Assembly (NCBI GenBank): GCA_016200085.1 | Contig: JACQFL010000050.1 | Span: forward strand, 115,088 to 179,087 | DNA length: 64,000 nt | From: Candidatus Rokuibacteriota bacterium | GTDB taxonomy: Bacteria > Methylomirabilota > Methylomirabilia > Rokubacteriales > CSP1-6 | Reading direction: 5' to 3' | Part shown: in pieces, positions 1-64,000 of the stretch | How the letters are laid out: each line of letters begins with the position of its first letter | How positions within the stretch are numbered: position 1 is the first letter of the stretch | The notes under the pieces: generated by a model | Databases searched by the model: none | Told to the model about the DNA's origin: nothing | The model's input: the letters and a program-made list of their open reading frames with translations, nothing else | Made by a program: the position numbers and the translations under genes

Positions 1-207
1 GACGTCATCCTCGCCGAGCCCCGGGCGCTCATCGGCTTCGCGGGCCCGCGCGTGATCGCCGAGACCATCCGGCAGCCCCTGCCCGAGGGGTTCCAGCGCT
101 CGGAGTTCCTGCTCGAGCACGGCCAGCTCGACGCGATCGTGGAGCGCGCCGACCTCAGGGACACGCTCTGCCGCCTGCTCGTCTTCTTCGCCGCCGCCGA
201 GGCGTGA
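1..207 (+). CDS. accD: acetyl-CoA carboxylase carboxyltransferase beta subunit, C-terminal fragment (5' end is outside the window)
   Basis: Frame-1 translation [52 protein letters not shown]... matches the conserved AccD C-terminus. Its stop overlaps the folC start (GTGATGA), and accD-folC is a conserved gene pair. Confidence 0.7.
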
Positions 208-1520
208 TGACCTACGCCGAGGCGGTGGCGCGGCTCCTCGCGCTCCGCGGCGGCGAGTACACCGGGATGAAGCCCGGGCTCGAGCGGATCGAGGCCCTCC
301 TGGACGCCCTCGGGCACCCCGAGCGGGCCTACACGATCGCCCAGGTGGGCGGCACCAACGGCAAGGGCTCGGTCTGCGCCCTGCTCGCCGCCGCGCTGAA
401 GGCGGCCGGCCGCCGGGTCGGGCTGTACACCTCGCCCCACCTCGTGTCGTTCCGCGAGCGCATCCGGATCGACGGCGCCGCCATCGCCGAGGACGCGGTC
501 GCCGACGGGGTCGACGCGCTCGGCACGCTCTGTGCCCGCGTCGACGCCAGCGTCTTCGAGGCCACCACCGCGCTGGCCCTCGATCACTTCGCCCACGAAG
601 GCGTCGAGGTCGCCGTCCTCGAGGTCGGGCTCGGGGGCCGCTTCGACGCCACGACGGTCGGCCGGCCCGCCGTCAGCGTGCTCGGGCCCATCGACCTCGA
701 CCACCGCGAGTTCCTCGGCGACGCCCTCGAGGACATCGCCCGCGAGAAGGCCGCGATCATCCGGTCGGGCATCGCGGTGACGGCGGCGCAGGCCCCGGCG
801 GCGCAGGCGATCCTCGAGGCGCGCGCGGCCGAGGTCGGCGTGCCGCTGCTGCGCGAGGGCCACGAGCTCGCCGTCGAGGTCCTGGCGGCCGACGCGGCCG
901 GGCAGCGTCTGACCTGCCGCGGGCCCGGCTGGACGCTCGCCGATCTCGAGATCCGGCTGGCCGGCGCCTACCAGCCCGGTAACGCGCTGCTCGCCGTCAC
1001 CGCCGCGCGAGAGCTCGGGGCCCCGGAGGCGGCCATCCGCGCGGGGCTGGCCCGCGCCCGCTGGCCGGGGCGCTTTCAGGTGATCGCCGGTGAGCCCACG
1101 CTCGTCCTCGACGGTGCTCACAACCCGGCCGGCGCTCGGGCGCTCGCCGCCTCGCTGGCGCGCGTGTTTCCCGGGCGCGCCGTCACCCTCGTGATCGGCG
1201 TGCTGCGCGACAAGGACGCCCGGGGCATCGTCGCGGCGCTGACGCCCGTCGTCCGGCGCTGGATCGTCACCGCGCCGTCGAGCCGCCGGGCGCTGCCGGC
1301 AACCGATCTGGCGGGGCGCCTGCCCCCCGGTGTTGATGTCCGGGTGGCGGCGACCGTCGGGGAAGCCCTAGGGATGGCCACCCGCCCGGTCACGACCCCC
1401 ATTGTTTGTGTTGCGGGCTCGCTCACCGTCATCGGCGAAGCGCTCCGCACGCTGGGGAATGGCGATAAACCTTGCCCCGTGGAAAAGGGGGCTGATAGCA
1501 TGGAGTCCCTTTATTGGTGA
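204..1520 (+). CDS. folC: bifunctional folylpolyglutamate synthase / dihydrofolate synthase
   Basis: 438-aa ORF with the Mur-ligase P-loop GGTNGKGS, plus [17 protein letters not shown] and the DGAHNP motif typical of FolC. Confidence 0.85.
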
Positions 1521-1538
1521 GGACTTTCGAGACACTCA

Positions 1539-3773
1539 ATGACCCGCTTCCGCTCCGCCGTCGTGATCCTGGCCGGCCTCGTCCTGGTCGGGCCTTCTGT
1601 CGCGTCCGCGCAGATCACCCCGCCCCTCGGCGTGGCGCCCCCGACCTCGTCCCCGGGGGTGCCGGCAGCCGCCGCGCCCCCGGCGCCGGTCACCGTCACG
1701 ACCTCGGCCGGCGACGTGACCGTGATCGCCGACCGGATGGAGGAGGTCGCGCCCAGCAACCTCGTGGTGGCCACCGGCAACGTCGAGGTCACGAAAGGGA
1801 CCACGCGCCTGACGGCCGACCGGGTGGAGATCAACCGGGAGTCGGGTGACACCGTGGCAGTGGGCCGCCCCCTCCTCTACGACGGCCAGGACCGCCTGAC
1901 CGGCGACCGCATCGACTACAACTTGAAGACGGGCAGCGGGGTCATCCATCACGGCGAGGTCCACACTTCGCCCTACTACCGGATCGCCGGCGAGCGCCTG
2001 GAGCGCCTGGGCGAGGGTGTCTACCGGATCCGCCGCGGGATCTTCACCACGTGCGAAGACGACCCGCCCACGTGGTCCTTCCGCGCGGCGGACGCCACCG
2101 CCGATCTGGAAGCGGCGATCTACGGCACGAACGCCTCGCTGTGGGTCAAGAACGTGCCCGTGGTGCCGTATCTGCCGTTCTTCGCGGCGGCGCTCCGGCG
2201 CGAGCGACAGACTGGCTTCCTCGCGCCGCGCTTCGGCGACTCCTCGCGCAAGGGCGCCTTCACCGAGATCCCGTTCTTCTGGGCCATCTCCGACAGTCAG
2301 GACGCGACGGTGACGCTCGACGCCTACCAGAAGCGCGGCGTCGGCCTGAACCTCGAGTACCGCAACTACTTCTCGTCGACGGACAAGCTCGAAGCCACGG
2401 GCTTCTTCATCCACGAGAGCGAGGTCCGCGGCACGCTCAATCGCGGCTGGTGGGGCCTCAAGGACAGCGACGTCATCAGTCCCGGCTTCGTTCTCAAGGC
2501 CGACATCAACGGCGTCTCCGACGACGCCATCTTCCAGGACTACGCCGACCGGCTGCACTTCCGCAGCGCGCAGCGCGTCGAGTCGAACGTGTTCCTCACC
2601 AAGAGCTTCCCGACCTGGAACGTCGTCGGCAACCTGTTCTGGTACCAGGACTTGACCACCAGGCGGCCCATCGAGCTCTACCGGCTGCCCGACCTCCGCG
2701 CGGAGGCGGTCCGCCAACCCGTCCCCATTCCGGGGCTCCAGTCGTTCCTGTACGAGGGGCAGGCGAGCGCGGTGCGCTTCGTGCGGGAGCTCGGCTCGGA
2801 CGGCACCCGGCTCGATCTGCACCCGCGCCTCTCGCGCCCCATCTCCCTGCAGGGCTTCGCCACCGTCACGCCGTTCGTGGGCCTGCGCACCACGAGCTAC
2901 GACCGGACCGTGGTGGGCGAGCGGACGACCGCGGACGGCGCCACCGTCGAGAAGACCAGGGACGAGGTGCGCACGCGGGCCCTGAGCGAGATCGGAGCGG
3001 ATTTCGAGACCCGCGCCTCGCGGATCTTCGACGTGGGAGGCGCCGGCAACATCGACGCGATCCTGCACACCATCGAGCCGCGCGTCAACTACACGTGGGT
3101 CGAAGGCACCACGTTCAAGCACCTGCCGCTGTGGACGCCGGGGGTGGATGACATCCAGCCCTCGAGCACCTTCACGTACTCGCTCACGAACCGGCTCCGC
3201 GCACGCACCGTCGCCCCGGAGGGGACGGAGCCGGCGCGCTGGGAGCTCGCGCGCTTCGTCCTCTCCCAGACGGCCAACATGGAGAGCACCGCGCGGACGT
3301 TCGGGCCCGTCACCGCGGACCTCATCGTCGATCCCAACCGGATCTTTCGGTTCCGCGCCACCGGCAGCGTCGATCCCTACGGTCATGGTCACGCCGTGCA
3401 GTCGACGACGACCGACCTTTTCATTCGATATGATCCCATCGTGGCTTCCATCGGCACCCGCGCCAGCCAGCCCGACAAGGTGAACTTCCTGCAGGGGGGG
3501 CTCACCGCGGAGATCAATCGCTACCTGGTCGGGCGGTTCACCACCAACTGGGACCTGCGCACCGACACGTTCCTCGAGAACCGCGTGGGCGTCGACGCGA
3601 GGTTCGATTGTTACGCGCTCACGGTGGAGGTGGTGACCCGCAACAAGAGCGAGAACGAGATCCGGTTCGCGCTCACGCTCCTGGGCGTCGGCTCGCCGCT
3701 CGCCTCCGGGACCAAGGTGGGCCCGGGCGGCTTCGGCGCGGGCACCACCGGGGCGGAGAACCGCCTGCGGTGA
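1539..3773 (+). CDS. lptD: LPS-assembly outer-membrane protein LptD (OstA family)
   Basis: 744 aa. N-terminal signal peptide (MTRFRSAVVILAGLVLVGPSVASAQ), an OstA N-terminal domain (VIADRMEEV...GNVEVTKGTTRLTADRVEI) and a long beta-barrel-like C-terminal region. Confidence 0.85.
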   Translation: MTRFRSAVVILAGLVLVGPSVASAQITPPLGVAPPTSSPGVPAAAAPPAPVTVTTSAGDVTVIADRMEEVAPSNLVVATGNVEVTKGTTRLTADRVEINRESGDTVAVGRPLLYDGQDRLTGDRIDYNLKTGSGVIHHGEVHTSPYYRIAGERLERLGEGVYRIRRGIFTTCEDDPPTWSFRAADATADLEAAIYGTNASLWVKNVPVVPYLPFFAAALRRERQTGFLAPRFGDSSRKGAFTEIPFFWAISDSQDATVTLDAYQKRGVGLNLEYRNYFSSTDKLEATGFFIHESEVRGTLNRGWWGLKDSDVISPGFVLKADINGVSDDAIFQDYADRLHFRSAQRVESNVFLTKSFPTWNVVGNLFWYQDLTTRRPIELYRLPDLRAEAVRQPVPIPGLQSFLYEGQASAVRFVRELGSDGTRLDLHPRLSRPISLQGFATVTPFVGLRTTSYDRTVVGERTTADGATVEKTRDEVRTRALSEIGADFETRASRIFDVGGAGNIDAILHTIEPRVNYTWVEGTTFKHLPLWTPGVDDIQPSSTFTYSLTNRLRARTVAPEGTEPARWELARFVLSQTANMESTARTFGPVTADLIVDPNRIFRFRATGSVDPYGHGHAVQSTTTDLFIRYDPIVASIGTRASQPDKVNFLQGGLTAEINRYLVGRFTTNWDLRTDTFLENRVGVDARFDCYALTVEVVTRNKSENEIRFALTLLGVGSPLASGTKVGPGGFGAGTTGAENRLR

Positions 3774-4867
3774 TCCCGTTCATCGACCTCACCCGCCAGC
3801 ACGCCGGGCTCCGCGCCGAGCTCGTGGCGGCCACCGCCCGCGTCCTGGACTCGGCGCGCTTCGTGCTGGGCCCCGAGGGCGAGGCGCTGGAAGCGGAGCT
3901 GGCCGCCCTGGCCGGGGTGCGCCACGGCATCGGCGTGGGGTCGGGGACGGATGCGCTGCGCCTGGCCCTCACGGCCGTCGGGGTGGGCCCCGGCGACGAA
4001 GTCCTGACGCCGGCATTCTCGTTCGTGGCGTCCGCCTCCACCATCCTGATGGCGGGGGCCGTGCCGGTGTTCGTGGACGTCGACCCGGCCACCTTCGCGC
4101 TCGACCCGGACGCAGCGGAGCGCGCGATCAGCGCGCGCACGCGCGCCGTCGTCGCCGTGCACCTCTACGGCCACCCGGCGCCCATGGACGCCGTGGGCGC
4201 GCTCGCGCGCCGCCACGGGCTGGCCGTGATCGAGGACGCGGCGCAGGCGGTGGGCGCGTCGTATGCGGGTCGCCCCGTCGGCGCGTGGTCGGACGCCACC
4301 TGCCTGTCGTTCTATCCGACGAAGAACCTCGGCGCGGCGGGCGATGCGGGCATGGTGCTGACCGACCGTGACGACGTCGCCGCGCGCGTGCGGCGGCTGC
4401 GCCATCACGGCGACGGCGGGCGCTACCGCCACGTCGAGCTCGGCCTGTGCAGCCGGCTCGACGAGATGCAGGCGGCCGTGCTGCGTGTGAAGCTCCGGCG
4501 CCTGGCCGCCTGGACCGACGAGCACCGGCGGATCGCCGCGTGCTACGACGAGGGCCTGGCCGGCCTGCTGCTGGTGCGGCCCGTCGAGCGGCCGCCGGCC
4601 CGCCACGTCTATCATCTGTACACGGTGCGGCACCCGGACCGTGACCACCTCGCCAAGCAGCTGGCGGACCTCGGCGTCGGCACGGCCGTGCACTATCCGC
4701 TGCCCGTGCCCGGCCAGCCCCTGTTCGGCGGGGGCGGGGAGGGCCGCTGGCCCGAGGCCTGGCGCGCGTCGCGCGAGGTCCTGTCGCTGCCCTGCTTCGC
4801 CGGGATGCGGGACGAGGAGATCCACGCGGTCGTGCGGGCGGTGCGGCTCGCGTGCGGAGGGGCCTGA
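3770..4867 (+). CDS. DegT/DnrJ/EryC1/StrS family sugar aminotransferase (ArnB-like)
   Basis: VIPFIDLTRQHAGLRAELVAATARVLDSARFVLGPEGEALEAELA...GVGSGTDAL is typical of PLP-dependent sugar aminotransferases. A GTG start overlaps the lptD stop. The ORF-track start at 3608 is an upstream over-extension. Confidence 0.8.
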   Translation: MIPFIDLTRQHAGLRAELVAATARVLDSARFVLGPEGEALEAELAALAGVRHGIGVGSGTDALRLALTAVGVGPGDEVLTPAFSFVASASTILMAGAVPVFVDVDPATFALDPDAAERAISARTRAVVAVHLYGHPAPMDAVGALARRHGLAVIEDAAQAVGASYAGRPVGAWSDATCLSFYPTKNLGAAGDAGMVLTDRDDVAARVRRLRHHGDGGRYRHVELGLCSRLDEMQAAVLRVKLRRLAAWTDEHRRIAACYDEGLAGLLLVRPVERPPARHVYHLYTVRHPDRDHLAKQLADLGVGTAVHYPLPVPGQPLFGGGGEGRWPEAWRASREVLSLPCFAGMRDEEIHAVVRAVRLACGGA

Positions 4868-4868
4868 G

Positions 4869-6185
4869 ATGAGCGATCGCTCAGCGGCCGAGGAGCTCCA
4901 CGAGCGGCTCAGCGGGACGCCGACCATCGGCGTCGTGGGCCTGGGTTACGTCGGCCTGCCCCTGGCGGTGGCCTTCGCCGAGTCGGGCGCCCGCGTCGTC
5001 GGCATCGACCTCGATCCCGCGCGCGTGGCCGGCGTCACCGGCGGACGGAGCTTCGTGGAGGACGTGCCCACGGAGGCGCTGCGGCGCCTCGTGGCCTCCG
5101 GCCGTCTGAGCGCGACCGACGACTTCGCGGTCCTCAAGGACGCCGACGCCATCGTCATCTGCGTGCCGACGCCGCTCGGCAAGTCCAAGGAGCCCGACAT
5201 CTCGTTCGTCGTCGGCGCGGCCGACGCGGTGGCGGCGGTCGCCCGGCGGGCGCAGCTCGTGGTGCTCGAATCGACGACCTATCCCGGCAGCACCCAGGAA
5301 ATCCTCCAGCCACGGCTCGAGGCGCGTGGCCTCACGCCGGGCGAAGACGTCTTCCTCGCCTTCTCGCCCGAGCGCATCGATCCCGGCAACCGGCAGTTCG
5401 GGCTGCACAACATCCCCAAGGTCGTGGGCGGCCTCACCCCGCTCTGCCGCGAGCTCGCCATCGCGCTCTACGCGCGCATCACGCCCCGGGTGGTGACCGT
5501 CTCCAGCCCCGCCACCGCGGAGATGGTGAAGCTGCTCGAGAACACCTTCCGCTCGGTGAACATCGCGCTCGCCAACGAGTTCGCGATCATGTGCCGCCGG
5601 CTCGGCATCTCGGTGTGGGAGGTCATCGGGGCCGCCGCCACCAAGCCCTTCGGCTTCATGCCGTTCTATCCCGGGCCGGGGCTCGGCGGTCACTGCCTGC
5701 CCTCCGATCCGCACTACCTCAGCTGGAAGGTGCGCCTGGCCGGCTACGAGCCGCGCTTCATCTCGTTCGCCGACGAGATCAATCGCCAGATGCCCACGTA
5801 CGTCCTCCAGATGGTCACCGACGCGCTCAACGACGGCGGCCGCGCCGTGCGCGGCTCCCGCATCCTCGCCCTCGGCGTGGCCTACAAGCCGAACGTCGCC
5901 GATGTGCGCGACTCGCCCGCGCTCGAGATCGTCGAGGCCCTGGTGCTCAAGGGCGCCCGCGTCGCCTACGCCGACCCCTTCGTGCCCGCCATCAGCATCA
6001 GCGGGGTGAGCCTGCGCGCGGTGGACCTGGACGCGGTGGACGTCGCCGACTGGGACGTGGTCCTCGCGCTCACCGCGCACGCCAGCTTCGACTGGCCTCG
6101 GATCGTCCGCCGCGCGCGCCTCGTCATCGACACCCGGAACGCGACGGCGGCGCTCGGGCCGTCCCGCAACGTCATCAAGCTCTGA
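4869..6185 (+). CDS. nucleotide-sugar dehydrogenase (UDP-glucose/GDP-mannose dehydrogenase family; Ugd/WecC-like)
   Basis: MSDRSAAEELHERLSGTPTIGVVGLGYVGLPLAVAFAESGARVVGIDLD carries the N-terminal NAD Rossmann fold, with a catalytic-Cys region (GLGGHCLPSDPHYL). The ATG at 4869 lies just after the aminotransferase stop. Confidence 0.85.
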   Translation: MSDRSAAEELHERLSGTPTIGVVGLGYVGLPLAVAFAESGARVVGIDLDPARVAGVTGGRSFVEDVPTEALRRLVASGRLSATDDFAVLKDADAIVICVPTPLGKSKEPDISFVVGAADAVAAVARRAQLVVLESTTYPGSTQEILQPRLEARGLTPGEDVFLAFSPERIDPGNRQFGLHNIPKVVGGLTPLCRELAIALYARITPRVVTVSSPATAEMVKLLENTFRSVNIALANEFAIMCRRLGISVWEVIGAAATKPFGFMPFYPGPGLGGHCLPSDPHYLSWKVRLAGYEPRFISFADEINRQMPTYVLQMVTDALNDGGRAVRGSRILALGVAYKPNVADVRDSPALEIVEALVLKGARVAYADPFVPAISISGVSLRAVDLDAVDVADWDVVLALTAHASFDWPRIVRRARLVIDTRNATAALGPSRNVIKL

Positions 6186-7060
6186 TTCCCGCGCTGCTCT
6201 CGTCGCTCCGGCCCCGCCAGTGGGTCAAGAATCTGTTCGTCTTCGCCGGGCTCATCTTCGGCCACCGCCTGTTCACGCCCCTGGTGTGGCCCGCCCTTGG
6301 CGCCTTCGCCATCTTCTGCGCGCTGTCGGGGGCAATCTACCTGCTCAACGACGTGGCCGACCGCGACAAGGACCGGCTGCACCCGACCAAGCGGCTCCGG
6401 CCCATCGCCTCCGGCCGGCTGTCCGTGCCGGCCGCGGTGACGGCCGCCGTCGTGCTCGTCGCGGCGGGCCTGGCCGCGGGAACCCGCCTGGGCCACGCCT
6501 TCGTCGGCGTCGCCCTCGCCTACGCCATCCTCCTGACGGTGTACTCGGCATGGCTCAAGCACTTCGTCATCGTGGACGTGCTGGTGGTGTCGGCCGGCTT
6601 CGTGCTCCGGGCCGTGGGGGGGGCGGTGGCCGTGGATGTCGAGATCTCGGGCTGGCTCCTGATCTGCACGATCCTGATCGCGCTCTTCCTCGCCCTCGGC
6701 AAGCGGCGGTACGAGTACCTCGCGCTCGGCGAGGCGGCCGGCCGCTACCGCCCCATCCTCGCCGAGTACAGCGCGGGCCTGCTCGACCAGATGATCGCCG
6801 TGGTGACCGCCTCCACCGTGACCGCGTACGCGCTCTACACGATGTCGCCGGAGACGGTGGCCAAGTTCCACACGCACCTGCTGCCCGCCACGCTGCCCTT
6901 CGTGCTCTACGGCATCTTCCGATACCTCTATCTCCTGTACGCGCGGCAGCTCGGCGGCAACCCCTCGGAGCTCTTCCTCAACGACCTGCCCCTGCTCGCC
7001 AACACCGTGCTCTGGATCCTCGCGGTGCTCGCGCTCATCTACGGCCCGCGCCTCGGGTAG
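6182..7060 (+). CDS. UbiA-family prenyltransferase, decaprenyl-phosphate phosphoribosyltransferase-like
   Basis: LRPRQWVKNLFVFAGLIFG...YLLNDVADRDKDRLHPTKRLRPIASG carries the NDxxDxxxD motif and multiple TM helices. No ATG/GTG/TTG precedes the conserved N-terminus, so a CTG (6182) or ATT start is inferred. The TAG stop forms part of the TAGAAT box of the next gene. Confidence 0.7.
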   Translation: MIPALLSSLRPRQWVKNLFVFAGLIFGHRLFTPLVWPALGAFAIFCALSGAIYLLNDVADRDKDRLHPTKRLRPIASGRLSVPAAVTAAVVLVAAGLAAGTRLGHAFVGVALAYAILLTVYSAWLKHFVIVDVLVVSAGFVLRAVGGAVAVDVEISGWLLICTILIALFLALGKRRYEYLALGEAAGRYRPILAEYSAGLLDQMIAVVTASTVTAYALYTMSPETVAKFHTHLLPATLPFVLYGIFRYLYLLYARQLGGNPSELFLNDLPLLANTVLWILAVLALIYGPRLG

Positions 7061-7072
7061 AATCGGAGCGGC

Positions 7073-9718
7073 ATGCCGAGCCAGGTCGCCGTCCTGCGCA
7101 CGCGCCCCGAGACCGTCGTCGAGGACTACGGGCGCCTCATGCGGCTGGTGAAGTACGACCAGATCCTCTCGCGCGACACCGATCTCATCCTCAAGCTGAA
7201 CCTCTCGTGGACGAAGTACTTCCCGGCGTGCTCGAGCCAGCCCTGGCAGGTCGACGGCATCCTCAAGACGCTGGTCGACGACGGCTACGAGCGGCGGCGC
7301 CTGCTCCCCGTCGAGAACAAGACCGTGGTCACCAACCCCGACGAGGGCTGCCGCGCCAACAAGTGGCGGCCCGTGCTCCAGCGCCACGGCGTCGGCTTCA
7401 CCGCGCTGCCCGACGTCGAGTGGATCGTCTATCCGTTCAGGTCGCCCCTGCTGAAGCTCAACCGGATCTTTCCCGAGGGCATCCAGATCCCGAAGCTGTA
7501 CCCGGGCAAGAACGTGCTCCACCTGCCCACCGTGAAGTGCGTCCATCCAGATACGGAGATCTTGCTCAGCGACGGCAGATTGATTGGTGCTGAGAGCCTC
7601 GTGAAGGAGTGGCAGGTTCGGGAGCCCGTGCAGTGGCTGCCTGACGGCGATGCCGTCAGTGAAGGTGAGACGAGCGTGGTCTCACTTCGACCAGACGGGC
7701 TCCGCGGTGATCATGCCACCCACTTCTGGCGTACCCCGGTGACCGATGGGCTCGTGTGTGCCATCCGGACTCGTACTGGTCGGCAGGTGACGACATCGAC
7801 GGCACACCCATTCCTTACGCCTGAGGGTTGGAAGCGCGCGACAGACATACGTGTCGGCGACAGAATCGCGGTGGCCCGAAGAATTAGAATTCAAGGTCGC
7901 AGCCAACCGTTGCCCGCAGTCCCAGCGCTGGGCCACGACTCGCTCGATCTCGAGCAGTTGGAGTTTGAGGAGCAACCGCGGTTAACCGTACACGCCCAGC
8001 GCTCGATTGTTCGTGACTATCTCGACGGCGAAACGGTCGCGGAGATCGCTCGCAGGCTTCATGTGGGGCGAAAGATAGTACTGCGATTGCTCGACCGGTG
8101 CGGTGTCACTCTACGTGGTCCGTGGGTGTGGGCCCGTGTTCCCGGCGAGACATCGACGGACTTTTGGCGCTGGATGGGCTACTTCGTTGCGGAGGGTTGG
8201 GCGAGAGAGAACCATGGGTCGTTGGCGATCAACGTCGCCAACAACGATCCCGAGATCCGATCTGATTACATGGCTTTGTGCAAATCGCTATTCGGAGTAT
8301 TGCCTAGAGAGAACGCTGGGACGCTGCGGTTTAATGCCTCGAATTTGAGAAGCTTGTTCGCGCATCTCGGTTTTCGTCCGCCGACGAACGCTGCGACGAA
8401 GCATGTGCCCGATGTGTTGTTCAAGTGCCCCGATGAGGAAATCTCGGGATTCCTATCGGGGTACTTCGACGGGGACGGCACAGTTGGACCCGACGGTGTA
8501 CACGCAACCACGAAGAGTCCGCGCTTGGCCAGTCAGATCCAGATGCTGCTGGCGCGTCTCGGTGTACTCGCGTTTGTAGGTGTGTCGCGCTGCAAGGCCA
8601 CCAATCGCCCATGGACGAAGACTCAGGACTACGCAAAGATCTCGATCTATGGGCAGGATGTCGTTACATTCGCGCGTTGGGTCGGGTTTCGTTGCGCCCG
8701 CAAGCGAGCCCGGCTCCAAGAACTGGTACGTCGGCGGGCGAACGGCAGGCAACCAAGTCACTGGGATACTGTTCCAGTGCCTCCCGCTTTGTTTCGATTC
8801 GTGCGGGAGGGGCTCAAGATCACCCATCGCAGTTCGGAACGCCAGAGTGCGGTCAGCAACATTGAATGGAAACATACTGAACCTACTCGACCAGTCGTTC
8901 AGTATTTCGTTGATCTATTCGAACGACATGATACGAGCGGCCGTTTCCGCGATGAGATCGCGTATATGCGCTACCTCGCGCAAGACGACATTGCGTGGGA
9001 TCGAGTGTCGGACAAGGCTGAAAAGGCAGCTGAAGTCCCGTACCTCTACGATCTTTCAGTACGCGATTCGCGGTCGTTTATCGGCAACGGAATCGTTCTC
9101 CATAACACCCACGGCCACTCTGTCACAACGGGAGCGATAAAGAACAGCTTCGGAGGCTTGCTGAAGGAAGCCCGACACTATGCTCATGAGTTTATGCATG
9201 ACGTACTGGTTGACCTCATGTATATGCAGCGTGAGATCCATCCAGCCGCTCTGGCGGTGATGGACGGGACGGTCATGGGCGACGGCGCCGGCCCCCGTAC
9301 GATGGTGCCGCGCGAGGGCAACCTGATCCTGGCCTCGGCGGACCAGGTCGCCATCGACGCCATCGCCGCGCGGATCATGGGCTTCGACCCGCTCGCCATC
9401 CCGTACCTCCGGATGTGCCACGAGCGCGGGCTCGGGGTGGCGGACCCCCGCGACATCGAGATCGTCGGCGACGAGGACGCGGCGCGGGTCAGCATGGGCT
9501 TCAAGACCAGCCGCAGCCTGGTGATCTGGGGCGACCAGCTCATCCGGCGCGGCCCGCTCAGGCCGCTCAAGCGCCTGCTGCTGCACTCCCCCCTGGTGGT
9601 CTGGGCCCCCTTCGCCTCGAACGTCTACCACGACCTGCTCTGGTACCCGACGGTCGGCCGCGCCCGCATCCGCGCCTTCCGCGCCACGCCCTGGGGAGCC
9701 CTCTTCGAGAAGTACTGA
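7073..9718 (+). CDS. DUF362-family protein interrupted by an in-frame intein (precursor 881 aa; predicted spliced product ~358 aa)
   Basis: The N-extein (155 aa, ...ILKLNLSW...KNVLHLPTVK) and C-extein (203 aa, THGHSVTTGAIKNSFGGLL...VMDGTVMGDGAGP...) join to a normal DUF362-like protein. The internal 523 aa have intein splice-junction and LAGLIDADG motifs. Confidence 0.8.
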   Translation: MPSQVAVLRTRPETVVEDYGRLMRLVKYDQILSRDTDLILKLNLSWTKYFPACSSQPWQVDGILKTLVDDGYERRRLLPVENKTVVTNPDEGCRANKWRPVLQRHGVGFTALPDVEWIVYPFRSPLLKLNRIFPEGIQIPKLYPGKNVLHLPTVKCVHPDTEILLSDGRLIGAESLVKEWQVREPVQWLPDGDAVSEGETSVVSLRPDGLRGDHATHFWRTPVTDGLVCAIRTRTGRQVTTSTAHPFLTPEGWKRATDIRVGDRIAVARRIRIQGRSQPLPAVPALGHDSLDLEQLEFEEQPRLTVHAQRSIVRDYLDGETVAEIARRLHVGRKIVLRLLDRCGVTLRGPWVWARVPGETSTDFWRWMGYFVAEGWARENHGSLAINVANNDPEIRSDYMALCKSLFGVLPRENAGTLRFNASNLRSLFAHLGFRPPTNAATKHVPDVLFKCPDEEISGFLSGYFDGDGTVGPDGVHATTKSPRLASQIQMLLARLGVLAFVGVSRCKATNRPWTKTQDYAKISIYGQDVVTFARWVGFRCARKRARLQELVRRRANGRQPSHWDTVPVPPALFRFVREGLKITHRSSERQSAVSNIEWKHTEPTRPVVQYFVDLFERHDTSGRFRDEIAYMRYLAQDDIAWDRVSDKAEKAAEVPYLYDLSVRDSRSFIGNGIVLHNTHGHSVTTGAIKNSFGGLLKEARHYAHEFMHDVLVDLMYMQREIHPAALAVMDGTVMGDGAGPRTMVPREGNLILASADQVAIDAIAARIMGFDPLAIPYLRMCHERGLGVADPRDIEIVGDEDAARVSMGFKTSRSLVIWGDQLIRRGPLRPLKRLLLHSPLVVWAPFASNVYHDLLWYPTVGRARIRAFRATPWGALFEKY
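7538..9106 (+). mobile_element. intein with LAGLIDADG homing-endonuclease domain (523 aa) inserted in the DUF362 gene
   Basis: Starts with Cys (CVHPDTEILLSDG). Block-B TxxH is present (TTSTAHPFLTPEGW). LAGLIDADG motifs are WMGYFVAEGW and SGYFDGDGTV. The intein ends GIVLHN and is followed by Thr (+1 nucleophile). Local GC is clearly lower than the flanks. Confidence 0.8.
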
Positions 9719-9748
9719 GAGCCCGTGAAGAACCTGACGCGACGTCGA

Positions 9749-9813
9749 GGGGCGCCACGGGTTCCCCGGGGCGCCCCGAGCGTTGGGGGGCTTGGGGGCG
9801 CCCGGAGCCCCCA
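9749..9813. repeat. GC-rich double-hairpin intergenic element, copy 1 (second copy at 45716..45781)
   Basis: Hairpin ggggcgcc...ggcgcccc followed by the conserved gagcgttggggggcttgggggcgcccggagccccca. A near-identical block occurs at 45744..45781. Confidence 0.7.
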
Positions 9814-9848
9814 TGTGGTCAGTCGCGACGCGGTAGAATGACGCTGTC

Positions 9849-11273
9849 GTGAGCCCCTCCCCGCCAGGGACCGTGCGTGTGCGCTTCGCTCCGAGCCCGA
9901 CCGGCCATCTGCACATCGGCGGCGCGCGGACGGCGCTCTTCAACTGGCTGTTCGCCCGCCACCACGGCGGGGCGTTCATCTTGAGGATCGAGGACACCGA
10001 CCGTTCGCGCTCCACCGACGAGACCATCACGTCGATCGTCGACGCACTGGGATGGCTGGGCCTGGACTGGGACGAGGGCCCGCCGGCGCCAGGCTACCGG
10101 CAGACCGAGCGGATGGACCTCTACCGCGCGCACGCGGCGCGGCTGCTCGCGGCGGGCCGGGCGTACTACTGCGACTGCCCGCCCGAGATGCTGGAGCGCG
10201 AGCGGCAGGAGGCCGAGCGGCGCAAGGAGACCTTCCGCTACTCCGGACGATGTCGGGGGCGCGGGTTGACGATGGGCGCGCTCAGGCTGCGCATCCCGGC
10301 CGAGGGCGCGACGGTGGTCAACGACCTCATCCACGGGCCGGTAACCTTCGAGCACCGCCAGCTCGACGACTGGATCCTGGTCCGCACGGACGGCACGCCA
10401 ACCTACAACTTCTGCGTGGTCGTCGACGACGTGACCATGCGCATCACCCACGTCATCCGCGGCAACGACCACCTGTCGAACACTCCCAAGCAGATCCTGT
10501 GCTACGAGGCGCTCGACTATCTCGTGCCGGAGTTCGCCCACGTTTCGATGATCCTCGGCGCCGACCGCCGCCGGCTGTCCAAGCGTCACGGCGCCACCTC
10601 GGTGCAGGCGTTCCGCGAGGCGGGCATCCTCCCGGAGGCGATGGTGAACTACCTCGCCCGGCTGGGCTGGGCGCACGGCGACCAGGAGGTATTCTCGCGC
10701 GAGGACCTCGTCGAGCTCTTCGACATCAAGCACGTCGGGGCCTCGGGCGCGGTGTTCGACCAGGCCAAGCTCGAGTGGCTGTCGCAGGAGTACGTCAAGC
10801 GGCTGCCCGCGGCCGACCTCGCGCGGCGGCTGGGGCCGTTCCTCGCCGCGGCGGGACTGGTTCCGCGCGAGACGCCGGGCTGGCTCGAGGGCGTGGTGGA
10901 GACCTTGCGCGAGCGGGCGAAGACCCTCGTGGAGATGGTGGAGCGCGGCCGGTTCTACTTCGAGCGGCCGGCCGGCTACGACCCGAAGCCGGCCCCGAAG
11001 TTCCTGACTGCCGAGGGCGCGCGGCGGCTCCGCCTGCTCGCCGAGCGTCTCGCCGCGGACCGGGTGTTCACCGCGGCGTCGATCGAGGCGGTGTACCGCG
11101 GGCTGATCGAGGCGCTCGGGCTCACGCTCGTGGATCTCGCCCAGCTCACCCGCCTGGCCGTCACGGGGACGACGGCCTCGCCGCCCATCTTCGACGTCCT
11201 CGCGCTCCTCGGCCGCGAGGAGACCGTGGCGCGGCTCGCGACGGCCCGCGCGGTGGCGGAGGCCGTCCGGTGA
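9849..11273 (+). CDS. gltX: glutamate--tRNA ligase
   Basis: VRVRFAPSPTGHLHIGGARTALFNWLFARHHGG (HIGH motif) and the KMSKS-like LSKRHG. 474 aa. Confidence 0.9.
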   Translation: MSPSPPGTVRVRFAPSPTGHLHIGGARTALFNWLFARHHGGAFILRIEDTDRSRSTDETITSIVDALGWLGLDWDEGPPAPGYRQTERMDLYRAHAARLLAAGRAYYCDCPPEMLERERQEAERRKETFRYSGRCRGRGLTMGALRLRIPAEGATVVNDLIHGPVTFEHRQLDDWILVRTDGTPTYNFCVVVDDVTMRITHVIRGNDHLSNTPKQILCYEALDYLVPEFAHVSMILGADRRRLSKRHGATSVQAFREAGILPEAMVNYLARLGWAHGDQEVFSREDLVELFDIKHVGASGAVFDQAKLEWLSQEYVKRLPAADLARRLGPFLAAAGLVPRETPGWLEGVVETLRERAKTLVEMVERGRFYFERPAGYDPKPAPKFLTAEGARRLRLLAERLAADRVFTAASIEAVYRGLIEALGLTLVDLAQLTRLAVTGTTASPPIFDVLALLGREETVARLATARAVAEAVR

Positions 11274-11955
11274 GGCTCCTCCTGGCCCGTCACGGTCAGT
11301 CCGTCTGGAACGAGGTCCGCCGGTTCCAGGGGACGACCGACGTCGGCCTCTCGCCCCTCGGCCGCGCCCAGGCGGCGGCCCTCGGCTCCGCGCTGCGCGG
11401 ACGGCCGATCGTCGCCGCGTACGTCAGCCCGATGCGGCGGGCCCGCGAGACGGCCGAGATCGCGCTGGCCGGCGCCGCCAGGGCGATGCGGAGCGATCCG
11501 CGCGCGCTCCCGGTGCCCAGCGTGCCGCTGATCGCCGTCGAGGAGCTGCGCGAGCTGTCGCTCGGCGAGTGGGAGGGCTACACGGTCGACGAGATCCGCG
11601 CCCGCGACGGCGATCCCTATCAGGCCTGGCTGCGGGCGCCGCTCGACTGCCCGCCGCCGGGCGCCGAGCCCCTGGACGCCGTGTGCGAGCGGGTGGTGCG
11701 CGCCATCGACCGGATCGTCGCGACCCACCACCGCGGGGAGGACGTGCTGGTCGTCGCCCACGGCGGGGTCATCAGCACCTACGTCTGCCACCTGCTCGGC
11801 TGCTCGTTCAACGCGCTCTGGCGCTTCCGCGTGGACAACGCCTCGCTGACCGTCGTGCGCCCGCCGCGGCTCAGCACCATCAACGCCACCGACCATCTCA
11901 CCGACGGGCTCCGCTCGCCGATCTGGCAGCGGCCCGCCGCGGCCTCGAGCGCGCC

Positions 11956-11959
<4 letters not shown>
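11270..11959 (+). CDS. histidine phosphatase family protein (phosphoglycerate mutase-like)
   Basis: VRLLLARHGQSVWNEVRRFQGTTDVGLSPLGRAQA... carries the RHG catalytic motif. The GTG start overlaps the gltX stop. The 635-aa ORF-track entry 10052..11959 is an artefactual N-terminal extension. Confidence 0.8.
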
Positions 11960-13942
<1,983 letters not shown>

Positions 13943-14145
13943 CCCGGCGGTCATCGACCCTGCCGACGGCGCCCGGCGCCGTCGCGGGCGGGTTCCACGC
14001 CGCCTTCCGGCGCCTGGGCTTCGCCGACCCCCGCGCCGCCGCCGCCAACGTCGAGGCGCTCACCCCCACGCCGCGCGACGCGGAGCTGCTCACCCCCGCC
14101 TTTCCGCGCCTGCTCGCCGAGCTGGCGGCGGCGCCCGACCCCGAC

Positions 14146-17009
14146 ATGGCGCTCAACAACCTGGAGCGGTACGCCGCCCAGGTCGACCGCAGCGTCTTCT
14201 ACCGCACGCTGGCCGAGCATCCGGGCGCCGCCGCGCTGCTCGCCCGGCTCTTCGGCTCGAGCCAGTTCCTCGCCGACGCGCTCAGGATCCGCCCCGTGCT
14301 CCTCTCCTGGCTCCTCGAGGGCGGGACCATGCGGGCATGGCTGCCGGAGGACCTCGCCGCCGACCTCGCGGCGGCGGTGGCGCCGTTCACCACCCGGGAG
14401 GGACGTCTCAAGGCGCTCCGGCGCTTCAAGTACCGCCAGCTCGTGCGCATCGCCAGCCGTGACCTGCTCGGCGACGCTGACCTCACGGTGACCACCGAAG
14501 AGCTCGCCCATGTCGCCGATGCGTGCCTCGAGCAGGCGTGCCGCTGGGCGCTCGCCGCCGGAGCGGCCGATCACGGGGCCCCCCTAGACGGCGCCGGGCA
14601 GCCGACCGGGCTCGCGGTCGTCGGCATGGGCAAGCTCGGGGGCGAGGAGCTCAACTACTCCTCGGACGTCGACCTCATGTTCGTGTACGGCGAGGACGGC
14701 GAGACCGCGGGCGGCCCCGGCGGGCGCGTCGCCAACGGGGAGTTCTTCGCCCGCGTCTGCCGCGACGTCGTGGAGGCCATCGAGAGCGTGACCGACGAAG
14801 GCCACGTCTTCCGCGTGGATCTCCGCCTGCGCCCGGAGGGGCGGATGGGGCCCATCGTGCTGTCCCTCGACGGGTACCGGCGCTACTACGCCGCGCGGGC
14901 CGAGCTCTGGGAGCGGCAGGCGCTGCTCAAGGCGCGCATCTGCGCCGGCGACCGCGCGGTCGGCGGGCGCTTCACGGACCTCGTCCGCGAGGTCGTCTAC
15001 CGGCCTGGCCTCGATCCGGCCGTGGTCCCCGCCATCCGGGGGATGAAGAGTGAGATCGACCGCGCGCTGAGGACGAAGGGCGGCGAGCGCGACAACGTCA
15101 AGCTCGGACCGGGCGGCATCCGCGAGATCGAGTTCGTCGTCCAGGCGCTGCAGCTCCTCTACGCCGGCGACGACTCGTGGCTCCGCGAGCGCGGCACGCT
15201 CAAGGCGATCTTCCGCCTGCTGGAGCGTGGGTACCTGGCTCCCGATCTCGGCCGCGCCCTGTCCGGCGCCTACGTCCACCTGCGCACGGTCGAGCATCGG
15301 CTGCAGATCCTCCACGAGTTCCAGACCCACTCGCTGCCGCGCGATGCCGGCGCGCTGGCCCGCCTCGCCCGGCGGGTCGGCATCGAAGCCCGGGGCGCGG
15401 CGGCGGCGCGGCGGTTCGTCGCCGAGCACCGCCGGGTGCGGGCCACCGTGCAGCGCGCGTTCAGGGAATTCTGCGCCGAGCGCCCCGAGCCGCGCGCGCG
15501 GCCGCCGCGCCTGCCCAGCCTGCTCGCGCTGACGGCGACGGGCTTCCGCGACCCGGAGCGCGCGCGGGCCAACCTGAAAATGATCCGCGAAGGACGCCCG
15601 CTGGTGCCGTACGCCGCCGACCTGCGCGCCACGCTCGACCGGCTGCAGCCGATGCTGCTCGACGCGGTCTGGAAGAGCCCGGATCCCGACGAGGCCCTCA
15701 ACCAGCTCGAGCGCTTCCTGGCCGCCGTCGGGCCACGGGCCGGCCTCGTCGAGATGCTCGCCTCCGAGCCCGCGGTGCTGACCGGGCTGGCGCGGCTCTG
15801 CGCGGGCGGCGACCTGCTGACCCAGCTGCTGATCACCAGCCGGACCTGCTCGCCTCGCTCGCCGATCCCCGCCGGGTGGTCGAGCGGAAGACGGCGCGCG
15901 ACTTCCGCGCCGCCCTCGCGCCGGTGTTCGCGCCGGGCCTCGCCCGGGCCGAGCAGTGGGATGCGCTGAGACGGCTCAAGCAGGCCGAGGAGCTCCAGGT
16001 CGTCTGGCGGTACCTGCTCGGGACGGCGAGCATCGATCGCTACGCGCGTGAGATGACGGCGCTCGCCGAAGCCACGCTCGCCGCGGGCTGGACGCTCGCC
16101 CAGATGGACCTCGTGGAGCGCCACGGCGTGCCGCGCGACGGGCGGGGGCGCTTCGTGCCCGCCGTGCTCGTGGCCATGGGCAAGCTGGGGGGACGGGAGA
16201 TCGTCACCGGCTCCGACCTCGACGTCTTCGTGGTCTTCGCCGGCGACGGCGCGACCGACGGGCCAACGCGCGTCGAGGCGCACACGTTCTGGAGCGACTG
16301 CGTGGCGCGCCTGGCCGCGACCCTGGGCGACATCACGGCCGCCGGGGTGGCGTTTCCCGTCGACCTGCGCCTGAGACCCGGGAGCAAGGGCAGCGGCTTC
16401 GCCGCCAGCCTCGACGCGCTGGAGCGCTACTATCGCGAGCACGGGGATCTGTGGGAGCGCCAGACCCTCGTCCGCGCCCGCCTGGTGCTCGGCGACCGCG
16501 TGCTGGCCCGGCGCGTGCGGGTCGTGCTGCGCGCCCTCGTCTACGGGGCGCCGCTCGACCGCACCGGGCTCAAGGAGATCGCCGAGGTCCGCGCGCGGAT
16601 GCAGGTCGAGCTGGGCAAGGAGACGCCGGGGCGGCTGCACGTGAAGTTCGGCCGCGGCGGGCTCGTGGACGTGGAGTTCCTCGCCCAGGCGCTGCAGCTC
16701 GTCCACGGCGCCGGGGCAGTGGAGGTCCGGTGCTGCGCGACGGCCGCCGCCCTCCGGGGGCTGGCGCGCGTGGGGGCCCTCGAGGCCGGGGCCGCGGCGG
16801 CGCTGGTGGAGCACGCGCGGTTCCTCCGGCGGCTCTCCGCGGCGCTGCGGCTGCTCGGCGCCCGTCCGGCCGACACCCTCGATCTCGCCGGACCGATGCC
16901 GGCGCGGGTGGCCAGCGCGCTCGGCCACGCCTCGCGCGCGGAGTTCCTCGCGGAGTACCGGCGGCGCACCGGCGCGGTGCGCGCCGCCTGGGAGGCGCTC
17001 CGGGCATGA
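14146..17009 (+). CDS. glnE: bifunctional glutamine synthetase adenylyltransferase/adenylyl-removing enzyme GlnE, split by an apparent -1 frameshift near 15838. The N-terminus probably extends upstream toward 13942.
   Basis: Two GlnE nucleotidyltransferase halves are present (GMGKLGGEELNYSSDVDLMFVY and AMGKLGGREIVTGSDLDVFVVF), in ORFs 14146..15969 and 15177..17009. They join at cagctgctgatcaccagccggacctgctc (LLITS|PDLLASLADP). The two parts sum to ~955 aa, as for intact GlnE. Confidence 0.8.
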
Positions 17010-19627
17010 GTCCGGCGCGCACGTTCTACGTCGTGGACGGCCACTCCCACATCTTCCGCGCCTACCACGCGGTGGGCTACCTCTCGACGTCCAAGGGCGT
17101 GCCGAGCACCGCCGTGCTCGTGCTGAGCTCGATGCTCTGGAAGCTGATCCGCGAGGAGCGGCCCGACTACCTCGGCATCGCCCTGGACCCGCCGGGCCCG
17201 ACCTTCCGCGATCGCCTCTTCGCCGAGTACAAGGCGACCCGGACGCCGATGCCCAGCGATCTCGCGGTGCAGCTGCCGTACGTGCGGCGCCTCTTCGAGG
17301 CCCTGCGCACGCCCGTCTACGAGGTGCCGGGCTACGAGGCCGACGACGTGCTCGCGACCCTGGTCCGGCGGGCGCTCGAGGTCGAGGGCCTCGAGGTGGT
17401 GGTGGTGACCGGCGACAAGGATCTCCTGCAGCTCGTCGGCCCGCGCGTGCGCGTGCTGAGCGTGCTCGGCCGCACCGGCGAGCGGGTGGTCTACGACGAG
17501 GCCAGGGTGCGCGAGCGCTGGGGCGTCGAGCCCACCCAGATCGCCGACGTGCTGGCCCTGATGGGCGATGCCATCGACAACATCCCGGGCGTGCACGGGG
17601 TGGGCGAGAAGACCGCCGTCAAGCTCATCGGCCAATACGGCAGCGTGCAGCGGCTGTACGAGAATCTGAGCCTGGTGCCGGGCAAGCTGCGCGAGACCCT
17701 CGCGGCCGGACGCAAGTCCGCGCTGCTCTCGCGCGAGCTCGCCGTGCTCAACCGCGAGGTCCCCGTCGCGTTCGACCTCGAGCGCTTCCGGCGCATCGAG
17801 CCCGACTGGCCCGGGCTCCGCTCGCTCTGGATGGAGATGGAGTTCACGCGGCTGATCAAGGAGCTGCCGGCGCAGGAGGTCACCCCGGCCGAGCCCGTCG
17901 AGCCGCTCGCCGACCGGGACGCGCTCGCGCGCTGGCTGGCCCGGGTCCCCGCCGGCGCCGCCGTCGCGGTGGACTGGGCGGGGACGGCGCGGCCGCCGGG
18001 CCCGGCGCTGACCGCCATCGGGCTGTTCCATCCCGACGCCGGCGCCGCCTGGATGACGGCCGGGACGGATCCGCCGCTCGCCGCCCTCGCCGGCCGGCCG
18101 CTCGTCGTGCACGACGCCAAGCCGCTGCTCGAGAGCGTGCTCGCCGCGGGCGGCGCGCCGGCCCCCGTCGACGACACCGCCGTGGCCTCGTACCTCGTCA
18201 ACCCGGCGCGGGCGACCTATCGCCTCGACGAGGTCTGCATGGACGCCTTCGGCGAGTGCCCGCCGTCGCTGGAGCCGCCGAAGCCGGCGGGGCGCGTCGC
18301 CGAGCCGGTCACGTTCAGCGTGGAAGAGCTCGGCCGCCGCGTCGGCGAGCGGGCGCGCTGGCTGGGCCGCTACTGGCCGCACGTGGCCGCGGAGCTGGAT
18401 GGCCAGGGCCTGCGGACGATCTACGACGAGATCGAGCGGCCGCTGGTGCCCGTGCTCGCGCTGATGGAGCGCCACGGCATCCGCGTCGCCCCCGCGCGGC
18501 TCGAGGCCTTCGCCAAGGAGCTCGAGCGCCAGCTCGAGAACCTCACCCGGGAGATCTACGCGCTCGCGGGCGAGGAGTTCAACATCGCCTCCCCCAAGCA
18601 GCTGAGTCACATCCTCTTCGAGAAGCTCGCGCTGCCGGTGCTGCGGCGGACGAAGACCGGTCCCTCGACCGATGCCGACGTGCTGAGCGAGCTCGGCCTC
18701 GGCCACCCGCTGCCGGCGAAGATCCTCGAGCACCGGAGCCTCGCCAAGCTCAAGGGCACGTACGCCGACACGCTGCCCGGTCTCGTGAACCCGGCCACCG
18801 GCCGTATCCACACCACCTTCAACCAGCTCGTGGCCGCCACCGGCCGGCTGTCCTCGCAGGACCCGAATCTGATGAACATCCCGATCCGCACCGAGCTCGG
18901 CCGGCGGATCCGCGCGGCGTTCATCCCCGAGGAGGGCTGGGCCTTCGTGGCCGCCGACTACTCGCAGATCGAGCTGCGCATCCTCGCGCATCTCTCCGGC
19001 GAGCCGGCCATCATCGCGTCGTTCCAGCGCGGCGAGGACATCCACACGCGCACGGCCTCCGAAGTCTTCAAGGTGGCCCCCGGGTCGGTCACCTCGCTTC
19101 AGCGCACGATCGCCAAGAGCGCGAACTACGCGATCCTCTACGGCGTCTCCGCCTTCGGCCTGTCGCAGGCGACGAAGATCGACCAGAAGGAGGCGCAGCG
19201 CTACATCAGCGAGTACTTCGCGACGCATCCCTCGGTGCGGGCGTTCATCGACACCACGCTGGTGCAGGGCCGCGAGCGCGGCTACGTGTCCACCCTCCTC
19301 GGCCGCCGCCGGTACCTTCCCGATCTTCGCGCCACCAATCCGGTGGTCCGCAACGCCGCCGAGCGCATGGCCATGAACGCGCCGGTGCAGGGCACGGCCA
19401 GCGACATGATCAAGATCGCCATGGTCCGCATGCAGCACGCCCTGGAGGCGCGCGGGCTCGCGGCCCGGATGCTGCTGCAGGTGCACGACGAGCTCCTCTT
19501 CGAGGCGCCGCCCGACGAGGTCGCGGCGGTGGAGGCCCTGGCCCGCGAGGTGATGGAGCGGGCGCTACCGCTGGACGTGCCGGTCGTCGTCGACGTCAAG
19601 AGCGGCAAGGACTGGTCGCAGGTGTGA
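17006..19627 (+). CDS. polA: DNA polymerase I
   Basis: An N-terminal 5'-3' exonuclease domain (FYVVDGHSHIFRAYHA) and a polymerase domain (RTIAKSANYAILYGVSAFGL, QVHDELLFEAP). ATG overlaps the glnE stop. The ORF-track start at 16451 is over-extended. Confidence 0.9.
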   Translation: MSPARTFYVVDGHSHIFRAYHAVGYLSTSKGVPSTAVLVLSSMLWKLIREERPDYLGIALDPPGPTFRDRLFAEYKATRTPMPSDLAVQLPYVRRLFEALRTPVYEVPGYEADDVLATLVRRALEVEGLEVVVVTGDKDLLQLVGPRVRVLSVLGRTGERVVYDEARVRERWGVEPTQIADVLALMGDAIDNIPGVHGVGEKTAVKLIGQYGSVQRLYENLSLVPGKLRETLAAGRKSALLSRELAVLNREVPVAFDLERFRRIEPDWPGLRSLWMEMEFTRLIKELPAQEVTPAEPVEPLADRDALARWLARVPAGAAVAVDWAGTARPPGPALTAIGLFHPDAGAAWMTAGTDPPLAALAGRPLVVHDAKPLLESVLAAGGAPAPVDDTAVASYLVNPARATYRLDEVCMDAFGECPPSLEPPKPAGRVAEPVTFSVEELGRRVGERARWLGRYWPHVAAELDGQGLRTIYDEIERPLVPVLALMERHGIRVAPARLEAFAKELERQLENLTREIYALAGEEFNIASPKQLSHILFEKLALPVLRRTKTGPSTDADVLSELGLGHPLPAKILEHRSLAKLKGTYADTLPGLVNPATGRIHTTFNQLVAATGRLSSQDPNLMNIPIRTELGRRIRAAFIPEEGWAFVAADYSQIELRILAHLSGEPAIIASFQRGEDIHTRTASEVFKVAPGSVTSLQRTIAKSANYAILYGVSAFGLSQATKIDQKEAQRYISEYFATHPSVRAFIDTTLVQGRERGYVSTLLGRRRYLPDLRATNPVVRNAAERMAMNAPVQGTASDMIKIAMVRMQHALEARGLAARMLLQVHDELLFEAPPDEVAAVEALAREVMERALPLDVPVVVDVKSGKDWSQV

Positions 19628-20280
19628 GCGAGCGCCGCTTCCTGCTCGTCGGGCTCACCGGGGGGATCGCGACGGGGAAGAGCACGGTCTCCGCGCTGTT
19701 CCGCGCCCTCGGGGCGGAGATCATCGATGCCGACCAGCTGGCGCGGGAGGTCGTCGAGCCCGGGGAGCCGGCCTCGCGCGACATCGTCGAGGAGTTCGGT
19801 CGCGCCGTGCTCCAGCCCGACGGGCGGCTCGACCGCAAGGCGCTCGGGGCGATCGTGTTCGCCGATCCCGCCCGGCGCAAGCGGCTCGAGGCCATCACGC
19901 ACCCGCGCATCCGCGAGCGGTTCCTGACCCGGCTGGCCGAGCTGGAATCGCGCGACTTCAGCGGGCTCGTGTTCTTCGACGCCCCGGTGATGATCGAGAG
20001 CGGCAACTACCGCACCATGGACCGCCTCGTGGTGGTGATGACCGACGCGCCCACCCAGGAGAGCCGGTTCATCGCCCGCGACGGCGGCACCCGGGAGGAC
20101 GCGCTCCGGCGGATCGCGAGCCAGATGCCGGTCGCCGAGAAGGCCAAGCTCGCCGACTACGTGATCGACAACTCGGGGGACCGCGCCGCCACGGAGGTCG
20201 AGGTGCGCCGCGTGCATGCCGCCCTCCTCGCCGATCTCGCCGCGCGCGGGACGGCCCAGCCGCGGGGTGGCGGCGACTAA
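19624..20280 (+). CDS. coaE: dephospho-CoA kinase
   Basis: VSERRFLLVGLTGGIATGKSTV (P-loop). GTG overlaps the polA stop. Confidence 0.85.
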   Translation: MSERRFLLVGLTGGIATGKSTVSALFRALGAEIIDADQLAREVVEPGEPASRDIVEEFGRAVLQPDGRLDRKALGAIVFADPARRKRLEAITHPRIRERFLTRLAELESRDFSGLVFFDAPVMIESGNYRTMDRLVVVMTDAPTQESRFIARDGGTREDALRRIASQMPVAEKAKLADYVIDNSGDRAATEVEVRRVHAALLADLAARGTAQPRGGGD

Positions 20281-21052
20281 GCGCCGCGCGCTCGGCCAGC
20301 ACTTCCTGCGCGATGCCGGCATCGCGCGGGCCATCGTCGATCTCGTCGCGCCCGGACCGGCGGACCTCGTGCTGGAGATCGGGCCCGGGGAGGGGGCGCT
20401 GACCGCCGAGCTGGCGCGACGGGCGGGCCGTGTCGTGGCCCTCGAGGTGGACCGCGCCCTGGTGTCCTCGCTGCGGACCCGCTTCCCGGGGGTCGAGATC
20501 GTCGAAGCGGACGCGCGCACTTGGGACTACGGGCGGCTCGCGGCGCCGGCGGGGGGCCGCACCCTGGTCGTCGGCAACCTGCCCTACAGCGTCGGCACCG
20601 CCATCCTGACCGCGCTGGTGCGTGCCCGCGGCGCGATCTCCGCCATGGCGCTCATGCTCCAGCGCGAGGTCGCCGAGCGGGTCGCCGCGCCCCCGGGCAG
20701 CCGCGTCTACGGCAGCCTGTCCGTCCTGACCCAGGTCTACTGCGACGTGCGGCTGGCCCTGCGCGTGCCCGCGGGCGCCTTCCGCCCCCCGCCCAAGGTC
20801 GAGTCCGCGGTGCTCCACCTCGTCGTGCTGCCCCAGCCACGCGTGCCGTTGCGGGACGAGCGGCGCTTCGCCACGGTCGTCCGCGCCGCCTTCGCCCAGC
20901 GGCGGAAGATGCTCGCCAACGCCCTGGCCGCGGGCCTGGGCGTGTCCGTGGCCACGGCGCGCCGGAGCGCCGAGGACGCCGGGATCGACCCTGCCCGCCG
21001 CGCGGAGACCCTGTCGATCCATGAGTTCGCCGCGCTCGTCGATCGGCTATGA
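20267..21052 (+). CDS. rsmA: 16S rRNA (adenine1518-N6/adenine1519-N6)-dimethyltransferase
   Basis: KRRALGQHFLRDAGIARAIVDLV...LEIGPGEGALT...VGNLPYSV are KsgA motifs. An alternative upstream ATG at 20216 overlaps coaE more extensively. Confidence 0.85.
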   Translation: MAATKRRALGQHFLRDAGIARAIVDLVAPGPADLVLEIGPGEGALTAELARRAGRVVALEVDRALVSSLRTRFPGVEIVEADARTWDYGRLAAPAGGRTLVVGNLPYSVGTAILTALVRARGAISAMALMLQREVAERVAAPPGSRVYGSLSVLTQVYCDVRLALRVPAGAFRPPPKVESAVLHLVVLPQPRVPLRDERRFATVVRAAFAQRRKMLANALAAGLGVSVATARRSAEDAGIDPARRAETLSIHEFAALVDRL

Positions 21053-21179
21053 TGCGAGGCGTGACGTCGTGACGCGAACGCGGGTCGTCATCGCGCTCGC
21101 TCTCGCTGGGCCCTCGCCGCGCTCGCGACCCACCGTCTCCGGCAACGCCCGCCCGCCATCGCCGCCGCTGGTCCCGTGG

Positions 21180-21470
21180 CCGCCCGCGCGGCGGCCCCGT
21201 CGCCCATCATTCCGGAGGTCGCGTCGCCGCGCGCCAGCCGTGTCGATCTGCGGCGCGGCGAGAGCCTGGTGACGGCGCTCGTGCGGGCGGGGGTCGAGCC
21301 CAGGATCGGCCAGGAGTTGCGGGCCGCGCTCGCTCAAGAAGAGCTTTCTCGAGTCGCCGCTGCAGTTCACGCGGATCACATCGGGCTTCACGTACGCGGG
21401 CCCGCATCCGATCCTCGGCGGCCTGCACCCGCATCTGGCGATCGACAGCGGTCCGATGTCGGTCACCAAT
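21180..21470 (+). pseudogene. degraded M23-peptidase gene relic (OapA/LysM-like fragment plus M23 active-site fragment, in different frames)
   Basis: Frame A: RVDLRRGESLVTALVRAGVEPRIGQELRAAL (OapA/LysM-like). Frame B: FTRITSGFTYAGPHPILGGLHPHLAIDSGP, matching the M23 consensus RITSGFG.R.HPILG...H.GID. There is no intact ORF. Confidence 0.4.
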
Positions 21471-21537
21471 CCGCGAAACTTCGGGGGCGCCCCGGCCGGG
21501 TGCTACGATGAGTTTTGCTTCTGTGAAAGGAGCTTCG

Positions 21538-23196
21538 GTGGAGCCAGCCGTCCGCCTGATCCCCCTCGGTGGCCTCGGCGAGATCGGGCTCAACATGATG
21601 CTGCTCGAATCGGGCGACGACGTCATCGCCATCGATTGCGGGCTCATGTTCCCGGACCCCGACGAGATGCCGGGCATCGATCGGGTCATCCCGGACTTCT
21701 CCTACGCGCTCGCCAAGCGCAACGGCTTTCGCGCCGTCGTGCTCACCCACGGCCACGAGGATCACATCGGCGCGCTCCCGTATCTGCTCGCCCGGGCCGG
21801 GGTGCCCGTCTACGGCACGCCGCTCACCCTGGCCCTGGTCGCCGAGCGGCTGCGCGAGCATGGCCTGCTCGAGAACGCGGACCTGAGATCCATGCGGGCG
21901 CGCGAGGCCTTCTCGGCGGGGCCGTTCCGGCTGGAGCCCATCAGGGTCACTCACTCGATCGCCGACGGTATCGGTCTGGCCGTGCACACCCCGGCGGGCA
22001 CGATCGTGCACACGGGCGACTTCAAGCTGGATCCGAGCCCGCTCGACGGCAAGACGCCCGACTACCGCCGCTTCGCCGAGCTGGGCGAGCAGGGCGTGCT
22101 CGCGCTCCTGTCCGACTCGACCAACGTCGACCGGCCGGGCCATACCCGCTCGGAGATCGAAGTGGGCGAGGCCTTGCGCCCGCGCTTCGCCCGCGCGCGC
22201 GGCCGCGTGGTGGTGGCGACGTTCGCCTCGCACATCCACCGCATCCAGCAAGTCCTGTCGCTCGCCGCCGAGTTCGGGCGGCACGTGGCGCTGCTCGGCA
22301 TGAGCATGCAGAAGAACGTCGCCATCGCCGCCCAGCTCGACTACCTGCGTGTGCCCGACGACATCCTGCTCCCGCTCGAGGAGCTGGTGGCGCTGCCGCC
22401 CGAGCGGCAGGCGATCCTCTCCACGGGCAGCCAGGGGGAGCACCACTCCGCCCTCGCCCTGATGGCCGCGGGCGAGCACCGGTCGGTGCAGATCGCCGCC
22501 GGCGACCTGGTGATCATCTCGGCGCGCGTGATTCCCGGCCACGAGCGCACCATCGGCCGCGTGGTCAACGCCCTGCTGCGGCTGGGCGCCGAGGTCCTCT
22601 ACGACGACAACGCGTTCGTGCACGTCTCCGGCCACGCGAGCCAGGAAGACCTCAAGCTCATGCTGAATCTCACGCGCCCGCGGTACTTCGTGCCCGTCCA
22701 CGGCGAGTACCGCCACTTGCTGGGCCACGCGCGCCTGGCGGCTTCGGTCGGACTGCCCGAGGAGCGGATCTTCCTCGTCGAGGACGGCATGGGGATCGAG
22801 CTCTCGGCGACGGCCGCGCGGACCGTCGGGCGCTACCCGGCCGGACGCGTGCTCGTGGACGGCAAGGGGATCGGCGACGTCGGCGCCGTGGTCCTGCGCG
22901 ACCGGCAGATCCTGGCCGAGGATGGCCTGGTGTGCGTCTCGCTGGCGCTCGACCGCGAGGGCAAGGTGGTCGCGGGCCCGGAGATCGCCTCGCGCGGCTT
23001 CGTCTACGTCAAGGAGAGCGAGGCGCTGCTCGACGAGCTGCGCGCGGCCGTGCTCGACGCGCTCGCCCGGCGCGAGCCCGCCCTGCCGTCCGACCGCGAG
23101 ACCATCGGCGCGCTCGTGCGCGCGCGCGTGCGCCAGTTCATCAACCAGCGCTTCGAGCGCAAGCCCATCGTGCTGCCCATCATCCTGGAGGTCTGA
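21538..23196 (+). CDS. rnj: ribonuclease J
   Basis: VEPAVRLIPLGGLGEIGLNMMLLESGDDVIAIDCG...VLTHGHEDHIGALPYL shows an MBL fold plus beta-CASP. The GTG at 21538 is preceded by RBS AAAGGAG. The ORF-track ATG at 21508 is less likely. Confidence 0.85.
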   Translation: MEPAVRLIPLGGLGEIGLNMMLLESGDDVIAIDCGLMFPDPDEMPGIDRVIPDFSYALAKRNGFRAVVLTHGHEDHIGALPYLLARAGVPVYGTPLTLALVAERLREHGLLENADLRSMRAREAFSAGPFRLEPIRVTHSIADGIGLAVHTPAGTIVHTGDFKLDPSPLDGKTPDYRRFAELGEQGVLALLSDSTNVDRPGHTRSEIEVGEALRPRFARARGRVVVATFASHIHRIQQVLSLAAEFGRHVALLGMSMQKNVAIAAQLDYLRVPDDILLPLEELVALPPERQAILSTGSQGEHHSALALMAAGEHRSVQIAAGDLVIISARVIPGHERTIGRVVNALLRLGAEVLYDDNAFVHVSGHASQEDLKLMLNLTRPRYFVPVHGEYRHLLGHARLAASVGLPEERIFLVEDGMGIELSATAARTVGRYPAGRVLVDGKGIGDVGAVVLRDRQILAEDGLVCVSLALDREGKVVAGPEIASRGFVYVKESEALLDELRAAVLDALARREPALPSDRETIGALVRARVRQFINQRFERKPIVLPIILEV

Positions 23197-25370
23197 TGCC
23201 TGCCACCATCGAGAGCGACGACAAGCCCCGGCGCGCGAGAAAGACGCGCGAGGGGCATCGCTGGCTGCGCGAGGTCAAGGCGATCGTCATGCTCGCCGGC
23301 GGCGGGTTCGCGGCCCTCGCGCTCGCGACGTTCGATCCGACCCGGAGTCCCGCGGACCAGCACGGCCCGGGCGGCCCCGTCGGGGTCTGGCTCGGCTGGG
23401 CGCTGTTCTGGGCGTTCGGCTACGCCGGCTTCCTCTTCCCCCTGCTCGTCGCGGTGGTGGGCGCCAGCGCCTTCGCGCGGCCCATCGTCGCGCGCGGCGT
23501 GACGCCCTTCGTCGGCATCGGGGCCCTGCTCGTCAGCGCTACCGGCCTGCTCGGGCTCCTGTCCGAGACGGATCTGCTGCGCGGGGGGGCCGTGGGGTGG
23601 GCCGTCGCGGAGGCCCTGCGCGCCAGCCTGGGCACGGTCGGGGCCTGGCTCGCCCTGGTGAGCGTCGTGCCGATCGGCGTGCTCTGCGTGACGCAGGTCT
23701 CGTACGCCGCGCTCTCACGCCACGTGACGGGGCGGCTGGCGCGCCTCCGGCGCCAGCAGGCGGCGGCGCGGCCTCGCCGCGCGGCCGCGACGATCGTGGA
23801 GACCGGCCCGGACGCGGCCCTCGCGCTGCCGGAGCCCGCGGAGGAGACCCCGCCCCCGCCCGTCGTGGTCGAGCCGCGCCGCGCGAAGTCGATGACGATC
23901 AAGGAAGGCCTCGCGTGGCAGGAGACCTTCGACTTCGGCAGGGGCGGCGCGGAGGCGTTCCAGCTCCCGCCCGTGGGCCTGCTCGCCACGCCCGCGGCGA
24001 CCGAGCGCACGGTGACGCACGAGGAGCTGCAGGAGAACGCCGAGACCCTGCGCCGCAAGCTGCAGGATTTCGAGGTCGAGGGCCGCATCGTACAGGTGAG
24101 CCCCGGGCCGATCATCACCGCCTACGAGTTCGAGCCCGCGGCGGGGATCAAGATCAGCCGGGTCGTGAACCTGGCCGACGACCTGGCCCTGGCCCTCAAG
24201 GCCGCCGCGGTGCGCATCGTGGGCCCGATCCCGGGACGCGGCACGGTGGCCATCGAGGTCCCGAATCGCGAGATGGCGACGGTCTACCTGCGCGAGATCT
24301 TCCTGTCGAGCGACTTCGCCGACTCCAGGGGCCGGCTGCCGCTCGCGCTCGGCAAGGACGTCACCGGCGGGCCCGTGGTGGCCGATCTCGCCGCCATGCC
24401 GCACCTGCTCGTGGCGGGCGCCACGGGGACCGGCAAGTCGGTCGGCCTCAACGCCATGATCTGCTCGATCCTGTACAAGATGACGCCGGCCGAGGTGCGC
24501 TTCCTGCTCATCGACCCCAAGCGCCTGGAGCTGTCGGTGTACGAGGGGATCCCCCACCTGCTCTCGCCCGTGGTCACGGACGCCAAGGAGGCGGCGGCGC
24601 GCCTGCGCTGGATCGTGGGCAAGATGGACGAGCGCTACAAGGAGCTGCAGCTCAAGCAGGTGCGCAACATCGAGGGCTACAACCGCGCCGTGGAGGAGAA
24701 GGACCGGCTGCCGTACTGGGTCGTCGTCATCGACGAGCTCGCCGACCTCATGATGGTCTCCGCGGGCGAGGTGCAGACCGCGCTGGTGCGGCTGGCCCAG
24801 ATCGCGCGCGCCGTCGGCATCCACCTGCTCGTGGCCACCCAGCGCCCGTCGGTCGACGTGGTCACCGGGCTCATCAAGGCGAACTTTCCCACGCGCATCG
24901 CCTTCCAGATGGCCTCGAAGGTCGACTCCCGCACCGTGCTCGACAGCAACGGGGCCGAGCAGCTGCTCGGCCGCGGCGACATGATCTACATGCCGCCCGG
25001 GGCCAACAAGCAGATGCGAGTGCACGGCGCGTGGGTGGCCGACGAGGAGGTGCGCGGGGTGTGTGACTTCCTCCGCACGCAGGGCACGGCCGTGTACGAG
25101 GAGGTCGTGCTGCCCACGAGCGAGGCCGACGGCGGCGAGGGGGGCGAGGCGGCCGAGCGCGACGATCTCTACTGGGACGCGGTGCACCTGGTGATCGGCC
25201 AGCGCCAGGGCTCGATCTCGTTCCTGCAGCGGCGGATGCGGCTCGGCTATCCCAAGGCCGCGCGCTTCATCGACATGATGGAGCAGGATCGCATCATCGG
25301 GCCGGGGGACGGGGCCAAGCCGCGCGAGGTCCTCGTGGGCCCGGAGTATCTCGCGAAGCGCGGGAAGTAG
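23196..25370 (+). CDS. ftsK: DNA translocase FtsK/SpoIIIE
   Basis: N-terminal TM segments, a motor domain (AGATGTGKSVGLNAMICSILYK, DELADLMMV) and a C-terminal gamma domain. ATG overlaps the rnj stop (TGATG). The ORF-track start at 21456 is artefactual. Confidence 0.85.
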   Translation: MPATIESDDKPRRARKTREGHRWLREVKAIVMLAGGGFAALALATFDPTRSPADQHGPGGPVGVWLGWALFWAFGYAGFLFPLLVAVVGASAFARPIVARGVTPFVGIGALLVSATGLLGLLSETDLLRGGAVGWAVAEALRASLGTVGAWLALVSVVPIGVLCVTQVSYAALSRHVTGRLARLRRQQAAARPRRAAATIVETGPDAALALPEPAEETPPPPVVVEPRRAKSMTIKEGLAWQETFDFGRGGAEAFQLPPVGLLATPAATERTVTHEELQENAETLRRKLQDFEVEGRIVQVSPGPIITAYEFEPAAGIKISRVVNLADDLALALKAAAVRIVGPIPGRGTVAIEVPNREMATVYLREIFLSSDFADSRGRLPLALGKDVTGGPVVADLAAMPHLLVAGATGTGKSVGLNAMICSILYKMTPAEVRFLLIDPKRLELSVYEGIPHLLSPVVTDAKEAAARLRWIVGKMDERYKELQLKQVRNIEGYNRAVEEKDRLPYWVVVIDELADLMMVSAGEVQTALVRLAQIARAVGIHLLVATQRPSVDVVTGLIKANFPTRIAFQMASKVDSRTVLDSNGAEQLLGRGDMIYMPPGANKQMRVHGAWVADEEVRGVCDFLRTQGTAVYEEVVLPTSEADGGEGGEAAERDDLYWDAVHLVIGQRQGSISFLQRRMRLGYPKAARFIDMMEQDRIIGPGDGAKPREVLVGPEYLAKRGK

Positions 25371-25375
25371 TCGTT

Positions 25376-25497
25376 CGCGGGGGGCGGGGGGCGGCCGGGG
25401 TGCCGCGATCCACCGACTCCATGGGCGGCGGCCTGAGACGTCGGGCGGCTTGCACGACCATGGATCGCGGCACCCCGGCCGCCCCCCGCCCCCCGCG
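25376..25497. repeat. 37-bp perfect inverted repeat (arms 25376..25412 and 25461..25497) with a 48-nt spacer, G-run rich
   Basis: The left arm cgcggggggcggggggcggccggggtgccgcgatcca is the exact reverse complement of the right arm. It lies 5 nt after the ftsK stop. Confidence 0.8.
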
Positions 25498-25544
25498 AAG
25501 ACGTGTTCGACCACGATGTCGAATACTCCGATCACGTGGCTTCG

Positions 25545-25614
25545 CAGGGCTCGCCACGGCGCCGACTTCAGGGCTCGCCACGGCGCCGACTTCAGGGCTC
25601 GCCACGGCGCGATT
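25545..25614. repeat. tandem direct repeat, 25-bp unit cagggctcgccacggcgccgacttc x ~2.8
   Basis: Two perfect copies and one truncated copy, read directly from the sequence, upstream of the VOC gene. Confidence 0.8.
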
Positions 25615-25698
25615 TCGATGCGTCGCGTTCGAGCGCGGGACGGTCGCTGCCATGGCGGTGGGGTACACTGGGGCACTCGTTGCTGCGGAGGTGTCGTC

Positions 25699-26607
25699 AT
25701 GGCAGTGCGGGCGCTGCTGCACTATGCTCTCGAGGTTCCCGATCAGACCGTGGGCGAGAAGTTCTACCGGAACTTCGGGCTCGTCGACGAGCCGGCCCGC
25801 GACGGGGCCGTTCACTTGAGGCCGGCGAGGCTCGAGCGCGAGTCCGTCCTCCTCTACGCGGGCCCGAGGAAGCGGCTGCACCATCTGGCGTTCGGCGCCG
25901 CCGGCGACGAGTTCGAGGCCACGCGCGAGTCGCTGCGGCGCGCGGGCGTCGGGGAGATGGATCCGCCGCGCGGCGGTCCCGAGGGCGGGATCTGGTTGCG
26001 TGATCCCGACGGGAACGCCGTGAACGTGCGCGCGGAGACGAGCGAGCTTCCGCCGCCCGATCCGCCGCTCACGCTGAACGCGCCGGGCCACATCAGCCGC
26101 GTCGCCCGGCGCGGCTACCCCGAGGCCATGGAGCCGCGGCCGCGCCGGCTCGGTCACGTGCTGCTGTTCACGCCGGACATCGACCGCCAGCTCGCCTTCT
26201 ACACCCAGGCCCTCGGCATGAAGCTGTCCGACCGCGCGCAGCGCGTCGTCGCCTTCCTGCGCTGCACGACCGATCACCACAACCTGGCCTTCCTGACGTC
26301 CGCCGGCCCGGGCTTCCACCACGGCTCGTTCGAGGTGGGCAGCGTGGACGAGATCGCCATGGGCGCCCTCGCGATGCAGAGGGCGGGCTGGCAGCCGGGC
26401 TGGGGCCTGGGCCGCCACGTGATCGGCTCGAACTTCTTCTTCTACATCCGGGATCCCTGGGGCTCCTTCGCCGAGTACTTCCACGACATCGACTACATCC
26501 CCGAGGACTGTGCCTGGCAGGCGCGCGACTTTCCCGAGCAGGACGCGCTCTACAAGTGGGGCCCGCCGGTGCCAGACGACTTCGGCCTCAACCGCGAGCT
26601 CGCCTGA
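25699..26607 (+). CDS. two-domain VOC family protein (glyoxalase/bleomycin-resistance/extradiol dioxygenase-like)
   Basis: MAVRALLHYALEVPDQTVGEKFYRNFGL...LGHVLLFTPDIDRQLAFYTQALGMKL shows duplicated VOC modules. An RBS GGAGGTG lies upstream. 302 aa. Confidence 0.7.
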   Translation: MAVRALLHYALEVPDQTVGEKFYRNFGLVDEPARDGAVHLRPARLERESVLLYAGPRKRLHHLAFGAAGDEFEATRESLRRAGVGEMDPPRGGPEGGIWLRDPDGNAVNVRAETSELPPPDPPLTLNAPGHISRVARRGYPEAMEPRPRRLGHVLLFTPDIDRQLAFYTQALGMKLSDRAQRVVAFLRCTTDHHNLAFLTSAGPGFHHGSFEVGSVDEIAMGALAMQRAGWQPGWGLGRHVIGSNFFFYIRDPWGSFAEYFHDIDYIPEDCAWQARDFPEQDALYKWGPPVPDDFGLNRELA

Positions 26608-26718
26608 CCGACCGTGGAGGGCCCCGACATGGTCCCCCGTGCTCCCCACCCGGAGCGACGCGGCCACGCCGTCGCACTCCTCGCTGCTCCGACAGGCTCC
26701 TCGCGCGGGCCGACGTAG

Positions 26719-27474
26719 GTGGCGCCGCATCGCGTGCTCGTGACCGGCATGAGCGGCCTCATCGGCACCGCGCTGCGGCGTCACCTCGAAGCCCGGTACG
26801 CGCTGCGCGCGCTCAACCGCCGCCCGGTCGCAGGCGTGGTGTGCTACCAGGCCGACCTCGCCGACCTCACCGCGATCCAGCCCGCCTTCGACGGCGTGGA
26901 CGTCGTCGTGCACCTCGCCGCCCAGACGGGCAACCCGCCGTTCGAGGAGGTGCTGCGTACGAACGTCGTCGGCACTCACAATGTGTTCGAGGCGGCGCGG
27001 CGGGCGGGCGTGAAGCGCCTGGTCTACGCGAGCAGCGGGGCGACGGTCAGCGCCTGCGAGCGCGACGAGCCGTACCGGGCGCTCGTGGAAGGCCGGTACG
27101 CTGACGTGAAGGACGGCTGGACCATGCTGACCCACGCCATGGCGGTACGGCCGGCCGGCCTCTACGGGGCGAGCAAGGTCTGGGGCGAGGCCCTGGCCAG
27201 GCACTACGCCGACGCCCACGGGCTGTCGGCCATCTGCCTGCGCATCGGACGCGTCCACGCCGAGGACCGGCCGCTCAGCGTGCGCGACTTCTCGGTCTGG
27301 TGCAGCCAGCGCGACATCGTGCGCATGATCGAGCTCGCGGTCGCGGCGCCGGACAGCGTCCGGTTCGACGTCTTCTACGTCACCTCGAACAACCGCTGGA
27401 GCTACCGCGATCTCGCTCACGCGCGCGACGTCCTCGGCTTCGAGCCGCGCGACACCGCGGAGGACTATCGCTGA
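26719..27474 (+). CDS. NAD-dependent epimerase/dehydratase family protein (SDR)
   Basis: RVLVTGMSGLIGTALRRHL (Rossmann GxxGxxG) and a YGASK catalytic YxxxK motif. Confidence 0.8.
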   Translation: MAPHRVLVTGMSGLIGTALRRHLEARYALRALNRRPVAGVVCYQADLADLTAIQPAFDGVDVVVHLAAQTGNPPFEEVLRTNVVGTHNVFEAARRAGVKRLVYASSGATVSACERDEPYRALVEGRYADVKDGWTMLTHAMAVRPAGLYGASKVWGEALARHYADAHGLSAICLRIGRVHAEDRPLSVRDFSVWCSQRDIVRMIELAVAAPDSVRFDVFYVTSNNRWSYRDLAHARDVLGFEPRDTAEDYR

Positions 27475-27499
27475 CCCTGCGCGATTCCACCATCGCGAC

Positions 27500-28097
27500 G
27501 AGCGTGCTGGTGGCCCTGCGCGTCCCCGCCACCGCCGTGCAGGCGCGACTGCCCGCGCCGTGGGAGCTCACGGCCACGGCGTCCGGCCCCCCGCGCGGCG
27601 CCAACCGGTACGTCGTCTTCCACGACGTGCTGCTCAATCAGGACGCCGAAGGCAGGCCGGCAGGCGACGCGAGCGGGCGCAATCTTGGCCTCGTGACCAG
27701 GCGCGGCATCCGGGCCACCGGCGTCTCGTGCAGCTTCAACTTCCGCAGCTACGCCGCGCATCCGTCCGCGCTGCCGGGCAAGTACCGCACGGCGGTGGCC
27801 GCCGAGATCCGTGCCGCGCGCCACGTCGAGGCGGCGCGCTCGGGCGAGGCGGTCCGGGATCGGATCGGGGTGGAGCCCGCGGGGGGAGGTCACGTGGCCC
27901 TCGATCTCCGGTACCGGCGCAGCGTGCCCGTGCGGCTGCCGTACGAGGCCGACGTCCGCTCGACGGTGGATCCCACGATCGTGCGGCACTACAAGGTCGA
28001 CCAGCTCGTGGAGGCGGCGCTGAGCGTCCTCTTCGATGGGAGCGAGGAGACCGTGGCCATCGGGACCCGGCCCATGTTCGTGCGGCAGGTCTCCTGA
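27500..28097 (+). CDS. hypothetical protein (start uncertain; GTG ~27500)
   Basis: An ORF in operon-like position after the VOC and SDR genes, with no recognisable motifs. The ORF-track N-terminal portion (from 27300) overlaps the SDR gene out of frame. Confidence 0.45.
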
Positions 28098-28125
28098 CGC
28101 CGCGCACCGTCGGCTCCCGCCGGGG

Positions 28126-29097
28126 TCAGCGCACGAGCCCGATCTCCTGGAAGTAGCGCAGCGCGCCCGGGTGGATGAGGCGGCGCTCCGGCGCCGCGGC
28201 GACGGTGTTGGCCGCCGTCGTCTCGCGCGCCTGTGGCAGCCGCTGCGCGAGCGCGGCCTCGCCGCGGTGCAGGGCGCGCGCGAGCCGGTAGGCGACGTCG
28301 TCGGCGAGGCTCGGCCGCGCCATCACGAAGCTCCACGAGCCGACCGATGGGATCGGCGCGTCCTGTCCCGGGTACGAGCCCGCGGGCACGGTCATCGGCA
28401 AGAGGAACGGGTGGCGGGCCTGGATCCTCGCGATGCCCGCCGGGTCCGGCGCGATGAAGCGTGCGCCTGCAGGCCCGCGCGCGACGGCGCCGAACCCGGG
28501 CCAGCCGATCCCGCCGCCCCAGAGCGCGGCCACCCGCCCGTCGAGGACCATCGCGGGCCCGTCGCCGGCGCGATCGAGGTGGATCGCCTGGAAGTCCCGC
28601 TCGGCGTCGAGGCCGAGCCCGTCGAAGACGTAGCGCGCCAGCAGGACGAGACCCGAGCCGCGCGCCCCGAGCGCCACGGCCTTGCCGCGCAGGTCCTCGA
28701 TCGTGCGGTGAGGGGAATCGGCGCGCACGACGAACATTCCGGGCGTGGTGTACATCGCCGCGAGGATGCGCAGGTCGGCGGGCGTGCGGCCCACCCCGGC
28801 GAGGGCCTCGTGGACCGCCTCGCCCTGCACCAGCCCCAGGTCGAGGGCGCCGGCCTCGAGCAGCGGGACGTTCTCGCCGCTGCCCTTCGTGCTCTGGGGC
28901 CGGACCTCGAGCGACGGATCGGTCTCGTTGATGGTCGCGGCGAAGGCCTCGCCGTACACGGGAAAACCGCCGCCCGGCGTCGCCGTGCCCAGCCGCACCA
29001 CGGTCCGTTCCGCGGCGCCCGCCGAGTGCGCCAGGGCCGCGGCGAGCGCGAGTCCCCCGATCAAGGCGAGGGCGAGCGAGGCGGCAGGGACGAGCAT
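28126..29097 (-). CDS. TAXI-family TRAP transporter solute-binding protein
   Basis: A signal peptide, then TVVRLGTATPGGGFPVYGEAFAATIN...VQGEAVHEALAGVGR, typical of the TAXI/Imp family. 323 aa. Confidence 0.75.
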   Translation of the reverse strand: MLVPAASLALALIGGLALAAALAHSAGAAERTVVRLGTATPGGGFPVYGEAFAATINETDPSLEVRPQSTKGSGENVPLLEAGALDLGLVQGEAVHEALAGVGRTPADLRILAAMYTTPGMFVVRADSPHRTIEDLRGKAVALGARGSGLVLLARYVFDGLGLDAERDFQAIHLDRAGDGPAMVLDGRVAALWGGGIGWPGFGAVARGPAGARFIAPDPAGIARIQARHPFLLPMTVPAGSYPGQDAPIPSVGSWSFVMARPSLADDVAYRLARALHRGEAALAQRLPQARETTAANTVAAAPERRLIHPGALRYFQEIGLVR

Positions 29098-29549
29098 GCG
29101 GCTACTCTACGTGATCCGTCGACATCGAGGGGAGCGACCGCCCCTCCCCCCGACGCGCCCCAACGGTTGCCGCCGGCGCCGACGCGGGTTCCGACCACGC
29201 GCGGGGGCCGGGACTGCGGGGCAGGCTGCCCGATCGGGCTCGGGCGGTCCGCCCGCGCCGCCCGACGGTGCGCTCGCCAACTCTTCGATTCGACGCGCAT
29301 CCGGTCATGGCACGCCTTCTGCCTTCCAAACGGCAGGCGATGCGAAGGCCCGGCGTGCGGTGACGGGACGCGCAACCGACCGGAGCGCCAGGGAGCGGCG
29401 CAGCGGGTGATGTGATGCAGATGGATCTCTGGTACGAGCTCATGATCGAGGGTACGACTCCGAGCGAGGCCACGGCCGATCTCCTGCAGGATGCGAACGA
29501 GCCGGTCACGGCAGAGGCGGCCGATCCGGACGAAGGGTAATGAATTGAC

Positions 29550-29990
29550 TCAGGTGAACCGCACGCCGTCGGTGACGGGCGCCAGCGACTGCGGCTGGGT
29601 GAAGCCGAGCTGGTAGCCCGTCACGACGACGCGGTAGCTCACCGCGCGCGGGCTCTGCGGCATCGGGATCACGAATCCCGTACTGCGATCCTCGGCCACG
29701 ATGCCCACGTACGTGGCGCCGCTCGCCACCAGGTTCCCCGCAGCGTCGACGGCCTCGCCGGTGAGCGTGACGTTGCGGGCCTCCAGCTTCCCCGTGTTGA
29801 AGATGCGCCCGACCAGCCGGATGTTGCTCCCGGTCTGCGGGTGATCGACGTTGAAGGTGATGCGGAACGGCGGGGCCTGACCCGGGGTCTGCGCCGGCGC
29901 CACGCCGGCGATCATGACGGCCATCGCGAGGAGGACACCGACGACGAGGCGCGCGGTGCGGCTCCAGGCGGCGGCGGGCGAGCGCGTCAT
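29550..29990 (-). CDS. hypothetical secreted protein
   Basis: Starts MTRSPAAAWSRTARLVVGVLLAMAVMIAGVAPAQ (signal peptide). The upstream part of the ORF-track entry (to 30083) overlaps the convergent SBP gene start and is probably not translated. Confidence 0.45.
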   Translation of the reverse strand: MTRSPAAAWSRTARLVVGVLLAMAVMIAGVAPAQTPGQAPPFRITFNVDHPQTGSNIRLVGRIFNTGKLEARNVTLTGEAVDAAGNLVASGATYVGIVAEDRSTGFVIPMPQSPRAVSYRVVVTGYQLGFTQPQSLAPVTDGVRFT

Positions 29991-30081
29991 GGTCCCGACA
30001 AGAGTAACGCGAGGCGGCGACGAGCGGAAGCACTTGCAAGATGCCGGGCGAAGGGCTATTGAGAGCTCGCAAGGAGGCGTC

Positions 30082-31626
30082 ATGATCGCCGTCCGCGTCC
30101 GCTGGCCTCGTGCCCTCGTCGTCGCCCTGGCCCTCGTGCCGGTGACCGCGGCCGCTCAAGGCCGTCCCGTCCAGCTCACGATCTCCCAGCCCGCCGAGGC
30201 CACCACCATGGACCCGGGGCGCAGCACCCAGGTCCTCACCGTCAACTACTTCTACAACCTCTACGACACCCTCACGCGCTGGGACACGTCGCTCACGCTC
30301 CAGCCCGGCCTGGCGACGGCGTGGAAGAGCGTCAACGAGACCACGTGGGACCTCACCCTGCGCCTGGGGGTGCGCTTCCACGACGGCGCGCCGTTCACGG
30401 GAGAGGACGTCAGGGCGACCTTCGAGCGCAACCTCGTCGCCGGCAAGACCGTGGTCCAGCCGGGCTTCGCGACGATCGAGTCGGTGCAGGTCACGGGCCC
30501 GGCGAGCGTGCGCATCGTCACGAAGCGGCCGGACCCGTTGCTGCTGGTGCGCCTGGCCCAGATGGGCGCCCAGGTCCTGCCCGCGCGCCTCACCACCGAC
30601 GAGGGCGTGAAGGAGCTCGCGCGGCGGCCCGTCGGGACGGGGGCCTACCGCTTCGTGGAGTGGGTGAAGGACGAGCGGCTCGTCATGGAAGCCAACCGCG
30701 ACTGGTGGGGCTGGGACGGCAAGCCGCCGGCGATCGACCGCGTGATCTGGAAGCCGATCCCCGAAGATTTCCCGCGGCTCGTCGCGCTGGAAAAGGGTGA
30801 AGTCGACATCATCACGAACGTGCCGCCCGACCGCATCCCGTCGATCGCAGACGGCAAGAGCACGCGCGTCGTGAGCGTGCCCTCGACGCGGACGGCGGCG
30901 TTCGCGATGAACGCCACCCAGCCGCCCCTGGCCGACCGTCGGGTGCGCCAGGCGATGCACTACGCCCTCGACGTCCGCGCGATCATCAGGACGCTCCACG
31001 GGGGCTACGGCAAGCCGATGTCGGGTGGCCTCGCCGATACCGACTTCGGCCACAACCCGGCGCTCAAGCCGTACCCCTCTGACCCGGCGAAGGCCAAGGC
31101 GCTGCTCGCGGACGCCGGCCACCCCGGCGGCATCGACGTCGCGCTGCTCGCGGGCTACGGCACCATGGTCAACGACAAGGCCCTGCTCGAGGTGATCACC
31201 GACATGTGGGCGAAAGTCGGCATCCGCGCGCGGATCGAGATGATGGAAATGGGTCAGCGTCAGCGCATCGTCAACGAGCGCAGTCTGCCCGCGAACAGCC
31301 TCATGCTGATCAACCCGCAGTCCACCCTCCTCGACGCCGACGGCAGCCTGTGGCGCCTGCTGCACCCGACCGGCTTCAACGGCAAGTACTGGATCGGCAG
31401 CCAGCCCGGCCAGCGCTTCAACGAGCTGATGGAGCAGGCGCGCTACAGCCTGGACCAGAAGAAGCGCAAGGCGCTCTACACCGAGGCCACCCAGATCATC
31501 CACGACGAGAAGCCCTGGCTCGAGCTGTTCCAGGAAGTCATCGTCTACGGCACGTCCAGGCGCGTGAGCTTCAAGCCCCGGTCGGACTACCGGCTCATCG
31601 TGGCGGAGATGACCGTGACCCGGTGA
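30082..31626 (+). CDS. ABC transporter substrate-binding protein, family 5 (peptide/nickel/opine type)
   Basis: MIAVRVRWPRALVVALALVPVTAAAQG signal peptide, then the SBP_bac_5 fold (NYFYNLYDTLTRWD...). An RBS AAGGAGG lies upstream of the ATG. Confidence 0.8.
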   Translation: MIAVRVRWPRALVVALALVPVTAAAQGRPVQLTISQPAEATTMDPGRSTQVLTVNYFYNLYDTLTRWDTSLTLQPGLATAWKSVNETTWDLTLRLGVRFHDGAPFTGEDVRATFERNLVAGKTVVQPGFATIESVQVTGPASVRIVTKRPDPLLLVRLAQMGAQVLPARLTTDEGVKELARRPVGTGAYRFVEWVKDERLVMEANRDWWGWDGKPPAIDRVIWKPIPEDFPRLVALEKGEVDIITNVPPDRIPSIADGKSTRVVSVPSTRTAAFAMNATQPPLADRRVRQAMHYALDVRAIIRTLHGGYGKPMSGGLADTDFGHNPALKPYPSDPAKAKALLADAGHPGGIDVALLAGYGTMVNDKALLEVITDMWAKVGIRARIEMMEMGQRQRIVNERSLPANSLMLINPQSTLLDADGSLWRLLHPTGFNGKYWIGSQPGQRFNELMEQARYSLDQKKRKALYTEATQIIHDEKPWLELFQEVIVYGTSRRVSFKPRSDYRLIVAEMTVTR

Positions 31627-31664
31627 AGGGGCCGGGGCGCCCGTCGTACGGCTGAGGGGGCCTC

Positions 31665-32351
31665 GTGTACAGTGGGAGCATGTGGAGAGGGATCGCCGTC
31701 GCGCTGCTCGCGGCGGCGCCGGCCGGGCCGGCCGCGGCGCAGCCGGCGTCGCCCGGCGCCGCCCCGCTCGAAGACGTCGTGCGCGCGGTGGAGACGGCCT
31801 ATGGCCGGCTCGGCGACCTCCGGGCCGAGTTCACCCAGACGAGCTTCAACAAGAGCCTCAACCAGACGATCCCGGCCCAGGGGACGGTCTATCTCAAGAA
31901 GGGCGGCAAGCTCCGCTGGGAGTACAGCGAGCCCTCGAAGCAGGAGATCGTCTCCGACGGCAAGACCATCTGGGTCTACACGCCCTCGCTCAACCAGGTC
32001 AACGTGGGTCACGCGCCGGAGGCGCTCTCCGGGCCCGCCGGCAGCTTCCTGGCCGGGCTCGGCAAGCTGCGCGAGCACTTCACGGTGCGCTTCCTCAACC
32101 CGGCCTCGCCCCGCGACGCCGACGGCAACGTGGGCCTCGACCTCACCCCGCGGCAGCCGCTGCCCACCCTGACGCGACTGGTCCTCGCCCTCGATCCGAA
32201 GACGTGGGAGATCCGCCGGGCGATCGTCTCCGACCAGTTCGAGAACACCGTGACCATGCGGTTCACGAAGATGGCCGTGAACCCCGGTCTGCCCGACGCC
32301 CTCTTCACCTTCGTGGCCCCGAAGGGCGTGGCCACGGTCCCGATGCGTTAA
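31665..32351 (+). CDS. lolA: outer-membrane lipoprotein carrier protein LolA
   Basis: A signal peptide, then VRAVETAYGRLGDLRAEFTQTSFNKSLNQTIPAQGTVYLKKGGKLRWEY, typical of LolA. An alternative ATG at 31680 is possible. Confidence 0.75.
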   Translation: MYSGSMWRGIAVALLAAAPAGPAAAQPASPGAAPLEDVVRAVETAYGRLGDLRAEFTQTSFNKSLNQTIPAQGTVYLKKGGKLRWEYSEPSKQEIVSDGKTIWVYTPSLNQVNVGHAPEALSGPAGSFLAGLGKLREHFTVRFLNPASPRDADGNVGLDLTPRQPLPTLTRLVLALDPKTWEIRRAIVSDQFENTVTMRFTKMAVNPGLPDALFTFVAPKGVATVPMR

Positions 32352-32360
32352 GATCGGGGC

Positions 32361-32852
32361 ATGGCCGCGGAGAACTCGTTCGACGTCGTCTGCAAGATCG
32401 ACCCCCAGGAGGTCACCAACGCGCTGGACCAGGCCCGGCGGGAGATCGAGACCCGCTACGACCTGAAAGGCACGAAGAACGAGGCCGTGCTGGAAAAGAC
32501 CGACATCGTGGTCACCGCGGCCGACGACATGAAGCTCAAGGCCGTGGTCGACATCCTCCAGTCGAAGCTCCACAAGCGCGGCGTGCCGCTCAAGGCCCTG
32601 ACCTACGGCAAGGTCGAGCAGGCCTCGGGGGGCGCGCTGCGGCAGAAGATCGGGTTGCAGCAGGGGATCCCGATCGAGAAGGCGCGCGAGATCGTCCGCC
32701 TCGTCAAGGACACCAAGCTCAAGGTCCAGGCGGCGATCCAGGAGGACAAGGTTCGGGTGTCCGGCAAGGCCCGCGACGATCTGCAGAAGATCATCGCCAT
32801 GCTGCGCGAGAAGGACCTCGGCATCGCGCTGCAGTTCGACAACTACCGATGA
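32361..32852 (+). CDS. yajQ: YajQ family cyclic-di-GMP-binding protein (UPF0234)
   Basis: MAAENSFDVVCKIDPQEVTNALDQARREIETRYDLKGT is the characteristic YajQ N-terminus. 163 aa. Confidence 0.85.
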   Translation: MAAENSFDVVCKIDPQEVTNALDQARREIETRYDLKGTKNEAVLEKTDIVVTAADDMKLKAVVDILQSKLHKRGVPLKALTYGKVEQASGGALRQKIGLQQGIPIEKAREIVRLVKDTKLKVQAAIQEDKVRVSGKARDDLQKIIAMLREKDLGIALQFDNYR

Positions 32853-34165
32853 GGGTCCATCTCACCACGCTCGGCTGCCCGAAGAATCAGGTGGATTCCG
32901 AGCTCATGCTCGGGATGCTCGCCGAGGCCGGCTACCCGCTCGTCGAGCGCGCCGAGGACGCCGAATGCCTCGTGGTCAACACCTGCGCCTTCATCGACCG
33001 CGCGCGCGAGGAATCGGTCGACACCATCCTCGAGCTGGCCCAGCTCAAGCAGCGCGGCCGCGCCCGGGCGCTCATCGTCACCGGCTGCCTGACCCAGCGC
33101 TACGGGGCCGACGTCTTGAAGGAGCTGCCCGAGGTCGACGGCATCCTCGGCACCTCCGACCTCGGCCGCATCGTGGATCTCGTCCGCCAGGCCGCCGGCC
33201 GTCACGACTGGGCCACCGCCGCGCCGCCCGGCTACCTCTACGAGGCCCGCACGCCCCGCCTGCTCACGGCGCGGGTGCCGTACGCCTATGTGAAGATCGC
33301 CGAGGGGTGCGACATGGGGTGCGCCTTCTGCGCGATCCCCCAGTTCCGCGGCCGTCACCGCAGCCGAGCGCTGCGCGACATCGTCGAGGAAGTGGAGACG
33401 CTGGCGGCCCGGGGCATCCAGGAGGCCATCCTGGTCTCGCAGGACACCCTCGCGTACGGGCGCGACGTGCCCGGCAACGGCGACGTCGCCGACCTGCTGC
33501 TGGCCCTGTCCGACACGCGGATGCCGTGGATCCGCCCCATGTACCTGCACCCGGCACACGCCAACGACCGGCTCATCGCCCGGTGGGCGCGCGCTCGCGT
33601 GGTGCCGTACCTCGACATGCCGGTGCAGCACGGCGACGACGCCATCCTGAAATCGATGCGGCGCGCGGTCACTGCCCGGCGCATGAAGGACGTCGTCGCC
33701 GCCTTCCGCGAGGCGATCCCCGGGCTCACCGTGCGCACCACCGTGCTCGTCGGTTTCCCCGGCGAGACCGACGCGGCCTTCCGCGCCCTGCTCGCGTTCC
33801 TCGACGACGTCCGCTTCGATCGCCTGGGCGTCTTCACCTTCTCCCCGGAGGACGGCACGCCGGCGCCGGCGCTGCCCGACCAGGTCCCCGCCGAGACGGC
33901 GGCGGAGCGCGCGGCGGTCGTGCAGGGGACGCAGGACAAGATCGCCTGGGAGCGAGGCCAGGCTCTCGTGGGTACCGTGCAGGACGTGCTCGTCGACGGC
34001 CCCAGCGAGGACCCGGCGTTCGCGTGGGAGGGCCGGCTCGCCGGCCAGGCCCCCGAGATCGACGGCGTCGTCTATCTTCGCACGCGGGAGATGCAGCCGG
34101 GCCGCTTCGCGCGCGTGCGCATCACCGAGGTGGAAGGATACGAGCTCGTCGGCGAGCGTGCCTGA
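32849..34165 (+). CDS. rimO: ribosomal protein S12 methylthiotransferase RimO
   Basis: MTTase N-terminus (HLTTLGCPKNQVDSE), a radical-SAM CxxxCxxC (EGCDMGCAFC) and a C-terminal TRAM domain. ATG overlaps the yajQ stop. Confidence 0.85.
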   Translation: MRVHLTTLGCPKNQVDSELMLGMLAEAGYPLVERAEDAECLVVNTCAFIDRAREESVDTILELAQLKQRGRARALIVTGCLTQRYGADVLKELPEVDGILGTSDLGRIVDLVRQAAGRHDWATAAPPGYLYEARTPRLLTARVPYAYVKIAEGCDMGCAFCAIPQFRGRHRSRALRDIVEEVETLAARGIQEAILVSQDTLAYGRDVPGNGDVADLLLALSDTRMPWIRPMYLHPAHANDRLIARWARARVVPYLDMPVQHGDDAILKSMRRAVTARRMKDVVAAFREAIPGLTVRTTVLVGFPGETDAAFRALLAFLDDVRFDRLGVFTFSPEDGTPAPALPDQVPAETAAERAAVVQGTQDKIAWERGQALVGTVQDVLVDGPSEDPAFAWEGRLAGQAPEIDGVVYLRTREMQPGRFARVRITEVEGYELVGERA

Positions 34166-34643
34166 CGCCGCCGTCCCCGCGCGCGGCGCCCTCGATCGCG
34201 TCGCGCTCGCCCTGGCCACCGTCCTCGGCGCCGGTTACTCGCCGGTGGCGCCGGGCACCGCGGGCAGCGTCGTCGCGCTGGCCATCCTCTGGCTCGTCCC
34301 GTTCTCGCGGGCGGCGCTGGTCGGCTGGCTCGTGGCGGTCACGGTGGCCGGGACCCTGGCGGCCCACCGCGCCGAGCGCCTGCTCGGGGTCAAGGATCCC
34401 GGCGCGATCGTCATCGACGAGGTGGCGGGGATGACGCTCTCCGTCCTCGCGCTGCCGCGCACGCCCGCCGTGCTGCTGACGGCCTTCGTGCTCTTCCGCC
34501 TCTTCGACGTCGTCAAGCCCTTCCCCGCGCGCGCGAGCCAGCGCCTGGGGGGCGGGGTCGGGGTGATGATCGACGACCTCATCGCCGGCGCGTACGCGCT
34601 CGCCGTGGTCGCCGCGCTTCGCCGGATCGCCGGATGGCCGTGA
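34158..34643 (+). CDS. pgpA: phosphatidylglycerophosphatase A
   Basis: GAGYSPVAPGTAGS...VIDEVAGM...FRLFDVVKPFP are PgpA family motifs. 161 aa. Confidence 0.85.
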   Translation: MPDAAVPARGALDRVALALATVLGAGYSPVAPGTAGSVVALAILWLVPFSRAALVGWLVAVTVAGTLAAHRAERLLGVKDPGAIVIDEVAGMTLSVLALPRTPAVLLTAFVLFRLFDVVKPFPARASQRLGGGVGVMIDDLIAGAYALAVVAALRRIAGWP

Positions 34644-35878
34644 CGCCGGCCGCGCGCGTGGTGACGGTGGGCGTGCCACCGACCGGGGCGCTGCTCGATC
34701 CCGACGGCGCCGCCGTCGCCGCCGCGCTCGAGGCCGCCGGGGTGCCCGTCGCCATGCGCGTGTTCGTCGACGACGACGAGACCGCGCTCGAGCAGGCGCT
34801 GGCGTCCGCGGTGGCGCTCACGGTCGTCCTCGCGGGCGATGGCGGCTCGGCCGGCGACGTCGTCCGCCGCGTGGTCGCCCGGCTCGCCGGCACGCGCCTC
34901 GTGCTCAACGACCGGATGCTCGCCGCGCTCGAGGAGCACTACCGTCGCGGCGACCGGCCGCTGCCCCGGCGCGCCGAGCGTCTTGCCCTCCTGCCCCAGG
35001 GCGCCTCCGTGTGGCTGGTCGACCACGGCGAGCCGGGCTGGGCGGTGGACGCCGGCGGGCGCGCGTTCATCGTGCTGCCGCGGGGCGGTCCGCTGGCGCC
35101 CGCGCTCCGCCAGCAGCTCACCGACTACGTGGCCGATCACGTGCCGGCGCGCGGCACGGTCGCGGTCAGGACGCTCCGGACGGCCGGGGTGTCGCTCGCC
35201 GCGCTCGAGGATCGCCTCGCGGCGTGGATCGGCCGGGAGGGCGGCGTCGCTGTCAGCGTCGTGCCGGCGGCGGGCGAGGTGTGGGTGCGGCTGCGCGCGC
35301 GCGGCCAGACCCCCTCGGCGGCCGCGGAGGCCGTCGAGCGGGCCGAGACGGAGATCCGGGGACTCCTCGGCCCCGACTGCTTCGGTCGTGACGAGGAGAC
35401 GCTCGAGCAGGCGGTGGCCCGTCGACTCCTGGCGCGGGGGCTCACCCTCTCGGTTGCGGAGTCGTGCACGGGCGGGCTGCTCGGCCATCGCCTCACCAGC
35501 GTGCCGGGCTCGTCGCGCTACTTCGAGCGCGGGGTCCTCGTGTACTCCAACGAGGCCAAGCAGGAGATGCTCGGGGTTCCCGAGGTGATCCTGCGAGCGC
35601 ACGGCGCCGTGAGCGCCCCGTGCGCCGAGGCGATGGCCCGCGGGATCGCCGAGCGCAGCCGGACCGCCTGCGGCCTCAGCATCACCGGGATCGCGGGTCC
35701 CGACGGCGGCACCCCGACCAAGCCGGTCGGCACGGTGTTCATCGGCCTCGCCACCCCGGGCCACCTCGCGGCCCGTCACTTCCTCTTCAGCGGCGATCGC
35801 GCGGCGGTGAAGTGGCAGTCCACGCAGATGGCGCTCGACATGCTGCGCCGGGCGCTCGAGGAGGACTCGACGCCATAG
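34634..35878 (+). CDS. cinA: competence/damage-inducible protein CinA
   Basis: The C-terminal CinA domain (LSVAESCTGGLLGHRLTSVPGSSRYFERGVLVYSNEAKQEMLGV) follows an N-terminal MoCF-like domain. Confidence 0.85.
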   Translation: MAVTPAARVVTVGVPPTGALLDPDGAAVAAALEAAGVPVAMRVFVDDDETALEQALASAVALTVVLAGDGGSAGDVVRRVVARLAGTRLVLNDRMLAALEEHYRRGDRPLPRRAERLALLPQGASVWLVDHGEPGWAVDAGGRAFIVLPRGGPLAPALRQQLTDYVADHVPARGTVAVRTLRTAGVSLAALEDRLAAWIGREGGVAVSVVPAAGEVWVRLRARGQTPSAAAEAVERAETEIRGLLGPDCFGRDEETLEQAVARRLLARGLTLSVAESCTGGLLGHRLTSVPGSSRYFERGVLVYSNEAKQEMLGVPEVILRAHGAVSAPCAEAMARGIAERSRTACGLSITGIAGPDGGTPTKPVGTVFIGLATPGHLAARHFLFSGDRAAVKWQSTQMALDMLRRALEEDSTP

Positions 35879-36438
35879 CGATCCGCGCGTTCGTCGCCGT
35901 CCTGCTGCCGGACGACGTGCGCATGGCCCTGGCTCGCGAGGTCGGCCGGCTCCAGCCCGTCGCCTCCAACGTGGCGTGGGTCGGGGCCGACCACCTCCAC
36001 GTCACCCTCAAGTTCCTCGGGGCGACCGACGAGGACCGCCTGCCCGCCGTCCGCGAGGCGCTGGCCCGCGCCGCGGGGACCGCCTCCGCCTTCACCCTCG
36101 CCCTGCGGGGCCTCGGCGCGTTCCCCACGCCGTCGCGCCCGCGCGTGATCTGGGCGGGAGCGGCGGAGGGCGCCGGGGCGCTCGCCGCGCTCGCGGGGAC
36201 CGTCGACCGCGAGCTGGTGGCGCTCGGCGTGCCTCCCGAGACGCGGCCCTTCGCGTCGCACGTCACGCTGGGCCGGGTGCGCGAGCCCCGCCGTGCGCCC
36301 CGGCTCGCCGAGGCGCTCGCGACGGCCTCCGAGCGTGTGTTCGGGACCGTCACCGTCGACCGCCTGACGCTGATGCGCAGCGATCTGTCGCCGCGGGGAG
36401 CCCGCTACACCGAGCTGGCCGGCTTCGCACTCGGCTGA
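35875..36438 (+). CDS. thpR: RNA 2',3'-cyclic phosphodiesterase (2'-5' RNA ligase family)
   Basis: IRAFVAVLLPDDV...HVTLKF...HVTLGR carries two HxT/S motifs. No canonical start precedes the conserved N-terminus, so an ATA/ATC start or a local error is inferred. Confidence 0.7.
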   Translation: MAIRAFVAVLLPDDVRMALAREVGRLQPVASNVAWVGADHLHVTLKFLGATDEDRLPAVREALARAAGTASAFTLALRGLGAFPTPSRPRVIWAGAAEGAGALAALAGTVDRELVALGVPPETRPFASHVTLGRVREPRRAPRLAEALATASERVFGTVTVDRLTLMRSDLSPRGARYTELAGFALG

Positions 36439-36540
36439 CGAGGGCGGCGGCAGGGCTCCGGAAGCGGCCCCGCGCAGCCGTTCACCCCCGTGAGACCCCG
36501 GCAGAGGTGCGCAGTCATCCACCGTCACGCGTTGTTGACA

Positions 36541-36570
36541 TTGACTGGCCGTCGCCGCGCCCCCTAGAAT
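36541..36570 (+). promoter_or_regulatory. candidate sigma70-type promoter of recA (-35 TTGACT, 18-nt spacer, -10 TAGAAT)
   Basis: ttgactggccgtcgccgcgcccccTAGAAT lies ~68 nt upstream of the recA ATG. It is seen in the sequence only. Confidence 0.4.
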
Positions 36571-36637
36571 GCTCGTCGAGATCTCCCGCTGATGGGCCGG
36601 GCCTGATCGATCGAGCCGATAGATCAAGGAGCCGCGA

Positions 36638-38101
36638 ATGGCCGAAGTCAAGAGCGACCGGAAGCAAGCCCTCGACCTCGCGATCGCCCAGATCGAGCGG
36701 CAGTTCGGCAAGGGCGCGGTCATGCGCCTGGGCTCGGGATCCCCGCTGGAGGAGATCGCTTCCATTCCCACCGGGGCCCTCTCGCTCGACGTGGCCCTCG
36801 GCGTGGGCGGCCTGCCCCGGGGCCGGGTCAGCGAGATCTACGGCCCGGAGTCGTCGGGCAAGACCACCCTGGCCCTGCACGTCATCGCCGAGGCCCAGCG
36901 GCTGGGCGGCGTGGCGGCCTTCATCGACGCCGAGCACGCCCTCGACCCGATCTACGCGAAGAGGCTCGGGGTCAACATCGACGAGCTGCTGATCTCCCAG
37001 CCGGACACCGGCGAGCAGGCGCTCGAGATCGGCGAGACCCTGGTGCGCTCCAACGCCGTCGACGTCATCGTGGTCGACTCGGTGGCCGCCCTCGTGCCCC
37101 GCGCCGAACTGGACGGCGACATGGGCGACTCGCTCCCCGGCCTGCAGGCGCGGCTCATGTCCCAGGCCCTCCGCAAGCTCACCGCCGCCATCTCGCGCTC
37201 GGGCGCCGTCGTCATCTTCATCAACCAGATCCGCGAAAAGATCGGCGTCATGTTCGGGTGCTTTCACTACAGCACCCGCGTCGTCCTCGCCGACGGTCGG
37301 ACGGAGAAGATCGGCAAGATCGTCAACCAGCGGCTGCCGGTCGAGGTGCTGTCCTGGAATCCGGTCACGCGCAGGATCGAGCCGCGGCGTGTCGTGAACT
37401 GGTTCGACAACGGGCGTACCGAGGAGTTCGTCCAGTTCGAGGTCGAGGGAGGGCGCTCCGGTCGACGCTGCTTCGCCGCCACCGAGAACCATCTGATCTT
37501 CACGCCCGGTGGTCCAGTGAAAGCGTGTGATCTGCAGGCGGGTGATCACGTCTTGGTGTCCGTGGAAGACTTCTCACGCGCTGTCCCTGGACGCATCGTC
37601 AAGCGCTACGTCAAGCCCCCGACGCGCTCGATGCACCGGTTCGACATCGAGGTCGAGGGGCACCACACGTACCTGGTCGACGGAGTGGTGGTGCACAACT
37701 CGCCCGAAACCACATCGGGCGGGCGCGCGCTGAAGTTCTACGCCTCCATCCGGCTCGACGTGCGCCGCGTGGAGACGATCAAGCAGGGGACCGAAGCGGT
37801 GGGCGTGCGCACCAAGGTGAAGGTCGTCAAGAACAAGCTGGCGCCGCCGTTCCGCGAGGCGGAGTTCGACGTGATCTACGGCGAGGGCATCTCCAAGTCG
37901 GGCACCGTGCTCGACGCCGGCGTGGAGCAGGGACTCGTGGAGAAGTCCGGCACCTGGTACACGTACAAGGGCGAGCGCATCGGCCAGGGCCGCGAGAACG
38001 CCAAGAAGTGGCTGCAGGAGAACCAGCCGGTGCTCTTCGACCTCGAGGCGAAGCTCCGGGAGGCGCTCGGCCTCCGCGTGCCGGTCCCGCTGAAGGCCTG
38101 A
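36638..38101 (+). CDS. recA: recombinase RecA, interrupted by a mini-intein (precursor 487 aa; predicted spliced product ~340 aa)
   Basis: Walker A ([12 protein letters not shown]), [10 protein letters not shown], and ...KIGVMFG|[intein]|[23 protein letters not shown]. The exteins rejoin to the canonical RecA sequence. Confidence 0.9.
37259..37699 (+). mobile_element. RecA mini-intein (147 aa, no endonuclease domain) at the RecA-a site
   Basis: Starts [22 protein letters not shown]. Block B is [12 protein letters not shown]. It ends LVDGVVVHN, followed by Ser. Confidence 0.85.
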
Positions 38102-38103
38102 CC

Positions 38104-39273
38104 TTGGACTTCGACAAGCTGCTGACGACCGGCGTCTCCCGTGGCGCGTCCGACTTGCACCTCAAGCCCGACGCCGCGCCCGTGCTGCGCATCCACGGCC
38201 GCCTCGTCCCGCAGCCGGACCTCGGCGCCATCAGCCCGGAGTGGATGGAGTACGTGGCCCGCCGCGTCCTGCCCGAGAAGCTCTACGCCCAGCTCAAGGA
38301 AGGGCGCGAGGTCGACGTGGCCTACACGGTGCCGGCGTACGGCCGCTTCCGCGTGAACTTCTTCCTGGCCAGTCGCGTGATCCGCGCCGTGCTCCGCGCC
38401 ATCCCCGCCGACAAGGCCTCGTTCGAGGCGCTCGGGCTGCCGCCCGTGCTCGAGAAGCTGGTCATGGAGCGCCGCGGCCTGGTCCTCGTCACGGGCATCA
38501 GCGGCGCCGGCAAGTCGACCACGCTGGCCGCCATGATCGACTACATCAACCGCAAGCGGAACGACCACATCGTCACCATCGAAGACCCGATCGAGTTCAC
38601 CCACGACGATCAGAACTGCGTGATCACCCAGCGCGAGATCGGCACGGACTCGCCGGACTTCGCCACCGCGCTCCGCGCGGCGCTCCGCGAGGATCCGGAC
38701 GTCATCCTCGTGGGCGAGATGCGCGACGCCGAGACCATGGGCGTGGCGCTGCACGCCGCCGAGACCGGCCACCTGGTGTTCTCCACGCTGCACACCCTGA
38801 ACGCGATGGAGACGGTCAACCGCATGATCGGGATGTTCCCCGCGCACCAGGAGCAGCAGATCCGCGACCAGCTCGCCGCCGTGCTCCAGGGCATCGTCTC
38901 GCAGCGCCTCGTGCCGCGCGTGGGCGGCGAGAGCCGGGTGCCCGCGGTCGAGGTCATGGTGGGCAGCGCGCTCATCCGCGAGTGCATCCGCGAGTCCAAG
39001 CGCACCCCGGAGATCACCCAGGTCATCGCGGCCGGCCAGGCCGCCTACGGCATGCAGACCTTCGACCAGTCCGTCCTCACGCTCTATCGGGACGGAATCA
39101 TCGCCTACGAGACAGCGCTCGAGACGGCGACGAGCCCGGACGACTTCGCCCGCAGGGTGCGCGGCATCTTCTCGTCGTCCGAGATGGGCTTCGACCAGGG
39201 CGACAAGAAGCAGGAGGAGCGCCCCGCCGAGGTGCTCCGCACGCCCGCCACGCGTCCGTTCTCGCGGACGTAG
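38104..39273 (+). CDS. pilT: type IV pilus twitching-motility ATPase PilT/PilU family
   Basis: ASDLHLKPDAAPVLRIHG, Walker A (GISGAGKSTTLAAM) and a GEMRD Asp box. The start is inferred as TTG 38104 (or CTG 38098), immediately after the recA stop. Confidence 0.8.
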   Translation: MDFDKLLTTGVSRGASDLHLKPDAAPVLRIHGRLVPQPDLGAISPEWMEYVARRVLPEKLYAQLKEGREVDVAYTVPAYGRFRVNFFLASRVIRAVLRAIPADKASFEALGLPPVLEKLVMERRGLVLVTGISGAGKSTTLAAMIDYINRKRNDHIVTIEDPIEFTHDDQNCVITQREIGTDSPDFATALRAALREDPDVILVGEMRDAETMGVALHAAETGHLVFSTLHTLNAMETVNRMIGMFPAHQEQQIRDQLAAVLQGIVSQRLVPRVGGESRVPAVEVMVGSALIRECIRESKRTPEITQVIAAGQAAYGMQTFDQSVLTLYRDGIIAYETALETATSPDDFARRVRGIFSSSEMGFDQGDKKQEERPAEVLRTPATRPFSRT

Positions 39274-39384
39274 CCTCGGATCGCGCCCGCGCCTCCGCGA
39301 GTCCTCGACCTCCGCGCCGCCCGGCTCGTCGCCGCCGACCTGCTCTCGCGTCACGCCTGGACGCGCGCCACGCTCGCTGCCCGC

Positions 39385-39771
39385 ATGCGCCGTCGCGGCG
39401 CTCCGGGGGACGTCGCCGACGAGGTCGCCGCCGACATGGTGGCGCGCGGCCACGTGGACGACGGCGCCTTCGCGCGCGCGTGGGTCGAGACCCGCGCCGC
39501 ACGCTACGGCCCGGCGCGCCTGCGCGCGGAGCTCCGGGCCAAGGGCGTGGCCGGGCCGTTGATCGAGGCCGCGCTGGCCGCCGCCACGGGCGAGCGCCAG
39601 CTCGAGCAGGCCCGGGCGCTGGCGCGCCGGCGGCTCGCCGCGCTCCGGCGCGCCGGCCCGGACCGCGCGGCGGCGCGCCTGCGCGACCACCTGCTGCGGC
39701 GAGGCTATCCGCCGTCGGTGGTGGGGCGCGTTCTCAAGGAGGTCCTTCCCGGGCTGCGGGAGGAAGGCTGA
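39385..39771 (+). CDS. recX: recombination regulator RecX (N-terminus probably extends upstream to ~39280 with a non-canonical start)
   Basis: MRRRGAPGDVADEVAADMVARGHVDDGAFARAWVE...LRAKGVAGPLIEAAL shows RecX helical repeats. The in-frame upstream VLDLRAARLVAADLLSRHAWTRATLAAR is also RecX-like but has no ATG/GTG/TTG. Confidence 0.7.
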   Translation: MRRRGAPGDVADEVAADMVARGHVDDGAFARAWVETRAARYGPARLRAELRAKGVAGPLIEAALAAATGERQLEQARALARRRLAALRRAGPDRAAARLRDHLLRRGYPPSVVGRVLKEVLPGLREEG

Positions 39772-39800
39772 CCCAGACCGGGTGATACAATGACATTTCC

Positions 39801-42503
39801 ATGACCGGCGCCGAGCTACGCGACGCATTCCTGCGATACTTCGAGCGAAACGGCCACGCGAGGGTCGCCTCGTCGCCCCTCGTGCCTGCCGGCGATCCGA
39901 CCCTTCTCTTCACCAGCGCCGGCATGGTCCAGTTCAAGGGCGTGTTCCTGGGCGAGGACCGGCGCGACTACGTGCGGGCGACCACGTGCCAGAAATGCGT
40001 GCGGGCCGGCGGCAAGCACAATGACCTCGAGAACGTGGGACGCACCGCGCGGCACCACACGTTCTTCGAGATGCTCGGGAACTTCTCCTTCGGCGACTAC
40101 TTCAAGGCCGAGGCCGTCCGCTTCGCCTGGGAGTTCCTCACGCGCGACCTCGCCATCGACCAGGCGCGGCTGAAGGCGACCGTGTTCACCGACGACGACG
40201 ACGCCTTCGGGCTCTGGAAGACGATCGCCGGCCTGTCCGACGACCGGATCCTCCGGCTGGGCGAGAAGGACAACTTCTGGGCCATGGGCGACACGGGCCC
40301 CTGCGGGCCCTGCTCCGAGGTCCACTTCCATCAGGGCGACGACCTGCCGTGCGCCGAGGAGGCCGCCGGGCGCGCGTGCCTGGGGCCCGCGTGCGAGTGC
40401 GACCGCTGGCTCGAGATCTGGAACCTCGTCTTCATGCAGTTCAACCGTGACGCCCAGGGGGTCATGACGCCGCTGCCGCGGCCGTCGATCGACACCGGGA
40501 TGGGCCTCGAGCGGATTGCCGCCGTCATCCAGGGCAAGCGGTCGAACTACGATACGGATCTCCTCGCCCCCCTCATCCGCCGGACGGCCGAGCTCGCGGG
40601 CAAGGCGTACGGGCGCGACGAGGAGGACGACGTCTCCATGCGCGTGATCGCTGATCACGCGCGGGCGGCCACCTTCCTGATCGCCGACGGGGTGTTCCCG
40701 TCCAACGAGTGGCGCGGCTACGTCCTGCGCCGGATCATGCGCCGGGCCATGCGCCACGGCCGCCGCCTCGGGCTCGCGGAGCCGTTCCTCTGGACGACCG
40801 TCGCCTGGGTCGGTGACGTCATGGGCGAGGCCTACCCGGAGATCGGGGAGGACCAGGCTCGGCTGCGCGACACCGTGCGCCAGGAAGAGGAGCGCTTCGC
40901 CGAGACCCTCGACGCCGGCATGGCCAAGCTCGAAGAGTATCTCGGCTCGCCCGACGCCGCAGCGCGGGCGCACGCCGAGGTCCATGGGGAGAGGGGTCAA
41001 GGACGCGTCGTCGACGGCAAATTCCTGTTCACGCTCTACGACACGTACGGATTTCCCCGGGATCTGGCCGAAGATGTGTTGACCGATAAGGGCTGGGTGG
41101 TTACCGACGAGACCGAAGCCACGTGGACCGCGGAGATGGAAGCCCAGCGCCAGCGGGCGCGCGCGGGCGCGGCCTTCGCCGCCGACGAGGGCGAGCCGGG
41201 CACGGTCGGGCTCTACCAGCGGCTGTCCGACGAGATCGGCGCCGTCACCTTCGTCGGCTACGAGACCCTGACCACGCCGGCGCGCGTGCTGGCGATGGTG
41301 AAGGGGACCGAGCGCGTGCGCGACGCGGCCCAGGGCGACGAGGTCGAGGTGATCCTCGACCGGACGCCCGCCTACGCCGAATCCGGTGGTCAGATGGGCG
41401 ACACGGGCAGCCTCATCGGCCGCCAGGGCCGCGGCGAGATCGTGGACACGTACTACCGCGGCTCCAGGCTCATCGTCCATCGCGTGCGCGTCACCTCGGG
41501 CGGCTTCCACGAGAACGAGGACGTCGCGGCCACGGTGGAGTCGCCGCGCCGGATGGGGCTGCGCCAGCATCACACCGGCACCCACCTCCTCCACGCCGCC
41601 CTCAGGAGGATCCTCGGCAGCCACGTCGCCCAGGCGGGCTCGCTGGTGGCGCCCGACCACCTCCGCTTCGACTTCTCGCACGGCGCCTCCATGAAGGACC
41701 GCGAGGTCGAGCAGATCGAGGAGCTGGTCAACGAGCAGGTCCAGGCCAACACCGCCGTCACCCACACCGAGATGGACCTCAAGGAGGCGCTCGCCGGGGG
41801 CGCCATGGCGCTCTTCGGCGAGAAGTACGGCGAGCGCGTGCGGGTGGTGCGCATCGGCGACTTCTCGACCGAGCTCTGCGGCGGCACCCATCTCGACGCC
41901 ACCGGCCAGCTCGGCTTCTTCAAGGTCGACGCCGAGGGCGCGGTGGCCGCGGGGGTCCGCCGGATCGAGGCCGTGGCCGGCACGGCCGCCGTCGCAGCGG
42001 TCGCGCGCCAGGAGCGGGTGCTGAAGCAGGTCGGCGAGATCCTCAAGACCGCGCCCGCGGAGGCGCCGCAGCGCCTGCGCCAGCTGCTGGAGGAGCGCCG
42101 GACCCTCGAGAGGCAGCTGGAGGCGCTCGAGGCCCGCCTGGTGCGCTCGCGCGCCGAAGACCTCGTGGCCGGCGCCCGCCAGATCGGCGGCGTGGCGGTG
42201 GTGGCCGCGCGCGTGGACGGCCTCGACGCCGACGGGCTGCGTGCGATGGTGGATACTCTCCGGGACCGGCTCGGCTCGGGCGTGGTCTGCGTCGGCGGCG
42301 CCGTCGACGGCAAGGTCAGCATCGTGGCCGCGGTCACCAAGGACCTGACCAAGCGCTTCCACGCCGGGAAGATCGTCCAGGAGGTCGCGCGGGCCGCCGG
42401 CGGCAGCGGCGGGGGCCGTCCCGACCTGGCGCAGGCCGGCGCCAAGGATGCCTCGACGCTCGACGCCGCTCTGGACAAGGTCTACAGCCTCGTCGCAGGG
42501 TGA
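39801..42503 (+). CDS. alaS: alanine--tRNA ligase
   Basis: 900 aa. FTSAGMVQFKGVFLGE, HHTFFEMLGNFSFGDYFK and a C-terminal DHHA1 region. A TACAAT box lies 10 nt upstream of the ATG. Confidence 0.9.
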   Translation: MTGAELRDAFLRYFERNGHARVASSPLVPAGDPTLLFTSAGMVQFKGVFLGEDRRDYVRATTCQKCVRAGGKHNDLENVGRTARHHTFFEMLGNFSFGDYFKAEAVRFAWEFLTRDLAIDQARLKATVFTDDDDAFGLWKTIAGLSDDRILRLGEKDNFWAMGDTGPCGPCSEVHFHQGDDLPCAEEAAGRACLGPACECDRWLEIWNLVFMQFNRDAQGVMTPLPRPSIDTGMGLERIAAVIQGKRSNYDTDLLAPLIRRTAELAGKAYGRDEEDDVSMRVIADHARAATFLIADGVFPSNEWRGYVLRRIMRRAMRHGRRLGLAEPFLWTTVAWVGDVMGEAYPEIGEDQARLRDTVRQEEERFAETLDAGMAKLEEYLGSPDAAARAHAEVHGERGQGRVVDGKFLFTLYDTYGFPRDLAEDVLTDKGWVVTDETEATWTAEMEAQRQRARAGAAFAADEGEPGTVGLYQRLSDEIGAVTFVGYETLTTPARVLAMVKGTERVRDAAQGDEVEVILDRTPAYAESGGQMGDTGSLIGRQGRGEIVDTYYRGSRLIVHRVRVTSGGFHENEDVAATVESPRRMGLRQHHTGTHLLHAALRRILGSHVAQAGSLVAPDHLRFDFSHGASMKDREVEQIEELVNEQVQANTAVTHTEMDLKEALAGGAMALFGEKYGERVRVVRIGDFSTELCGGTHLDATGQLGFFKVDAEGAVAAGVRRIEAVAGTAAVAAVARQERVLKQVGEILKTAPAEAPQRLRQLLEERRTLERQLEALEARLVRSRAEDLVAGARQIGGVAVVAARVDGLDADGLRAMVDTLRDRLGSGVVCVGGAVDGKVSIVAAVTKDLTKRFHAGKIVQEVARAAGGSGGGRPDLAQAGAKDASTLDAALDKVYSLVAG

Positions 42504-42673
42504 GGGCGACGCGGGTTGGGGGCGTCTTCAACCCTGTTTGCTAAGATGGTCGCGGTGACGACGGCAAATCTTGCCGCCTCCGGCGTGGGAACCACCAGCC
42601 CGGGCACCGCTTTGGTGCCGCGCCTGCCGATTGCTCTGGAAGGACCCGCCTGTCCGCGGGCGCCGAGGAGACC

Positions 42674-43354
42674 ATGAGCGACGCGTTGGGACGCATCCTG
42701 ATCGTGGACGACGAGACACCGGTGGTCGAGGTGCTGAGCGAGTACTTCACCTCGCAGGGCTACAAGGTGGAGACGGCGCCCAACGGCGCCGATGCGCTCA
42801 ACGCCGTCCGCCACGAGCGGCCGGATCTCGTCCTGCTCGACATCCGCATGCCCGGCATGGACGGCGTCGAGGTGCTGCGGCGGCTGCGCGATCTCGACAG
42901 CAGCATCGCGGTGATCATGGTCACGGCCAACGAGGACGTGGCGCTGGCGCGGGAGACGCTCAAGATCGGCGCCTTCGACTACGTCGCCAAGCCCTTCGAC
43001 TTCCGGTACCTCGATCGGGCGGTGGCCGCGGGCCTCCTGCAGGCCGAGACGCCCATGGCCTTCGGGACCGCGCCCACCGACAACGACGACGATCCCTGGC
43101 GCCGGCTCGCGGTGCGCATCTTCCGCGCCGTGCGCGGCATGACCCTCCAGGGGCGGGCGGCCACGGGCGAGCGCCTCGAGAACGCCGTGCTGGCCGGCGC
43201 GCGCGACGCCAGCAACGGCCATCCCGGGGGCGCCGTCCAGCACCTCAACGAGGTCGCCCTCCTCGTCGGGATCGCCGCCGATCTCGGGGACATCCGCATG
43301 ACGGCGCGCTCGGAGATCGAGGCGGCCCTCGCGGCCGTGCGCAAGGCGCTGTAA
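42674..43354 (+). CDS. response regulator (CheY-like receiver plus uncharacterised C-terminal domain)
   Basis: ILIVDDETPVVEVL...DLVLLDIRMPGMDGVEVLRRL is a receiver domain with the phospho-acceptor Asp. The ~100-aa C-terminal domain has no obvious HTH. Confidence 0.7.
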   Translation: MSDALGRILIVDDETPVVEVLSEYFTSQGYKVETAPNGADALNAVRHERPDLVLLDIRMPGMDGVEVLRRLRDLDSSIAVIMVTANEDVALARETLKIGAFDYVAKPFDFRYLDRAVAAGLLQAETPMAFGTAPTDNDDDPWRRLAVRIFRAVRGMTLQGRAATGERLENAVLAGARDASNGHPGGAVQHLNEVALLVGIAADLGDIRMTARSEIEAALAAVRKAL

Positions 43355-43441
43355 TCACTCGAAGGGGGCTTCGACGGCCCCCTCCGAGCCGCCCCCACCG
43401 AACCGTTGCGCCGGCAAAGCCGGCGCTCGAACCTCGAGGGC

Positions 43442-44488
43442 ATGGCGTTGCGACGAAGAGTCATCGGTGCGCTCATAGGCATCGTCATGCTCGGCGCGGG
43501 GTGTGTGTCGGTGGGGGGCGCGGTGCCGGGAGCGCCCGCGCATCATCGGGAGCGGGGCTTCGCCAATCCCGGGGGCCCCACGAGCAGCGCGACGGCGTGG
43601 ACGCGCGTGTCGTTCTTCGTGCGGCGCGTGCTCGCCAGCACCTTCATGCCCCAGCACGCCGACCTGCCCGTGGCGGCCAACGACGGGCGCCGGCTGCGGC
43701 AGGTGGCCGGCGCGCCGACCCTGACCTGGGTGGGGCACTCGACCCTGCTGATCCAGCTCGACGGCGTCAACGTCCTCACGGATCCTCAGTGGTCCGCGCG
43801 TGCCAGCCCGGTGTCCTTCGGCGGGCCGCGCCGCGTGACGCGGCCCGGGCTCGCCTTCGACGACCTGCCGCCCGTCCACGTCGTGGTGATCTCGCACGAC
43901 CACTACGATCACCTCGACGTCGCCACGGTCCGCCGCCTGGCCGCCGCGCATCACCCGCGCTTCCTCGTCCCGCTGGGGCTCAAGGCGTGGTTCGCCGAGC
44001 TCGGGATCACCGACGTCGAGGAGCTGGACTGGTGGAACGCGCGGACGATCCAGGAGCTGACCTTCACCTGCGTGCCCGCGCATCACTTCTCGGGCCGCAC
44101 CCTCCGGGACCGCAACCGCCGGCTGTGGAGCGGCTGGACCATCGCCGGCCGCGCGCGGCGCCTCTACTTCGCCGGCGACACCGCCTACTTCGCCGGCTTC
44201 GCGGAGATCGGCCGGCGCCTCGGTCCGTTCGACGTCGCCGCGCTGCCGATCGGCACCTACCTGCCGCCGGTGATCATGAAGGCGAGCCACACCACGCCCC
44301 AGGAGGCGCTCGACGCCTTCCGCGACGTCGGCGGGCGCGTCCTCGTGCCCATCCACTGGGGAACCTTCGACCTCGCCGACGAGCCGCTCGAGGAGCCGCC
44401 GAAGCTCCTCGAGACCTTCGCCCGCCGCCGCGGCCTCGGCGCCGAGCGGGTGTGGATCCTTCGCCACGGCGAGACGCGCGAGTGGTGA
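43442..44488 (+). CDS. MBL-fold metallo-hydrolase lipoprotein (NAPE-PLD-like / PF12706-like)
   Basis: A lipobox (MLGAGC) and HDHYDHLD metal-binding motifs. 348 aa. Confidence 0.7.
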   Translation: MALRRRVIGALIGIVMLGAGCVSVGGAVPGAPAHHRERGFANPGGPTSSATAWTRVSFFVRRVLASTFMPQHADLPVAANDGRRLRQVAGAPTLTWVGHSTLLIQLDGVNVLTDPQWSARASPVSFGGPRRVTRPGLAFDDLPPVHVVVISHDHYDHLDVATVRRLAAAHHPRFLVPLGLKAWFAELGITDVEELDWWNARTIQELTFTCVPAHHFSGRTLRDRNRRLWSGWTIAGRARRLYFAGDTAYFAGFAEIGRRLGPFDVAALPIGTYLPPVIMKASHTTPQEALDAFRDVGGRVLVPIHWGTFDLADEPLEEPPKLLETFARRRGLGAERVWILRHGETREW

Positions 44489-44495
44489 CGTTCAG

Positions 44496-45659
44496 CTACA
44501 CGCGCTCGAGCAGGAGGCCCTTCAGGTAGCCGGTCTCGGGAACGGTGAGGAGCACCGGGTGATCCGCGGCCTGGCCGAGCGTGGCCAGGGTGCGGAGCCT
44601 GAGGCCGGCGTCACCCGCCGCCTCGCGGCAGATCGCCTCGAACCGCGCCTCGGTGACGTGGTGAGAGCACGAGAAGGTCGCCAGCAGCCCGCCGGGCGGC
44701 AGCAGCCGCATCGATCGCAGATTGATCTCCTTGTAGCCGCGCGCCGCCGCCTCGACGGCCGCGCGGCCGCGCGTGAACGGCGGCGGGTCGAGCACGATCA
44801 AGTCGAACCGCGCGCGCTCGCGCTCCAGCCGCCGGAGCTCGTCGAAGGCGTTGGCGTCGACGAGCCGGGCGCGGTCGGCGACGCCGTTGAGCGCCAGGTT
44901 CTCCCGGGCGCCCGCGAGGGCCTCGGCCGAGGTCTCGATGCCGACGGCCTCACGCGCGCCCGCCACGAGGGCCGCACAGGCGAAGCCCGCCGTGTAGCAG
45001 AAGGCGTCGAGCACGCGACGTCCGGCGGCGAGCGCGGCGACCCGGGCGCGGTTCTCGCGCTGGTCGAGGTAGTGCCCGGTCTTGTGGCCGCCGCCGAGCC
45101 GGACGCGGAAGGTGACCGGGCCCTCCCGCACGTCCACGGCCGCAGGCCCTTCGCGGCCGACCCAGCCGCGCGCGGGCTCGAAGCCCTCCAGCCGCGCCGC
45201 CGTCGCGTCGTCGGCAAGGAGCACCGGCAGATCCCCGACGACCCGGCGGAGGGCGGCGACCAGCGTGGCCCGGGCCCCGGCCGTGCCGAGGGTGAGGCTC
45301 TGGAGCACGAGGACGTCCGTGAAGCGGTCGACGACGAGGCCCGGTAGACCGTCGGCCTCGCTCCAGACCAGCCGGGCCAGGGCGGGGTCGGGCCGGCGGG
45401 CGACCGCCGCGGCGATGCGCCGGGCGAAGAAAGCCTCGTCGAGGGCCTCGTCGTCCCAGGTCGCGAGCCGGCAGCAGAGCGCCGGGCGCGGGTTGAAGAA
45501 GCCACGGCCCACGAAGTGCCCGGCGAAGTCGACGACGGTCACGGCCTCGCCGGGCTCGACGGCGCCGATCTCCGCGACGTCGCCCTTGAAGAGCCACGGG
45601 TGCACCCGGGCTCGCGCCTCGCGCCCCTTCTTCAGCCTGAGCACCCCACCGCGCATGCG
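44496..45659 (-). CDS. class I SAM-dependent rRNA methyltransferase, RlmI/RlmK-like (PUA plus MTase)
   Basis: An N-terminal PUA-like domain (LRLKKGREARARVHPWLFKGDV) and a C-terminal MTase domain (VLDAFCYTAGFA...LIVLDPPPF). The start is taken at the internal ATG (MRGGVLRL). The ORF-track extension to 45788 covers the repeat element. Confidence 0.7.
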   Translation of the reverse strand, partial: RMRGGVLRLKKGREARARVHPWLFKGDVAEIGAVEPGEAVTVVDFAGHFVGRGFFNPRPALCCRLATWDDEALDEAFFARRIAAAVARRPDPALARLVWSEADGLPGLVVDRFTDVLVLQSLTLGTAGARATLVAALRRVVGDLPVLLADDATAARLEGFEPARGWVGREGPAAVDVREGPVTFRVRLGGGHKTGHYLDQRENRARVAALAAGRRVLDAFCYTAGFACAALVAGAREAVGIETSAEALAGARENLALNGVADRARLVDANAFDELRRLERERARFDLIVLDPPPFTRGRAAVEAAARGYKEINLRSMRLLPPGGLLATFSCSHHVTEARFEAICREAAGDAGLRLRTLATLGQAADHPVLLTVPETGYLKGLLLERV

Positions 45660-45715
45660 GGTGAGCTTAACGCGACCGCCGAGAGCTCCGAGCGTCGGGG
45701 GTCTGGGGAACGAGC

Positions 45716-45781
45716 AGCGCCCTGGGTTTCCCAGGGCGCTTGCGAGCGTTGGGGGGTCTGGGGGGCGCCCGGAGCCCCCCA
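45716..45781. repeat. GC-rich double-hairpin intergenic element, copy 2 (copy 1 at 9749..9813)
   Basis: Hairpin agcgccctgggtttcccagggcgct, then gagcgttggggggtctggggggcgcccggagcccccca. A partial copy (gagcgtcgggggtctgggg) lies at 45689..45707. Confidence 0.7.
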
Positions 45782-45788
45782 GCCTCAA

Positions 45789-46580
45789 CTAGATCCTGCG
45801 CAGCACGACCACCATCAGCAGGGGGTGGCGCGACTTCTCGAGGATCTGGTGCGGCTTGAAGCCGAAGAACCACTGCTCGAACGCGAAACCGCCGGCCAGC
45901 GCCACCAGCGCCCGGAGCTCCTGGGGGAAGACCATCCGCGACAGATGGGTCTGCCGGTAGATGCGGCGCGTGCCGTTCTCGACGGCCTCCAGCGTCATCC
46001 GCTCGCGGAAGACCTGGCTCACCGGATCGACGTCGTGCAGGGCCGAGAACGACGCCCGCACGATCAGGCGGCCCCGCCGCCGCGACCACGACCAGGCCCG
46101 CGCCGGATCCGTCCAGGAGGAGGTCATGTAGCGGTCGAAGATGTAGAGTCCGCCCCGTCGGAGGGCTCGCGCCACGCACCTGAGATGCGCGACCAGCGCC
46201 TCGTTGGTGAGCAGGTGGCCCTGGGAGTCCTGCATGCAGATCGCCGCGTCGACCGGCCGGGTCAGGCGGAAGTCGGTCATGTCGCCCACCACGGCCTCGC
46301 CGCGATACCCCTTCTCGGCCAGGCGCCGGCGCAGGAAGTCGATGTTCTTCGGGGAGAGGTCCAGCCCGACCGTCTCGTAGCCGCGCCCGGCGAGGCGCAT
46401 GAGGTGCGGCCCGGTGCCGCAGGCGATGTCGAGCACGCGGCGGACCGGGCGCCGGGCGTACCGCTTGAAGCAGTGGACGAGGAAGTCGACCTCGCCCTTG
46501 CGGTTCATGTCGAAGGCGATCTCGTAGAGCCTCGGCGCCGAGTACTCGCGGGTGCGGTCACGGCCGCGCGGGGCGCTCAT
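45789..46580 (-). CDS. class I SAM-dependent methyltransferase
   Basis: VLDIACGTGPHLMRLAGRGYETVGLDLS (motif I). The start is inferred at MSAPRG, whose ATG overlaps the agmatinase stop (ATGA). Confidence 0.6.
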   Translation of the reverse strand: MSAPRGRDRTREYSAPRLYEIAFDMNRKGEVDFLVHCFKRYARRPVRRVLDIACGTGPHLMRLAGRGYETVGLDLSPKNIDFLRRRLAEKGYRGEAVVGDMTDFRLTRPVDAAICMQDSQGHLLTNEALVAHLRCVARALRRGGLYIFDRYMTSSWTDPARAWSWSRRRGRLIVRASFSALHDVDPVSQVFRERMTLEAVENGTRRIYRQTHLSRMVFPQELRALVALAGGFAFEQWFFGFKPHQILEKSRHPLLMVVVLRRI

Positions 46581-47443
46581 CGAAGAGCTCCCCACCAGGC
46601 CAGCATCGACTCCCGGATGACCCATGCCGCGGCGATCCCCGTCCGTCCCGACGGGTCCCAGGCATGGGCGACCTCGACCAGGTCACCGCCGATGACCCGG
46701 CAGCGGGCGAGCAGGTGGACGATCTCGACGAGCTCGCGGACGTCGATCCCGCACGGCTCGGGCGAGCCGGTGCCCGGCGCCTGAGACGGGTCCAGGACGT
46801 CGATGTCGATCGTCACGTAGAGCGGGCGGCCGGCCAGCTCGGGCAGGAGGGACCGCACGGCGTCCACCGGGCGCCCCGCGAAGCCCGGGAAGAAGCGGGG
46901 CCGCCGGCGCTCGTACTCCTCGCGCGCGCCCGTCCTGATCCCGACCTGATACACCCGCTCCGGCGGGACGACGTCCATCACCCGCGCCATCGCGGAGGCG
47001 TAGTTGTACCGCTCGCCCAGGAACTGCTCGCGCAGGTCGGGATGGGCGTCGAGCTGCAGCACGCAGAGGTCGGGGAAGGCCGGGGCCAGCGTCTCGATGA
47101 CAGGCACGGTCGCGGTGTGATCGCCGCCGAGCATGTAGGGCAGCAGGCCGGGATGCCACCAGGCGGCGATCTGCTCCCGGGCGGCGTCGAGCTGCTCCCG
47201 CGGCGGGGCGCCATCGGGCAGCTCGCAGTCCCCGACGTCGGCCAGCGGCAGATCCTCCAGATCGCGGCCGAGGAGCGGGGAGTACGTCTCGACCGAGTCG
47301 GAGGCGAGCCGGAGGTCGCGGGGGCCGGCGTCGGCCCCCTTCCTCAGATTCACCCGGCCCTCGAAGGGGATGCCGTAGACGATGATGCGGGAGCCCGCCA
47401 GCAGCCGCTGGCAGGCGATGAAGCGAGGCGAAACCTCGCGCAG
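46577..47443 (-). CDS. speB: agmatinase (ureohydrolase family); start uncertain
   Basis: IIVYGIPFEGRVNLRKGADAGPRDLR...GGDHTATVPV...DAHPDL...DIDVLDP are arginase-family metal-binding motifs. No canonical start precedes the conserved N-terminus. The ORF-track start at 47605 overlaps pdaD out of frame. Confidence 0.75.
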   Translation of the reverse strand: MREVSPRFIACQRLLAGSRIIVYGIPFEGRVNLRKGADAGPRDLRLASDSVETYSPLLGRDLEDLPLADVGDCELPDGAPPREQLDAAREQIAAWWHPGLLPYMLGGDHTATVPVIETLAPAFPDLCVLQLDAHPDLREQFLGERYNYASAMARVMDVVPPERVYQVGIRTGAREEYERRRPRFFPGFAGRPVDAVRSLLPELAGRPLYVTIDIDVLDPSQAPGTGSPEPCGIDVRELVEIVHLLARCRVIGGDLVEVAHAWDPSGRTGIAAAWVIRESMLAWWGALR

Positions 47444-47447
47444 GGCT

Positions 47448-47924
47448 CTAGACCAGGTCTTCTTCGGCGAGCAGGGTGATGGCGGCCAGCGCGCAGCCGA
47501 CCCGCTCCACGGTGTGCTCGACAGCGAAGACCTTCTTCTCGCGCATGACCTCGCCCCGTACCCGGAACGCCTCGTCCAGCATCGCGTGGATCTGGCACTC
47601 GGCATGCTCGCGGCTGGCGATGCCGTGGAACTCCATGATCACGCCGTTCTTGGCCGGGTCGTCCGGGATGCCGTAGCCGACGGCCGCGGCCACCGTCTCG
47701 CCGGGGACGTCGCTGGTCATGGCCGCATAGGCCGTGGGGATGATGGCGCCGGGCTTGATCTTCGGCAGCTCGATTACGGGAACGTCGGGGGGCAGGATGC
47801 TGGAGACCTTGATGAGGTTGATGTTGCCGATGCCGGCCGCGAGGAGCGCGTTGTCGAAGGCATTGAGGATCGTGCCGCCCTCTGCGTGCCCCGCGGTCGC
47901 CGCCGCCATCGTCACTCGCGTCAT
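47448..47924 (-). CDS. pdaD: pyruvoyl-dependent arginine decarboxylase
   Basis: TILNAFDNALLAAGIGNINLIKVSSILPP...AVEHTVERVGCALAAI closely resembles archaeal PdaD. The ATG (MTRVT) is preceded by RBS GGGAGGAG. Confidence 0.8.
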   Translation of the reverse strand: MTRVTMAAATAGHAEGGTILNAFDNALLAAGIGNINLIKVSSILPPDVPVIELPKIKPGAIIPTAYAAMTSDVPGETVAAAVGYGIPDDPAKNGVIMEFHGIASREHAECQIHAMLDEAFRVRGEVMREKKVFAVEHTVERVGCALAAITLLAEEDLV

Positions 47925-48254
47925 CCGTTCGCTCCTCCCATCGTGTGGTTGGGTGCCTCCCATCCTCCCTCGCGCGACGGTGCGCGAGTCCGTTCATTTC
48001 GTCACTGTCAACTGCGCGTCGACCGAATGCAAGGAAAAACTGCGCTCGCGACGCGCGCCGAGGCGCCGGCGAGGCCCGCCCAAAGGTGCTCGCGGACGCG
48101 TTTTTTTCTTGCAATCGCAAAAACCGGACCATACAGTGACTTCAATTGACTGACGCGGCGAGATTTTTCGTCGCGCGAGCGGCGGCGCCGGGCGACGGGC
48201 CGCAGGAGACGTGCGGTAGATGACTGGACCGGACCAGACAGGAGGGAACGTGGA

Positions 48255-48665
48255 TTGAACGCGCTGGGACGCCATCTCCTCCTCGAGTTGTTCGATTGCG
48301 ACTCCGACGCCATCAACGACCTCGAGACCGTGAAGGGCGCTCTGGTCGAAGCGGCGAAGCGGGCACAGGCCACCATCGTCGACGTCGTCTTCCACGAGTT
48401 CAACCCGTTCGGCATCAGCGGTGTCGTCGTCATCGCCGAATCGCACCTCTCGGTCCACACCTGGCCCGAGTACCGGTACGCCGCGGTCGACATCTTCTCC
48501 TGCGGCGACACCCTGCAGCCGGAGATCGCGGCCACCTACCTCGTGAAGGAGTTCGGCGCCGGGAAGACCTCGGTGGTCGATGTCCAGCGAGGCATGTTCC
48601 TCAACGCGCCGAGGCCCCTCAACAACAAGACGGTGACCAGCAAGGCGGCAGTCGCCTTCCGTTGA
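48255..48665 (+). CDS. speH: S-adenosylmethionine decarboxylase proenzyme (small bacterial/archaeal type)
   Basis: VVVIAESHLSVHTWPEYRYAAVDIFSCG has the E-S self-cleavage site. TTG start with RBS GGAGGGA. Confidence 0.85.
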   Translation: MNALGRHLLLELFDCDSDAINDLETVKGALVEAAKRAQATIVDVVFHEFNPFGISGVVVIAESHLSVHTWPEYRYAAVDIFSCGDTLQPEIAATYLVKEFGAGKTSVVDVQRGMFLNAPRPLNNKTVTSKAAVAFR

Positions 48666-48672
48666 TCACCCC

Positions 48673-49593
48673 TTGATCACTCCACAGTCGTACAAGTGGT
48701 TCTTCGAGCCCACCACCCCCGTCGAGGGGCACATGCACGCCATCCGGCGGACGGTGGTCGAGGCCCAGACCAAGTTCCAGCACGTCGAGATCCTGGAAAC
48801 CGCCGCCTATGGCAAGACCTTGATCCTCGACGGGAGGATCCAGTCCAGCCAGGGTGACGAGTTCATCTACCACGAGGCGCTCTGTCACCCCGGCCTGCTC
48901 GCCGTGGAGGGGGCGCCCCGGAGCGCGCTCGTCATCGGCGGGGGCGAGGGCGCCACCCTGCGCGAGATCCTCCGCTACCCCTCGATCCAGCGGGCGGTCA
49001 TGGTCGACATCGACGGCGAGGTCGTCGAGCTGTGCCGGCAGCACCTGCCCGAGATGCACCGGGGCGCCTTCGACGACCCCCGCACGGAGGTGCGTCACGA
49101 AGACGCTCGCGCCTACCTCGAGCACGGCCGCGAGCCGTTCGATTTCATCACCATCGATCTCACCGAGCCCCTCGAGGAGGGACCCGCCTGCATGCTCTTC
49201 ACCCGGGAGTTCTACGGCCTCGTCCGCGACCGCCTGACGCCGGGCGGGGCCATGACCCTGCAAGCCGGCATGACCAAGATCGGGGAGCTCGCCTTCTACA
49301 CCTCGATCCACCGCACGCTGCGCGAGGTCTTTCCAATCGTCGCCGGCTACCAGACGTTCATCTCGTGCTTCGGCACGCCGTGGGGCTTCATCGCGGCCAC
49401 CAGAAAGGTCGATCCGCGCAAGCAGGACGCCGCCGCGATCGACCGCCTGATCGCGGACCGCGTGAAGGGTGACCTGGCGTACTGGGACGGGCAGACCCAC
49501 CTGCACGCCTTCGGGCTGCCGAAGTTCGTGCGCAAGGCCATCGACGCCCAGAGCCGCATCGTCACGGACCGGAACCCCTTGATCGTGTCCTGA
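48673..49593 (+). CDS. speE: spermidine synthase
   Basis: WFFE...ILDGRIQSSQGDEFIYHEAL...VIGGGEGATLREIL...VDIDGEVVE are spermidine-synthase motifs. TTG start. Confidence 0.85.
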   Translation: MITPQSYKWFFEPTTPVEGHMHAIRRTVVEAQTKFQHVEILETAAYGKTLILDGRIQSSQGDEFIYHEALCHPGLLAVEGAPRSALVIGGGEGATLREILRYPSIQRAVMVDIDGEVVELCRQHLPEMHRGAFDDPRTEVRHEDARAYLEHGREPFDFITIDLTEPLEEGPACMLFTREFYGLVRDRLTPGGAMTLQAGMTKIGELAFYTSIHRTLREVFPIVAGYQTFISCFGTPWGFIAATRKVDPRKQDAAAIDRLIADRVKGDLAYWDGQTHLHAFGLPKFVRKAIDAQSRIVTDRNPLIVS

Positions 49594-49605
49594 GGGGCGG
49601 GCCGC

Positions 49606-49869
49606 GTGCCCGCCCGGGGCCTCGGGGTCGTCGCGCTCATCATCATCGCGGGACTCATCATCGGATCGCTGCTGGGCGAGCTCCTCGGCCACCTCATCCC
49701 CTGGCAGTGGGCCCAGGATCTGTTGACCCGCGGTCCCAGCATCGGCTTCGCCTCGCCGATCACCCTCGACCTCAAGCTCCTGACCCTGTCCTTCGGGTTC
49801 ACGTTCAAGGTCAATCTCGTGGGTGTCCTCGGGATCCTGATCGCCGCCTTCACCCTGCGCCGGATGTGA
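49606..49869 (+). CDS. small membrane protein (DUF4321-like)
   Basis: An 87-aa two-TM protein lying immediately upstream of maf. Confidence 0.5.
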   Translation: MPARGLGVVALIIIAGLIIGSLLGELLGHLIPWQWAQDLLTRGPSIGFASPITLDLKLLTLSFGFTFKVNLVGVLGILIAAFTLRRM

Positions 49870-49908
49870 GCGACGGCCTCCTCCTTCGAGTCTCCGCCGG
49901 GCGAGCGG

Positions 49909-50493
49909 GTGGTGCTGGCGTCGGCCTCTCCCCGGCGCCGCGAGCTGCTCGGCCGGCTCTGTGCGAGCTTCGACGTCGTCCCCGCGCGGATTGACGAGCG
50001 GCTCCCCCCCGGGCCTCTGGAGGCCGCCGTCGCCGCGCTGGCCCTCGAGAAGGCCCGGGCCGTCGCGGCGAGCCGGACCGGCGGGCTCGTGCTGGCTGCC
50101 GACACGGTGGTCACGATCGACGGGGACGTGCTCGGCAAGCCCGCGGATGCCGCTGACGCGCAGCGGATGCTCCGGCGCCTGCGCGGGCGCTGGCACGAGG
50201 TGATCACGGGTCTCGCGGCGGTCGACGTCGCTTCCGGGCGCAGCGAGACGGCCGCGGTCACCAGCCGCGTGCTGATGGCGCGGTATCCGGACGCCGTCCT
50301 CGAGGAGTACGTGGCGGGCGGCTCGCCGCTGGACAAGGCGGGCGCCTATGCGATCCAGGATCTCGACGGCGCGCTCGTCGACGGCCTCGTCGGCTCCTAC
50401 ACGAACGTCATCGGGCTGCCCCTGGCCGAGACCCGGCGCCTGCTCGAAGCCTTCGGGGTCGCCCTCAGCGGCGCCGGGACGCCGGCCGCTTGA
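49909..50493 (+). CDS. maf: Maf-like nucleoside triphosphate pyrophosphatase
   Basis: VLASASPRRRELL...VLAADTVVTIDGDVLGKP...KAGAYAIQ are Maf motifs. Confidence 0.8.
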   Translation: MVLASASPRRRELLGRLCASFDVVPARIDERLPPGPLEAAVAALALEKARAVAASRTGGLVLAADTVVTIDGDVLGKPADAADAQRMLRRLRGRWHEVITGLAAVDVASGRSETAAVTSRVLMARYPDAVLEEYVAGGSPLDKAGAYAIQDLDGALVDGLVGSYTNVIGLPLAETRRLLEAFGVALSGAGTPAA

Positions 50494-51427
50494 CGGCCTG
50501 GTAGAGCATGTCCTCCGGCCTGGGCAGGGCCAGCGTCGGGGGCAGGGGCGTCTGGCCGCGAATCATCGCGATGGTGTCGCGCAGCTGCACCGCGGTGACG
50601 TCGCCGTTCGGCAGGTAGAGGGCCCGCGAGGCCTCCAGGCGCGCTGCGAACTCGTCGGGGGCGCCGACGACCCGCCGGGCAAGCTTCGTGGCCAGCGCCT
50701 CCGCGCCGGCGCCGGCGAGCTGGCGCTCGGCGGCGCGTAGCGCGCGGATGAAGGCCTGGATCTCCGCGTCTGGCGGGAGGCGATCGGCGCGCGCGAAGAT
50801 CGCGGCGCCCATCGTGGCGTGGCCGAGGCTCTTCTCGACGGCGGCCGGCGTGCGCAGATCGGCGAGCAACCAGGCCTCGCCGTCGGCGAGCAGGCGGCCG
50901 GCGAACGGCTCGTGGACGAGGCCGGCCGCGACGTCGCCGGCTGCGACGGCGGCGACGAGGCCTCGCGCGCCGAGGCTCACCAGGTCGACGTCGGTGAGCT
51001 TGACCCCGGCCCGGGACAGGAGCGCTCCGAACCAGGTCTGCTCGTGGCCGCCCGGCGCCGACAGCCCGACCCGCGCGCCGGCCAGGTCGCGCACGGCGCG
51101 CACGCGCGCCGCCGCCTGGTTCGCGACGAGCACGGCGACGGGCGGCGCCGCGGTGAGCCCGAACACGACCCGGGGCGATTGCCGGGCGATCCGCGGGCCG
51201 AAGCGGAGCAGCGACTCGAGCGAGGTGGCGGCAAGGTCGACCTGGCCCTGCGCGAGGGCCTCGGCCGCGCCGACCTCCGCGCGCGTGAGGCGCAGGGTGA
51301 CGGGGAGTCCCTCACGGGCGAAGTAGTCTTCCGCCTCGGCGACGTGGAGCGGGAGATACTCGGATGACGTCGGCGGCCCGCTCACGGCCACCGTCAACGC
51401 CTGGAGCAGGAGGATGAGCCCGAGCAT
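50465..51427 (-). CDS. ABC transporter substrate-binding protein (NMT1/SsuA/TauA-like)
   Basis: A signal peptide (MLGLILLLQALTVAVSG), then a periplasmic-binding fold. The assignment is weak. Confidence 0.55.
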   Translation of the reverse strand: MLGLILLLQALTVAVSGPPTSSEYLPLHVAEAEDYFAREGLPVTLRLTRAEVGAAEALAQGQVDLAATSLESLLRFGPRIARQSPRVVFGLTAAPPVAVLVANQAAARVRAVRDLAGARVGLSAPGGHEQTWFGALLSRAGVKLTDVDLVSLGARGLVAAVAAGDVAAGLVHEPFAGRLLADGEAWLLADLRTPAAVEKSLGHATMGAAIFARADRLPPDAEIQAFIRALRAAERQLAGAGAEALATKLARRVVGAPDEFAARLEASRALYLPNGDVTAVQLRDTIAMIRGQTPLPPTLALPRPEDMLYQAVKRPASRRR

Positions 51428-52148
51428 GGCGTCAGGATCCGTGCGGCGGCGCTGGCGCCGTCTCCCGGGGCCCCCGCACGATGCGGTCAAGGCGCGCTTG
51501 CTGCGGCTCTATCGCGCGCTCGAGCGGCGGTTCGGCCCCCAGCGCTGGTGGCCGGGCCGCACGCCGTTCGAGGTCGCGGCCGGCGCCGTGCTGACCCAGA
51601 ACACGGCCTGGACCAACGCCGCGGGCGCCGTCGCCGCGCTGCGCGCCGCGCGCCGGCTCACGCCGGCCGCGCTCGCCGGCGCGCCCCGGCGGCGGCTCGC
51701 GGCGATCGTCCGGTCGTCGGGGACGTACCGCGTCAAGGCCGCGCGCCTGCAGGCCTTCACCGCGTGGCTGCTCGCGCGGTTCGGCGGCCGATTCAGCGGG
51801 CTCCGTGCGGCGCCGCTGGCGGCGCTGCGCCGCGAGATGCTGGGCGTGGCCGGGCTCGGTCCCGAGACCGTGGACGCCATCCTGCTCTACGCGGCCCACC
51901 GGCCCGTCTTCGTCGCCGACGCCTACACCCGGCGCGTGCTCGCGCGCCACCGGTTGCTGCGCGCCGGGGCGGGCTACGAGACGGCGCGCGCGCTCGTCGA
52001 AGCGCACCTGCCCTCGGATCCCGCGCTGTTCAACGAGTATCACGCGCTGATCGTCGCGGTGGCCAAGACGCACTGCCGCGCGGCGCCCCGCTGCGAGGGC
52101 TGCCCGCTCAGGTTCGACCTCGGGGGGCGGCCGCCCGCTCGAGGATGA
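51414..52148 (+). CDS. endonuclease III-like HhH-GPD family protein
   Basis: VLTQNTAWTNAAGAVAAL...GVAGLGPETVDAILLYA (HhH-GPD) and a C-terminal Cys cluster (HCRAAPRCEGC). Confidence 0.65.
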   Translation: MSPSMASGSVRRRWRRLPGPPHDAVKARLLRLYRALERRFGPQRWWPGRTPFEVAAGAVLTQNTAWTNAAGAVAALRAARRLTPAALAGAPRRRLAAIVRSSGTYRVKAARLQAFTAWLLARFGGRFSGLRAAPLAALRREMLGVAGLGPETVDAILLYAAHRPVFVADAYTRRVLARHRLLRAGAGYETARALVEAHLPSDPALFNEYHALIVAVAKTHCRAAPRCEGCPLRFDLGGRPPARG

Positions 52149-53232
52149 GCGCGGCCAGGCGCTCGGCGGCGTCGGGCACCGCGAGCCGCCGGGCCTGGTC
52201 GCCCATCTTCTTGAGCGTCTGCGGCGCGGCGAGCAGGGCGCGCACGCGATCGAGCAGCGTGTCCGGGGTGAGCTCGGCCTGCGGCAGCACGGCGCATCCG
52301 CCGGCCCGCTCCACGAAGCGCGCGTTCTGCGTCTGCTCGTCGCCGCTCGTGCCCGGCAACGGCACGTAGAGCGCGGGCACGCCGAGGTGGCAGCACTCGT
52401 TGACGGTGCCGGCGCCCGCGCGGCCGGCCACGAGCGAGGCGGCGGCGTACACCGCGGCCAGCTCCGGGCCGACGAAGGGCGTGATGACGTACCGCCGGGC
52501 CAGCGCCGCCGGCAATTCGGCCTGGCGCTCTTCGAGCCACCAGCGATCGCCGGTGGCCGGGTTGTCGCCGCACTGGTGCAGGATCTGGGTCAGCTCGAGC
52601 CACGCGGGCAGGCCCTCGCCGATCGCCCGATTGATCCGCTGCGCGCCCTGGGCGCCGCCCGTCACGTAGACGAGCGGGAGTGCCGGGTCGAGCCCGAAGC
52701 GCGCGAAGGCTTCCGCGGCCGTTCCCCCGCGCAGCTCGGGGCGGAGCGGATTGCCCGTGCGCACGACCCGGGCCGGCGGGAAGCCCCCGGGCGCCGGCGC
52801 GGGGAAGGTCACGGCGATCCGATCGGCGATCCGGGCCGCGAGGCGATTGGCCAGGCCGGGCACCGTCGTCTGCTCGTGGATCACGACGCGGATGCCGGCC
52901 AGCGCGGCGGCCAGCACCACGGGCAGCGCCACGAATCCCCCCGTGCCGAAGACGACGTCGGGCCGCAGCCGGCGCAGCAGGCGCCACGACGCCAGGACGC
53001 CGGCGGGCACGTTGACGGCGAGGTCGGCGACGTTCTGCCATGACCAGTAGCGCCGCAGCTTGCCGGCCGGGATCGCGTGGTAGGCGATGCCGCGCTCGGG
53101 GACCAGCCGCGCCTCGACGCCGGCACGGCTGCCGATCCAGGCGATCTCGACGCGGCGCTGCCGCAGCACCGCGGCGACGGCGAGACCCGGGCTCGTGTGG
53201 CCGCCGGTCCCGCCCCCGGCGACGACGATCAT
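52108..53232 (-). CDS. murG: MurG-family (GT28) UDP-N-acetylglucosamine transferase
   Basis: MIVVAGGGTGGHTSPGLAV...VFGTGGFVALP...VTGGAQGA. ATG overlaps the ddl stop (ATGA). Confidence 0.8.
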   Translation of the reverse strand: MIVVAGGGTGGHTSPGLAVAAVLRQRRVEIAWIGSRAGVEARLVPERGIAYHAIPAGKLRRYWSWQNVADLAVNVPAGVLASWRLLRRLRPDVVFGTGGFVALPVVLAAALAGIRVVIHEQTTVPGLANRLAARIADRIAVTFPAPAPGGFPPARVVRTGNPLRPELRGGTAAEAFARFGLDPALPLVYVTGGAQGAQRINRAIGEGLPAWLELTQILHQCGDNPATGDRWWLEERQAELPAALARRYVITPFVGPELAAVYAAASLVAGRAGAGTVNECCHLGVPALYVPLPGTSGDEQTQNARFVERAGGCAVLPQAELTPDTLLDRVRALLAAPQTLKKMGDQARRLAVPDAAERLAALILERAAAPRGRT

Positions 53233-54341
53233 CGGTCGCGCTGGCGCTCGAGCGCGAGCTCGACGAGGCGGTCAATCAGCGCCGTGTAGGAGAGCCCCGA
53301 GGCCTCCCACATGCGGGCGTACGCGCTCGTCGAGGTGAAGCCGGGGATGGTGTTGATCTCGTTCACGATGACGCGCTCGCCCTCGAGGAAGAAATCGACG
53401 CGCGCCATGCCGGCACAGTCGATCGCGCGGAAGGCCGCGATCGCGAGCTCCTGCATCCGGCGCGTGATCTGGGGCGACACGGGCGCGGGGATCACCAGCT
53501 GGGCCTGGCCCTCGGCGTACTTGGTCGCGTAGTCGTACCACTCCGCGCCGTAGCGGATCTCCCCGGGTTGCGACGCCACCGGTCGATCGTTGCCGAGCAC
53601 GCTGACCTCGATCTCCCGCGCCGTGACGCCGCGCTCGACCAGGATCTTGCGGTCGTGGCGGGCCGCGACGGCAAGCGCGGCGGCGAGCTCGCCCGGGTGG
53701 CGGACCTTGCTGATCCCGACGCTCGACCCCAGGTTGCAGGGCTTGACGAAGCACGGGAAGCCAACGGTCGCGGCGACCTGACGCTCGGTCGCCGCGGGAT
53801 CCTGCCGCCACTCGTGGCGCAGGACGACGAGGTATTCGACCACGGGCAGCCCGTGCGCGCGGAAGAGCGCCTTCATCGCGGCCTTGTCCATGCCGACCGC
53901 GGAGGCGAGCACGCCGGCGCCGACGTAGGGCACGTCGGCGAGCTCCAGCAGGCCCTGCACGGTGCCGTCCTCGCCGTAGGGACCGTGCAGCATGATGACG
54001 ACGACGTCGAGGCCCTCGCGCAGCTCCGCGGGCAAGCCGCCGGCCGGCTCGCTGCGCGCGAGCGCGGTCTCGTGCGTGATGATCGCGGACTCCGCGCGAT
54101 CGGCGAGGGCCTTCTTCACCGAGCCGGTCGCGTCGTCCGCGGGCAGCGCGATGCGCGCCTCGCTGGCGAGCGCGCGCATCGGATCGCCGCCGACGACCCA
54201 GCGGCCGTCGCGCGCGATGCCGATCGGCACCACGCGATGTCCGCTGCGCTCGAGCGCGGCGATCACCGACGCGGCGGAGGCGAGCGAGACCTCGTGCTCC
54301 CCCGAGCGACCGCCGAAGATCACGCCGACGCGCAACGCCAC
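53229..54341 (-). CDS. ddl: D-alanine--D-alanine ligase
   Basis: MALRVGVIFGGRSGEHEVSLASA...VMLHGPYGEDGTVQGLLEL...CFVKPCNLGSSVGISKV...VNEINTIPGFT. Confidence 0.9.
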   Translation of the reverse strand: MALRVGVIFGGRSGEHEVSLASAASVIAALERSGHRVVPIGIARDGRWVVGGDPMRALASEARIALPADDATGSVKKALADRAESAIITHETALARSEPAGGLPAELREGLDVVVIMLHGPYGEDGTVQGLLELADVPYVGAGVLASAVGMDKAAMKALFRAHGLPVVEYLVVLRHEWRQDPAATERQVAATVGFPCFVKPCNLGSSVGISKVRHPGELAAALAVAARHDRKILVERGVTAREIEVSVLGNDRPVASQPGEIRYGAEWYDYATKYAEGQAQLVIPAPVSPQITRRMQELAIAAFRAIDCAGMARVDFFLEGERVIVNEINTIPGFTSTSAYARMWEASGLSYTALIDRLVELALERQRDR

Positions 54342-54469
54342 GCCGTCATTTTACCAGCCCACCCCTGACAACCTCCGGCAGCCGCGTACGGGTAGCCCGG
54401 TGGGCGGACGGCGTCGACATTGCCGCCTCCCGCCCGGACGTACTGCGTGCAGGGCTCGGGATCCCGTTC

Positions 54470-54590
54470 TGATCGAGATGGGGGGTTCGACCCCCCCATG
54501 CCCCTTCCACGCTCGGCCCGCCCCGGCCAAGCCAAGGCGGGCCTCGATCTCGGGCGAACTGAGAGGGGGTTCGACCCCCCATACGCTCGA
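54470..54590. repeat. two copies of a GGGGGTTCGACCCCC hairpin motif in the rarA-ddl spacer
   Basis: gatggggggttcgacccccccatgc and gagagggggttcgaccccccatacgc lie ~90 nt apart. Confidence 0.6.
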
Positions 54591-54613
54591 GCGTTCGGCA
54601 CCCTCGGCGGGAG

Positions 54614-55954
54614 TCAGGCTCCGCCCGCCCGCTCTGCACGCCAGCGCTTCCAGGCCGCCAGGCGGCGGGCGATCTCCGCTTCCTGCCCGCGATCCGTCGG
54701 CCGGTAGTACGCGCGGCCGCGCAGCGCCTGGGGCAGGTGCTCCTGCTCCACGCGCGCGTCGGGGGCGTCGTGGGCGTACTGGTAGCCGCGGCCGTAGCCG
54801 AGGTTCTTCATGAGGCCGGTCGGCGCGTTGCGCAGGTGGAGGGGGACGGGCTCCGCCGGGCGCTGGCGGACGTCGTCGCGCGCCTCGTCCCAGGCGACGT
54901 AGACGGCGTTGGACTTGGGCGCCAGCGCCAGGTAGATCACGGCCTGGGCAAGGGCGAGCTCGCCCTCGGGCGTGCCGAGGAAGTGATACGCGTCGCGAGC
55001 GGCGAGGGTGAGCGCGAGCGCGGCGGGATCGGCGTTGCCGACGTCCTCGGAGGCGAATCGCACGAGGCGGCGGGCCACGTAGAGCGGGTCCTCGCCGGCC
55101 TCGAGCATGCGGGCCAGCCAGTAGAGCGAGGCGTCGGGGTCCGAGTCGCGCAGCGACTTGTGCAGCGCGGAGATGATGTTGTAGTGCTCCTCGCCCGACT
55201 TGTCGTAGAGCAGCGTCTTCTTCTGCGCCGCCTCCCGGATGGCCGCCTCGGTCAGGCGCCGCGCGCCGCCCTCCTCGGGCGCCATCCGCACCGCCACCTC
55301 GAGCACGTTGAGCGCCGAGCGGGCGTCGCCGTTGGCGATGCGCGCGATCAGGGCCAGCGCCTCGTCGGCGACGTCCGCACGGAGGGCGCCGAGCCCGCGC
55401 TCGCGGTCGGCCAGCGCGCGCCCCAGGATGGTGACCACGTCGGGCTCGTCGAGGCCGCGGAGCACGTAGACACGGCAGCGCGAGAGCAGCGCGGAGTTCA
55501 CCTCGAACGAGGGGTTCTCGGTGGTGGCCCCCACGAGCACGAGGACCCCGCTCTCCACGTGGGGCAGGAAGGCGTCCTGCTGGGCGCGGTTGAAGCGGTG
55601 GATCTCGTCCACGAACAGGATGGTGCGCCGGCGCCGGTCGCGCTCGGCGTCCGCGATGACCTGGCGGATCTCCTTCACCCCGGAGAGCACGGCGGAGAAC
55701 GCCACGAAGCGGGCGCCCGCGATGGTGGCCATGAGCGAGGCCAGCGTGGTCTTGCCCGATCCGGGCGGGCCCCACAGGATCATGGAGTGGATCTCGCCGC
55801 GCTCGATCATCGCGCGCAGCACCCGGCCCGGCCCGAGCAGGTGATCCTGGCCGACGATCTCGTCCAGCGTGCGCGGGCGCATGCGATCGGCGAGGGGCGC
55901 CTCGCCGGCGGCACGCCCGGGGGCGGCCGGCGGCTCCCCGAACAGGTCAGCCAT
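54614..55954 (-). CDS. rarA: replication-associated recombination protein A (AAA+ ATPase MgsA/RarA)
   Basis: MADLFGEPP...[14 protein letters not shown]...[14 protein letters not shown]...[10 protein letters not shown]. The ORF-track 995-aa entry is over-extended upstream. Confidence 0.9.
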
Positions 55955-56625
55955 CAGGGCGCGCCGCTCCAGCGGGTGACGAGCCACGCGGGCAGCGTCG
56001 CGAGATCGTCGGTCCAGGCCACCGGGGTGACCTTGAAGCGGTCCATCTCGCCCGGTCGCGGCCGGTACGCCACGAACGGCACGCCGACGGCGGCCGCCGC
56101 CACCCCGTCCACCCACGAGTCGCCCACGACCACCGCCACCCCGACCTCGCCGAAATGCGCGGCGATCACCCGCCAGCCGTCCGGGTCGGGCTTCAGCGCG
56201 CGCATGTCGTCGCGGGTGACGACGAGGTCGAGGTGCTCGAGCAGCCCGAGCCGCGCGAGCGCGGGCAGCGAGACCTCGCGCGCGTTGTTCGTCCAGACCG
56301 CGGTGCGAAAGCCCGCGGCGCGCGTGCCGGCCACGGCCTCGAGCGCGCCGGCCTCGAGCGTCGCCTGCTCCATCGCGCGGTGCTCGCGCTCGAGGGCCAG
56401 GCGCCAGAGGTCGGCCTCGAGGGCGGGCGCGTGCGCGCGGCAGTGGGCGAGCAGCTCGCCGATGCGGTAGCGCTCCTGGCGGGGCGGCAGGGGGCCGCAG
56501 CGCGCCTCCAGCCTCCGCCGCATCTCGGCCGCCATCGCGGCGAGGTCGAGCGGGGTGCGCACGAGCGTGTGATCGAGGTCGAAGACGCAGAGTCCCACGG
56601 CGTTCGTAGGATATCGTGCTACCAT
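55954..56625 (-). CDS. HAD-family hydrolase
   Basis: CVFDLDHTL (motif I) ... [17 protein letters not shown] (motif IV). The start is taken at MVARY (or MVTLS at 56640). The stop overlaps the rarA start. Confidence 0.65.
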
Positions 56626-56638
56626 CGAGAGCGTCACC

Positions 56639-58036
56639 ATGAAGCGCCGACGGCAATTCCTCTCGGCGTTCAGCGCGCTCGTCCTCGTGCTCGCTGCTTC
56701 GTGGATGTCCCCCGGGCTGGCCATCGAGGAGCCCGAGCGCCTGTGGCTGGTCGGCCAGCGCGCCTTCGACGACGGGCTCTACCCGCTCGCGCGGCGCGCG
56801 CTCGAGCGCTTCGTCGACCAGTATCCCCAGGATCCCCGGCTGGGCGACGCCGTGCTCCTGCTCGGCCGGGCACGGTTCGTGACCGGCGACACGGAGGCCG
56901 CGCTGGAGGCCTTCACGCGCGTGCCGGCGACGGAGCCGCCGGCGGCGCGGAAGCTCGAGCTGAAGTTCTGGGAGGCGGAGAGCCTGTTCCGGCTCAAGCG
57001 CTACGGCGAGGCGCGCACGGCCTACGACGTCGTGATCCGGACGGATGCCGCGTCGCCCCTGGCCCCGGAGGCGCTCTACGGCTACGGCTGGTCGGAGCTG
57101 GAGCTGAAGCGCCCCGAGCCGGCCATCACCGCGTTCCGCGACTTCCTCAAGACGTGGCCCGAGCATGCCCTCGCCCCGTCGGCCATGTACCAGATGGCGC
57201 GCGCCCAGACGGAGGTCAAGCGCTACAACGAGGCGGAGCTCGGCCTGCGGGAGCTGCTCGCGAAGTTCCCGAAGGCCCGGATCGCGGGGGACGCCCAGTA
57301 CCTGCTCGCGTGGACGAGGATCCAGGCGGGGGATACCCAGGGCGGCGTCGAGGACCTGCGCGCCTTCGTCAAGGCCAACCCCACGCACGAGCTGGCGCCC
57401 CGGGCCCAGGGATTGATCGCCGAGACCTTCGCGAAGCAGGGCAACCGCGCGGACGTCCTCAAGGTGTATCGCGCGCTCATGGCCCAGAGCCCGCCGACCC
57501 CCGAGGCGCTGAGCGAGGCCGCGGACATCGCCGGGCGTCTGGGCAACCCCAAGGACCAGGAGGCGGCCTGGCGCAAGCTCGTCGCGCAGTTTCCCGAGCA
57601 CCCGCTCGCCCGCCGCGCCGCGTACACCCTGGCCACCGCCGCCTTCAAGCGCGAGCAGTGGAAGGACGCCGCGGCCTTCGGCGAGAAGGCGGCCGCCGCC
57701 GCCGACGACGACGAGCTGCGCGCGGAGGCGTGGCTGACGGTCGGCGAGTCCGAGCTCAAGCTCCAGCGCTTCGCGCCGGCGGCGAAGGCGTTCGAGGCCG
57801 TGGGCGCCGTCAAGAGCCCGCCGGCGTGGATCCGCTTCCGCGCGCTGGCCGGGCTCGGTCTCGCCCGCGAGCAGCAGAAGAACTGGGCCGCCGCGCTCGC
57901 CGCCTACGAGACGGTCGCCGCGAAGAGCCCGGATACGAAGCTGCGGGACTGGGCCAAGGACCGCGCCAGGGCGGTCAGGAGCCAGATGAGCGCGACGCCG
58001 GCCAACGGGCGCGCCCGGCCGAAGGCGGGCTCATGA
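56639..58036 (+). CDS. TPR-repeat protein with signal peptide
   Basis: [28 protein letters not shown], then multiple TPR-like repeats. Confidence 0.65.
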
Positions 58037-61014
58037 CACGCGTGCTCGCGCTCGCGGCGCTCTGGCTCGCCGTCACCGCCGCGCCGCCGCCGCCGCTCAA
58101 GCCGCCGCCGCCCGACCTCACGCCGCTGATCGCGTTCGCCAAGGCCCCGCTCGAGAAGCCGCCGGTGCCGCTGCCCGAGGTCGCGCCGCTCGCGCCGCCG
58201 GCGCTGATGCCACCGCTGCCGCCCGCGACGATCGTCGTGCCGGGCGCGGACAAGCCCACCGCCTTCCTGCCCCCGCCCCGCACGCTGCCCTGCGTGGGCG
58301 CGTGGCTCCGGATCGCCTCGGAGTCGCTCGAGTGCGGCCGCGCGCGTTTCGGGCGGGGCGACTACGAGGACGCCGCGAAGGCGCTCGATCAGGCCATGCG
58401 CGGCGCCACCGCCTCCGACCGCGACCTGCTCGACGAGTCGCGGTACTGGCTGGCCGAAGCGCTGTACCGGCTGGACCGCATCGAGCAGGCGGACTGGCTC
58501 TTCCGCCAGGTCGCGAAGGACGCGCGCACCGCCGAGCCGGGACCGTGGGCGCTGCACTCGAGCGGCTGGACGGCGCTCCGCCTGCGCGACGTCGCTCGCG
58601 CGCGCGACACCTTCGCGCAGGTGCTCGCCGCGGCGCACCCGGCCAGCATCGACGGCTTCACGCGCCACGGGCTCGCGCTCGCCCTCTATGCGCTCGGCCA
58701 GTACAAGGACGCGCAGCAGACGTGGGCGGAGCTCATCGCCCGCGGGGTGCCGGCCCCGCTGGAGCGCGACGTGGCGTTCTGGAACGGCGAGACGCTGGGG
58801 CGCATCGGCCAGTTTGCCCAGGGCGCGCAGGCGCTCGCGCGCTTCGCACAGAATGCCGCCGGCCACCCGCTGCTCGAGACCTCGGTCCTGCGCCGGGGCT
58901 GGTGGGCGCTCGGCGCCAACGACGTCCCGGGCAGCCTGGCCGCCTTCCGCTCGTACCTCGGCCGTCCCGCCGCCCCCGGGGCGGGCTCGGACGAGCGGCC
59001 GTGGGCCGAGGCGGGCATGGCGCTGGCGCTCCTGTCCTCCGGCGATGCCGCCGGCGCGCAGAGCTTCGTCCAGGCCCTGGACGCCCAGCGCTCGCCGCTG
59101 GCGCTGCCCGTGTGGCTCTCGCTGGTCGTCTCGGCCGTCGAGGCCAAGCGCTTCGCGGACGCCCAGGGCATGATGCAGCAACTGCTCGCCGGCTCGCTCC
59201 AGCCGCCGGTGCGCGCCTGGCTGCTGGCGATGCGCGGCGATGCCGCGCGCCAGGACGGCAACCGCGACGAGGCGCGCACCCAGTACGACCTGGCCCGCCA
59301 GGCCGACGCCGCCAGCGCCGTCGGGCGATACGCGACGTACCGCCTGGCCCAGAGCAACTTCGAGCTGCGCGAGTTCGCGCAAGCCGTCAACGACGTCACC
59401 CCGCTGGCCGGCGTGACGCTGTCCCCCGACCTGCTGCTGGCGGCGCTGCTCCTCCAGGGCGACGCGGCGTACTACGCGGGCAACTTCCCCGTCGCGGCCG
59501 CCGCCTACCGGCGCGCGCTCTTGGAGATTCCCGGCCAGCCCTCGGCGGCGCTGGTGAGGCTCTCCGCGGCGTGGGCGGCCCTGAAGCAGAACCAGAACGC
59601 CGAGGCCCGCCGGCAGTTCCTCGACTTCGCCACGGCCACGCCGACCGATCCCTACGCGATCGACGCGATGCTGCTCGCCTCGGAGCTGACGATCCTCGCG
59701 ACCGAGCTCGACGCCGCGCGCGACCTGCTCGACCGGATCCTCGCGACCTACCCGACGCACCCGCGCACCGACTTCGCGCGGATGAACCGGGCGCTCCTGA
59801 TGATGCGCGGGGGCCAGAGCCCGCTCGCGGTGCCGCTGATGCGCGACTGGCTCAAGCGCGCGCCGTACTCGCCGCTCTCGCCGCGCGCGCACGCCATCCT
59901 GGGCGCGGCGCTGCTGAACAGCGGCGTGCCCGCCGAGGCCGGCAAGGAGTTCACGCTGGCGCGGGGCGAGGGGCTCGGCGCGCTCGCGGGGCTCGGGCTC
60001 GGGGCCGTCGCGCTCGTGGAGGGCCGGCTCGACGAGGCGACGCGGGAGCTCAACGAGGCGCGCGACGGCGGCTCGCCGGCCATCGCCGGCGCCGCGCAGT
60101 ACGGCCTGGCCGTCGTCGCGTTCAATCGCGGCGCGCCTGCGGAGTTCAAGACGGGCGCGCAGGCGGCGCTCGACGCCGATCCCAAGGGGCCGATGGCGCC
60201 CGCGATCCTGTACGTGCTGGCCGGCCTCGCCGCGGGCGATCAGGACTGGCCGGGCGCGCTGGCCATCGCCCGGCGTCTCGTCGCGGAGTTCCCCGCGGAC
60301 GACCGGGCCGCCGCCGCCCTCGAGGTCGTCGGCGCGGGCGCCGCGAAGGCGACGGCCTGGCCGCCGGCGCTCGAGGCCTCGTCGCTCCTGCGGCAGCGGT
60401 ATCCGCAGAGCCCGTTCGCCGAGGACGCGCGCCTCCGCGTGGACGAGGCGCTCATCGGCGTCGGCCGGGCCCCGGAGGCGCGCGCCGATCTCGAGCAGAT
60501 CACGGGCGCCACGCCGCCCGACCCGCGCGCCCCGCAGGCGTGGGTCCTGCTCGCGCGCGTGCGCGAGGCCGCCGGCGACCGCGCGGGCGCCCTCGCCGCC
60601 TACGCCCAGGCCGCGCGCGACGGCCGGGGCCTCGACTGGAGCATCGACGCCCAGCTCGGCAACGCGCGGCTGCTGATCCAGGACAAGCGGTGGGACGAGG
60701 CGCGCGCCGCCCTCACCCCGGTCCTCGCCGCGAGCGGGGGCGCGACGGCCGCGGAGGCCGCGCTGGGGCTCGGGGAGACGTACGCCGCCGAGGGCCAGCA
60801 CCAGGCCGCGGTCGAGTACTACATGACGGCCGCGTACGTGGCGCCGGACTCGCCGGCGGGACGGCGCGCGCTCGTGGGCGCCGGGCGCAGCTTCGCGGTC
60901 CTCAAGCAGCCGGACGAGGCGGAGATCGTCTACCGCAAGCTGCTGGCCCAGGAGGCCGTCCCGTCCGACCTCACGGACGCCGCGCGCCGGGGCCTCGAAG
61001 AGATCAAGCGCTAA
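58033..61014 (+). CDS. large TPR-repeat protein with signal peptide and Pro-rich N-terminal region
   Basis: [32 protein letters not shown]..., ~993 aa of TPR-like repeats. ATG overlaps the upstream stop. The ORF-track start at 56155 is artefactual. Confidence 0.65.
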   Translation: MTRVLALAALWLAVTAAPPPPLKPPPPDLTPLIAFAKAPLEKPPVPLPEVAPLAPPALMPPLPPATIVVPGADKPTAFLPPPRTLPCVGAWLRIASESLECGRARFGRGDYEDAAKALDQAMRGATASDRDLLDESRYWLAEALYRLDRIEQADWLFRQVAKDARTAEPGPWALHSSGWTALRLRDVARARDTFAQVLAAAHPASIDGFTRHGLALALYALGQYKDAQQTWAELIARGVPAPLERDVAFWNGETLGRIGQFAQGAQALARFAQNAAGHPLLETSVLRRGWWALGANDVPGSLAAFRSYLGRPAAPGAGSDERPWAEAGMALALLSSGDAAGAQSFVQALDAQRSPLALPVWLSLVVSAVEAKRFADAQGMMQQLLAGSLQPPVRAWLLAMRGDAARQDGNRDEARTQYDLARQADAASAVGRYATYRLAQSNFELREFAQAVNDVTPLAGVTLSPDLLLAALLLQGDAAYYAGNFPVAAAAYRRALLEIPGQPSAALVRLSAAWAALKQNQNAEARRQFLDFATATPTDPYAIDAMLLASELTILATELDAARDLLDRILATYPTHPRTDFARMNRALLMMRGGQSPLAVPLMRDWLKRAPYSPLSPRAHAILGAALLNSGVPAEAGKEFTLARGEGLGALAGLGLGAVALVEGRLDEATRELNEARDGGSPAIAGAAQYGLAVVAFNRGAPAEFKTGAQAALDADPKGPMAPAILYVLAGLAAGDQDWPGALAIARRLVAEFPADDRAAAALEVVGAGAAKATAWPPALEASSLLRQRYPQSPFAEDARLRVDEALIGVGRAPEARADLEQITGATPPDPRAPQAWVLLARVREAAGDRAGALAAYAQAARDGRGLDWSIDAQLGNARLLIQDKRWDEARAALTPVLAASGGATAAEAALGLGETYAAEGQHQAAVEYYMTAAYVAPDSPAGRRALVGAGRSFAVLKQPDEAEIVYRKLLAQEAVPSDLTDAARRGLEEIKR

Positions 61015-61016
61015 GC

Positions 61017-61322
61017 GCTCGTCGCGTATCGGCGGTGCGAGGGCTGGGGGCCGGGGCGGCCTCGGGCGATCCGACTGACTGTGATTTCAAACGTCGTGTC
61101 CGCGCGCCACGATGCGCGCGCGACGCCTTCTCCCCGTACCCAACGGATCGCCCGAGGCCGCCCCGGCCCCCAGCCCTCGCACCGCCGCGTGGTGAGAGCG
61201 CGCTTTAGCGCTTGATTTCGCGCGAGTCGCGGCGCGCGGACACGCCCATGGAGATCACGGTCAGTCGGATCGCCGAGGCCGCCCCGGCCCCCAGCCCTCG
61301 CACCGCCGATACGCGACGAGCG
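61017..61322. repeat. nested inverted-repeat element (MITE/REP-like)
   Basis: Terminal arms of 63/64 bp (61017..61079 and 61260..61322) are inverted with respect to each other. An internal 43-bp copy of the arm core lies at 61145..61187, plus internal palindromes. Confidence 0.75.
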
Positions 61323-61366
61323 TCGATCGGCGCTCGAACCACACGGTGTCCGGACGCGCTGCTAGA

Positions 61367-63196
61367 ATGGCCCGCGTGAAGGGCTATGGCGGCCGGATCC
61401 TGTTCGTCGATCTCACGAGCGGCGGCTCGCGCATCGTGCCACTCGACGAGACCACCGCGCGGCGGTTGCTCGGGGGCAATGGGCTGGCGGCCCGTTTGCT
61501 CTACGACACCGTGCCGGCGGGAACGGATGCGTTCGATCCGGCGAACGCGGTCGTGTTCGGGGTCGGGCCGATCACCGACACGACGGTGCCGGGCAACAGC
61601 CGGGCCTGCGTGGCGACCAAGTCGCCGCTCACCGGGCTCTTCTTCGACTCCACCTTCGGCGGCCGGTTTCCCGCGACGCTCAAGCGCACGGGCTTCGACG
61701 CCGTCGTGGTCACGGGCCGGGCGGCGGCGCCGGCCTACGTCGTGATCGACGAGCGCGGCGCCGAGGTCAAGCCCGCGCGGCACCTGTGGGGCCGGACGAC
61801 GCGCGAGACCGTGCAGGCGATCGTCGCCGCGGAGGGCGCGGACGCCGACGCGCTGGCCATCGGTCCGGCCGGCGAGGCGCGCGTGCGCTTCGCGGCGATG
61901 GCGCATTACTGGAAGAACCGCGAGGGCGTCTCGGGGCGCGGCGGGATCGGCGGCGTCCTCGGCGCCAAGAATCTCAAGGCCGTGGTGGTCCGCGGCACGC
62001 GGAAGACGGACGTCGCCGACGCCGCCGCGCTGAAGGCCCTGCTCGGCGAGGCGCGCGAGCCGCTCACCAAGGGCACGCAGGCGCTCACCACCTTCGGCAC
62101 GCCGTTCCTCGTCGGCCCCATCAACGCGCTCGGCGGGCTCGGCGCCTACAACCTCCGCCAGGAGACGTTCGCCGAGGCGGCCCTCGTGGGCGGCGAGTCG
62201 CTCAAGCAGCACTTCCACGACCGTGACACCACGTGCCTGAAGTGCCCCGTGGCGTGCGGCAAGCAGTACGCCATCCGCGAGGGCGAGTTCGCGGGCACGC
62301 GCGCGAAGATGCCCGAGTACGAGACCATCTTCGCGCTCGGGCCGATGCTCGGCATCAGCCAGCCCGAGGCGCTGATCCTCGCCAACGACGCCTGCGATCT
62401 CCTCGGCATGGACACGATCTCGATGGGCGTCACGCTGGCGTTCGTCTGCGAGGCGCTGGAGCGGAAGTGGCTCGCGCCCGCCGAGGTCGGCGTGCCGTTC
62501 GGCTGGGGCGACTGGCGCGGCATGCTGCGGCTCGTCGAGATGACGGCGCGCCGCGAGGGCTTCGGGGCGCGGCTGGCCGAGGGCGCCTGGCGGCTCGCGG
62601 AGTCGCTCGGCGGCGAGGCCACGCGCGCGGTGTACGCCGTCAAGCGGCTGGAGCTGCCCGCGCACTCCGCCCGCGCGCTCAAGGGCCTGTCCATCGGGTA
62701 CGCCACCGCGACCCGGGGCGGCAGCCACCACGACACGCGCCCGACGCCCCAGTACGCCGCCGGCTTCGACCGTCGCGGGACGGCGGACAAGCCGGCGTTC
62801 GCGATCCGCAGCCAGCACTTCACCGCGGTCGGCGACTCGCTCGTCATGTGCCGCTTCACCTCGGAGCGCGGCTTCGGGCTCTTCGTCGGCGAGCCCTATG
62901 CCGCGATGGTGCGCGCGGTCACGGGCTGGGACGTCAGCGTCGAGGAGCTCGAGCGGGTGGGAGAGCGGATCGTCAACCTCGAGCGCATGTTCAACGTGCG
63001 CGAGGGCGTGCGCCGGGCCGACGACACCCTGCCCTGGAAGGTGATGCACGAGCCCATCCCCGACGGCCCGTCGGCCGGGATGTACTGTCCGCCCGACGAG
63101 CTCGACGCCATGCTCGACGACTACTACCGCCGCCGCGGCTGGGACGCCGACGGCGTCCCGACCCCCGCCCGCCTCGCGTCGCTCGAGCTGGAGTAA
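61367..63196 (+). CDS. aldehyde:ferredoxin oxidoreductase family protein (tungsten/molybdopterin type)
   Basis: MARVKGYGGRILFVDLTSGG...GGNGLAARLLYD...CLKCPVACGKQ (Fe-S ligands) over 610 aa typical of the AOR family. A TAGAAT box overlaps the ATG. Confidence 0.85.
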   Translation: MARVKGYGGRILFVDLTSGGSRIVPLDETTARRLLGGNGLAARLLYDTVPAGTDAFDPANAVVFGVGPITDTTVPGNSRACVATKSPLTGLFFDSTFGGRFPATLKRTGFDAVVVTGRAAAPAYVVIDERGAEVKPARHLWGRTTRETVQAIVAAEGADADALAIGPAGEARVRFAAMAHYWKNREGVSGRGGIGGVLGAKNLKAVVVRGTRKTDVADAAALKALLGEAREPLTKGTQALTTFGTPFLVGPINALGGLGAYNLRQETFAEAALVGGESLKQHFHDRDTTCLKCPVACGKQYAIREGEFAGTRAKMPEYETIFALGPMLGISQPEALILANDACDLLGMDTISMGVTLAFVCEALERKWLAPAEVGVPFGWGDWRGMLRLVEMTARREGFGARLAEGAWRLAESLGGEATRAVYAVKRLELPAHSARALKGLSIGYATATRGGSHHDTRPTPQYAAGFDRRGTADKPAFAIRSQHFTAVGDSLVMCRFTSERGFGLFVGEPYAAMVRAVTGWDVSVEELERVGERIVNLERMFNVREGVRRADDTLPWKVMHEPIPDGPSAGMYCPPDELDAMLDDYYRRRGWDADGVPTPARLASLELE

Positions 63197-63214
63197 CTGC
63201 TGGCGCGCCGGGGC

Positions 63215-63500
63215 GTGGTGCTGCCCGCCATCAGCGTGATGGTGCTGTACGCCAACGCCGTGTGGTGGACGCTCTTCAAGTTCCTGGACTCCTTCGTGTG
63301 GGCCACGGTGTTCCACGGCGTGCAGGACCTGGCGATCGTGCTGGTCTTCCGCCCGTCACGCTGGCGTGGCTGGGCTTCGACGCCGCCAGGAGCCTGATGC
63401 TCGTGCTCGCCCTCATCAACATCCACCACTTCGTCGTCGACGCCTGCATCTGGAAGCTGCGCCGCGATCCGAACTACCAGACCGGGGTGGGAGGCCGCCC
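63215..63500 (+). pseudogene. possible frameshifted fragment of a membrane-protein gene
   Basis: Hydrophobic translations in two frames (VLYANAVWWTLFKFLDSFVWATVFHGVQDLAIVLVF and LAWLGFDAARSLMLVLALINIHHFVVDACIWKLRRDP) with no intact ORF. No family is recognised. Confidence 0.25.
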
Positions 63501-63544
63501 CCGTCCCGTCGTACGCGCGGGCTCACCGCGCTACAATCCAGGCA

Positions 63545-63620
63545 CGGGCGGATAGCTCAGCCGGGAGAGCACAGCCCTTACAAGGCTGGGGTCGCAGGTT
63601 CGAGCCCTGCTCCGCCCACC
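63545..63620 (+). tRNA. tRNA-Val (anticodon TAC), CCA encoded
   Basis: GGGCGGATAGCTCAGCCGGGAGAGCACAGCCCTTACAAGGCTGGGGTCGCAGGTTCGAGCCCTGCTCCGCCCACCA folds as a cloverleaf (7-bp acceptor, GCTC/GAGC D-stem, CAGCC/GGCTG anticodon stem, loop CTTACAA, GCAGG/CCTGC T-stem, TTCGAGC T-loop). Confidence 0.85.
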
Positions 63621-63922
63621 ATCTTGAGATCGGGGCGCGCGCTGCGCTGGACTCGTTCAAGCGAAGGGGGCAAGGCCCCCCCCTCGGACTCTCCCGGCCG
63701 ATGCCCCCCATCGCCGGACGGCTTTCGCGTGAAATGCCGGACGCGTGTCGCCCTGGCTCACCGCCCACAAGCGGATGGCGCCGGCGGAGCCGGCGCTCGG
63801 AAGACGCGCAGGATGTCCTTGCTGTGTCAAGAAATCCGACACGGAAAGGAACTCCACGGGGTTGCGACGAAGCCCAGAATTCGGGCTCGACTCCCCGGAG
63901 CGGCTGGCCTAGAATCCCCGCC

Positions 63923-64000
63923 ATGAAAACACCCAGTGACGGTACCAACGCCGGCAGTCTCGTGACGCGTCTCGCTGTAGTGGCGGCCATCGCTGTGCTG
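63923..64000 (+). CDS. 5' end of an unidentified gene running off the window (MKTPSDGTNAGSLVTRLAVVAAIAVL...)
   Basis: ATG preceded by CTAGAAT, 6 nt upstream. Too short to classify. Confidence 0.3.
   Translation, partial: MKTPSDGTNAGSLVTRLAVVAAIAVL

Follow-up and report, generated by a model that had tools for sequence, protein, structure and literature searches.

In the window, by which we mean the whole 64-kb, Rokubacteria/Methylomirabilota-like stretch of DNA that was analysed, lptD (positions 1539-3773; Pfam LptD, LptD_2 and LptD_N) is followed by four tightly packed genes, and all five lie on the + strand, as an earlier note on this DNA had described. The four genes encode a DegT/DnrJ/EryC1-family sugar aminotransferase (3770-4867; Pfam PF01041, 371 bits), an NDP-sugar 6-dehydrogenase that resembles UDP-ManNAc/HexNAc dehydrogenases (4869-6185; TIGR03026, 421.8 bits), a predicted UbiA-family polyprenyl-phosphate phosphoribosyltransferase of the DPPR-synthase/PPPRS type (~6182-7060; Pfam UbiA) and a DUF362 protein interrupted by an intein (7073-9718; PF04015). 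The TGA stop of lptD is overlapped by the GTG start of the aminotransferase gene in the sequence GTGA, the dehydrogenase gene starts 1 nt past the aminotransferase stop, and the DUF362 gene starts 12 nt past the UbiA stop, with GGAG ahead of its start. The stop of folC is located 18 nt before lptD, and one co-directional array runs in relatives from trp genes, accD and folC through to gltX. Because the same array includes these other genes, the tight packing is no special property of the set of four. The folC-lptD-...-gltX order is common to the Rokubacteria relatives only, and the adjoining of the UbiA/DUF362 pair to lptD, which serves only as upstream context for the pair, is a lineage-specific gene order within a housekeeping block. 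A scan of positions 1-12000 for promoters and terminators returned no promoter and one weak terminator, fewer than in shuffled controls, and the sole match in the Rfam and tRNA scans was a tRNA-Val (63546-63621). A gene for a CobC-like histidine phosphatase (His_Phos_1; ~11300-11959; 122.9 bits against a cut-off of 162.9) is also present two genes downstream in Rokubacteria.

The DUF362 gene consists of an N-extein (7073..7537; aa 1-155, ending ...LPTVK), an insert of 523 aa (7538..9106) and a C-extein (9107..9718; aa 156-358 of the spliced protein, starting THGHSVTTGAIKN), all on the + strand. The insert begins with Cys1, ends with ...HN followed by Thr+1, contains two LAGLIDADG motifs and carries splicing blocks together with HINT and LAGLIDADG domains (Intein_splicing, LAGLIDADG_3, TIGR01445 and TIGR01443), and it is an intein with a homing endonuclease that is predicted to splice in frame, in agreement with the earlier reading of this gene as intein-bearing. 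The predicted spliced product of 358 aa aligns collinearly with the best matches listed, at 83-88% identity, and of these nearly all are 358-aa intein-less proteins and several are named Methylomirabilota or Rokubacteria. The GC content is 58% in the intein versus 67% in the exteins. The insertion separates K155 from T156-H157, all of them invariant, and six other cluster representatives also carry an insert at this site, one of them a mini-intein of ~175 aa. PF04015 spans residues 39-244 of the spliced protein and was the only family found in a Pfam scan up to an E value of 10, in which LarA_N (PF09861) was not matched. Across 80 sequences, 36 positions are invariant, among them K41, N43, S45, K155, T156, H157, R178, H179, H182, D191, H200, D208, R219, D234 and D239, and K167 and H186 are kept in 79 and 78 sequences, respectively. 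With this site rich in invariant Lys, His, Asp and Arg, the protein looks enzyme-like, and its aromatic C-terminal helical region may sit on the membrane.

The UbiA-family enzyme has an LRPRQWVKN N-terminus and the sequence NDVADRDKD, which fits the NDxxDxxxD motif. It matched PF01040 with 86 bits and passed the cut-off of NF008977 (268.5 bits against 234), and its best match in the PDB was Rv3806c (8j8j; 115.6 bits, E value of 3.8e-32), followed by chlorophyll synthase with 24 bits. The models of haem o synthase, UbiA and MqnP reached at most 40 bits, and an identity as a quinone or haem prenyltransferase was ruled out. The enzyme is predicted to be a DPPR-synthase-type phosphoribosyltransferase, and the earlier note, which had called it DPPR-synthase-like, is borne out on this point. 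The residues of Rv3806c that are retained in the window enzyme are R22, K28, Y70, N73, D74, D77, D81, K87, R90, Y138, K143 and K191. In Rv3806c, R22, K87, R90 and K143 constitute the pyrophosphate-binding K/R cluster, K28 and Y70 bind the 5-phosphate, N73 and D77 are involved in Mg2+/ribose binding, and K191 binds the lipid phosphate (PMC10994848). In the 45 UbiA-family enzymes linked to DUF362, R22, K87 and R90 are kept without exception, as are N73, D74 and D77, with D81 kept in 44; position 143 is Lys in 40 enzymes and Arg in the other 5, and K28, Y70 and K191 are also conserved. With these PRPP-binding residues, the enzyme would be expected to take PRPP rather than a UDP-amino or UDP-uronic sugar. 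As for the replacements, K208 is Pro in the window enzyme with the adjacent R207 retained, and Y157 is replaced by Phe, which some mycobacteria have as well. Since Q135, which contacts ribose O3 in Rv3806c, is Leu in the window enzyme and varies among N, L, Q, M and T across the family, the donor or its binding may differ from that of Rv3806c. There is no in-frame ATG, GTG or TTG between 5615 and 6284; rokubacterial relatives have a GTG start ~10 codons ahead of LRPRQW, and the window has CTG (6182) or ATT (6185) at that position, overlapping the dehydrogenase stop, so that translation probably starts at one of these non-canonical codons.

To examine the conservation of the pair, the loci of relatives were collected using a 5-sequence DUF362 alignment, which resulted in 81 non-redundant loci with DUF362 orthologues of 46-84% identity. 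A UbiA gene was present within 8 kb of the DUF362 orthologue in 49 loci, directly upstream on the same strand in 42 of them (gaps of -7 to 352 nt) and in another arrangement in the other 7, and was absent within this distance in 28. The co-occurrence of the two genes, on which the earlier note had staked its own refutation, was thus found. The pair is distributed among Rokubacteria, Acidobacteriota, Actinomycetota, Krumholzibacteriota, Peptococcaceae and other Bacillota, WOR-3 and Planctomycetota, and also occurs in DPANN archaea, and DUF362 orthologues with no adjacent UbiA gene are found in Chloroflexota and further archaea. DUF362 is 46-57% identical between Rokubacteria and archaea and is better conserved than its UbiA partner in nearly every locus. 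No alternative conserved partner was found at the loci that have no adjacent UbiA gene, where the commonest neighbour was a polysaccharide deacetylase with DUF3473 (5 ORFs, in one lineage group). A search for UbiA-DUF362 fusions found none. Long DUF362 "fusions" with GltX or Omp85 were set aside, as they are fragments that look like gene-call artefacts; in a few cases a DUF362 fragment has an LPG_synthase_TM domain beside it or joined to it, the joined form being seen in two long representatives.

The aminotransferase and the dehydrogenase do not share this conservation, and the earlier proposal of a conserved four-gene unit was not upheld. The dehydrogenase gene adjoins the pair only in Rokubacteria (L001-L006 and L011) and, as a distantly related gene upstream of the pair, in L061, and the aminotransferase gene is missing in the close relatives L001-L004 and present in L005 and L011. 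The dehydrogenase was closest to UDP-ManNAc/HexNAc dehydrogenases (4r16, 229 bits; Cap5O, 207 bits) and gave only 39.7 bits with PRK15057, the model of E. coli-type Ugd, against a cut-off of 757, although the earlier note had called it Ugd/WecC-like and read it as Ugd. The aminotransferase, previously called ArnB-like, was nearest to sugar C-3 aminotransferases (DesV-type 2oga, 316 bits; QdtB, 292 bits; WbpE, 285 bits), whereas its scores were 186-196 bits with ArnB proteins and 220.7 bits with the ArnB model (cut-off of 631). Neither enzyme reached an NCBIfam equivalog cut-off. The L-Ara4N lipid A pathway was therefore rejected, and the suggestion that the two enzymes form its front end fails on both; ArnA, ArnC and ArnT were not found in the parts of the window scanned, nor were DprE1 and DprE2, the absence of ArnC/ArnT and DprE1/DprE2 homologues having been noted before. 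The classes closest to the two enzymes belong to a UDP-ManNAc(3NAc)A-type pathway, with WbpA/WecC/Cap5O-like dehydrogenases and WbpE-like C-3 aminotransferases, but the WbpB, WbpD and WbpI types of that pathway are not in the window cluster. Both genes are probably outside the conserved module; their products are ordinary nucleotide-sugar enzymes that probably act in a UDP-HexNAc-uronic or 3-amino-sugar route, and the genes probably stand beside the pair through Rokubacteria-specific gene order.

The genes that recur around the pair match the scheme of glycosylation systems in which a PPPRS acts together with a phosphatase, a flippase and a GT-C glycosyltransferase (PMC11127046), DUF362 taking the place in which a phosphatase or an epimerase is usual. 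The commonest flanking family was the PMT_2-type GT-C (8 + 3 ORFs), and GT-C neighbours were confirmed one by one in L026, L031, L063, L072 (two genes) and L074. The genes of L063 overlap in the order UbiA, DUF362, GT-C and SMR transporter, in which the SMR protein, whose gene overlaps the GT-C gene, resembles ArnE/ArnF. GT1/GT2/GT4, WecG and pyruvyl-transferase genes also recur. No PAP2, HAD or DprE1/E2-type family was present in at least two flanking ORFs of the 42 linked loci. The cluster of the window has no dedicated 5-phosphoribose phosphatase (PAP2 of the Rv3807c type or HAD PRP domain) and no FAD_binding_4 or DprE2-type epimerase gene, the latter types not recurring among the neighbours either. 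A PRPP synthetase gene beside the pair was not counted, as it occurs in a single Krumholzibacteria-type lineage only, in the usual spoVG-prs-L25-pth order. In the window itself, the ORFs scanned contained no gene for a GT-C, a flippase, or a PAP2 or HAD protein, the stretches at ~23-25 kb and 54-61 kb giving no Pfam match in the frames tried, so that the steps downstream of the pair are drawn from other lineages only.

We consider it somewhat likelier than otherwise that UbiA and DUF362, as a two-gene module and not as part of a set of four, make a polyprenyl-phosphate pentose donor for extracytoplasmic glycosylation that is not specifically that of LPS. Judging from its conserved residues, the UbiA-family enzyme would transfer 5-phosphoribose from PRPP to polyprenyl phosphate on the cytoplasmic side of the membrane, and DUF362 would then process the 5-phosphoribosyl head group. 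By analogy with the related loci, the resulting polyprenyl-phosphate pentofuranose would cross the membrane by flipping and serve a GT-C glycosyltransferase in the glycosylation of an extracytoplasmic glycan, with a target that would vary by lineage. For the reaction of DUF362, removal of the 5-phosphate is the option that we favour, at a probability below even, because no other step is required in all known pathways of this type once phosphoribose has been transferred; redox epimerisation ranks second as a less probable option, and some other reaction is given a weight similar to the latter. The 5-phosphatase could be DUF362 or, among Rokubacteria, the CobC-like His_Phos_1 protein, and the presence of the gene of the latter two genes downstream speaks against a phosphatase role of DUF362, since that protein could supply this activity instead. 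Also against such a role, the DUF362 protein has the fold of LarA, a lactate racemase, and we know of no phosphatase with this fold, every characterised relative known to us being a racemase or an epimerase. Against the module as a whole stand the 28 of 81 loci with no UbiA gene within 8 kb and the lack of a GT-C or flippase gene among the window ORFs scanned.

The chief alternative, which we regard as possible but tentative, is that DUF362 is a LarA-like hydride-shuttling epimerase with the nickel-pincer nucleotide, or one related to it, as its cofactor. The enzyme would use a single active site to invert polyprenyl-P-ribose at C2 or C3, whether or not the 5-phosphate is still present, to give polyprenyl-P-arabinofuranose or -xylofuranose and would thereby replace DprE1/DprE2 or an SDR epimerase. 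In its favour, DUF362 and LarA_N are in one Pfam clan (PMC11770544), with the precomputed PF04015 model matching three genuine LarA proteins (P0275-P0277); oxidation-reduction epimerases act on lipid-linked ribose in known pentofuranose pathways (PMC11127046), and sugars are among the described substrates of nickel-pincer enzymes (PMC13524815). We found no functional study of DUF362/PF04015 in the literature, and the papers found name it only as an unknown domain or as a LarA outgroup. A PDB search with the DUF362 profile returned no LarA and nothing meaningful, and the comparison of the DUF362 and LarA profiles by hhalign was not significant (probability below 1%), even with a 120-sequence LarA alignment, which is shallow (at least 77% identity) and whose register was used as a lead only. 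On the best path of this non-significant alignment, H157 and K167 of DUF362 fall on the catalytic H174 and the cofactor-tethering K184 of LarA, with identical H-x9-K spacing. In the same non-significant register, however, the LarA Ni ligand H200 falls inside a LarA-specific insertion, D72 (cofactor ribose) and R75 (phosphate) are opposite S45 and K48 of DUF362, respectively, and H108, the second catalytic His, has no clear counterpart; DUF362 has a conserved His set of its own (H179, H182 and H200, plus H186).

DUF362 differs from LarA also in its ~10% sequence identity and lack of a LarA_N Pfam match, in its length (358 aa versus ~425 aa), in its distinct aromatic C-terminal helical extension and in its linkage to a membrane phosphoribosyltransferase instead of larBCE or hydroxy-acid metabolism. 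No larB, larC or larE gene turned up, either across the 64 kb of the window or in the closest neighbours of the pair. The presence of the module in DPANN archaea, in which cofactor synthesis is usually minimal, also weighs against the epimerase. Elsewhere in DUF362, fusions to CBM9 and dockerin mark the proteins as extracellular (PMC5742341), which speaks against a cofactor loaded in the cytoplasm being common to the whole family, and a further enzyme would have to carry out the obligatory phosphatase step. That this DUF362 subfamily is a LarA-like hydride-shuttling enzyme acting on a lipid-linked sugar, as a single-protein substitute for DprE1/DprE2 in many uncultured phyla and archaea, is a doubtful prospect that we rate marginally lower still.

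It is unlikely, by our estimate, that the pair makes a product other than a glycosyl donor, such as a ribosylated or prenylated membrane lipid or a cofactor needed for growth, with the GT-C adjacency being secondary. Such a role would fit the unusual conservation of DUF362, mostly above that of its UbiA partner, its place among housekeeping genes in Rokubacteria and the 28 loci with no UbiA or GT-C gene nearby. It would also fit its being the target of an intein, inteins typically targeting essential, slowly evolving proteins. On the other hand, the recurrence of GT-C, SMR flippase-like, GT1/GT2/GT4, WecG and pyruvyl-transferase genes around the pair points to glycan synthesis, and we know of no non-glycan role for Rv3806c-type enzymes. 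Very improbable is the interpretation of the earlier note, a single four-step route from the aminotransferase through the dehydrogenase, UbiA and DUF362 to a polyprenyl-phosphate-linked amino or acidic sugar on LPS, since the close packing behind lptD and the persistence of the dehydrogenase gene beside UbiA in Rokubacteria are outweighed by the patchy occurrence of both sugar-enzyme genes, by the extension of the packing to unrelated folC, accD, trp genes and gltX, by a UbiA that would take PRPP and has nothing suggesting an NDP-sugar donor, which makes such a product mechanistically unlikely, and by the occurrence of the pair in monoderms (Peptococcaceae, other Bacillota and Actinomycetota) and DPANN archaea, which have no LPS. 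Taken together, the DPPR-synthase-type UbiA and the co-occurrence of the pair hold from that interpretation, whereas the four-gene unit and the Ara4N front end do not, and the link to LPS is weak.

The two-gene module that we favour would extend a pathway type based on lipid-linked pentofuranose to many uncultured phyla, monoderms and archaea, such donors underlying recently defined glycan-decorating systems as well as the arabinan of mycobacteria, a drug target. The pair would also place a highly conserved DUF362 branch in a functional context for the first time, and either outcome for the latter would represent new enzymology, namely a non-homologous 5-phosphoribose phosphatase or a LarA-like epimerase of a lipid-linked sugar; if the LarA-like reading were true, the reach of nickel-pincer chemistry would extend beyond soluble hydroxy acids to the making of membrane glycolipids. 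The result additionally corrects an operon-based reading, in that the packing behind lptD reflects a long housekeeping array instead of a four-step LPS pathway.

For comparison with known systems, we considered the three-component pentofuranose glycosylation systems represented by ORF15/14/12, with or without ORF13, of Citrobacter youngae O1/O2 (PMC11127046) and the mycobacterial decaprenyl-phospho-arabinose pathway (Rv3806c, Rv3807c, DprE1/E2, Rv3789 and Aft/Emb), in which the epimerases, an optional part, are of the DprE1/DprE2 type or the ORF13-type SDR and the flippases of the MATE or SMR type. The present module differs from these in that its accessory enzyme is the LarA-fold DUF362 instead of a PAP2/HAD phosphatase, DprE1/E2 or an SDR epimerase, in that the pair in the window has no GT-C or flippase gene nearby, and in that the UbiA/DUF362 pairing is far more widespread, including archaea and many uncultured phyla. 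It resembles them in having an Rv3806c-type UbiA that keeps all but two of the tested PRPP- and lipid-phosphate-binding residues and in the placement of a GT-C gene and, in L063, also an ArnE/F-like SMR gene beside the pair in related loci, and it would follow the same logic, in which a lipid-linked donor is passed to a flippase and then used for extracytoplasmic transfer.

The genes downstream of lptD in the window are better described as containing a widespread, previously uncharacterised UbiA(PPPRS)–DUF362 module, PPPRS denoting a DPPR-synthase-type polyprenyl-phosphate phosphoribosyltransferase, than as the single four-gene envelope-glycolipid route claimed in the earlier note, of which the gene observation stood and the interpretation was partly supported. 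On the + strand, folC (204-1520) and lptD (1539-3773) are followed by genes for a DegT-family aminotransferase (3770-4867), an NDP-sugar dehydrogenase (4869-6185), a UbiA-family protein (about 6182-7060) and an 881-aa DUF362 protein (7073-9718), and then by gltX (9849-11273), a histidine phosphatase gene and a Na/Pi-PhoU transporter gene. The junctions were confirmed to be tight: lptD and the aminotransferase gene share GTGA, 1 nt separates the latter from the dehydrogenase gene, the end of the dehydrogenase gene runs into the UbiA start region, and the UbiA–DUF362 gap is 12 nt. UbiA lacks a canonical start codon (ATG, GTG or TTG; 6182-6187); its relatives start with GTG about 10 codons before LRPRQW, directly after the dehydrogenase stop, and the window has CTG/ATT there, overlapping the dehydrogenase TGA, which may reflect translation from a non-canonical start, translational coupling or an error in the sequence. 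The G+C of the window is about 70-75%, and the source-named best matches of its proteins are from Methylomirabilota/Rokubacteria. It also carries a tungsten-type aldehyde:ferredoxin oxidoreductase gene (AFOR_N and AFOR_C; 61346-63196) followed by tRNA-Val(TAC) (63546-63621); long ORFs at about 23200-25300 and 54350-61200 had no Pfam matches in the frames tried.

A scan with one genome per species detected DUF362 orthologues of 46-82% identity at 80 loci, assigned by record titles to Rokubacteria, Acidobacteriota, Actinomycetota, Zixibacteria, Ignavibacteria, Krumholzibacteriota, Planctomycetota, Latescibacterota, Chloroflexota, Peptococcaceae and other Bacillota and, among archaea, to Woese-, Parv-, Alti- and Promethearchaeota and Methanosarcinales; MAG labels are possibly affected by binning errors, and several independent monoderm and archaeal loci are concordant. 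A survey of neighbours in 81 non-redundant loci, by tblastn with the window proteins and HMM search, confirmed the co-occurrence, with UbiA within 8 kb of DUF362 in 49 loci and immediately upstream on the same strand in 42 (gaps of -7 to 352 nt). In all-against-all ORF clustering, every other family was confined to 13 loci or fewer, GT1/GT4 and GT2 glycosyltransferases being the next most frequent neighbours. The dehydrogenase and aminotransferase were limited to Rokubacteria loci, with the exception of a single distant dehydrogenase (locus L061), and contigs with an 84%-identical homologue have folC-lptD-dehydrogenase-UbiA-DUF362-gltX without the aminotransferase, inside a long co-directional array starting with trp genes and accD. 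The two genes are thus bystanders, and the proposed four-gene unit does not hold. Nor is the suggested front end of an aminoarabinose route supported: the closest relatives of the dehydrogenase are UDP-ManNAc dehydrogenases (4r16, Cap5O), with Ugd far off, and the aminotransferase, which reached no cut-off of the equivalog models, is closer to C-3 aminotransferases (DesV-type, QdtB, WbpE) than to ArnB. In a Krumholzibacteria-type lineage (L024, L033, L043, L047, L048, L051, L053 and L054), the pair lies beside spoVG-prs-L25-pth and thus adjoins PRPP synthetase; L053 is labelled Patescibacteria yet has this gene order, and its bin label may be wrong.

The DPPR-synthase-like identity of UbiA was upheld, with 268.5 bits against the NCBIfam decaprenyl-phosphate phosphoribosyltransferase model (cut-off 234) and M. 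tuberculosis Rv3806c as the sole strong solved relative. Residues binding PRPP and decaprenyl-phosphate in Rv3806c have been assigned from structure, and those binding phosphoribose are not common to ordinary UbiA prenyltransferases (PMC10994848). Mapping onto Rv3806c indicated that R22, K28, Y70, N73, D77, K87, R90, Y138 and K191 are kept in all 45 DUF362-linked UbiAs, in which the K143 position is K or R; the Y157 position is Phe, as in some mycobacteria, Q135, a ribose-O3 contact, is Leu in the window protein and variable across the family, and K208 is not retained. The retention of these distinctive phosphoribose-binding residues argues for PRPP as the probable donor and against the loading of an amino or acidic sugar.

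The commonest Pfam family among ORFs flanking UbiA-linked pairs was PMT_2, of the GT-C fold (8 ORFs, with 3 more in loci without adjacent UbiA). The proposed system is most completely represented by locus L063, from an anaerobic-digester MAG, in which four overlapping genes encode UbiA (7067-7975), DUF362 (7965-9065), a GT-C protein (9059-10867) and an SMR-family protein resembling ArnE/ArnF flippase subunits (10861-11208), and which is a good candidate for heterologous tests. Related arrangements are UbiA-DUF362-GT-C-pyruvyltransferase (L074), DUF362-x-GT-C adjoining UbiA and a WecG/TagA enzyme (L026) and archaeal GT-C-DUF362-GT-C adjoining UbiA (L072). The flanking ORFs included no recurrent PAP2, HAD or DprE-type family, DUF362 being the only consistently linked soluble enzyme; the window ORFs scanned included no GT-C, flippase, PAP2, DprE or Lar gene. 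Judging from residues and context, UbiA and DUF362 would produce a polyprenyl-phosphate pentofuranose donor. We tentatively propose DUF362 as the 5-dephosphorylation enzyme because L063 maps one-to-one onto the minimal known system; in known systems, proteins of unrelated folds (PAP2, HAD) have already been recruited for this step.

The competing reading, that DUF362 is an oxidation-reduction epimerase, draws on homology to the nickel-pincer lactate racemase LarA. DUF362 and LarA_N belong to one Pfam clan (PMC11770544), and three genuine Loigolactobacillus LarA proteins (P0275-P0277) have precomputed PF04015 matches besides LarA_N; therefore, the two models overlap at the sequence level. The confident predicted structure of P0001, 88% identical to the window protein (pLDDT 93.8, pTM 0.93; modelled with 40 diverse relatives), agrees with both observations. 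The sequence-profile comparison was not significant; its best path placed H157 on catalytic H174 and K167 on cofactor-tethering K184 with identical H-x9-K spacing, a motif that favours the epimerase, and gave no convincing counterparts of the Ni-ligand H200, H108, D72 or R75. Because lar genes were absent from the ORFs scanned, the module is present in DPANN archaea and CBM9/dockerin-fused extracellular DUF362 proteins exist (PMC5742341), we consider an epimerase somewhat less likely than a 5-phosphatase. Among 80 orthologues, 36 positions are fully invariant, including K41, N43, S45, W46, K155, T156, H157, R178, H179, H182, D191, H200, D208, R219, D234 and D239 (358-aa spliced numbering), with C53 and K167 kept in 79 and H186 in 78. 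Long helices rich in aromatic residues form the C-terminus of the orthologues, and some more distant paralogues end in a hydrophobic tail, which suggests membrane association. In a few cases (P0247, P0192 and some loci), MprF-like flippase-type LPG_synthase_TM domains are fused to or beside DUF362 fragments; these could represent an alternative flippase partner or artefacts of gene calling.

Within the DUF362 gene lies a 523-aa intein (7538-9106; Cys1, a terminal HN before Thr+1, two LAGLIDADG motifs) with a G+C of 58% versus 67% in the exteins, inserted exactly between K155 and T156; the conceptually spliced 358-aa protein matches the intein-less homologues listed end to end (83-88% identity). 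The same site (K/T(C)-H, the slash being the insertion point) is occupied in six other representatives from several 50%-identity clusters of orthologues (P0123, P0126, P0130, P0140, P0149 and P0152), by one mini-intein of about 175 aa and otherwise by full-size inteins (about 410-530 aa in those with both ends located), and has repeatedly been a target of inteins. The window contains another intein, a 147-aa mini-intein (CFHYS...VVVHN before S; 37259-37699), which lies in recA (36638-38101) between GVMFG and SPETT, with a G+C of 64% versus 68-70% in the exteins.

The histidine phosphatase encoded at 11300-11959, downstream of DUF362 by two genes, is most similar to the alpha-ribazole-5'-phosphate phosphatase CobC (122.9 bits, below the 162.9 cut-off) and is syntenic in Rokubacteria only. 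CobC takes the 5'-phosphate off a ribosyl compound. By this similarity, the enzyme could supply the phosphatase step in Rokubacteria, in which case DUF362 could have a different role. With DUF362 as the tentative 5-phosphatase, the module can be set beside the pentofuranose glycosylation systems of C. youngae and the mycobacterial arabinan precursor route, both built from a synthase, a 5-phosphatase, a flippase and a GT-C enzyme, with an epimerase as an option (PMC11127046). The gene content around the pair in related loci corresponds to the parts list of both, and the UbiA(PPPRS)–DUF362 module is probably a new version of lipid-linked pentofuranose donor pathways.

Follow-up and report, generated by a model that had tools for sequence, protein, structure and literature searches.

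In the 64 kb window, i.e., the whole stretch of 64,000 nucleotides that was analysed here and whose host organism is Candidatus Rokubacteria (Methylomirabilota), one open reading frame encodes a DUF362 protein that carries an insert with the features of an intein (Table 1). The frame of 881 codons had been proposed in an earlier sequence-only reading and was confirmed as uninterrupted. The insert of 523 aa occupies codons 156-678 between K155 and the residue that becomes T156 once it is removed; it starts with CVHPDTEI and ends with GIVLHN, after which the host protein continues with THGH. The opening Cys and the GIVLHN end before a Thr at the +1 position were therefore as described in that reading. 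When the two exteins were joined (155 + 203 = 358 aa), they matched the Pfam DUF362 profile (PF04015) contiguously from position 2 to 200 of 200 (E=5e-21; 76 bits compared to a gathering cut-off of 24) and covered the whole domain, while the unspliced ORF matched profile positions 110-200 only, from residue 679. The best 120 intein-free orthologues are mostly exactly 358 aa long, with the others being 354-363 aa, and are 82-88% identical to the joined exteins. Both the contiguous match and the agreement in length bear out the claim that the first 155 and the last 203 residues form a DUF362 protein of normal length.

Table 1. Features of the intein-containing DUF362 gene and their coordinates in the window.
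Feature	Position (nt)	Strand	Remarks
Precursor gene, DUF362 protein with intein	7073..9718	+	881 codons and stop, open throughout
N-extein, 155 aa, ending ...LPTVK (-1 residue K155)	7073..7537	+	GC3 0.98
Intein, 523 aa, Cys1 to Asn523	7538..9106	+	GC 0.58, GC3 0.64
N-terminal splicing (Hint) region with block A (Cys1) and block B (S-T-A-H, His90)	7538..7882	+	TIGR01445
Three-helix HTH-like accessory segment, intein residues 151-187	7988..8098	+	weak Pfam matches, model helices
LAGLIDADG endonuclease core	8150..8653	+	PF14528, two stretches
LAGLIDADG motif 1 FWRWMGYFVAEGW, ...GYFVAEG, Glu219	8162..8200	+	
LAGLIDADG motif 2 SGYFDGDGTV, Asp313	8456..8485	+	
Helical region between endonuclease and C-terminal splicing strands, intein residues 387-480	8696..8977	+	model helices
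C-terminal splicing region, blocks F and G, ...YDLSV...FIGNGIVLHN	8990..9106	+	TIGR01443
C-extein, 203 aa, Thr+1 first (9107..9109)	9107..9715	+	H157 at 9110..9112
C-extein residues K167 and H182	9140..9142 and 9185..9187	+	
Putative co-conversion tract, first 48 C-extein codons	9107..9250	+	GC3 0.60

Anatomy and predicted fold of the intein

The insert matched the Pfam models Intein_splicing (PF14890, E=1e-19) and, in two stretches, LAGLIDADG_3 (PF14528, E=2e-17). Two NCBIfam models were also found above their cut-offs: intein_Nterm (TIGR01445) at precursor residues 156-249, starting exactly at 156, and intein_Cterm (TIGR01443) at residues 657-679, ending at 679. Both of the LAGLIDADG motifs that had been quoted in the sequence-only reading were located, and in each of them an acidic residue precedes the final Gly (Glu219 and Asp313). 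Block B, however, had been given as TxxH, which was incorrect because the residue three positions before the block-B His is Ser, i.e., SxxH, where Thr would be more usual. The proposed HTH-like segment was found and comprises three helices in the model (residues 151-162, 167-174 and 178-187), but its matches to HTH_28 and HTH_23 (17-18.5 bits) are under the Pfam cut-off of 24.6-25; homologues of the intein have precomputed HTH family matches. The homologue P0224 has an HTH_3 match in the region that is equivalent to intein residues 387-480, and this helical region is possibly involved in DNA binding.

The AF2 model of the intein had a pLDDT of 93.4, with beta strands in residues 7-113. Its top Foldseek matches were the TliVMA intein (E=1e-26), PI-PkoII, PI-PfuI and PI-SceI, and the endonuclease fold was also matched by I-DmoI. 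The proposal that an intein with a LAGLIDADG endonuclease precisely splits a DUF362 gene thus held at the level of both the sequence and the predicted fold. In our assessment, the insert is very probably a canonical class-1 intein with a double-motif LAGLIDADG homing endonuclease, placed in frame between K155 and T156. A class-3 intein and a bacterial intein-like domain were ruled out by the canonical Cys1, the block-F Asp and the C-terminal Asn-Thr.

Same-site homologues and predicted splicing

More than 100 bacterial and archaeal database clusters have an intein at the same site, mini-inteins included, and the distribution of these inteins over the phyla of both domains is patchy. The architecture PT[VMIL]K/C...HN/[TC]H, in which the slashes mark the intein borders, is present in 95/95 full-length homologues; Cys1 occurs in all 95, and every homologue has Thr or Cys at +1. 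Across 58 homologues, C1, T6, G13, H90 and P91 of the N-terminal splicing region, G214, Y215, A218, G220, K288, Y309, D311 and G312 of the endonuclease, and D505, F514 and N523 are invariant, while E219, D313 and H522 are at least 90% conserved. The window copy deviates at only five of the positions that are conserved at 90% or more. Truncated and mini-inteins share the insertion site, and in a few homologues the C-terminus is non-canonical (HS or SN). Such termini would fit a permanently retained domain that has lost its predicted splicing, i.e., a domesticated Hint and endonuclease module. We consider this reading, and likewise that of a pseudogene, very improbable, since the ORF has no interruption, Cys1, His90, Asp505, His522, Asn523 and Thr+1 are intact and conserved, and a retained domain would split the strand with the invariant K155 and H157 in an otherwise strongly conserved protein.

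In a canonical class-1 intein, splicing would begin after translation with an N-S acyl shift by Cys1, the thioester would be attacked by Thr+1, the cyclisation of Asn523 would free the intein and an O-N shift would remake the peptide bond, which would yield the DUF362 protein of 358 aa next to a free intein of 523 aa. Either the free intein or the precursor would cleave the intein-less DUF362 alleles at the insertion site, and the repair after cleavage would copy the intein together with an adjacent stretch of extein DNA.

The sequence-only reading had also suggested that this may be a new insertion site. As regards the searchable literature this stands, as no paper on an intein in DUF362 or in Rokubacteria was found there. 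The databases, however, hold the exact protein as well as the related clusters, many of whose same-site records are automatically labelled 'intein/homing endonuclease'. The window intein is not unique, and the site is already present in the databases.

Base composition and putative homing

The best two-change-point fit delimited a low-GC3 block at nt 7544..9250 (GC3 of 0.634 compared to 0.984 outside; Fisher p=1.9e-14), which is the deepest GC trough of the window. Its left edge lies within two codons of the intein start, and it extends into the C-extein only, for 48 codons (144 nt), where it ends abruptly. In the close intein-free orthologues L005, L007, L019 and L022, the equivalent 48 codons have a GC3 of 0.88-0.96. 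The amino-acid identity of this tract to the orthologues is only slightly reduced (0.83 vs 0.90), and the argument for co-conversion therefore depends on synonymous composition. The low-GC3 block looks like a co-conversion tract left by recent homing, and its composition suggests that the intein came recently from another, lower-GC organism. A database search for a close donor allele found none, the closest other intein being 61% identical, so that it is from composition that the term 'recent' is drawn. Such a homing event into the window allele would have been recent, with a donor of lower GC; we infer the direction of this transfer, as well as the splicing and endonuclease activities.

The sharp change in composition in a sequence that derives from a MAG could also be produced by an assembly chimera in which reads of two organisms were joined. 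This explanation deserves hardly any credence, because an identical 881-aa protein is found in NCBI (P0121, from the MAG GCA_016178425.1) and on contigs of two independent Logan run assemblies, because the left boundary of the block falls so close to the intein start and because more than 95 homologues have the same architecture. A further explanation is that the intein splices but has an inactive endonuclease and is only inherited vertically, with its low GC3 being due to relaxed codon selection or local mutation. The GC3 of the inteins was below that of the exteins in every high-GC host examined, and the element itself, rather than its recent arrival, may therefore account for some of the difference. 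Moreover, the truncated and mini-inteins at this site indicate that endonuclease loss occurs, and the failure to find a near-identical donor would also fit. Vertical inheritance is nevertheless quite unlikely in our view, as the endonuclease has kept its motifs along with Glu219 and Asp313, the putative catalytic residues, the window copy retains nearly all of the family-conserved positions and the low-GC3 tract enters host codons that are GC3-rich in the close orthologues before its abrupt end. Additionally, the divergence of intein and extein is decoupled, as their identities were uncorrelated within the phylum (Spearman 0.04, 2211 pairs). Homing is indirectly supported by this decoupling, by the tract that resembles co-conversion and by the patchy distribution of the intein.

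Insertion site and relation to LarA

For the DUF362 family, a phmmer search (E up to 0.001) retrieved 4481 cluster representatives, and at least 584 loci are present among the species-representative genomes. In A1 and A2, K155 does not vary. According to the sequence-only reading, the junction reproduces a conserved KTH signature of the family. This applies to the intein-hosting subfamilies, to which the invariance of K155 and H157 is limited; among 52 more distant DUF362 representatives, the H...G..K motif is retained in just 14, with the His and Lys often being replaced, and the junction was not among the most conserved positions of the broad alignment (rank 126 of 349). Because of this rank and the loss of the His and Lys in distant relatives, the claim has to be restricted to the intein-hosting subfamilies. 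At the +1 position, 25 of the 120 intein-free orthologues (21%) have Val, and the host protein can do without the Thr of KTH.

DUF362 shares its fold with LarA, to which it is related at the clan level. LarA matches the Pfam DUF362 model marginally (E=3-5e-5, 23.9-24.5 bits). When the register was read off the fragment coordinates of the curated Pfam DUF362 matches, profile positions 111, 121 and 136 corresponded to H157, K167 and H182 in DUF362 and to H174, K184 and H200 in LarA, which, given the marginal match, may be equivalent residues. The insertion point is two residues upstream of the His that is aligned with His174, the catalytic His of LarA (residue roles taken from PMC11770544), and lies in the strand that is predicted to form part of the active site in this protein of the LarA fold. 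The proposal that the KTH site is functionally critical is independently supported by the LarA fold and by the alignment of H157 with His174, but it does not extend to the Thr, which is replaceable by Val. The curated Pfam DUF362 model was relied on because a comparison by hhalign between the DUF362 alignments and an alignment of three LarA sequences gave no significant result and our own 67-sequence DUF362 HMM had no significant match to LarA. A low-stringency hhalign gave another register, in which LarA His174 is opposite residues 134-145 and not H157, and the only alignments that covered LarA His108 and Arg75 were non-significant and yielded no clear counterpart of either residue. In the PDB, neither sequence nor profile searches with the spliced DUF362 protein gave a relevant match.

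Implications

Inteins nearly always occupy functionally critical positions, and the window intein therefore points to the active site of the large uncharacterised DUF362 family. Together, the LarA fold, the aligned His/Lys/His triad and the intein site provide a testable hypothesis for DUF362 function. We tentatively propose, while considering it rather unlikely, that the DUF362 clade is an unrecognised nickel-pincer-type branch in which the intein marks the catalytic centre, K167 and H182 bind a LarA-like cofactor and H157 acts as a single base. Genomes that have the LarB/LarC/LarE pathway but no LarA exist, and, if the proposal is true, the clade would be among the missing users of this cofactor pathway in the LarA-less genomes. 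The window allele is also a clean natural example of a putative homing footprint from an uncultured phylum, in which the block of foreign composition takes in the intein and, on one side only, 144 nt of the extein. With the Val+1 alleles, which may be resistant to the intein, and the degenerate mini-inteins, a single gene family shows the intein at several points of its life cycle. Moreover, the pool that can be mined for protein-engineering tools gains an intein that has Thr at +1 and a large endonuclease.

Comparison with known systems

The closest structural counterparts, TliVMA (7qss), PI-PkoII (2cw7), PI-PfuI (1dq3) and PI-SceI, have the same Hint domain, which is interrupted by a LAGLIDADG endonuclease with two motifs, and the solved archaeal inteins likewise contain extra DNA-binding-like modules. 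Foldseek aligned the model with the solved archaeal inteins at E=1e-26 to 2e-17 and a TM of up to 0.81, and PI-PkoII was also similar in sequence (E=4e-17), although identity to these inteins is only 14-18%. The window intein differs from the solved ones in its Thr+1, its SxxH block B and its helical segments 151-187 and 387-480, and, while they reside in V-ATPase, DNA polymerase or ribonucleotide reductase, its host is DUF362 with another insertion site. On the host side, the comparison is with LarA and the nickel-pincer nucleotide enzymes (Pfam Lar_N/DUF2088, clan CL0471), from which the DUF362 protein is distinguished by having no match to Lar_N (PF09861) or LarA_C (PF21113); P0001 and the spliced protein matched DUF362 only, with the Pfam search of P0001 being extended to E up to 10. 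Unlike LarA, it is 358 aa long and has a different helical C-terminal part. In terms of mobility, the MCM and PolB inteins of haloarchaea, which were studied with regard to homing and resistant alleles, are likewise mobile, albeit in a different host gene and in different organisms (PMC10643990). Whether they can spread is governed by the extein residues that flank them, and alleles with an unsuitable flanking residue were invaded only through co-conversion (PMC10643990). The Val+1 intein-free DUF362 alleles parallel these haloarchaeal alleles with unsuitable flanks (PMC10643990).

Results

The insert and its host gene

The sequence-only reading had placed an intein with a LAGLIDADG homing endonuclease inside a DUF362-family gene, and we found this observation to be real and its interpretation correct. 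The position, the initial Cys and the terminal GIVLHN of the insert were confirmed, and two LAGLIDADG-type motifs and an HTH-like stretch were found where that reading had located them. Pfam Intein_splicing (E=1e-19) and LAGLIDADG_3 (in two stretches, E=2e-17) match the insert, the first residue matched by the NCBIfam N-terminal splicing model is exactly 156 and the last matched by the C-terminal model is 679, and many intein-bearing NCBIfam models match through their intein parts. The AlphaFold model of the insert (pLDDT 93.4) has endonuclease-bearing inteins as its closest solved structures. The HTH-like segment forms three short helices in this model, but its support by Pfam is weak, and block B, described as TxxH, is SxxH, as the residue three before its His is Ser.

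Features of the window and of one intein-free locus (slash, insertion point; GC3, third-codon-position GC)
Feature	Position	Strand	Remarks
Precursor ORF	7073..9718	+	open over 881 codons
N-extein	7073..7537	+	GC3 0.98
Insert (intein)	7538..9106	+	codons 156-678, 523 aa; starts CVHPDTEI, ends GIVLHN, then THGH; GC3 0.64
C-extein	9107..9715	+	first 48 codons, GC3 0.60
Low-GC3 block	7544..9250		GC3 0.634 inside vs 0.984 outside (two-change-point fit)
ORF upstream of the UbiA-family gene	4641..7060		putative nucleotide-sugar dehydrogenase, from reading its translation
tRNA-Val (anticodon TAC)	63546..63621		sole RNA gene detected in 64 kb (ARAGORN, Rfam)
Lowest-GC 1-kb bin beyond the intein-containing gene	48001..49000		GC 0.651 (window mean 0.72)
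Val+1 allele, locus L005 (protein P0005)	6001-7077 of L005		...PTQK/VHGH

Among 58 homologues, the splicing residues Cys1, His90, Asp505 and Asn523 and the endonuclease residues G214, Y215, A218, G220, K288, Y309, D311 and G312 were invariant, and His522, Glu219 and Asp313 were conserved in at least 90%. The window intein deviates at just five positions conserved at this level, each time conservatively. Judged by its Cys1, block-F Asp and C-terminal Asn-Thr, the insert belongs to the ordinary class-1 inteins.

The joined exteins (358 aa) gave an unbroken Pfam DUF362 match (profile positions 2-200 of 200); that of the unspliced ORF was limited to the second half of the profile, from Thr+1 on. 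Used as a query, the joined sequence yielded thousands of matches, the best 120 of which were 82-88% identical and mostly exactly 358 aa long (the others 354-363 aa), those named belonging to Methylomirabilota or Rokubacteria. These identities and lengths indicate that the insertion is residue-precise, and the exteins form a DUF362 protein of normal length, as had been proposed. Minus-strand ORFs within the intein are short, and since similar ones occur in every frame of this high-GC sequence they were given no weight.

The order of genes from a UbiA-family prenyltransferase through DUF362, glutamyl-tRNA synthetase, a histidine phosphatase, a Na/Pi-PhoU transporter and P-II to GlnE does not change between loci with and without the intein, which leaves the intein as the sole difference at the DUF362 locus. 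The gene upstream of UbiA varies between relatives, a DegT-type aminotransferase taking the place of the dehydrogenase-like ORF in the syntenic loci L004 and L005.

Distribution and evidence for mobility

Within a window of 72% GC, the lowest 1-kb bin (8001-9000) has 57%. The depressed GC3 extends into the C-extein and returns sharply to about 1.0 past its codon 48 (first 48 codons vs remaining extein codons, Fisher p=1.9e-14). In four close intein-free orthologues (L005, L007, L019 and L022), the same 48 codons have a GC3 of 0.88-0.96, and third-position identity to the window is about 0.46-0.54 in this tract vs about 0.65-0.75 in the rest of the gene. When an intein homes via double-strand-break repair, extein sequence of the donor is carried over on one side. 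In other inteins, neighbouring extein codons have been described to undergo co-conversion (PMC10643990). We consider the low-GC3 block, which goes beyond the sequence-only reading, to be a homing footprint and evidence for mobility. Two further Rokubacteria loci, L008 (MGBU01000224.1) and L009 (JACPCW010000082.1), carry a weaker version of the tract (GC3 0.73 and 0.79, respectively, vs 0.93-0.97 in the remaining C-extein), a hint that co-conversion on one side has happened repeatedly here.

Intein and extein identities were uncorrelated within the phylum (Spearman 0.04, 2211 pairs); in some pairs, exteins 93-97% identical accompany inteins just 55-67% identical. The window intein forms a long branch, with no other intein more than 61% identical to it, so no donor can be named.

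The exact 881-aa protein is already in NCBI, labelled merely 'DUF362 domain-containing protein' (Candidatus Rokubacteria MAG GCA_016178425.1), and in two independent run assemblies. Searching with the intein yielded 126 clusters, nearly all of DUF362 proteins of about 880 aa, which JGI often labels 'intein/homing endonuclease'. The insertion place was identical in 95/95 full-length members (PT[VMIL]K/C...HN/[TC]H), and the element occurs in hosts such as Rokubacteria/Methylomirabilota, Binatia, Anaerolineae, Armatimonadota, Haliangiales, Woesearchaeota, Nanoarchaeota and Thorarchaeota. With each species represented by a single genome, a scan located at least 584 loci coding for the DUF362 clade, and about 14 of the best 80 contain the intein. 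The identical site is also occupied by inteins shortened to about 390-470 aa and by endonuclease-less mini-inteins of about 175 aa (examples of either kind being P0243, 527 aa; P0259, 546 aa; P0269, 772 aa; P0186-P0188; P0208-P0219; P0228; and P0231), which suggests repeated endonuclease decay. Full, shortened and mini forms together are the usual pattern of a homing element, i.e., invasion, decay and loss.

Discussion

The insertion site and the host protein

Sequence searches matched DUF362 to no solved structure. P0001, an intein-free orthologue, was modelled (pLDDT 94), and the strong matches of its model are restricted to enzymes of the lactate racemase (LarA) family, with a Foldseek probability of 1.0. 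One Pfam clan holds both DUF362 and the LarA N-terminal domain (PMC11770544), and LarA of L. plantarum matches the Pfam DUF362 model marginally (E=3-5e-5); our own profile-profile alignments of DUF362 with LarA were not significant. The register was read from truncated fragments submitted to the Pfam DUF362 model: DUF362 residues 148-182 fall without a gap on profile positions 102-136, LarA Lys184 on 121 and His200 on 136, and LarA residue 153 on 90, which places His174 at 111. On this register, and with the marginal Pfam match in mind, DUF362 H157, K167 and H182 appear to correspond to LarA His174, Lys184 and His200, which are, respectively, a catalytic acid/base, a cofactor-binding residue and the fourth nickel ligand (PMC11770544). 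K155, H157, K167 and H182 are invariant in alignments of the intein-hosting subfamilies (41-91% identity). Because H157 is both invariant and the putative counterpart of His174, the intein would lie two residues ahead of a predicted catalytic His, and, if unspliced, would interrupt a predicted active-site strand. This correspondence, which the sequence-only reading did not contain, offers a testable functional hypothesis for the DUF362 family.

The earlier proposal that the KTH motif is functionally critical holds in part: its Lys and His are invariant where the intein resides, but its Thr is dispensable for the host protein, and the H157/K167 motif is kept by just 14/52 more distant DUF362 representatives. 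The insertion junction was not among the most conserved positions of a broad DUF362 alignment. In many of the distant proteins (P0246-P0383), His and Lys are replaced (e.g., ...KTSAG..., ...RCDAS... and ...AVENA...), so the clade may include non-catalytic or differently wired paralogues.

Comparison with known inteins

No paper on DUF362 and inteins, or on inteins and Rokubacteria, was found in the literature searched. The suggestion of a new insertion site stands in that sense, although the site is already present in public databases; the element itself is of a well-known type. Its model resembles the TliVMA intein (7qss; E=1e-26, TM 0.81), and PI-PkoII, PhoVMA, PI-PfuI and PI-SceI are also among the closest solved structures; mini-inteins resemble its splicing part and I-DmoI its endonuclease part.

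In intein-bearing alleles the +1 residue is Thr or Cys, and PT[VMIL]K precedes the insert in all but one, which has PTVE. Val takes the +1 position (K-V-H) in 25 of the 120 intein-free orthologues, and many others vary at -2 to -4 (PSVK, CTVK, PTCK and PTQK), the first three of these variants being absent from intein-bearing alleles. Splicing would be impossible in a Val+1 allele without co-conversion of the +1 codon; by these raw counts, which ignore kinship, Val+1 and the -2 to -4 variants may resist invasion or splicing. The haloarchaeal MCM intein case is the model for reading the Val+1 DUF362 alleles as resistant.

Follow-up and report, generated by a model that had tools for sequence, protein, structure and literature searches.

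A low-GC3 island in a Rokubacteria DUF362 gene spans a predicted intein and the adjoining C-extein segment

Atypical third-position GC content (GC3) and codon usage are said, following a concept of Lawrence and Ochman, to mark foreign DNA, which reportedly drifts to host composition over time. Co-conversion of flanking host sequence has precedents in yeast VMA1/PI-SceI and in the intron and free-standing endonucleases of phage T4. For the Rhodothermus marinus DnaB intein, a codon usage that sets the intein apart from its exteins was taken as evidence of recent homing (Liu & Hu 1997, as relayed in PMC5056185). Haloarchaeal MCM and PolB inteins carry along at least a flanking codon, and a flanking proline is co-converted (PMC10643990).

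Here we describe a compositional island within a single DUF362-family gene, located in a 64-kb window (the whole stretch of DNA that was analysed) from a Candidatus Rokubacteria metagenome-assembled genome of ~72% GC. The signal is of a known type, while the host protein is one without a described intein in the literature searched: searches on inteins in DUF362 proteins or in Rokubacteria returned no description, and searches on intein GC content and amelioration returned nothing relevant. As read below, the island would be the trace of an ordinary kind of event seen unusually clearly, a homing scar within one gene with a sharp edge at one splice junction and an overrun of 144 nt into host sequence past the other, and it may serve as a clean quantitative textbook case.

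A predicted intein within a DUF362 gene

The precursor is encoded on the plus strand by an open reading frame of 881 codons plus stop (7073..9718; all features below lie on the same strand), with Pfam matches to DUF362, Intein_splicing and LAGLIDADG_3, in an intact gene order UbiA - DUF362 - gltX. A PDB sequence search with the DUF362 extein gave no match to a solved structure below E = 0.47. The predicted intein comprises 523 codons (7538..9106; aa 156-678), in close agreement with the interval 7540..9100 of the original prediction. It starts with Cys1 (Cys156 of the precursor, following …PTVK) and ends in His-Asn followed by Thr+1, such that the splice junctions (marked by a slash) read TVK/CVHP on the N-terminal and VLHN/THGH on the C-terminal side and the empty-site motif reads …PTVK/THGH…. 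The insertion site is identical in 90/90 homologous precursors; the N-terminal nucleophile is Cys in all 90 aligned homologues, and the +1 residue is Thr in 84 and Cys in the remaining six.

Profile searches agree with this delineation. The intein matches PF14890 with 69 bits (cut-off 35.8). The N-terminal splicing region (7538..7819), with blocks A and B, is recognized by TIGR01445 over aa 156-249 (43.8 bits; cut-off 24.5), the block B His (S-T-A-H) lying within TSTAHPFLTPEGW at 7793..7831; the C-terminal splicing region (9041..9106), with blocks F and G (VPYLYDLSV … GNGIVLHN), is recognized by TIGR01443 over aa 657-679 (22.7 bits; cut-off 15.6). The first LAGLIDADG motif, FWRWMGYFVAEGWA (MGYFVAEGW), lies at 8162..8203, and a LAGLIDADG_3 domain at 8438..8686 (PF14528, 61.7 bits; cut-off 22.5) contains the second, LSGYFDGDGTV (8453..8485). 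Each motif ends in a catalytic acidic residue, Glu374 and Asp468, respectively. Leading from the splicing domain to the endonuclease domain is an HTH-like segment (8003..8098), to which HTH_23 and HTH_28 both align over aa 311-342 with scores below the Pfam cut-off; it is missing from family variants of 455-474 aa and has been deleted in the L025 allele. As the element retains 109 of the 113 family-conserved columns, we consider it not decayed. Together with the in-frame insertion relative to colinear intein-less homologues, these features define 7538..9106 as a predicted class-1 intein with an intact two-motif LAGLIDADG homing endonuclease.

Intein-free versions of the gene are abundant. With the extein as query, 7,999 homologues passed the threshold of E <= 1e-20; the best 120 of these are all intein-free and almost all 358 aa long (354-363), with up to 88% identity to the extein, and 116 of them cover 100% (rounded) of the query, colinear across the insertion site. 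Four intein-free loci (L083-L086) are syntenic with the gene in the window. The intein-free site of L083, a candidate endonuclease target, reads AAGAACGTGCTCCACGCCCCCACGGTGAAG/ACCCACGGCCAC… (in a second rendering, …CCCACGGTGAAG/ACCCACGGCCAC…).

A compositional island with asymmetric edges

The original prediction had noted by eye a GC drop coincident with the intein, and had proposed a sliding-window GC and codon-adaptation analysis as its check. Indeed, the GC content falls to 0.583 in the intein, compared to 0.722 for the window as a whole and to 0.667 and 0.675 for the exteins, and sliding windows of 1569 nt reach their minimum over the 64 kb at the intein region (z = -5.8, relative to windows outside the intein region with mean 0.727, sd 0.025 and minimum 0.653). 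Both sequence strings quoted as examples are present, at 7550 and 8017. The drop sits almost wholly at third codon positions: the N-extein has GC1/GC2/GC3 values of 0.63/0.39/0.98 and the intein has 0.63/0.48/0.64, and at four-fold degenerate sites GC3 falls from 1.00 to 0.63. Codon adaptation follows the same course, the codon adaptation index (CAI) of the intein being 0.288, compared to a CAI of 0.767 +/- 0.032 and a GC3 of 0.94 +/- 0.012 in 16 reference genes. Codons that had been singled out as rare elsewhere are enriched in the intein relative to these genes, with GAT at 32.5 vs 9.1, AGA at 13.4 vs 1.0, TTA at 1.9 vs 0.1 (n=1) and ATA at 3.8 vs 0.1 (n=2) per 1000 codons. Thus, GC content and codon usage of the intein differ significantly from those of resident genes. 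The burst of short alternate-frame ORFs, already ascribed to composition, is due to the high density of stop codons at the island (up to 44 per kb over six frames, vs 23.8 +/- 5.3 elsewhere).

The island and the intein do not have the same extent. A maximum-likelihood change-point analysis on GC3 placed the left edge at codons 154-158, within 2 codons of the N-junction at codon 156. The right edge fell 48-52 codons beyond the C-junction (nt 9106), at codons 726-730 (nt 9250-9262). The claim that the island boundaries match the splice junctions therefore holds on the left side and fails on the right. Upstream of the intein, the 155 codons of the N-extein (7073..7537) have host-like composition (GC3 0.98, CAI 0.865), as does the distal C-extein (9251..9718; GC3 0.99, CAI 0.866). 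In between, the first 48 codons of the C-extein (9107..9250, 144 nt) resemble the intein, with a GC3 of 0.60 and a CAI of 0.274. This tract contains 19/48 A/T-ending codons (Fisher test vs the remaining extein, p = 2e-14), and none of 6303 48-codon windows in the reference genes is as low; its GC3 is not distinguishable from that of the intein (p = 0.64). We considered a longer intein ending at codon 726 and rejected it, as intein-free proteins can be aligned with the tract residue by residue.

Comparison with intein-free alleles, likewise suggested in the original prediction, confirmed that L083-L086 are colinear without the intein; these orthologues are GC-rich over the tract segment (GC3 0.875-0.896). 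Synonymous differences from them are about twice as frequent in the tract (0.45-0.50) as elsewhere (0.22-0.31). Most intein-bearing alleles have only 2-7/49 A/T-ending codons in the same segment. At the protein level, divergence of the tract is weakly elevated, and 3/6 very rare extein residues of the window allele fall within it (p = 0.034). In a comparison of identity by segment with 208 homologues, the dip over the tract was weak and non-significant; this test is uninformative because the region is too conserved. Since the protein is conserved, an imported extein segment would differ mostly at synonymous sites and thus appear as a run of A/T-ending codons. We read 9107..9250 as a probable co-conversion tract, confined to the 3' side, that homing has left behind.

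Directly at the C-junction the tract sets in, and the distal C-extein that follows it begins at MDGTVMGDGAGPRTM, the most DNA-conserved block of that part of the gene. Tracts in the window allele, in L113, in L093/L100 and in L009 have similar end points (+48 to +52 codons), which may be explained by this conserved block downstream. The A/T-ending positions shared between the window tract and the other tract-bearing alleles do not exceed chance (p = 0.2-0.9), giving no evidence of recent common descent among the tracts.

Composition and mobility across the intein family

The DUF362 intein allele is widespread, occurring in Rokubacteria, Chloroflexota, Myxococcota, DPANN and Asgard archaea. Each of the 59 family alleles (hosts with 30–72% GC) has an intein that is AT-richer than its own exteins, and this rule holds in hosts with 25-35% GC3 and in low-GC archaea. 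Over host GC3 values from 0.25 to 0.99, intein GC3 equals 0.86 x extein GC3 - 0.04 (r = 0.96). An intermediate-GC reservoir as the source of the inteins would predict inteins GC-richer than their low-GC archaeal hosts, which is not seen. Part of the GC3 deficit is therefore a family trait, and a resident, non-transfer process contributes some share of it; low GC3 alone is no proof of recent arrival. The deficit of the window intein, 0.345, is nonetheless the largest among the 59 alleles, about twice that of the other Rokubacteria-type alleles (0.170 +/- 0.054) and 3.2 sd above their mean. Only this excess over the Rokubacteria-type baseline speaks for recent import from a lower-GC3 background. 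Given the standing offset, composition is no clean clock, and the equation of low GC with recent acquisition needs calibration within the family. The idea that composition might time the decay of the endonuclease was also considered and dropped, as degeneration of endonuclease or splice sites showed no relation to GC3 amelioration over the 59 alleles (Mann-Whitney p = 0.51).

Several observations point to mobility of the element. Among 60 Rokubacteria-type alleles (1770 pairs), intein and extein distances are uncoupled (Spearman rho 0.056). In the sister pair L093/L100, divergence amounts to 7.5% for the N-extein and 9.7% for the distal C-extein, compared to 0.9% across intein nt 193-1569 and 0.7% across the tract; these two alleles share a recently exchanged block that takes in the greater part of the intein and about 55 C-extein codons, and this pair alone displays direct co-transfer of intein and 3' flank. 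Together with the uncoupled distances, this block renders the phylogenies of element and host gene incongruent at the family level. Moreover, in 29 Rokubacteria-type alleles, the lower the intein GC3, the more codons of the proximal C-extein tend to end in A/T (rho -0.56; p = 0.0014, an optimistic value because these alleles are phylogenetically related), and no such relation exists on the N side of the same alleles (rho 0.10). In the L104 allele, intein GC3 is low (0.68) and no tract is present. Both catalytic residues are kept in 56/59 alleles and intein dN/dS is 0.12-0.34; the L098 allele combines a Glu→Arg exchange with a terminal Asn→Ser exchange.

The window intein itself is a long-branch outlier, with a mean identity of 56.7% to the others vs 67.3% among them, and its extein is typical, a pattern that speaks indirectly for incongruence of element and host gene in this allele. 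In a search of 5.8 billion proteins, the nearest non-self intein is 61% identical; neither there nor in genome and metagenome scans did we find a donor or a closer intein copy. A large protein search for a donor-like extein with the 50-aa tract alone gave only 2 short matches, owing to a word index too sparse for such a short query.

Origin of the island and comparison with known systems

We propose, with a probability of roughly 70%, that the compositional island is the footprint of the arrival of the intein by homing into a DUF362 gene of a ~72% GC Rokubacteria genome. According to this model, the endonuclease would have cut an intein-free allele and an allele that carried the intein and was lower in third-position GC would have served as template for repair of the break. 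Repair would have copied the intein together with ~144 nt of donor C-extein, on the 3' side only, and the exchange would have been resolved just 5' of the first strongly DNA-conserved block downstream. Endonuclease-mediated homing in this lineage, a donor of such composition and a recent date are each suggested by the data. Recent horizontal acquisition by homing had also been the reading favored in the original prediction; of this, acquisition by homing is supported, mainly by evidence beyond that considered originally (the tract, the decoupled distances and the L093/L100 block), while the low GC3 first invoked is insufficient by itself in view of its occurrence in every allele, and the arrival may have been recent.

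The 59/59 offset and its tight regression on host GC3 would also be expected if the intein were a long-term resident whose low GC3 reflects intrinsic drift under AT-biased mutation, the element escaping the codon selection or GC-biased gene conversion that holds host GC3 near 0.95, with no recent transfer at all. Such drift probably accounts for the baseline deficit of about 0.17, and the lack of GC-richer inteins in low-GC archaea favors it over an intermediate-GC reservoir. As an account of the whole island it is unlikely, however, since it leaves unexplained why 48 conserved extein codons on one side only have the codon usage of the intein, in a segment that is GC-rich in intein-free orthologues and most intein-bearing alleles, why the deficit is twice the Rokubacteria-type baseline and why intein and extein phylogenies are decoupled. 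Import could alternatively have proceeded by ordinary homologous recombination from a lower-GC relative, via transformation or transduction, with the intein as a passenger and no endonuclease break. The L093/L100 block has its start at about nt 193 of the intein and not at a junction, indicating that in this family alleles that both carry the intein do recombine with each other. For the window allele, we nevertheless regard this route as improbable: the left edge lies within 2 codons of the N-junction, as expected for break repair and a coincidence for random crossovers, and the intact endonuclease motifs, the retention of the catalytic residues across the family and the dN/dS values of the intein argue against a mere passenger.

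The run of rare codons 3' of the intein might instead be adaptive, slowing translation so that the intein can fold and splice before the C-extein is completed. Its length of ~48 codons is similar in magnitude to the ribosome exit tunnel and a folding window combined, and a tract with a similar end recurs in several alleles, as noted above. Most alleles of the same intein lack the tract, though, the positions of A/T-ending codons are not conserved among alleles, and presence of the tract follows intein GC3, a signal of shared history; an adaptive origin thus seems very improbable. Finally, as the source is a metagenome-assembled genome, a high-GC genome could have been joined to a foreign intein-bearing fragment during assembly. 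Such a chimera is hardly credible and was rejected, because all 2646 nt of the gene agree in three independent assemblies (the NCBI contig and two Logan assemblies from different runs), each of which covers both island edges, and because the reading frame, splice junctions and synteny are intact.

A broader generalization, to which we give limited credence, is that the mobile unit consists of the intein plus ~50 codons of 3' extein, repeatedly bounded by the same conserved DNA block, and that its synonymous sites show a standing AT offset in every host from 25% to 99% GC3, an offset that grows with host GC. If this offset stemmed from an escape from GC-biased gene conversion, the insertion being absent from most recombination partners, inteins would constitute natural internal controls for measuring the force by which bacterial genomes are pushed to high GC. 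In practice, compositional islands that overrun intein boundaries should be anticipated in annotation and HGT-detection pipelines.

Compared to the islands to which the concept of Lawrence and Ochman is said to apply, the DUF362 island is confined to a single ORF and bounded on one side by a protein-splice junction, and a standing AT offset accompanies the intein family in every host. With respect to the LAGLIDADG core, the best match among solved structures is PI-PkoII, the endonuclease of the Pol intein of Thermococcus kodakarensis (2cw7; E = 4e-17), followed by V-ATPase inteins (7qsu, 7qss; E = 3e-9). In all of these, as in the DUF362 intein, a two-motif LAGLIDADG endonuclease is nested in a Hint splicing domain. 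The similarity is distant, though, and confined to ~140 residues, host gene and insertion site differ, and the DUF362 intein carries the additional HTH-like segment. The codon-usage argument for homing is the one made for the Rhodothermus marinus DnaB intein, as far as that work is relayed in PMC5056185, applied here to DUF362 instead of DnaB. In the DnaB case, according to the same account, the inteins are more alike than the exteins, whereas here the nearest intein is 61% identical and extein identity among the best 120 of 7,999 homologues is as high as 88%; unlike in the DnaB case so relayed, the DUF362 island also takes in 144 nt of extein. The haloarchaeal MCM and PolB inteins, too, drag along adjacent host sequence (PMC10643990), as proposed here for the DUF362 intein. 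In contrast to the haloarchaeal examples, the DUF362 tract is visible purely by its synonymous composition, extends over ~48 codons on the 3' side only and ends at a point that recurs in several alleles, adjoining a conserved DNA block.

Anatomy and composition of the intein

The precursor ORF (7073..9718, + strand, 881 aa) encodes a DUF362 protein with Pfam matches to the intein splicing domain (69 bits; cut-off 35.8), to LAGLIDADG_3 (61.7 bits; cut-off 22.5) and to the C-terminal half of DUF362 (58 bits; cut-off 24), as well as NCBIfam matches to the N- and C-terminal intein splicing regions (aa 156-249 and 657-679). The junction sequences, …LPTVK/CVHPDTEILL… and …GNGIVLHN/THGHSV…, delimit an intein of 523 residues (aa 156-678, nt 7538..9106), so that the predicted extent of 7540..9100 was essentially right. 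Both LAGLIDADG motifs keep their catalytic acidic residues (Glu374 in MGYFVAEGW, Asp468 in LSGYFDGDG), 109 of 113 family-conserved columns are retained, and the closest solved relative is the PI-PkoII endonuclease (2cw7; E = 4e-17); a sequence search of the DUF362 protein against solved structures gave no match. A dN/dS of 0.12-0.34 indicates that the element is under purifying selection.

Two independent Logan assemblies and a Candidatus Rokubacteria (Methylomirabilota) MAG, GCA_016178425.1, encode the identical protein, and the gene shows 0 differences in 2646 nt across these three, whose concordance rules out an assembly chimera. The gene is preceded by UbiA and followed by gltX, a histidine phosphatase and a Na/Pi cotransporter. 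The order UbiA prenyltransferase, DUF362, glutamyl-tRNA synthetase (5591..7060, 7073..9718 and 9849..11273 in the window), histidine phosphatase is common to the window and the intein-free loci L085 and L086.

The GC drop noted at the intein is real: its GC content is 0.583, whereas the exteins have 0.667 and 0.675 and the window as a whole 0.722, and in 1569-nt sliding windows it forms the lowest trough of the 64 kb (z = -5.8; mean outside the intein 0.727, sd 0.025, minimum 0.653). The drop is almost wholly synonymous, with GC3 falling from 0.98 to 0.64 and four-fold sites from 1.00 to 0.63, while GC1 and GC2 hardly move. Against 16 high-confidence window genes (codon-adaptation index, CAI, 0.767 +/- 0.032), the N-extein scored 0.865, the intein 0.288 and the distal C-extein 0.866. 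The codons originally named as rare are indeed enriched in the intein (GAT 3.6-fold, AGA 13-fold, TTA and ATA >14-fold, the last two with only 1 and 2 occurrences), and the burst of short alternate-frame ORFs is accounted for by six-frame stop codons, which reach 44 per kb at the intein vs 23.8 +/- 5.3 elsewhere. After the intein, GC in the window is lowest around a short candidate gene (48150..48662), at ~48000..48700 (0.59-0.65 in 200-nt windows); this gene has the lowest CAI among the ORFs used (0.59).

An intein-like tract in the C-extein

When in-frame GC3 was scanned for two change points by likelihood, the left edge of the island fell at codons 154-158, matching the N-junction at codon 156, but the right edge at codons 726-730 (nt 9250-9262), 48-52 codons past the C-junction at 9106. 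The original equation of island boundaries with splice junctions thus holds on the left only. Of the 48 proximal C-extein codons, 19 end in A or T, compared with 5/310 other extein codons (Fisher p = 2e-14), and none of 6303 48-codon windows of the reference genes is as low in GC3 (minimum 0.646). With a GC3 of 0.60 and a CAI of 0.274, the tract is not distinguishable from the intein (p = 0.64); it nonetheless is extein, since intein-free homologues of 358 aa can be aligned with it position by position. Although no segment of the protein is more conserved, it carries three of the six very rare residues of the window allele (p = 0.034).

Intein-free homologues of the spliced extein number in the thousands (best, 88% identical). 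In four syntenic intein-free loci (UbiA-DUF362-gltX; L083-L086), GC3 of the tract segment is 0.875-0.896, and synonymous codon differences from the window amount to 0.45-0.50 in the tract vs 0.22-0.31 in other parts of the gene. These loci show a mild GC3 dip at spliced codons 156-203 relative to the rest of the gene (0.92-0.955), which is not significant, as the four sequences are effectively two (L085/L086 identical, L083/L084 nearly so); it might be the largely erased trace of an intein once present there, or be intrinsic to the segment. At the insertion site, L085/L086 read …PTQK/VHGH…, and Val occupies +1 in 25 of the 120 best-listed intein-free DUF362 proteins (P0001-P0120). In each of the 90 intein-bearing alleles this position is Thr or Cys; as Val cannot serve as the splicing nucleophile, alleles carrying it may be invasion-resistant.

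Composition and mobility across the intein family

Among about 120 intein homologues, all that cover the region are inserted at one and the same position of DUF362, and the best match apart from the window intein itself is only 61% identical. Genome and metagenome scans provided DNA for 59 unique full-length alleles (L004-L045, L049, L087-L145) from Rokubacteria, Chloroflexota/Anaerolineae, Binatia, Myxococcota, WOR-1, Nano-/Woese-/Parvarchaeota and Asgard archaea. One insertion-site allele hence spans domains, from DPANN (Nano-, Woese-, Parvarchaeota) and Asgard archaea (Thor-, Hod-, Promethearchaeota) to several bacterial phyla; L016, L018, L019, L022, L028, L035, L038, L049 and others share the site at 33-45% identity to the window intein.

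Intein GC3 is below that of the own extein in 59/59 alleles (sign test p = 3e-18), including hosts with extein GC3 of 0.25-0.35, and follows intein = 0.86 x extein - 0.04 (r = 0.96) over host GC3 of 0.25-0.99, the offset rising with host GC. This family-wide AT offset is systematic and not a donor signature; a mid-GC reservoir would predict the opposite sign in low-GC hosts, so some of the GC3 deficit is inherent to the element. The window deficit is nevertheless the largest of all (0.345 vs 0.170 +/- 0.054 in other Rokubacteria-type alleles; 3.2 sd above). The window intein is long-branched and basal in the Rokubacteria clade (mean identity 56.7% vs 67.3% among the others), whereas its extein is typical (82.9% vs 83.4%).

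Most of 29 Rokubacteria-type alleles have 2-7 A/T-ending codons among the first 49 of the C-extein, compared with 19 in the window and 15, 14, 11 and 10 in L093, L100, L009 and L113, likewise among the alleles with the lowest intein GC3; L104 breaks the pattern, with a low-GC3 intein but only 3. Across the 29, intein GC3 and this count are correlated (rho = -0.56, p = 0.0014; -0.52 without the window), while the last 48 N-extein codons show no such correlation (rho 0.10). Fitted right edges lie at +48 to +52 codons in the window, L113, L093 and L100 and at +31 in L009; the A/T-ending codons of the window coincide in position with those of the other tract-bearing alleles no more than expected by chance. 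In this part of the gene, DNA conservation among the Rokubacteria alleles is highest at spliced codons 206-216, a stretch that starts directly past the tract end; we infer that this is where exchanges resolve.

Over the 1770 pairs formed by 60 Rokubacteria-type alleles, the protein distance between inteins has next to no correlation with that between exteins (rho 0.056). L093 and L100 (Rokubacteria RIFCSPLOWO2_02_FULL_73_56 and GWA2_73_35 types) differ at 7.5% of N-extein nucleotides and ~9% of the first 192 intein nt. From there on (intein nt 193-1569) the difference drops to 0.9%, it is 0.7% in the 49-codon tract, and it returns to 9.7% in the distal C-extein. Most of the intein and ~55 C-extein codons form a recently exchanged block, on the same flank as the window tract; its left end lies inside the intein, so the recombination was between two intein-bearing alleles. 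The L100 intein DNA is the same as that of L007/L099.

Several members look degenerate: in L098, Arg stands in place of the first catalytic Glu (intein aa ~219) and Ser in place of the terminal Asn, L025, L130 and L030 (455-474 aa) miss an HTH-like segment, and L137 is without ~110 residues close to the C-terminus. The first catalytic Glu is also gone in L130 and L045 (Gly and Lys). Endonuclease or splice defects have no overall link to GC3 across the family (p = 0.51).

Origin of the island and precedents

The best-supported explanation, to which we assign a probability of about 0.7, is endonuclease-mediated homing with one-sided co-conversion, superimposed on the family-wide AT offset: the intein would have arrived from an allele with lower GC3, and ~144 nt of 3' extein would have been co-converted, on one side only. 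The main rival, AT drift of a purely resident intein, accounts for the baseline offset but leaves unexplained both the one-sided tract and its absence from orthologues. Weaker candidates are passive recombination, which does not explain why the left edge coincides with a splice junction, and an adaptive rare-codon ramp, a poor fit since the tract is missing in most alleles. The proposed acquisition by homing is favored by the tract and the mobility of the family, and part of the GC deficit belongs to the family-wide offset; as protein searches and genome and metagenome scans found no donor, recency is relative rather than dated.

Our literature search found no paper that mentions inteins of Rokubacteria or of DUF362 proteins, and database annotation already tags such proteins as "intein/homing endonuclease". 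Arguing for recent homing from codon usage that differs between intein and extein goes back, as relayed in PMC5056185, to work on the DnaB intein of Rhodothermus (Liu & Hu 1997), which the DUF362 island resembles in this respect. For the co-conversion of extein codons next to an intein, haloarchaeal inteins offer a described precedent (PMC10643990). Given these precedents, the island represents a well-resolved case of a known kind, not a new mechanism.

Follow-up and report, generated by a model that had tools for sequence, protein, structure and literature searches.

REP, BIME and REPIN elements are, in the accounts given of them (PMC3733652, PMC2817692, PMC3116915), short, extragenic and apparently high-copy GC-rich palindromic repeats, in which a conserved unpaired tag stands beside a hairpin and which are assembled into mosaic clusters. 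They favour co-directional and convergent intergenic regions and the 3′ ends of genes, are polymorphic for presence and absence without target duplication, and have a near-consensus 'master' sequence common to many copies. In REP the tag is a tetranucleotide, GTAG (or CGTC, TGTC, CCTC), that stands unpaired at one of the palindrome's ends (PMC3733652). Apart from the identity of the tag, these properties recur in the repeat family described here, which shows no general target duplication and was noticed as two similar blocks in a 64-kb stretch of Rokubacteria DNA (the window, meaning the whole stretch that was analysed). The BOX elements of Streptococcus pneumoniae, in turn, are modular with the structure boxA-boxB(n)-boxC, in which the number of middle modules varies; they belong to AT-rich Firmicutes, are intergenic and close to genes, show strong predicted folding and have partly complementary ends. 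In IS200/IS605 elements a single enzyme recognises the hairpins of both ends, and this is why the left one looks like the right.

The Rokubacteria repeat differs in construction from each of these. A REP is a single imperfect palindrome of 20-40 nt, whereas here two different hairpins are combined with a conserved linker of 16 nt. Hairpin 1 is preceded by the tag TCGAGG and hairpin 2 by GAGCGTTGGGGGGTNT; the consensus contains neither GTAG nor CTAC, and CGTC or TGTC is found in subsets of copies only. REPIN are inverted pairs and BIME alternate in orientation, whereas direct tandem arrays are formed here; and REP/RAYT systems belong to Proteobacteria and are mobilised by RAYT (Y1/HUH), whereas the present host is one of the Methylomirabilota and no RAYT was found near the copies searched. 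The initial annotation had called the repeat REP/BIME-like, a description that suits its mosaic, modular build and 3′-end location but does not extend to strict membership, given the tags, the two hairpins and the direct arrays. BOX elements share the variable number of a middle unit (45 nt here), the folding and the intergenic position, but the present host lineage has 70% G+C, no sequence relationship is expected, and the 5′ module has no inverted partner. IS200/IS605-derived PATE-like elements (TnpA, single-stranded DNA) are similar in having a hairpin near each end, strand-specific structure and no terminal inverted repeats or general target duplication, and the stop codons found next to the present copies would be in keeping with insertion beside a short target; unlike theirs, however, the two hairpins here are dissimilar in their stems, loops and tags.

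Copy 1 lies between an intein-containing DUF362 gene (7073-9718, +) and the start of gltX (+). The inserted block begins at the base after the TGA stop of the former (9716-9718, +) with an optional 5′ module of M5b type, GAGCCCGTGAAGAACCTGACGCGACG (9719-9744, +), followed by the 5′ tag TCGAGG (9745-9750, +), the last two bases of which (9749-9750) open hairpin 1; this extension back to 9719, abutting the stop, was missed in the initial annotation. Hairpin 1, GGGGCGCC-A-CGGG-TTC-CCCG-G-GGCGCCCC (9749-9777, +), is recognised in the sequence, by folding and by the covariance model. It is followed by the unpaired linker GAGCGTTGGGGGGCTT (9778-9793, +), which equals GAGCGTTGGGGGG-CTT (motif B plus TNT) and whose base 9793 also pairs in hairpin 2, T-GGGGGC-GCCCGGA-GCCCCC-A (9793-9813, +), which has one of the rarer loop variants of the family. 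Inside the inserted block and outside the recognised repeat, a −10-like box, TAGAAT (9834-9839, +), stands 9 nt before the GTG of gltX (9849). The box is missing in relatives, whose gltX overlaps or abuts DUF362; it was not called by a two-hexamer promoter scan, and from its letters it is a putative promoter −10 box. Across the family, a −10-like box follows the element in 5 of the 39 cases with a gene start on its 3′ side and in 0 of the 69 with a gene end there. An outward promoter borne by the element was considered for these, but the simpler view is that the boxes are promoters of the downstream genes themselves, placed near the start codon, and they were therefore left out of the repeat unit.

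Copy 2 has a core of an ACGAGC tag and two hairpins (45710-45782, +; 77.3 bits, E 4.7e-14 with the covariance model) and is antisense to the local genes. It consists of hairpin 1, AGCGCCCTGGG-TTT-CCCAGGGCGCT (45716-45740, +), the linker GAGCGTTGGGGGGTCT (45744-45759, +) and hairpin 2, CTGGGGGGC-GCCCGGA-GCCCCCCAG (45758-45782, +), the foot of which is 6 nt from the TAG stop (45789-45791, −) of a SAM methyltransferase gene (45789-46625, −); on the other side is the start of an rlmI-like gene (−). A half copy beside it, GAGCGTCGGGGGTCTGGGGA (45690-45709, +), holds motif B and the start of hairpin 2 and had escaped notice; half copies and stacked modules of this kind are common across the family. 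The two near-identical double-hairpin blocks of the initial annotation are thus exactly as it described them, and so are the opposite directions of local transcription, DUF362/gltX (+) and methyltransferase/rlmI-like (−), by which copies 1 and 2 have opposite polarity relative to transcription. They share a 21-mer, GAGCGTTGGGGGGYYTGGGGG, of which the window has two occurrences where shuffles predict 0.04; this, together with its presence in at least 116 contigs elsewhere, rules out chance or low-complexity G/C runs.

Three further copies, more diverged than copies 1 and 2 and missed earlier, bring the window total to five (77, 70.5, 63, 42 and 27 bits with the covariance model), and the strand switches four times among them within 64 kb. 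Copy 3 (54470-54556, −; 63.2 bits) has the hairpin 2 variant GGGGGGG-TCGAA-CCCCCC, and just upstream of it is a partial copy of motif B and hairpin 2, GAGCGTATGGGGGGTCGAACCCCC (54565-54588, −). Copy 4 is degenerate (26607-26693, −; 42.3 bits), is preceded by an M5a-type 5′ module, GGAGCCTGTCGGAGCAG (26689-26705, −), and lies between the stop of a glyoxalase-family gene (26605-26607) and an epimerase gene. Copy 5 is a weak, diverged and probable copy (43352-43439, −; 27 bits, E 5.6e-4 with filters off), whose hairpin-2 end adjoins the TAA stop of a gene at 42674-43354.

Across the family the consensus unit of about 75 nt reads (A)TCGAGG, hairpin 1, CC-GAGCGTTGGGGGG-TNT, hairpin 2 and AY, so that each core has two different GC-rich hairpins and a conserved unpaired tag before each. 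The columns of the TCGAGG tag are more than 90% conserved in an alignment of 150 copies, and the tag is the left boundary of the core in one pair of filled and empty sites (L103/L091). The linker GAGCGTTGGGGGG-TNT is the most conserved stretch, a conservation that is inflated since the loci were fetched using that motif. In hairpin 2 the consensus loop is ATNTCGG, inside GGGGGGCC...GGCCCCCC. The G-rich strand has four G-tracts (G4, G6, G6, G4).

The unit is also modular. In 32-36 of about 135 clusters the core is preceded by one of the related 5′ modules (TC)AGAGCCCGTGAACGAATCGCGG and (CT)AGGAGCCTGTCGGAGTAT, which are also found without a core (L106:2207 and L053). These optional modules and partial units stack in direct tandem: 41 of 153 clusters carry 2-4 copies, with mixed orientation in only two, and the arrays run head-to-tail with periods of 45 or 83-102 nt. 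At one locus (L067), a 45-nt unit of TCGAGG, hairpin 1 and linker is present up to four times, followed by a single hairpin 2. The number of tandem copies also differs between L034 and L036. Hairpin 2 also stands alone as a palindrome of about 25 nt, 5′-truncated copies exist, and variable 5′ modules are joined to a constant 3′ half.

The initial annotation had proposed a dispersed repeat family rather than a gene-specific signal, and this is borne out by the distribution. The 21-nt core GAGCGTTGGGGGGNNTGGGGG is present in at least 116 contigs, which among the matches listed come from 37 Rokubacteria-type MAGs, with two chance matches besides. The window is itself part of a Candidatus Rokubacteria MAG, as judged from database proteins that match its own at 100% identity. 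Across the fetched loci, a search of 857 kb with nhmmer gave 211 hits, and one of 730 kb with the covariance model gave 173. Clusters or copies occur about once per 13-23 kb, which by extrapolation would amount to a few hundred copies in a genome of 6-8 Mb. Cores that are identical or near consensus recur across different assemblies. No recent burst is visible in the likeness of copies, which is 0.78 within an assembly and 0.80 between assemblies, and this comparison showed neither genome-specific subfamilies nor concerted evolution. The family is thus one of high-copy, order-wide, short non-coding mosaic repeats of the Rokubacteria (Rokubacteriales, phylum Methylomirabilota). A literature search found no description of this two-hairpin repeat, and the family is previously undescribed, though of a familiar kind of bacterial repeat.

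The element has been gained and lost at orthologous sites. The spacer between DUF362 and gltX is 130 nt in the window, compared with 0 nt in two relatives (L117 and L118) and 11 nt in a third (L120), where DUF362 ends in the same ...TAC TGA and gltX starts 0 or 11 nt on. The methyltransferase-rlmI spacer is 132 nt in the window, compared with 14, 15 and 26 nt in three relatives (L122-L124), and in the closest relative (L121) this site is occupied by a two-hairpin copy that has diverged. Both window spacers begin at the upstream stop codon, and four further pairs of filled and empty sites were found among the fetched loci. The element lands, in either orientation, a few bases at most past a stop codon. 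Measured from the C-run, the stop codon of the facing gene starts at a distance of exactly 6 nt in 23 of 54 cases, and in 44 of the 54 the distance is 1-8 nt. The association with gene 3′ ends, which the initial annotation had put forward for checking, is real.

The genes around the copies are housekeeping genes. By our own GC3-based gene calls on MAG fragments, orientation relative to transcription is unbiased (33 sense, 41 antisense), and in a weak test on 8-kb pieces it was tied neither to local GC skew nor to gene strand. Convergent regions hold 29 copies against 13 expected and divergent regions 7 against 18 (p = 1.7e-6). Co-directional spacers that are free of the element have a median of 24 nt.

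Both hairpins are maintained by compensatory change. Hairpin 1 has 12 pairs, with changes on both sides in 10 of them and 95.5% of cells paired in 148 distinct copies. For the two hairpins together, both-side changes were found in 16 of 22 pairs, and standard pairs fill 95.2% of pair cells, compared with 86.2% in shuffles (none of 500 reached the observed value), counts which come from an alignment that had been fitted to the covariance model; when the partners were slid, standard pairing dropped to 42-56%. In hairpin 2 the lengths of the G-run and C-run co-vary, with 96 cases of (6,6) and 19 of (5,5), and the flanking positions N and N′ form a pair as well (G-C 49, A-T 32). It follows that the initial annotation's doubt, that there might be neither further copies genome-wide nor structural conservation in relatives, has been answered on both counts by the 116 or more contigs and by this strong covariation.

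The wobbles are strikingly one-sided. On the G-rich strand there are 60 G·T against 8 A·C, and this points to a single strand of fixed polarity. The rate of G·T per copy is the same whether the copy is sense (0.28) or antisense (0.35) to the flanking genes, and the form that folds is the G-rich strand only, regardless of the direction of the host gene. The 'DNA-level' repeat of the initial annotation, if understood as a duplex site, is contradicted by this asymmetry. Compensatory hairpins on one strand, independent of host transcription, are what transposition or copying through a single-stranded intermediate would be expected to leave behind; an RNA intermediate, or the element's own transcript, would explain the polarity equally well.

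The most plausible hypothesis explaining these observations, and one that we hold to be probable, is that of a non-autonomous mosaic repeat of the REP/BIME or BOX kind, propagated via a single-stranded intermediate of fixed polarity. The element would be a mobile or selfish repeat, copied by way of an intermediate that is most simply single-stranded DNA, and a candidate enzyme acting in trans might read each tag-plus-hairpin as HUH/Y1 transposases read REPs and the ends of IS200/IS605. Copies would survive mainly just after stop codons because the spacers in these genomes are tiny, a slot that presumably spares both the coding sequence and the start region of the next gene. The uncoupling of neighbouring genes and the placing of a very stable hairpin 4-6 nt past a stop codon would then be by-products, some of which may have been co-opted.

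The search for such an enzyme covered about 8 kb per locus, so that a single-copy gene could easily be missed. Using sequences of an IS200 TnpA and an E. coli RAYT, tblastn against the 857 kb gave noise only (E >= 0.5), a weak test, and no tnpA or tnpB was seen near the copies. The best tblastn locus for a Y1 transposase (L074) holds metabolic genes, and the genes between oppositely oriented copies, taken as candidate transposases, are a LigD primase-polymerase, UbiD and an HhH protein.

A host-selected mRNA element, that is a U-tract-independent bidirectional terminator or an exonuclease-blocking 3′-end hairpin recruited at many gene ends, seems to us unlikely, though it survives best among the alternatives. 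It would account for the position of the copies at gene 3′ ends, enriched in convergent and depleted in divergent regions, for stable hairpins that can be folded from both strands, and for hairpin feet fixed a few nucleotides past stop codons; Liang, Rudd and Deutscher reportedly found in 2015 that E. coli REPs less than about 15 nt from a stop affect translation of the upstream gene. Intrinsic terminators are likewise very stable GC-rich hairpins a few nucleotides past the stop codon, but they have a U-tract, which the present repeat lacks: hairpin 2 is followed by the consensus AYGT, and on the other strand by ACACCCCCCAACGCTC. Furthermore, the same sequence is found here in dozens of species and its constraint ignores the direction of transcription. 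Scans for an intrinsic terminator and for a sigma-70 promoter found none at either site. The G·T asymmetry stays on the strand of the element even where the host transcribes the other one, in whose mRNA each wobble becomes a C·A mismatch, and the orthologous sites of relatives manage without the element. The bidirectional terminator that the initial annotation had offered is not upheld, with no T-run after either hairpin on either strand, an empty scan and a constraint independent of host transcription, although a U-tract-independent terminating or 3′-end-protecting side effect may still exist.

A small RNA gene family or retro-copied RNA, in which the copies or a master copy would be transcribed from the G-rich strand and the tags and hairpins would serve the RNA, is somewhat more doubtful. 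Conserved unpaired stretches and covarying stems are typical of structured RNAs, and the strand polarity that is independent of host genes, the 5′-truncated copies and the variable 5′ modules on a constant 3′ half are all in line with it, but no promoter or terminator is conserved as part of the unit, many copies have little room between a stop codon and the following gene, no reverse transcriptase was noticed in passing, and the partial and tandem modules resemble DNA rearrangement. A known RNA family was sought in Rfam 15, with no hit at gathering thresholds and, with E up to 10, sub-threshold noise only at both loci; the sole Rfam hit in the window is a tRNA (63546-63618).

To the same doubtful degree, one may speculate about a new strand-specific type of mobile element, whose two dissimilar tag-plus-hairpin signals would be read on the G-rich single strand by an enzyme that has so far not been connected with repeats of this sort; the element itself would target the bases immediately following stop codons or be kept there. 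Were this so, the hairpin, lying about 4 nt beyond the stop codon whichever way the element faces, could link the end of translation to the fate of the mRNA at hundreds of genes. The four G-tracts may also allow the G-rich strand to switch between the hairpins and a predicted G-quadruplex.

A duplex-DNA site for a host protein (a nucleoid protein, gyrase or recombinase, as proposed for BIMEs), or a signal for DNA uptake or organisation, is improbable. The highly conserved linker GAGCGTTGGGGGG and the orientation of copies independent of genes would agree with it, and BIMEs are said to bind several proteins (PMC2817692). Such a site gives no reason for compensatory changes in stems or for tolerance of G·T on one strand, the conservation of the linker is inflated by the way in which loci were fetched, and an uptake signal would be expected at a higher density than about one copy per 13-23 kb.

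The ends of the copies bear on the least probable alternative. Nothing at the right end is an inverted match to the left end (TCGAGG or GAGCCYGT), there is no general or consistent target-site duplication at the copy flanks, and no conserved tetra- or pentanucleotide target is found beside the ends, the flanks being variable except for the stop codon. Where a 5′ module is present, the copy often has CTAG or TCA(G) on both sides, as CTAG...CTAG (L100, L108, L019, L098) or TCA...TCA (L077, L058). A classical MITE from a DDE transposon (e.g. of IS5 or IS630 type), bounded by terminal inverted repeats and by a TA/TNA/CTAG duplication that would explain the stop-codon neighbourhood, could draw on these motifs and on a 5′ module that begins with GAG, as do some IS5-group ends, but is very improbable, given that no terminal inverted repeat was detected (reverse complement of the 5′ module downstream 13 times versus 9-14 in controls), that flank matching was not above shuffled pairs (3-mers P 0.42, 4-mers P 0.12, a control that is blind if the target is always the same), that the rare long flank duplications of 14-20 nt resemble leftovers of tandem units (L010, L014, L027, L068, L078, L082) and that the 5′ module occurs alone at an 'empty' site.

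The non-autonomous mosaic repeat that we prefer has practical consequences for annotation, in which the family should be masked or labelled, as the covariance model does, instead of being called as terminators, small RNAs or small ORFs. In the literature searched, no REP/RAYT-type system was described from the Methylomirabilota. The Rokubacteria are an uncultured lineage of soil and groundwater, and the insertion polymorphism of the repeat offers a ready-made marker for strain typing in this uncultured soil lineage. Their genomes have an unusually large non-coding fraction of 8-17% (PMC5712423), and the two-hairpin family accounts for a visible share of it. Since the repeat splits pairs of genes that overlap or nearly abut in relatives, such as DUF362-gltX, and places stable hairpins a few bases past stop codons, it probably reshapes operon expression.

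The repeat is a dispersed, structured and strand-polar element that is gained and lost in the first bases after stop codons. Both double-hairpin blocks of the initial annotation were found as it had described them. In copy 1 (+), hairpin 1 (9749-9777) is followed by the linker GAGCGTTGGGGGGCTT (9778-9793) and hairpin 2 (9793-9813), and in copy 2 (+) hairpin 1 lies at 45716-45740, the linker at 45744-45759 and hairpin 2 at 45758-45782. A 21-mer common to the two occurs twice in the window against 0.04 occurrences expected. Hairpin 2 of copy 2 differs from that of copy 1 by the gain of both one G and one C, so the difference between the copies is itself compensatory. By Pfam, copy 1 stands between a DUF362 gene with a LAGLIDADG intein and gltX, both on the plus strand, and copy 2 between a SAM methyltransferase gene and an rlmI-like rRNA methyltransferase gene, both on the minus strand, and the opposite polarity of the two copies relative to transcription, also claimed initially, is thereby confirmed. 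A covariance model of the repeat recovers five copies in the window: copy 2 (45701-45789, +, 77 bits), copy 1 (9736-9821, +, 70.5 bits) and the more diverged copies 3 (54470-54556, -, 63 bits), 4 (26607-26693, -, 42 bits) and 5 (43352-43439, -, 27 bits). The strand changes four times along the window across these five, and half copies lie at 45690-45709 and 54565-54588.

Other features of the same stretch were also recorded. The only Rfam match in the window at the gathering threshold is a tRNA gene (63546-63618, +). Two pairs of direct repeats in coding sequence, 14613-14707 / 16163-16257 and 15095-15169 / 16639-16713, are about 71-75% identical and roughly 1.55 kb apart, and look like an internal duplication within a two-domain gene; relatives carry a GlnE-type adenylyltransferase with doubled domains in the same neighbourhood. 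The DUF362 gene (7073-9718, +) has Pfam Intein_splicing at aa 197-678 and LAGLIDADG_3 at aa 456-538, and its orthologues in relatives contain no intein (358 aa in loci L117 and L120).

The genome-wide copy search proposed initially, run as an exact scan with GAGCGTTGGGGGGNNTGGGGG over one genome per species, matched the core in at least 116 contigs, and further copies thus exist. Among the matches listed, 114 of the 116 contigs came from 37 assemblies named Rokubacteria, Rokuibacteriota or Methylomirabilota, including one labelled Acidoferrum; the remaining two, from Blastococcus and Hymenobacter, were rejected as they are without the rest of the element. The repeat is a family, and its host is the Rokubacteria; GltX and the RlmI-like protein of the window match NCBI proteins of a Candidatus Rokubacteria MAG at 100% identity. 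A profile of the copies gave 211 matches in 857 kb and the covariance model 173 in 730 kb. The window has one cluster every 13 kb, and the fetched loci about one every 22 kb when selected matches are discounted. Rokubacteria genomes are reported to be 6-8 Mb (PMC5712423), and extrapolating the density to this size, rather than counting, gives a few hundred copies per genome. The assembly labelled Candidatus Acidoferrum sp. (DATHGT01) has full copies on each of three contigs (L060, L089 and L097), and L060 shares synteny with L037, a Rokubacteria contig, the DNA of the two being about 71% identical; mislabelling or contamination of this bin is the probable cause, and a horizontal transfer of the repeat is less likely.

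The conserved span runs from about 36 nt before the linker to about 43 nt past the linker start, and the consensus of 150 copies reads (A)TCGAGG-AGCGCC-A-CGGC-TTC-GCCG-G-GGCGCT-CC-GAGCGTTGGGGGG-TNT-GGGGGGCC-ATNTCGG-GGCCCCCC-AY. The hairpin-2 loop of the window type, CGCCCGGAG, is one of the less common forms (5 of 143). The family is mosaic. One or other of two related 5' modules, (CT)AGGAGCCTGTCGGAGTAT or (TC)AGAGCCCGTGAACGAATCGCGG, is present in about a quarter of the clusters; copy 4 has the former and copy 1 the latter (9719-9744). Such modules are also found without the two-hairpin core, immediately following a stop codon (L106, 2207-2219; L053, about 6568-6600, -), beginning GAGCCTGTCGG... 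or CAGAGCCCGTG..., and one such site is empty relative to L045; the core-less form could be a module in its own right, a landing site or the scar of core loss. Hairpin 2 is found on its own, and together with the linker without hairpin 1, while the 45-nt unit of TCGAGG, hairpin 1 and linker is repeated up to four times before a single hairpin 2 (L067). Whole units with spacer form head-to-tail arrays with a period of 83-102 nt whose inner units are without the hairpin-2 3' arm. Only 2 of 153 clusters show mixed orientation, and tandem copy number differs between the near-identical contigs L034 and L036. Pneumococcal BOX elements have a modular A-B(n)-C build, which the build of the repeat resembles. 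In several copies another small palindrome, GGGTGCGTCCGCGCACCCC, present once or as two or three tandem copies, is nested in the hairpin-1 loop, a repeat inside the repeat (L115, -; L027, 6725-6856; L084, 1916-2035; L029, 4897-5027; L053, 3903-4013; L043, +, near 5310), and at L098 (236-312, +) it is the G-run separating linker and hairpin 2 that is expanded to GGGGGGTATGGGGGGGGATGGGGGGGATGGGGGGTATGGGGGG, a microsatellite-like slippage inside the element.

Comparison of orthologous sites shows copies 1 and 2 to be insertions. In three relatives that share the gene order (GltX identity 77-78%), the DUF362 end ...TAC TGA meets gltX in a TGATG overlap (L117 and L118) or across an 11-nt spacer (L120), whereas the window spacer is 130 nt and the repeat starts at the base after TGA. 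The last 33 nt of this spacer include a -10-like box, TAGAAT (9834-9839, +), 9 nt before the GTG; it is absent in the relatives with the TGATG overlap and so arose with or after the insertion. The methyltransferase-rlmI spacer is 132 nt in the window against 14, 15 or 26 nt in L122-L124 (70-71% identity), and downstream of copy 2 the native ...cggcgg-TAAGCT-N7-ATG can still be made out, placing the insertion point again directly after the stop codon. The TAAGCT box (45664-45669, -) is conserved at L121 569-574 and L124 1989-1994. These -10-like boxes are just 6-9 nt from the start codon, a pattern that suggests leaderless or very short-leader mRNAs in the lineage, and in several genes here the distance is 6-13 nt. 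In the closest relative, L121 (78%), the spacer measures 140 nt and contains a much-diverged element in the same orientation (439-578), in which both hairpins are kept with entirely different stems, GCGCGGGC-GAA-GCCCGCGC and GGGGG-CGTTA-CCCCC; this could reflect rapid divergence with the structure preserved, a swap for another subfamily or independent insertion in the same slot. Four further filled/empty pairs occur among the fetched loci, and in one (L103/L091) the core boundaries are TCGAGG...CCCCCCA.

Genomic context was assessed with our own gene calls, which are GC3-based and crude and assign 79% of the sequence to coding. By these calls the element is sense to co-directional neighbours in 33 cases and antisense in 41, and lies between convergent genes in 29 and divergent genes in 7, a 2.2-fold excess and a 2.6-fold deficit, respectively, against element-free spacers of the same loci (p = 1.7e-6). 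Of 54 opposite-strand genes that end at the hairpin-2 side, 44 have a stop codon beginning 1-8 nt past the C-run, and for 23 the distance is exactly 6 nt. At the opposite end of the element, five upstream stops precede a single base and CGAGG, and five more are followed directly by the 5' module, at 16 nt. In both modal arrangements the nearest hairpin foot is about 4 nt from the stop codon. Orientation showed no relation to local GC skew among the copies examined, a weak test.

Both hairpins covary among the copies, and the structural conservation on which the initial annotation had staked its claim is thus present. RNAalifold recovered hairpin 1 with many compensatory pairs, one position being A-U 81, C-G 30 and G-C 20 times and another C-G 87 and G-C 56 times. 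In hairpin 2 the G-run and C-run lengths change together, (6,6) 96 times and (5,5) 19 times, and the variable base ahead of the G-run forms a pair with the second one past the C-run (G-C 49, A-T 32 versus G·T 3, A·C 4). In an alignment fitted to the model, of copies that are mutually related, standard pairs fill 95.2% of pair cells, compared with 86.2% after column shuffling (none of 500 shuffles attained the observed value) and 42-56% when partners are slid, and 16 of 22 pairs have changes on both sides. Read on the G-rich strand, the copies have 60 G·T or T·G cells against 8 A·C or C·A cells; the balance tips one way at 14 pair positions and the opposite way at 2. Since such wobble asymmetry has no reason in a duplex or cruciform, a single strand of fixed polarity folds.

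A small-RNA gene or retro-copied RNA would explain this polarity and account for the 5'-truncated copies as well, but the repeat has neither promoter nor terminator and no Rfam support, no Rfam family being matched by it. A binding site for a protein on duplex DNA leaves both the covariation and the wobble asymmetry unexplained. The bidirectional terminator of the initial annotation, or an mRNA stabiliser, would fit the preference for gene 3' ends, yet this reading fails: the U-tract is missing, relatives dispense with the element, and wobble per copy is similar whether the element is sense (0.28) or antisense (0.35) to the flanking genes, A·C being rare in both, so that the constraint does not come from host mRNAs. 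A DDE-type MITE fails in turn, as terminal inverted repeats were not found and no duplication is demonstrable.

That the repeat is a mobile or selfish family is very probable. In the explanation that we favour, and hold with fair rather than high confidence as a whole, it would be a non-autonomous repeat copied via a single-stranded intermediate, on which an enzyme would read tag plus hairpin as HUH/Y1 transposases read REPs and IS200/IS605 ends; that the strand is DNA read by an enzyme of the HUH type is a tentative, rather doubtful component. The position after stop codons would most economically be a matter of survival: spacers are short (median 24 nt for element-free co-directional ones, 0-26 nt at empty sites) and -10-like boxes are close to the start, so the slot after the upstream stop alone damages neither gene. 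A true target preference could also be at work, copies with a 5' module often having CTAG or TNA at both ends.

The proposed REP/BIME-like nature holds for the manner of working, which resembles REP/BIME/REPIN systems, but not for membership, since tag, palindrome and pairing all differ. REP families as defined have a single 20-40-nt palindrome and inverted pairing, neither of which the repeat has, and it is without their GTAG or CGTC tag (PMC3733652). No RAYT was found for the repeat in what was a weak test. No description of the repeat was found in the searchable literature, and all that the founding paper on Rokubacteria mentions is a large non-coding fraction (PMC5712423). The feature is real, and the family, although new, belongs to a known general kind and is no surprise in that respect; its two-hairpin, strand-polar architecture is unusual and its stop-codon neighbourhood striking. 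The repeat has uses in annotation and typing and offers a good case on which to test the spread of repeats via single strands.
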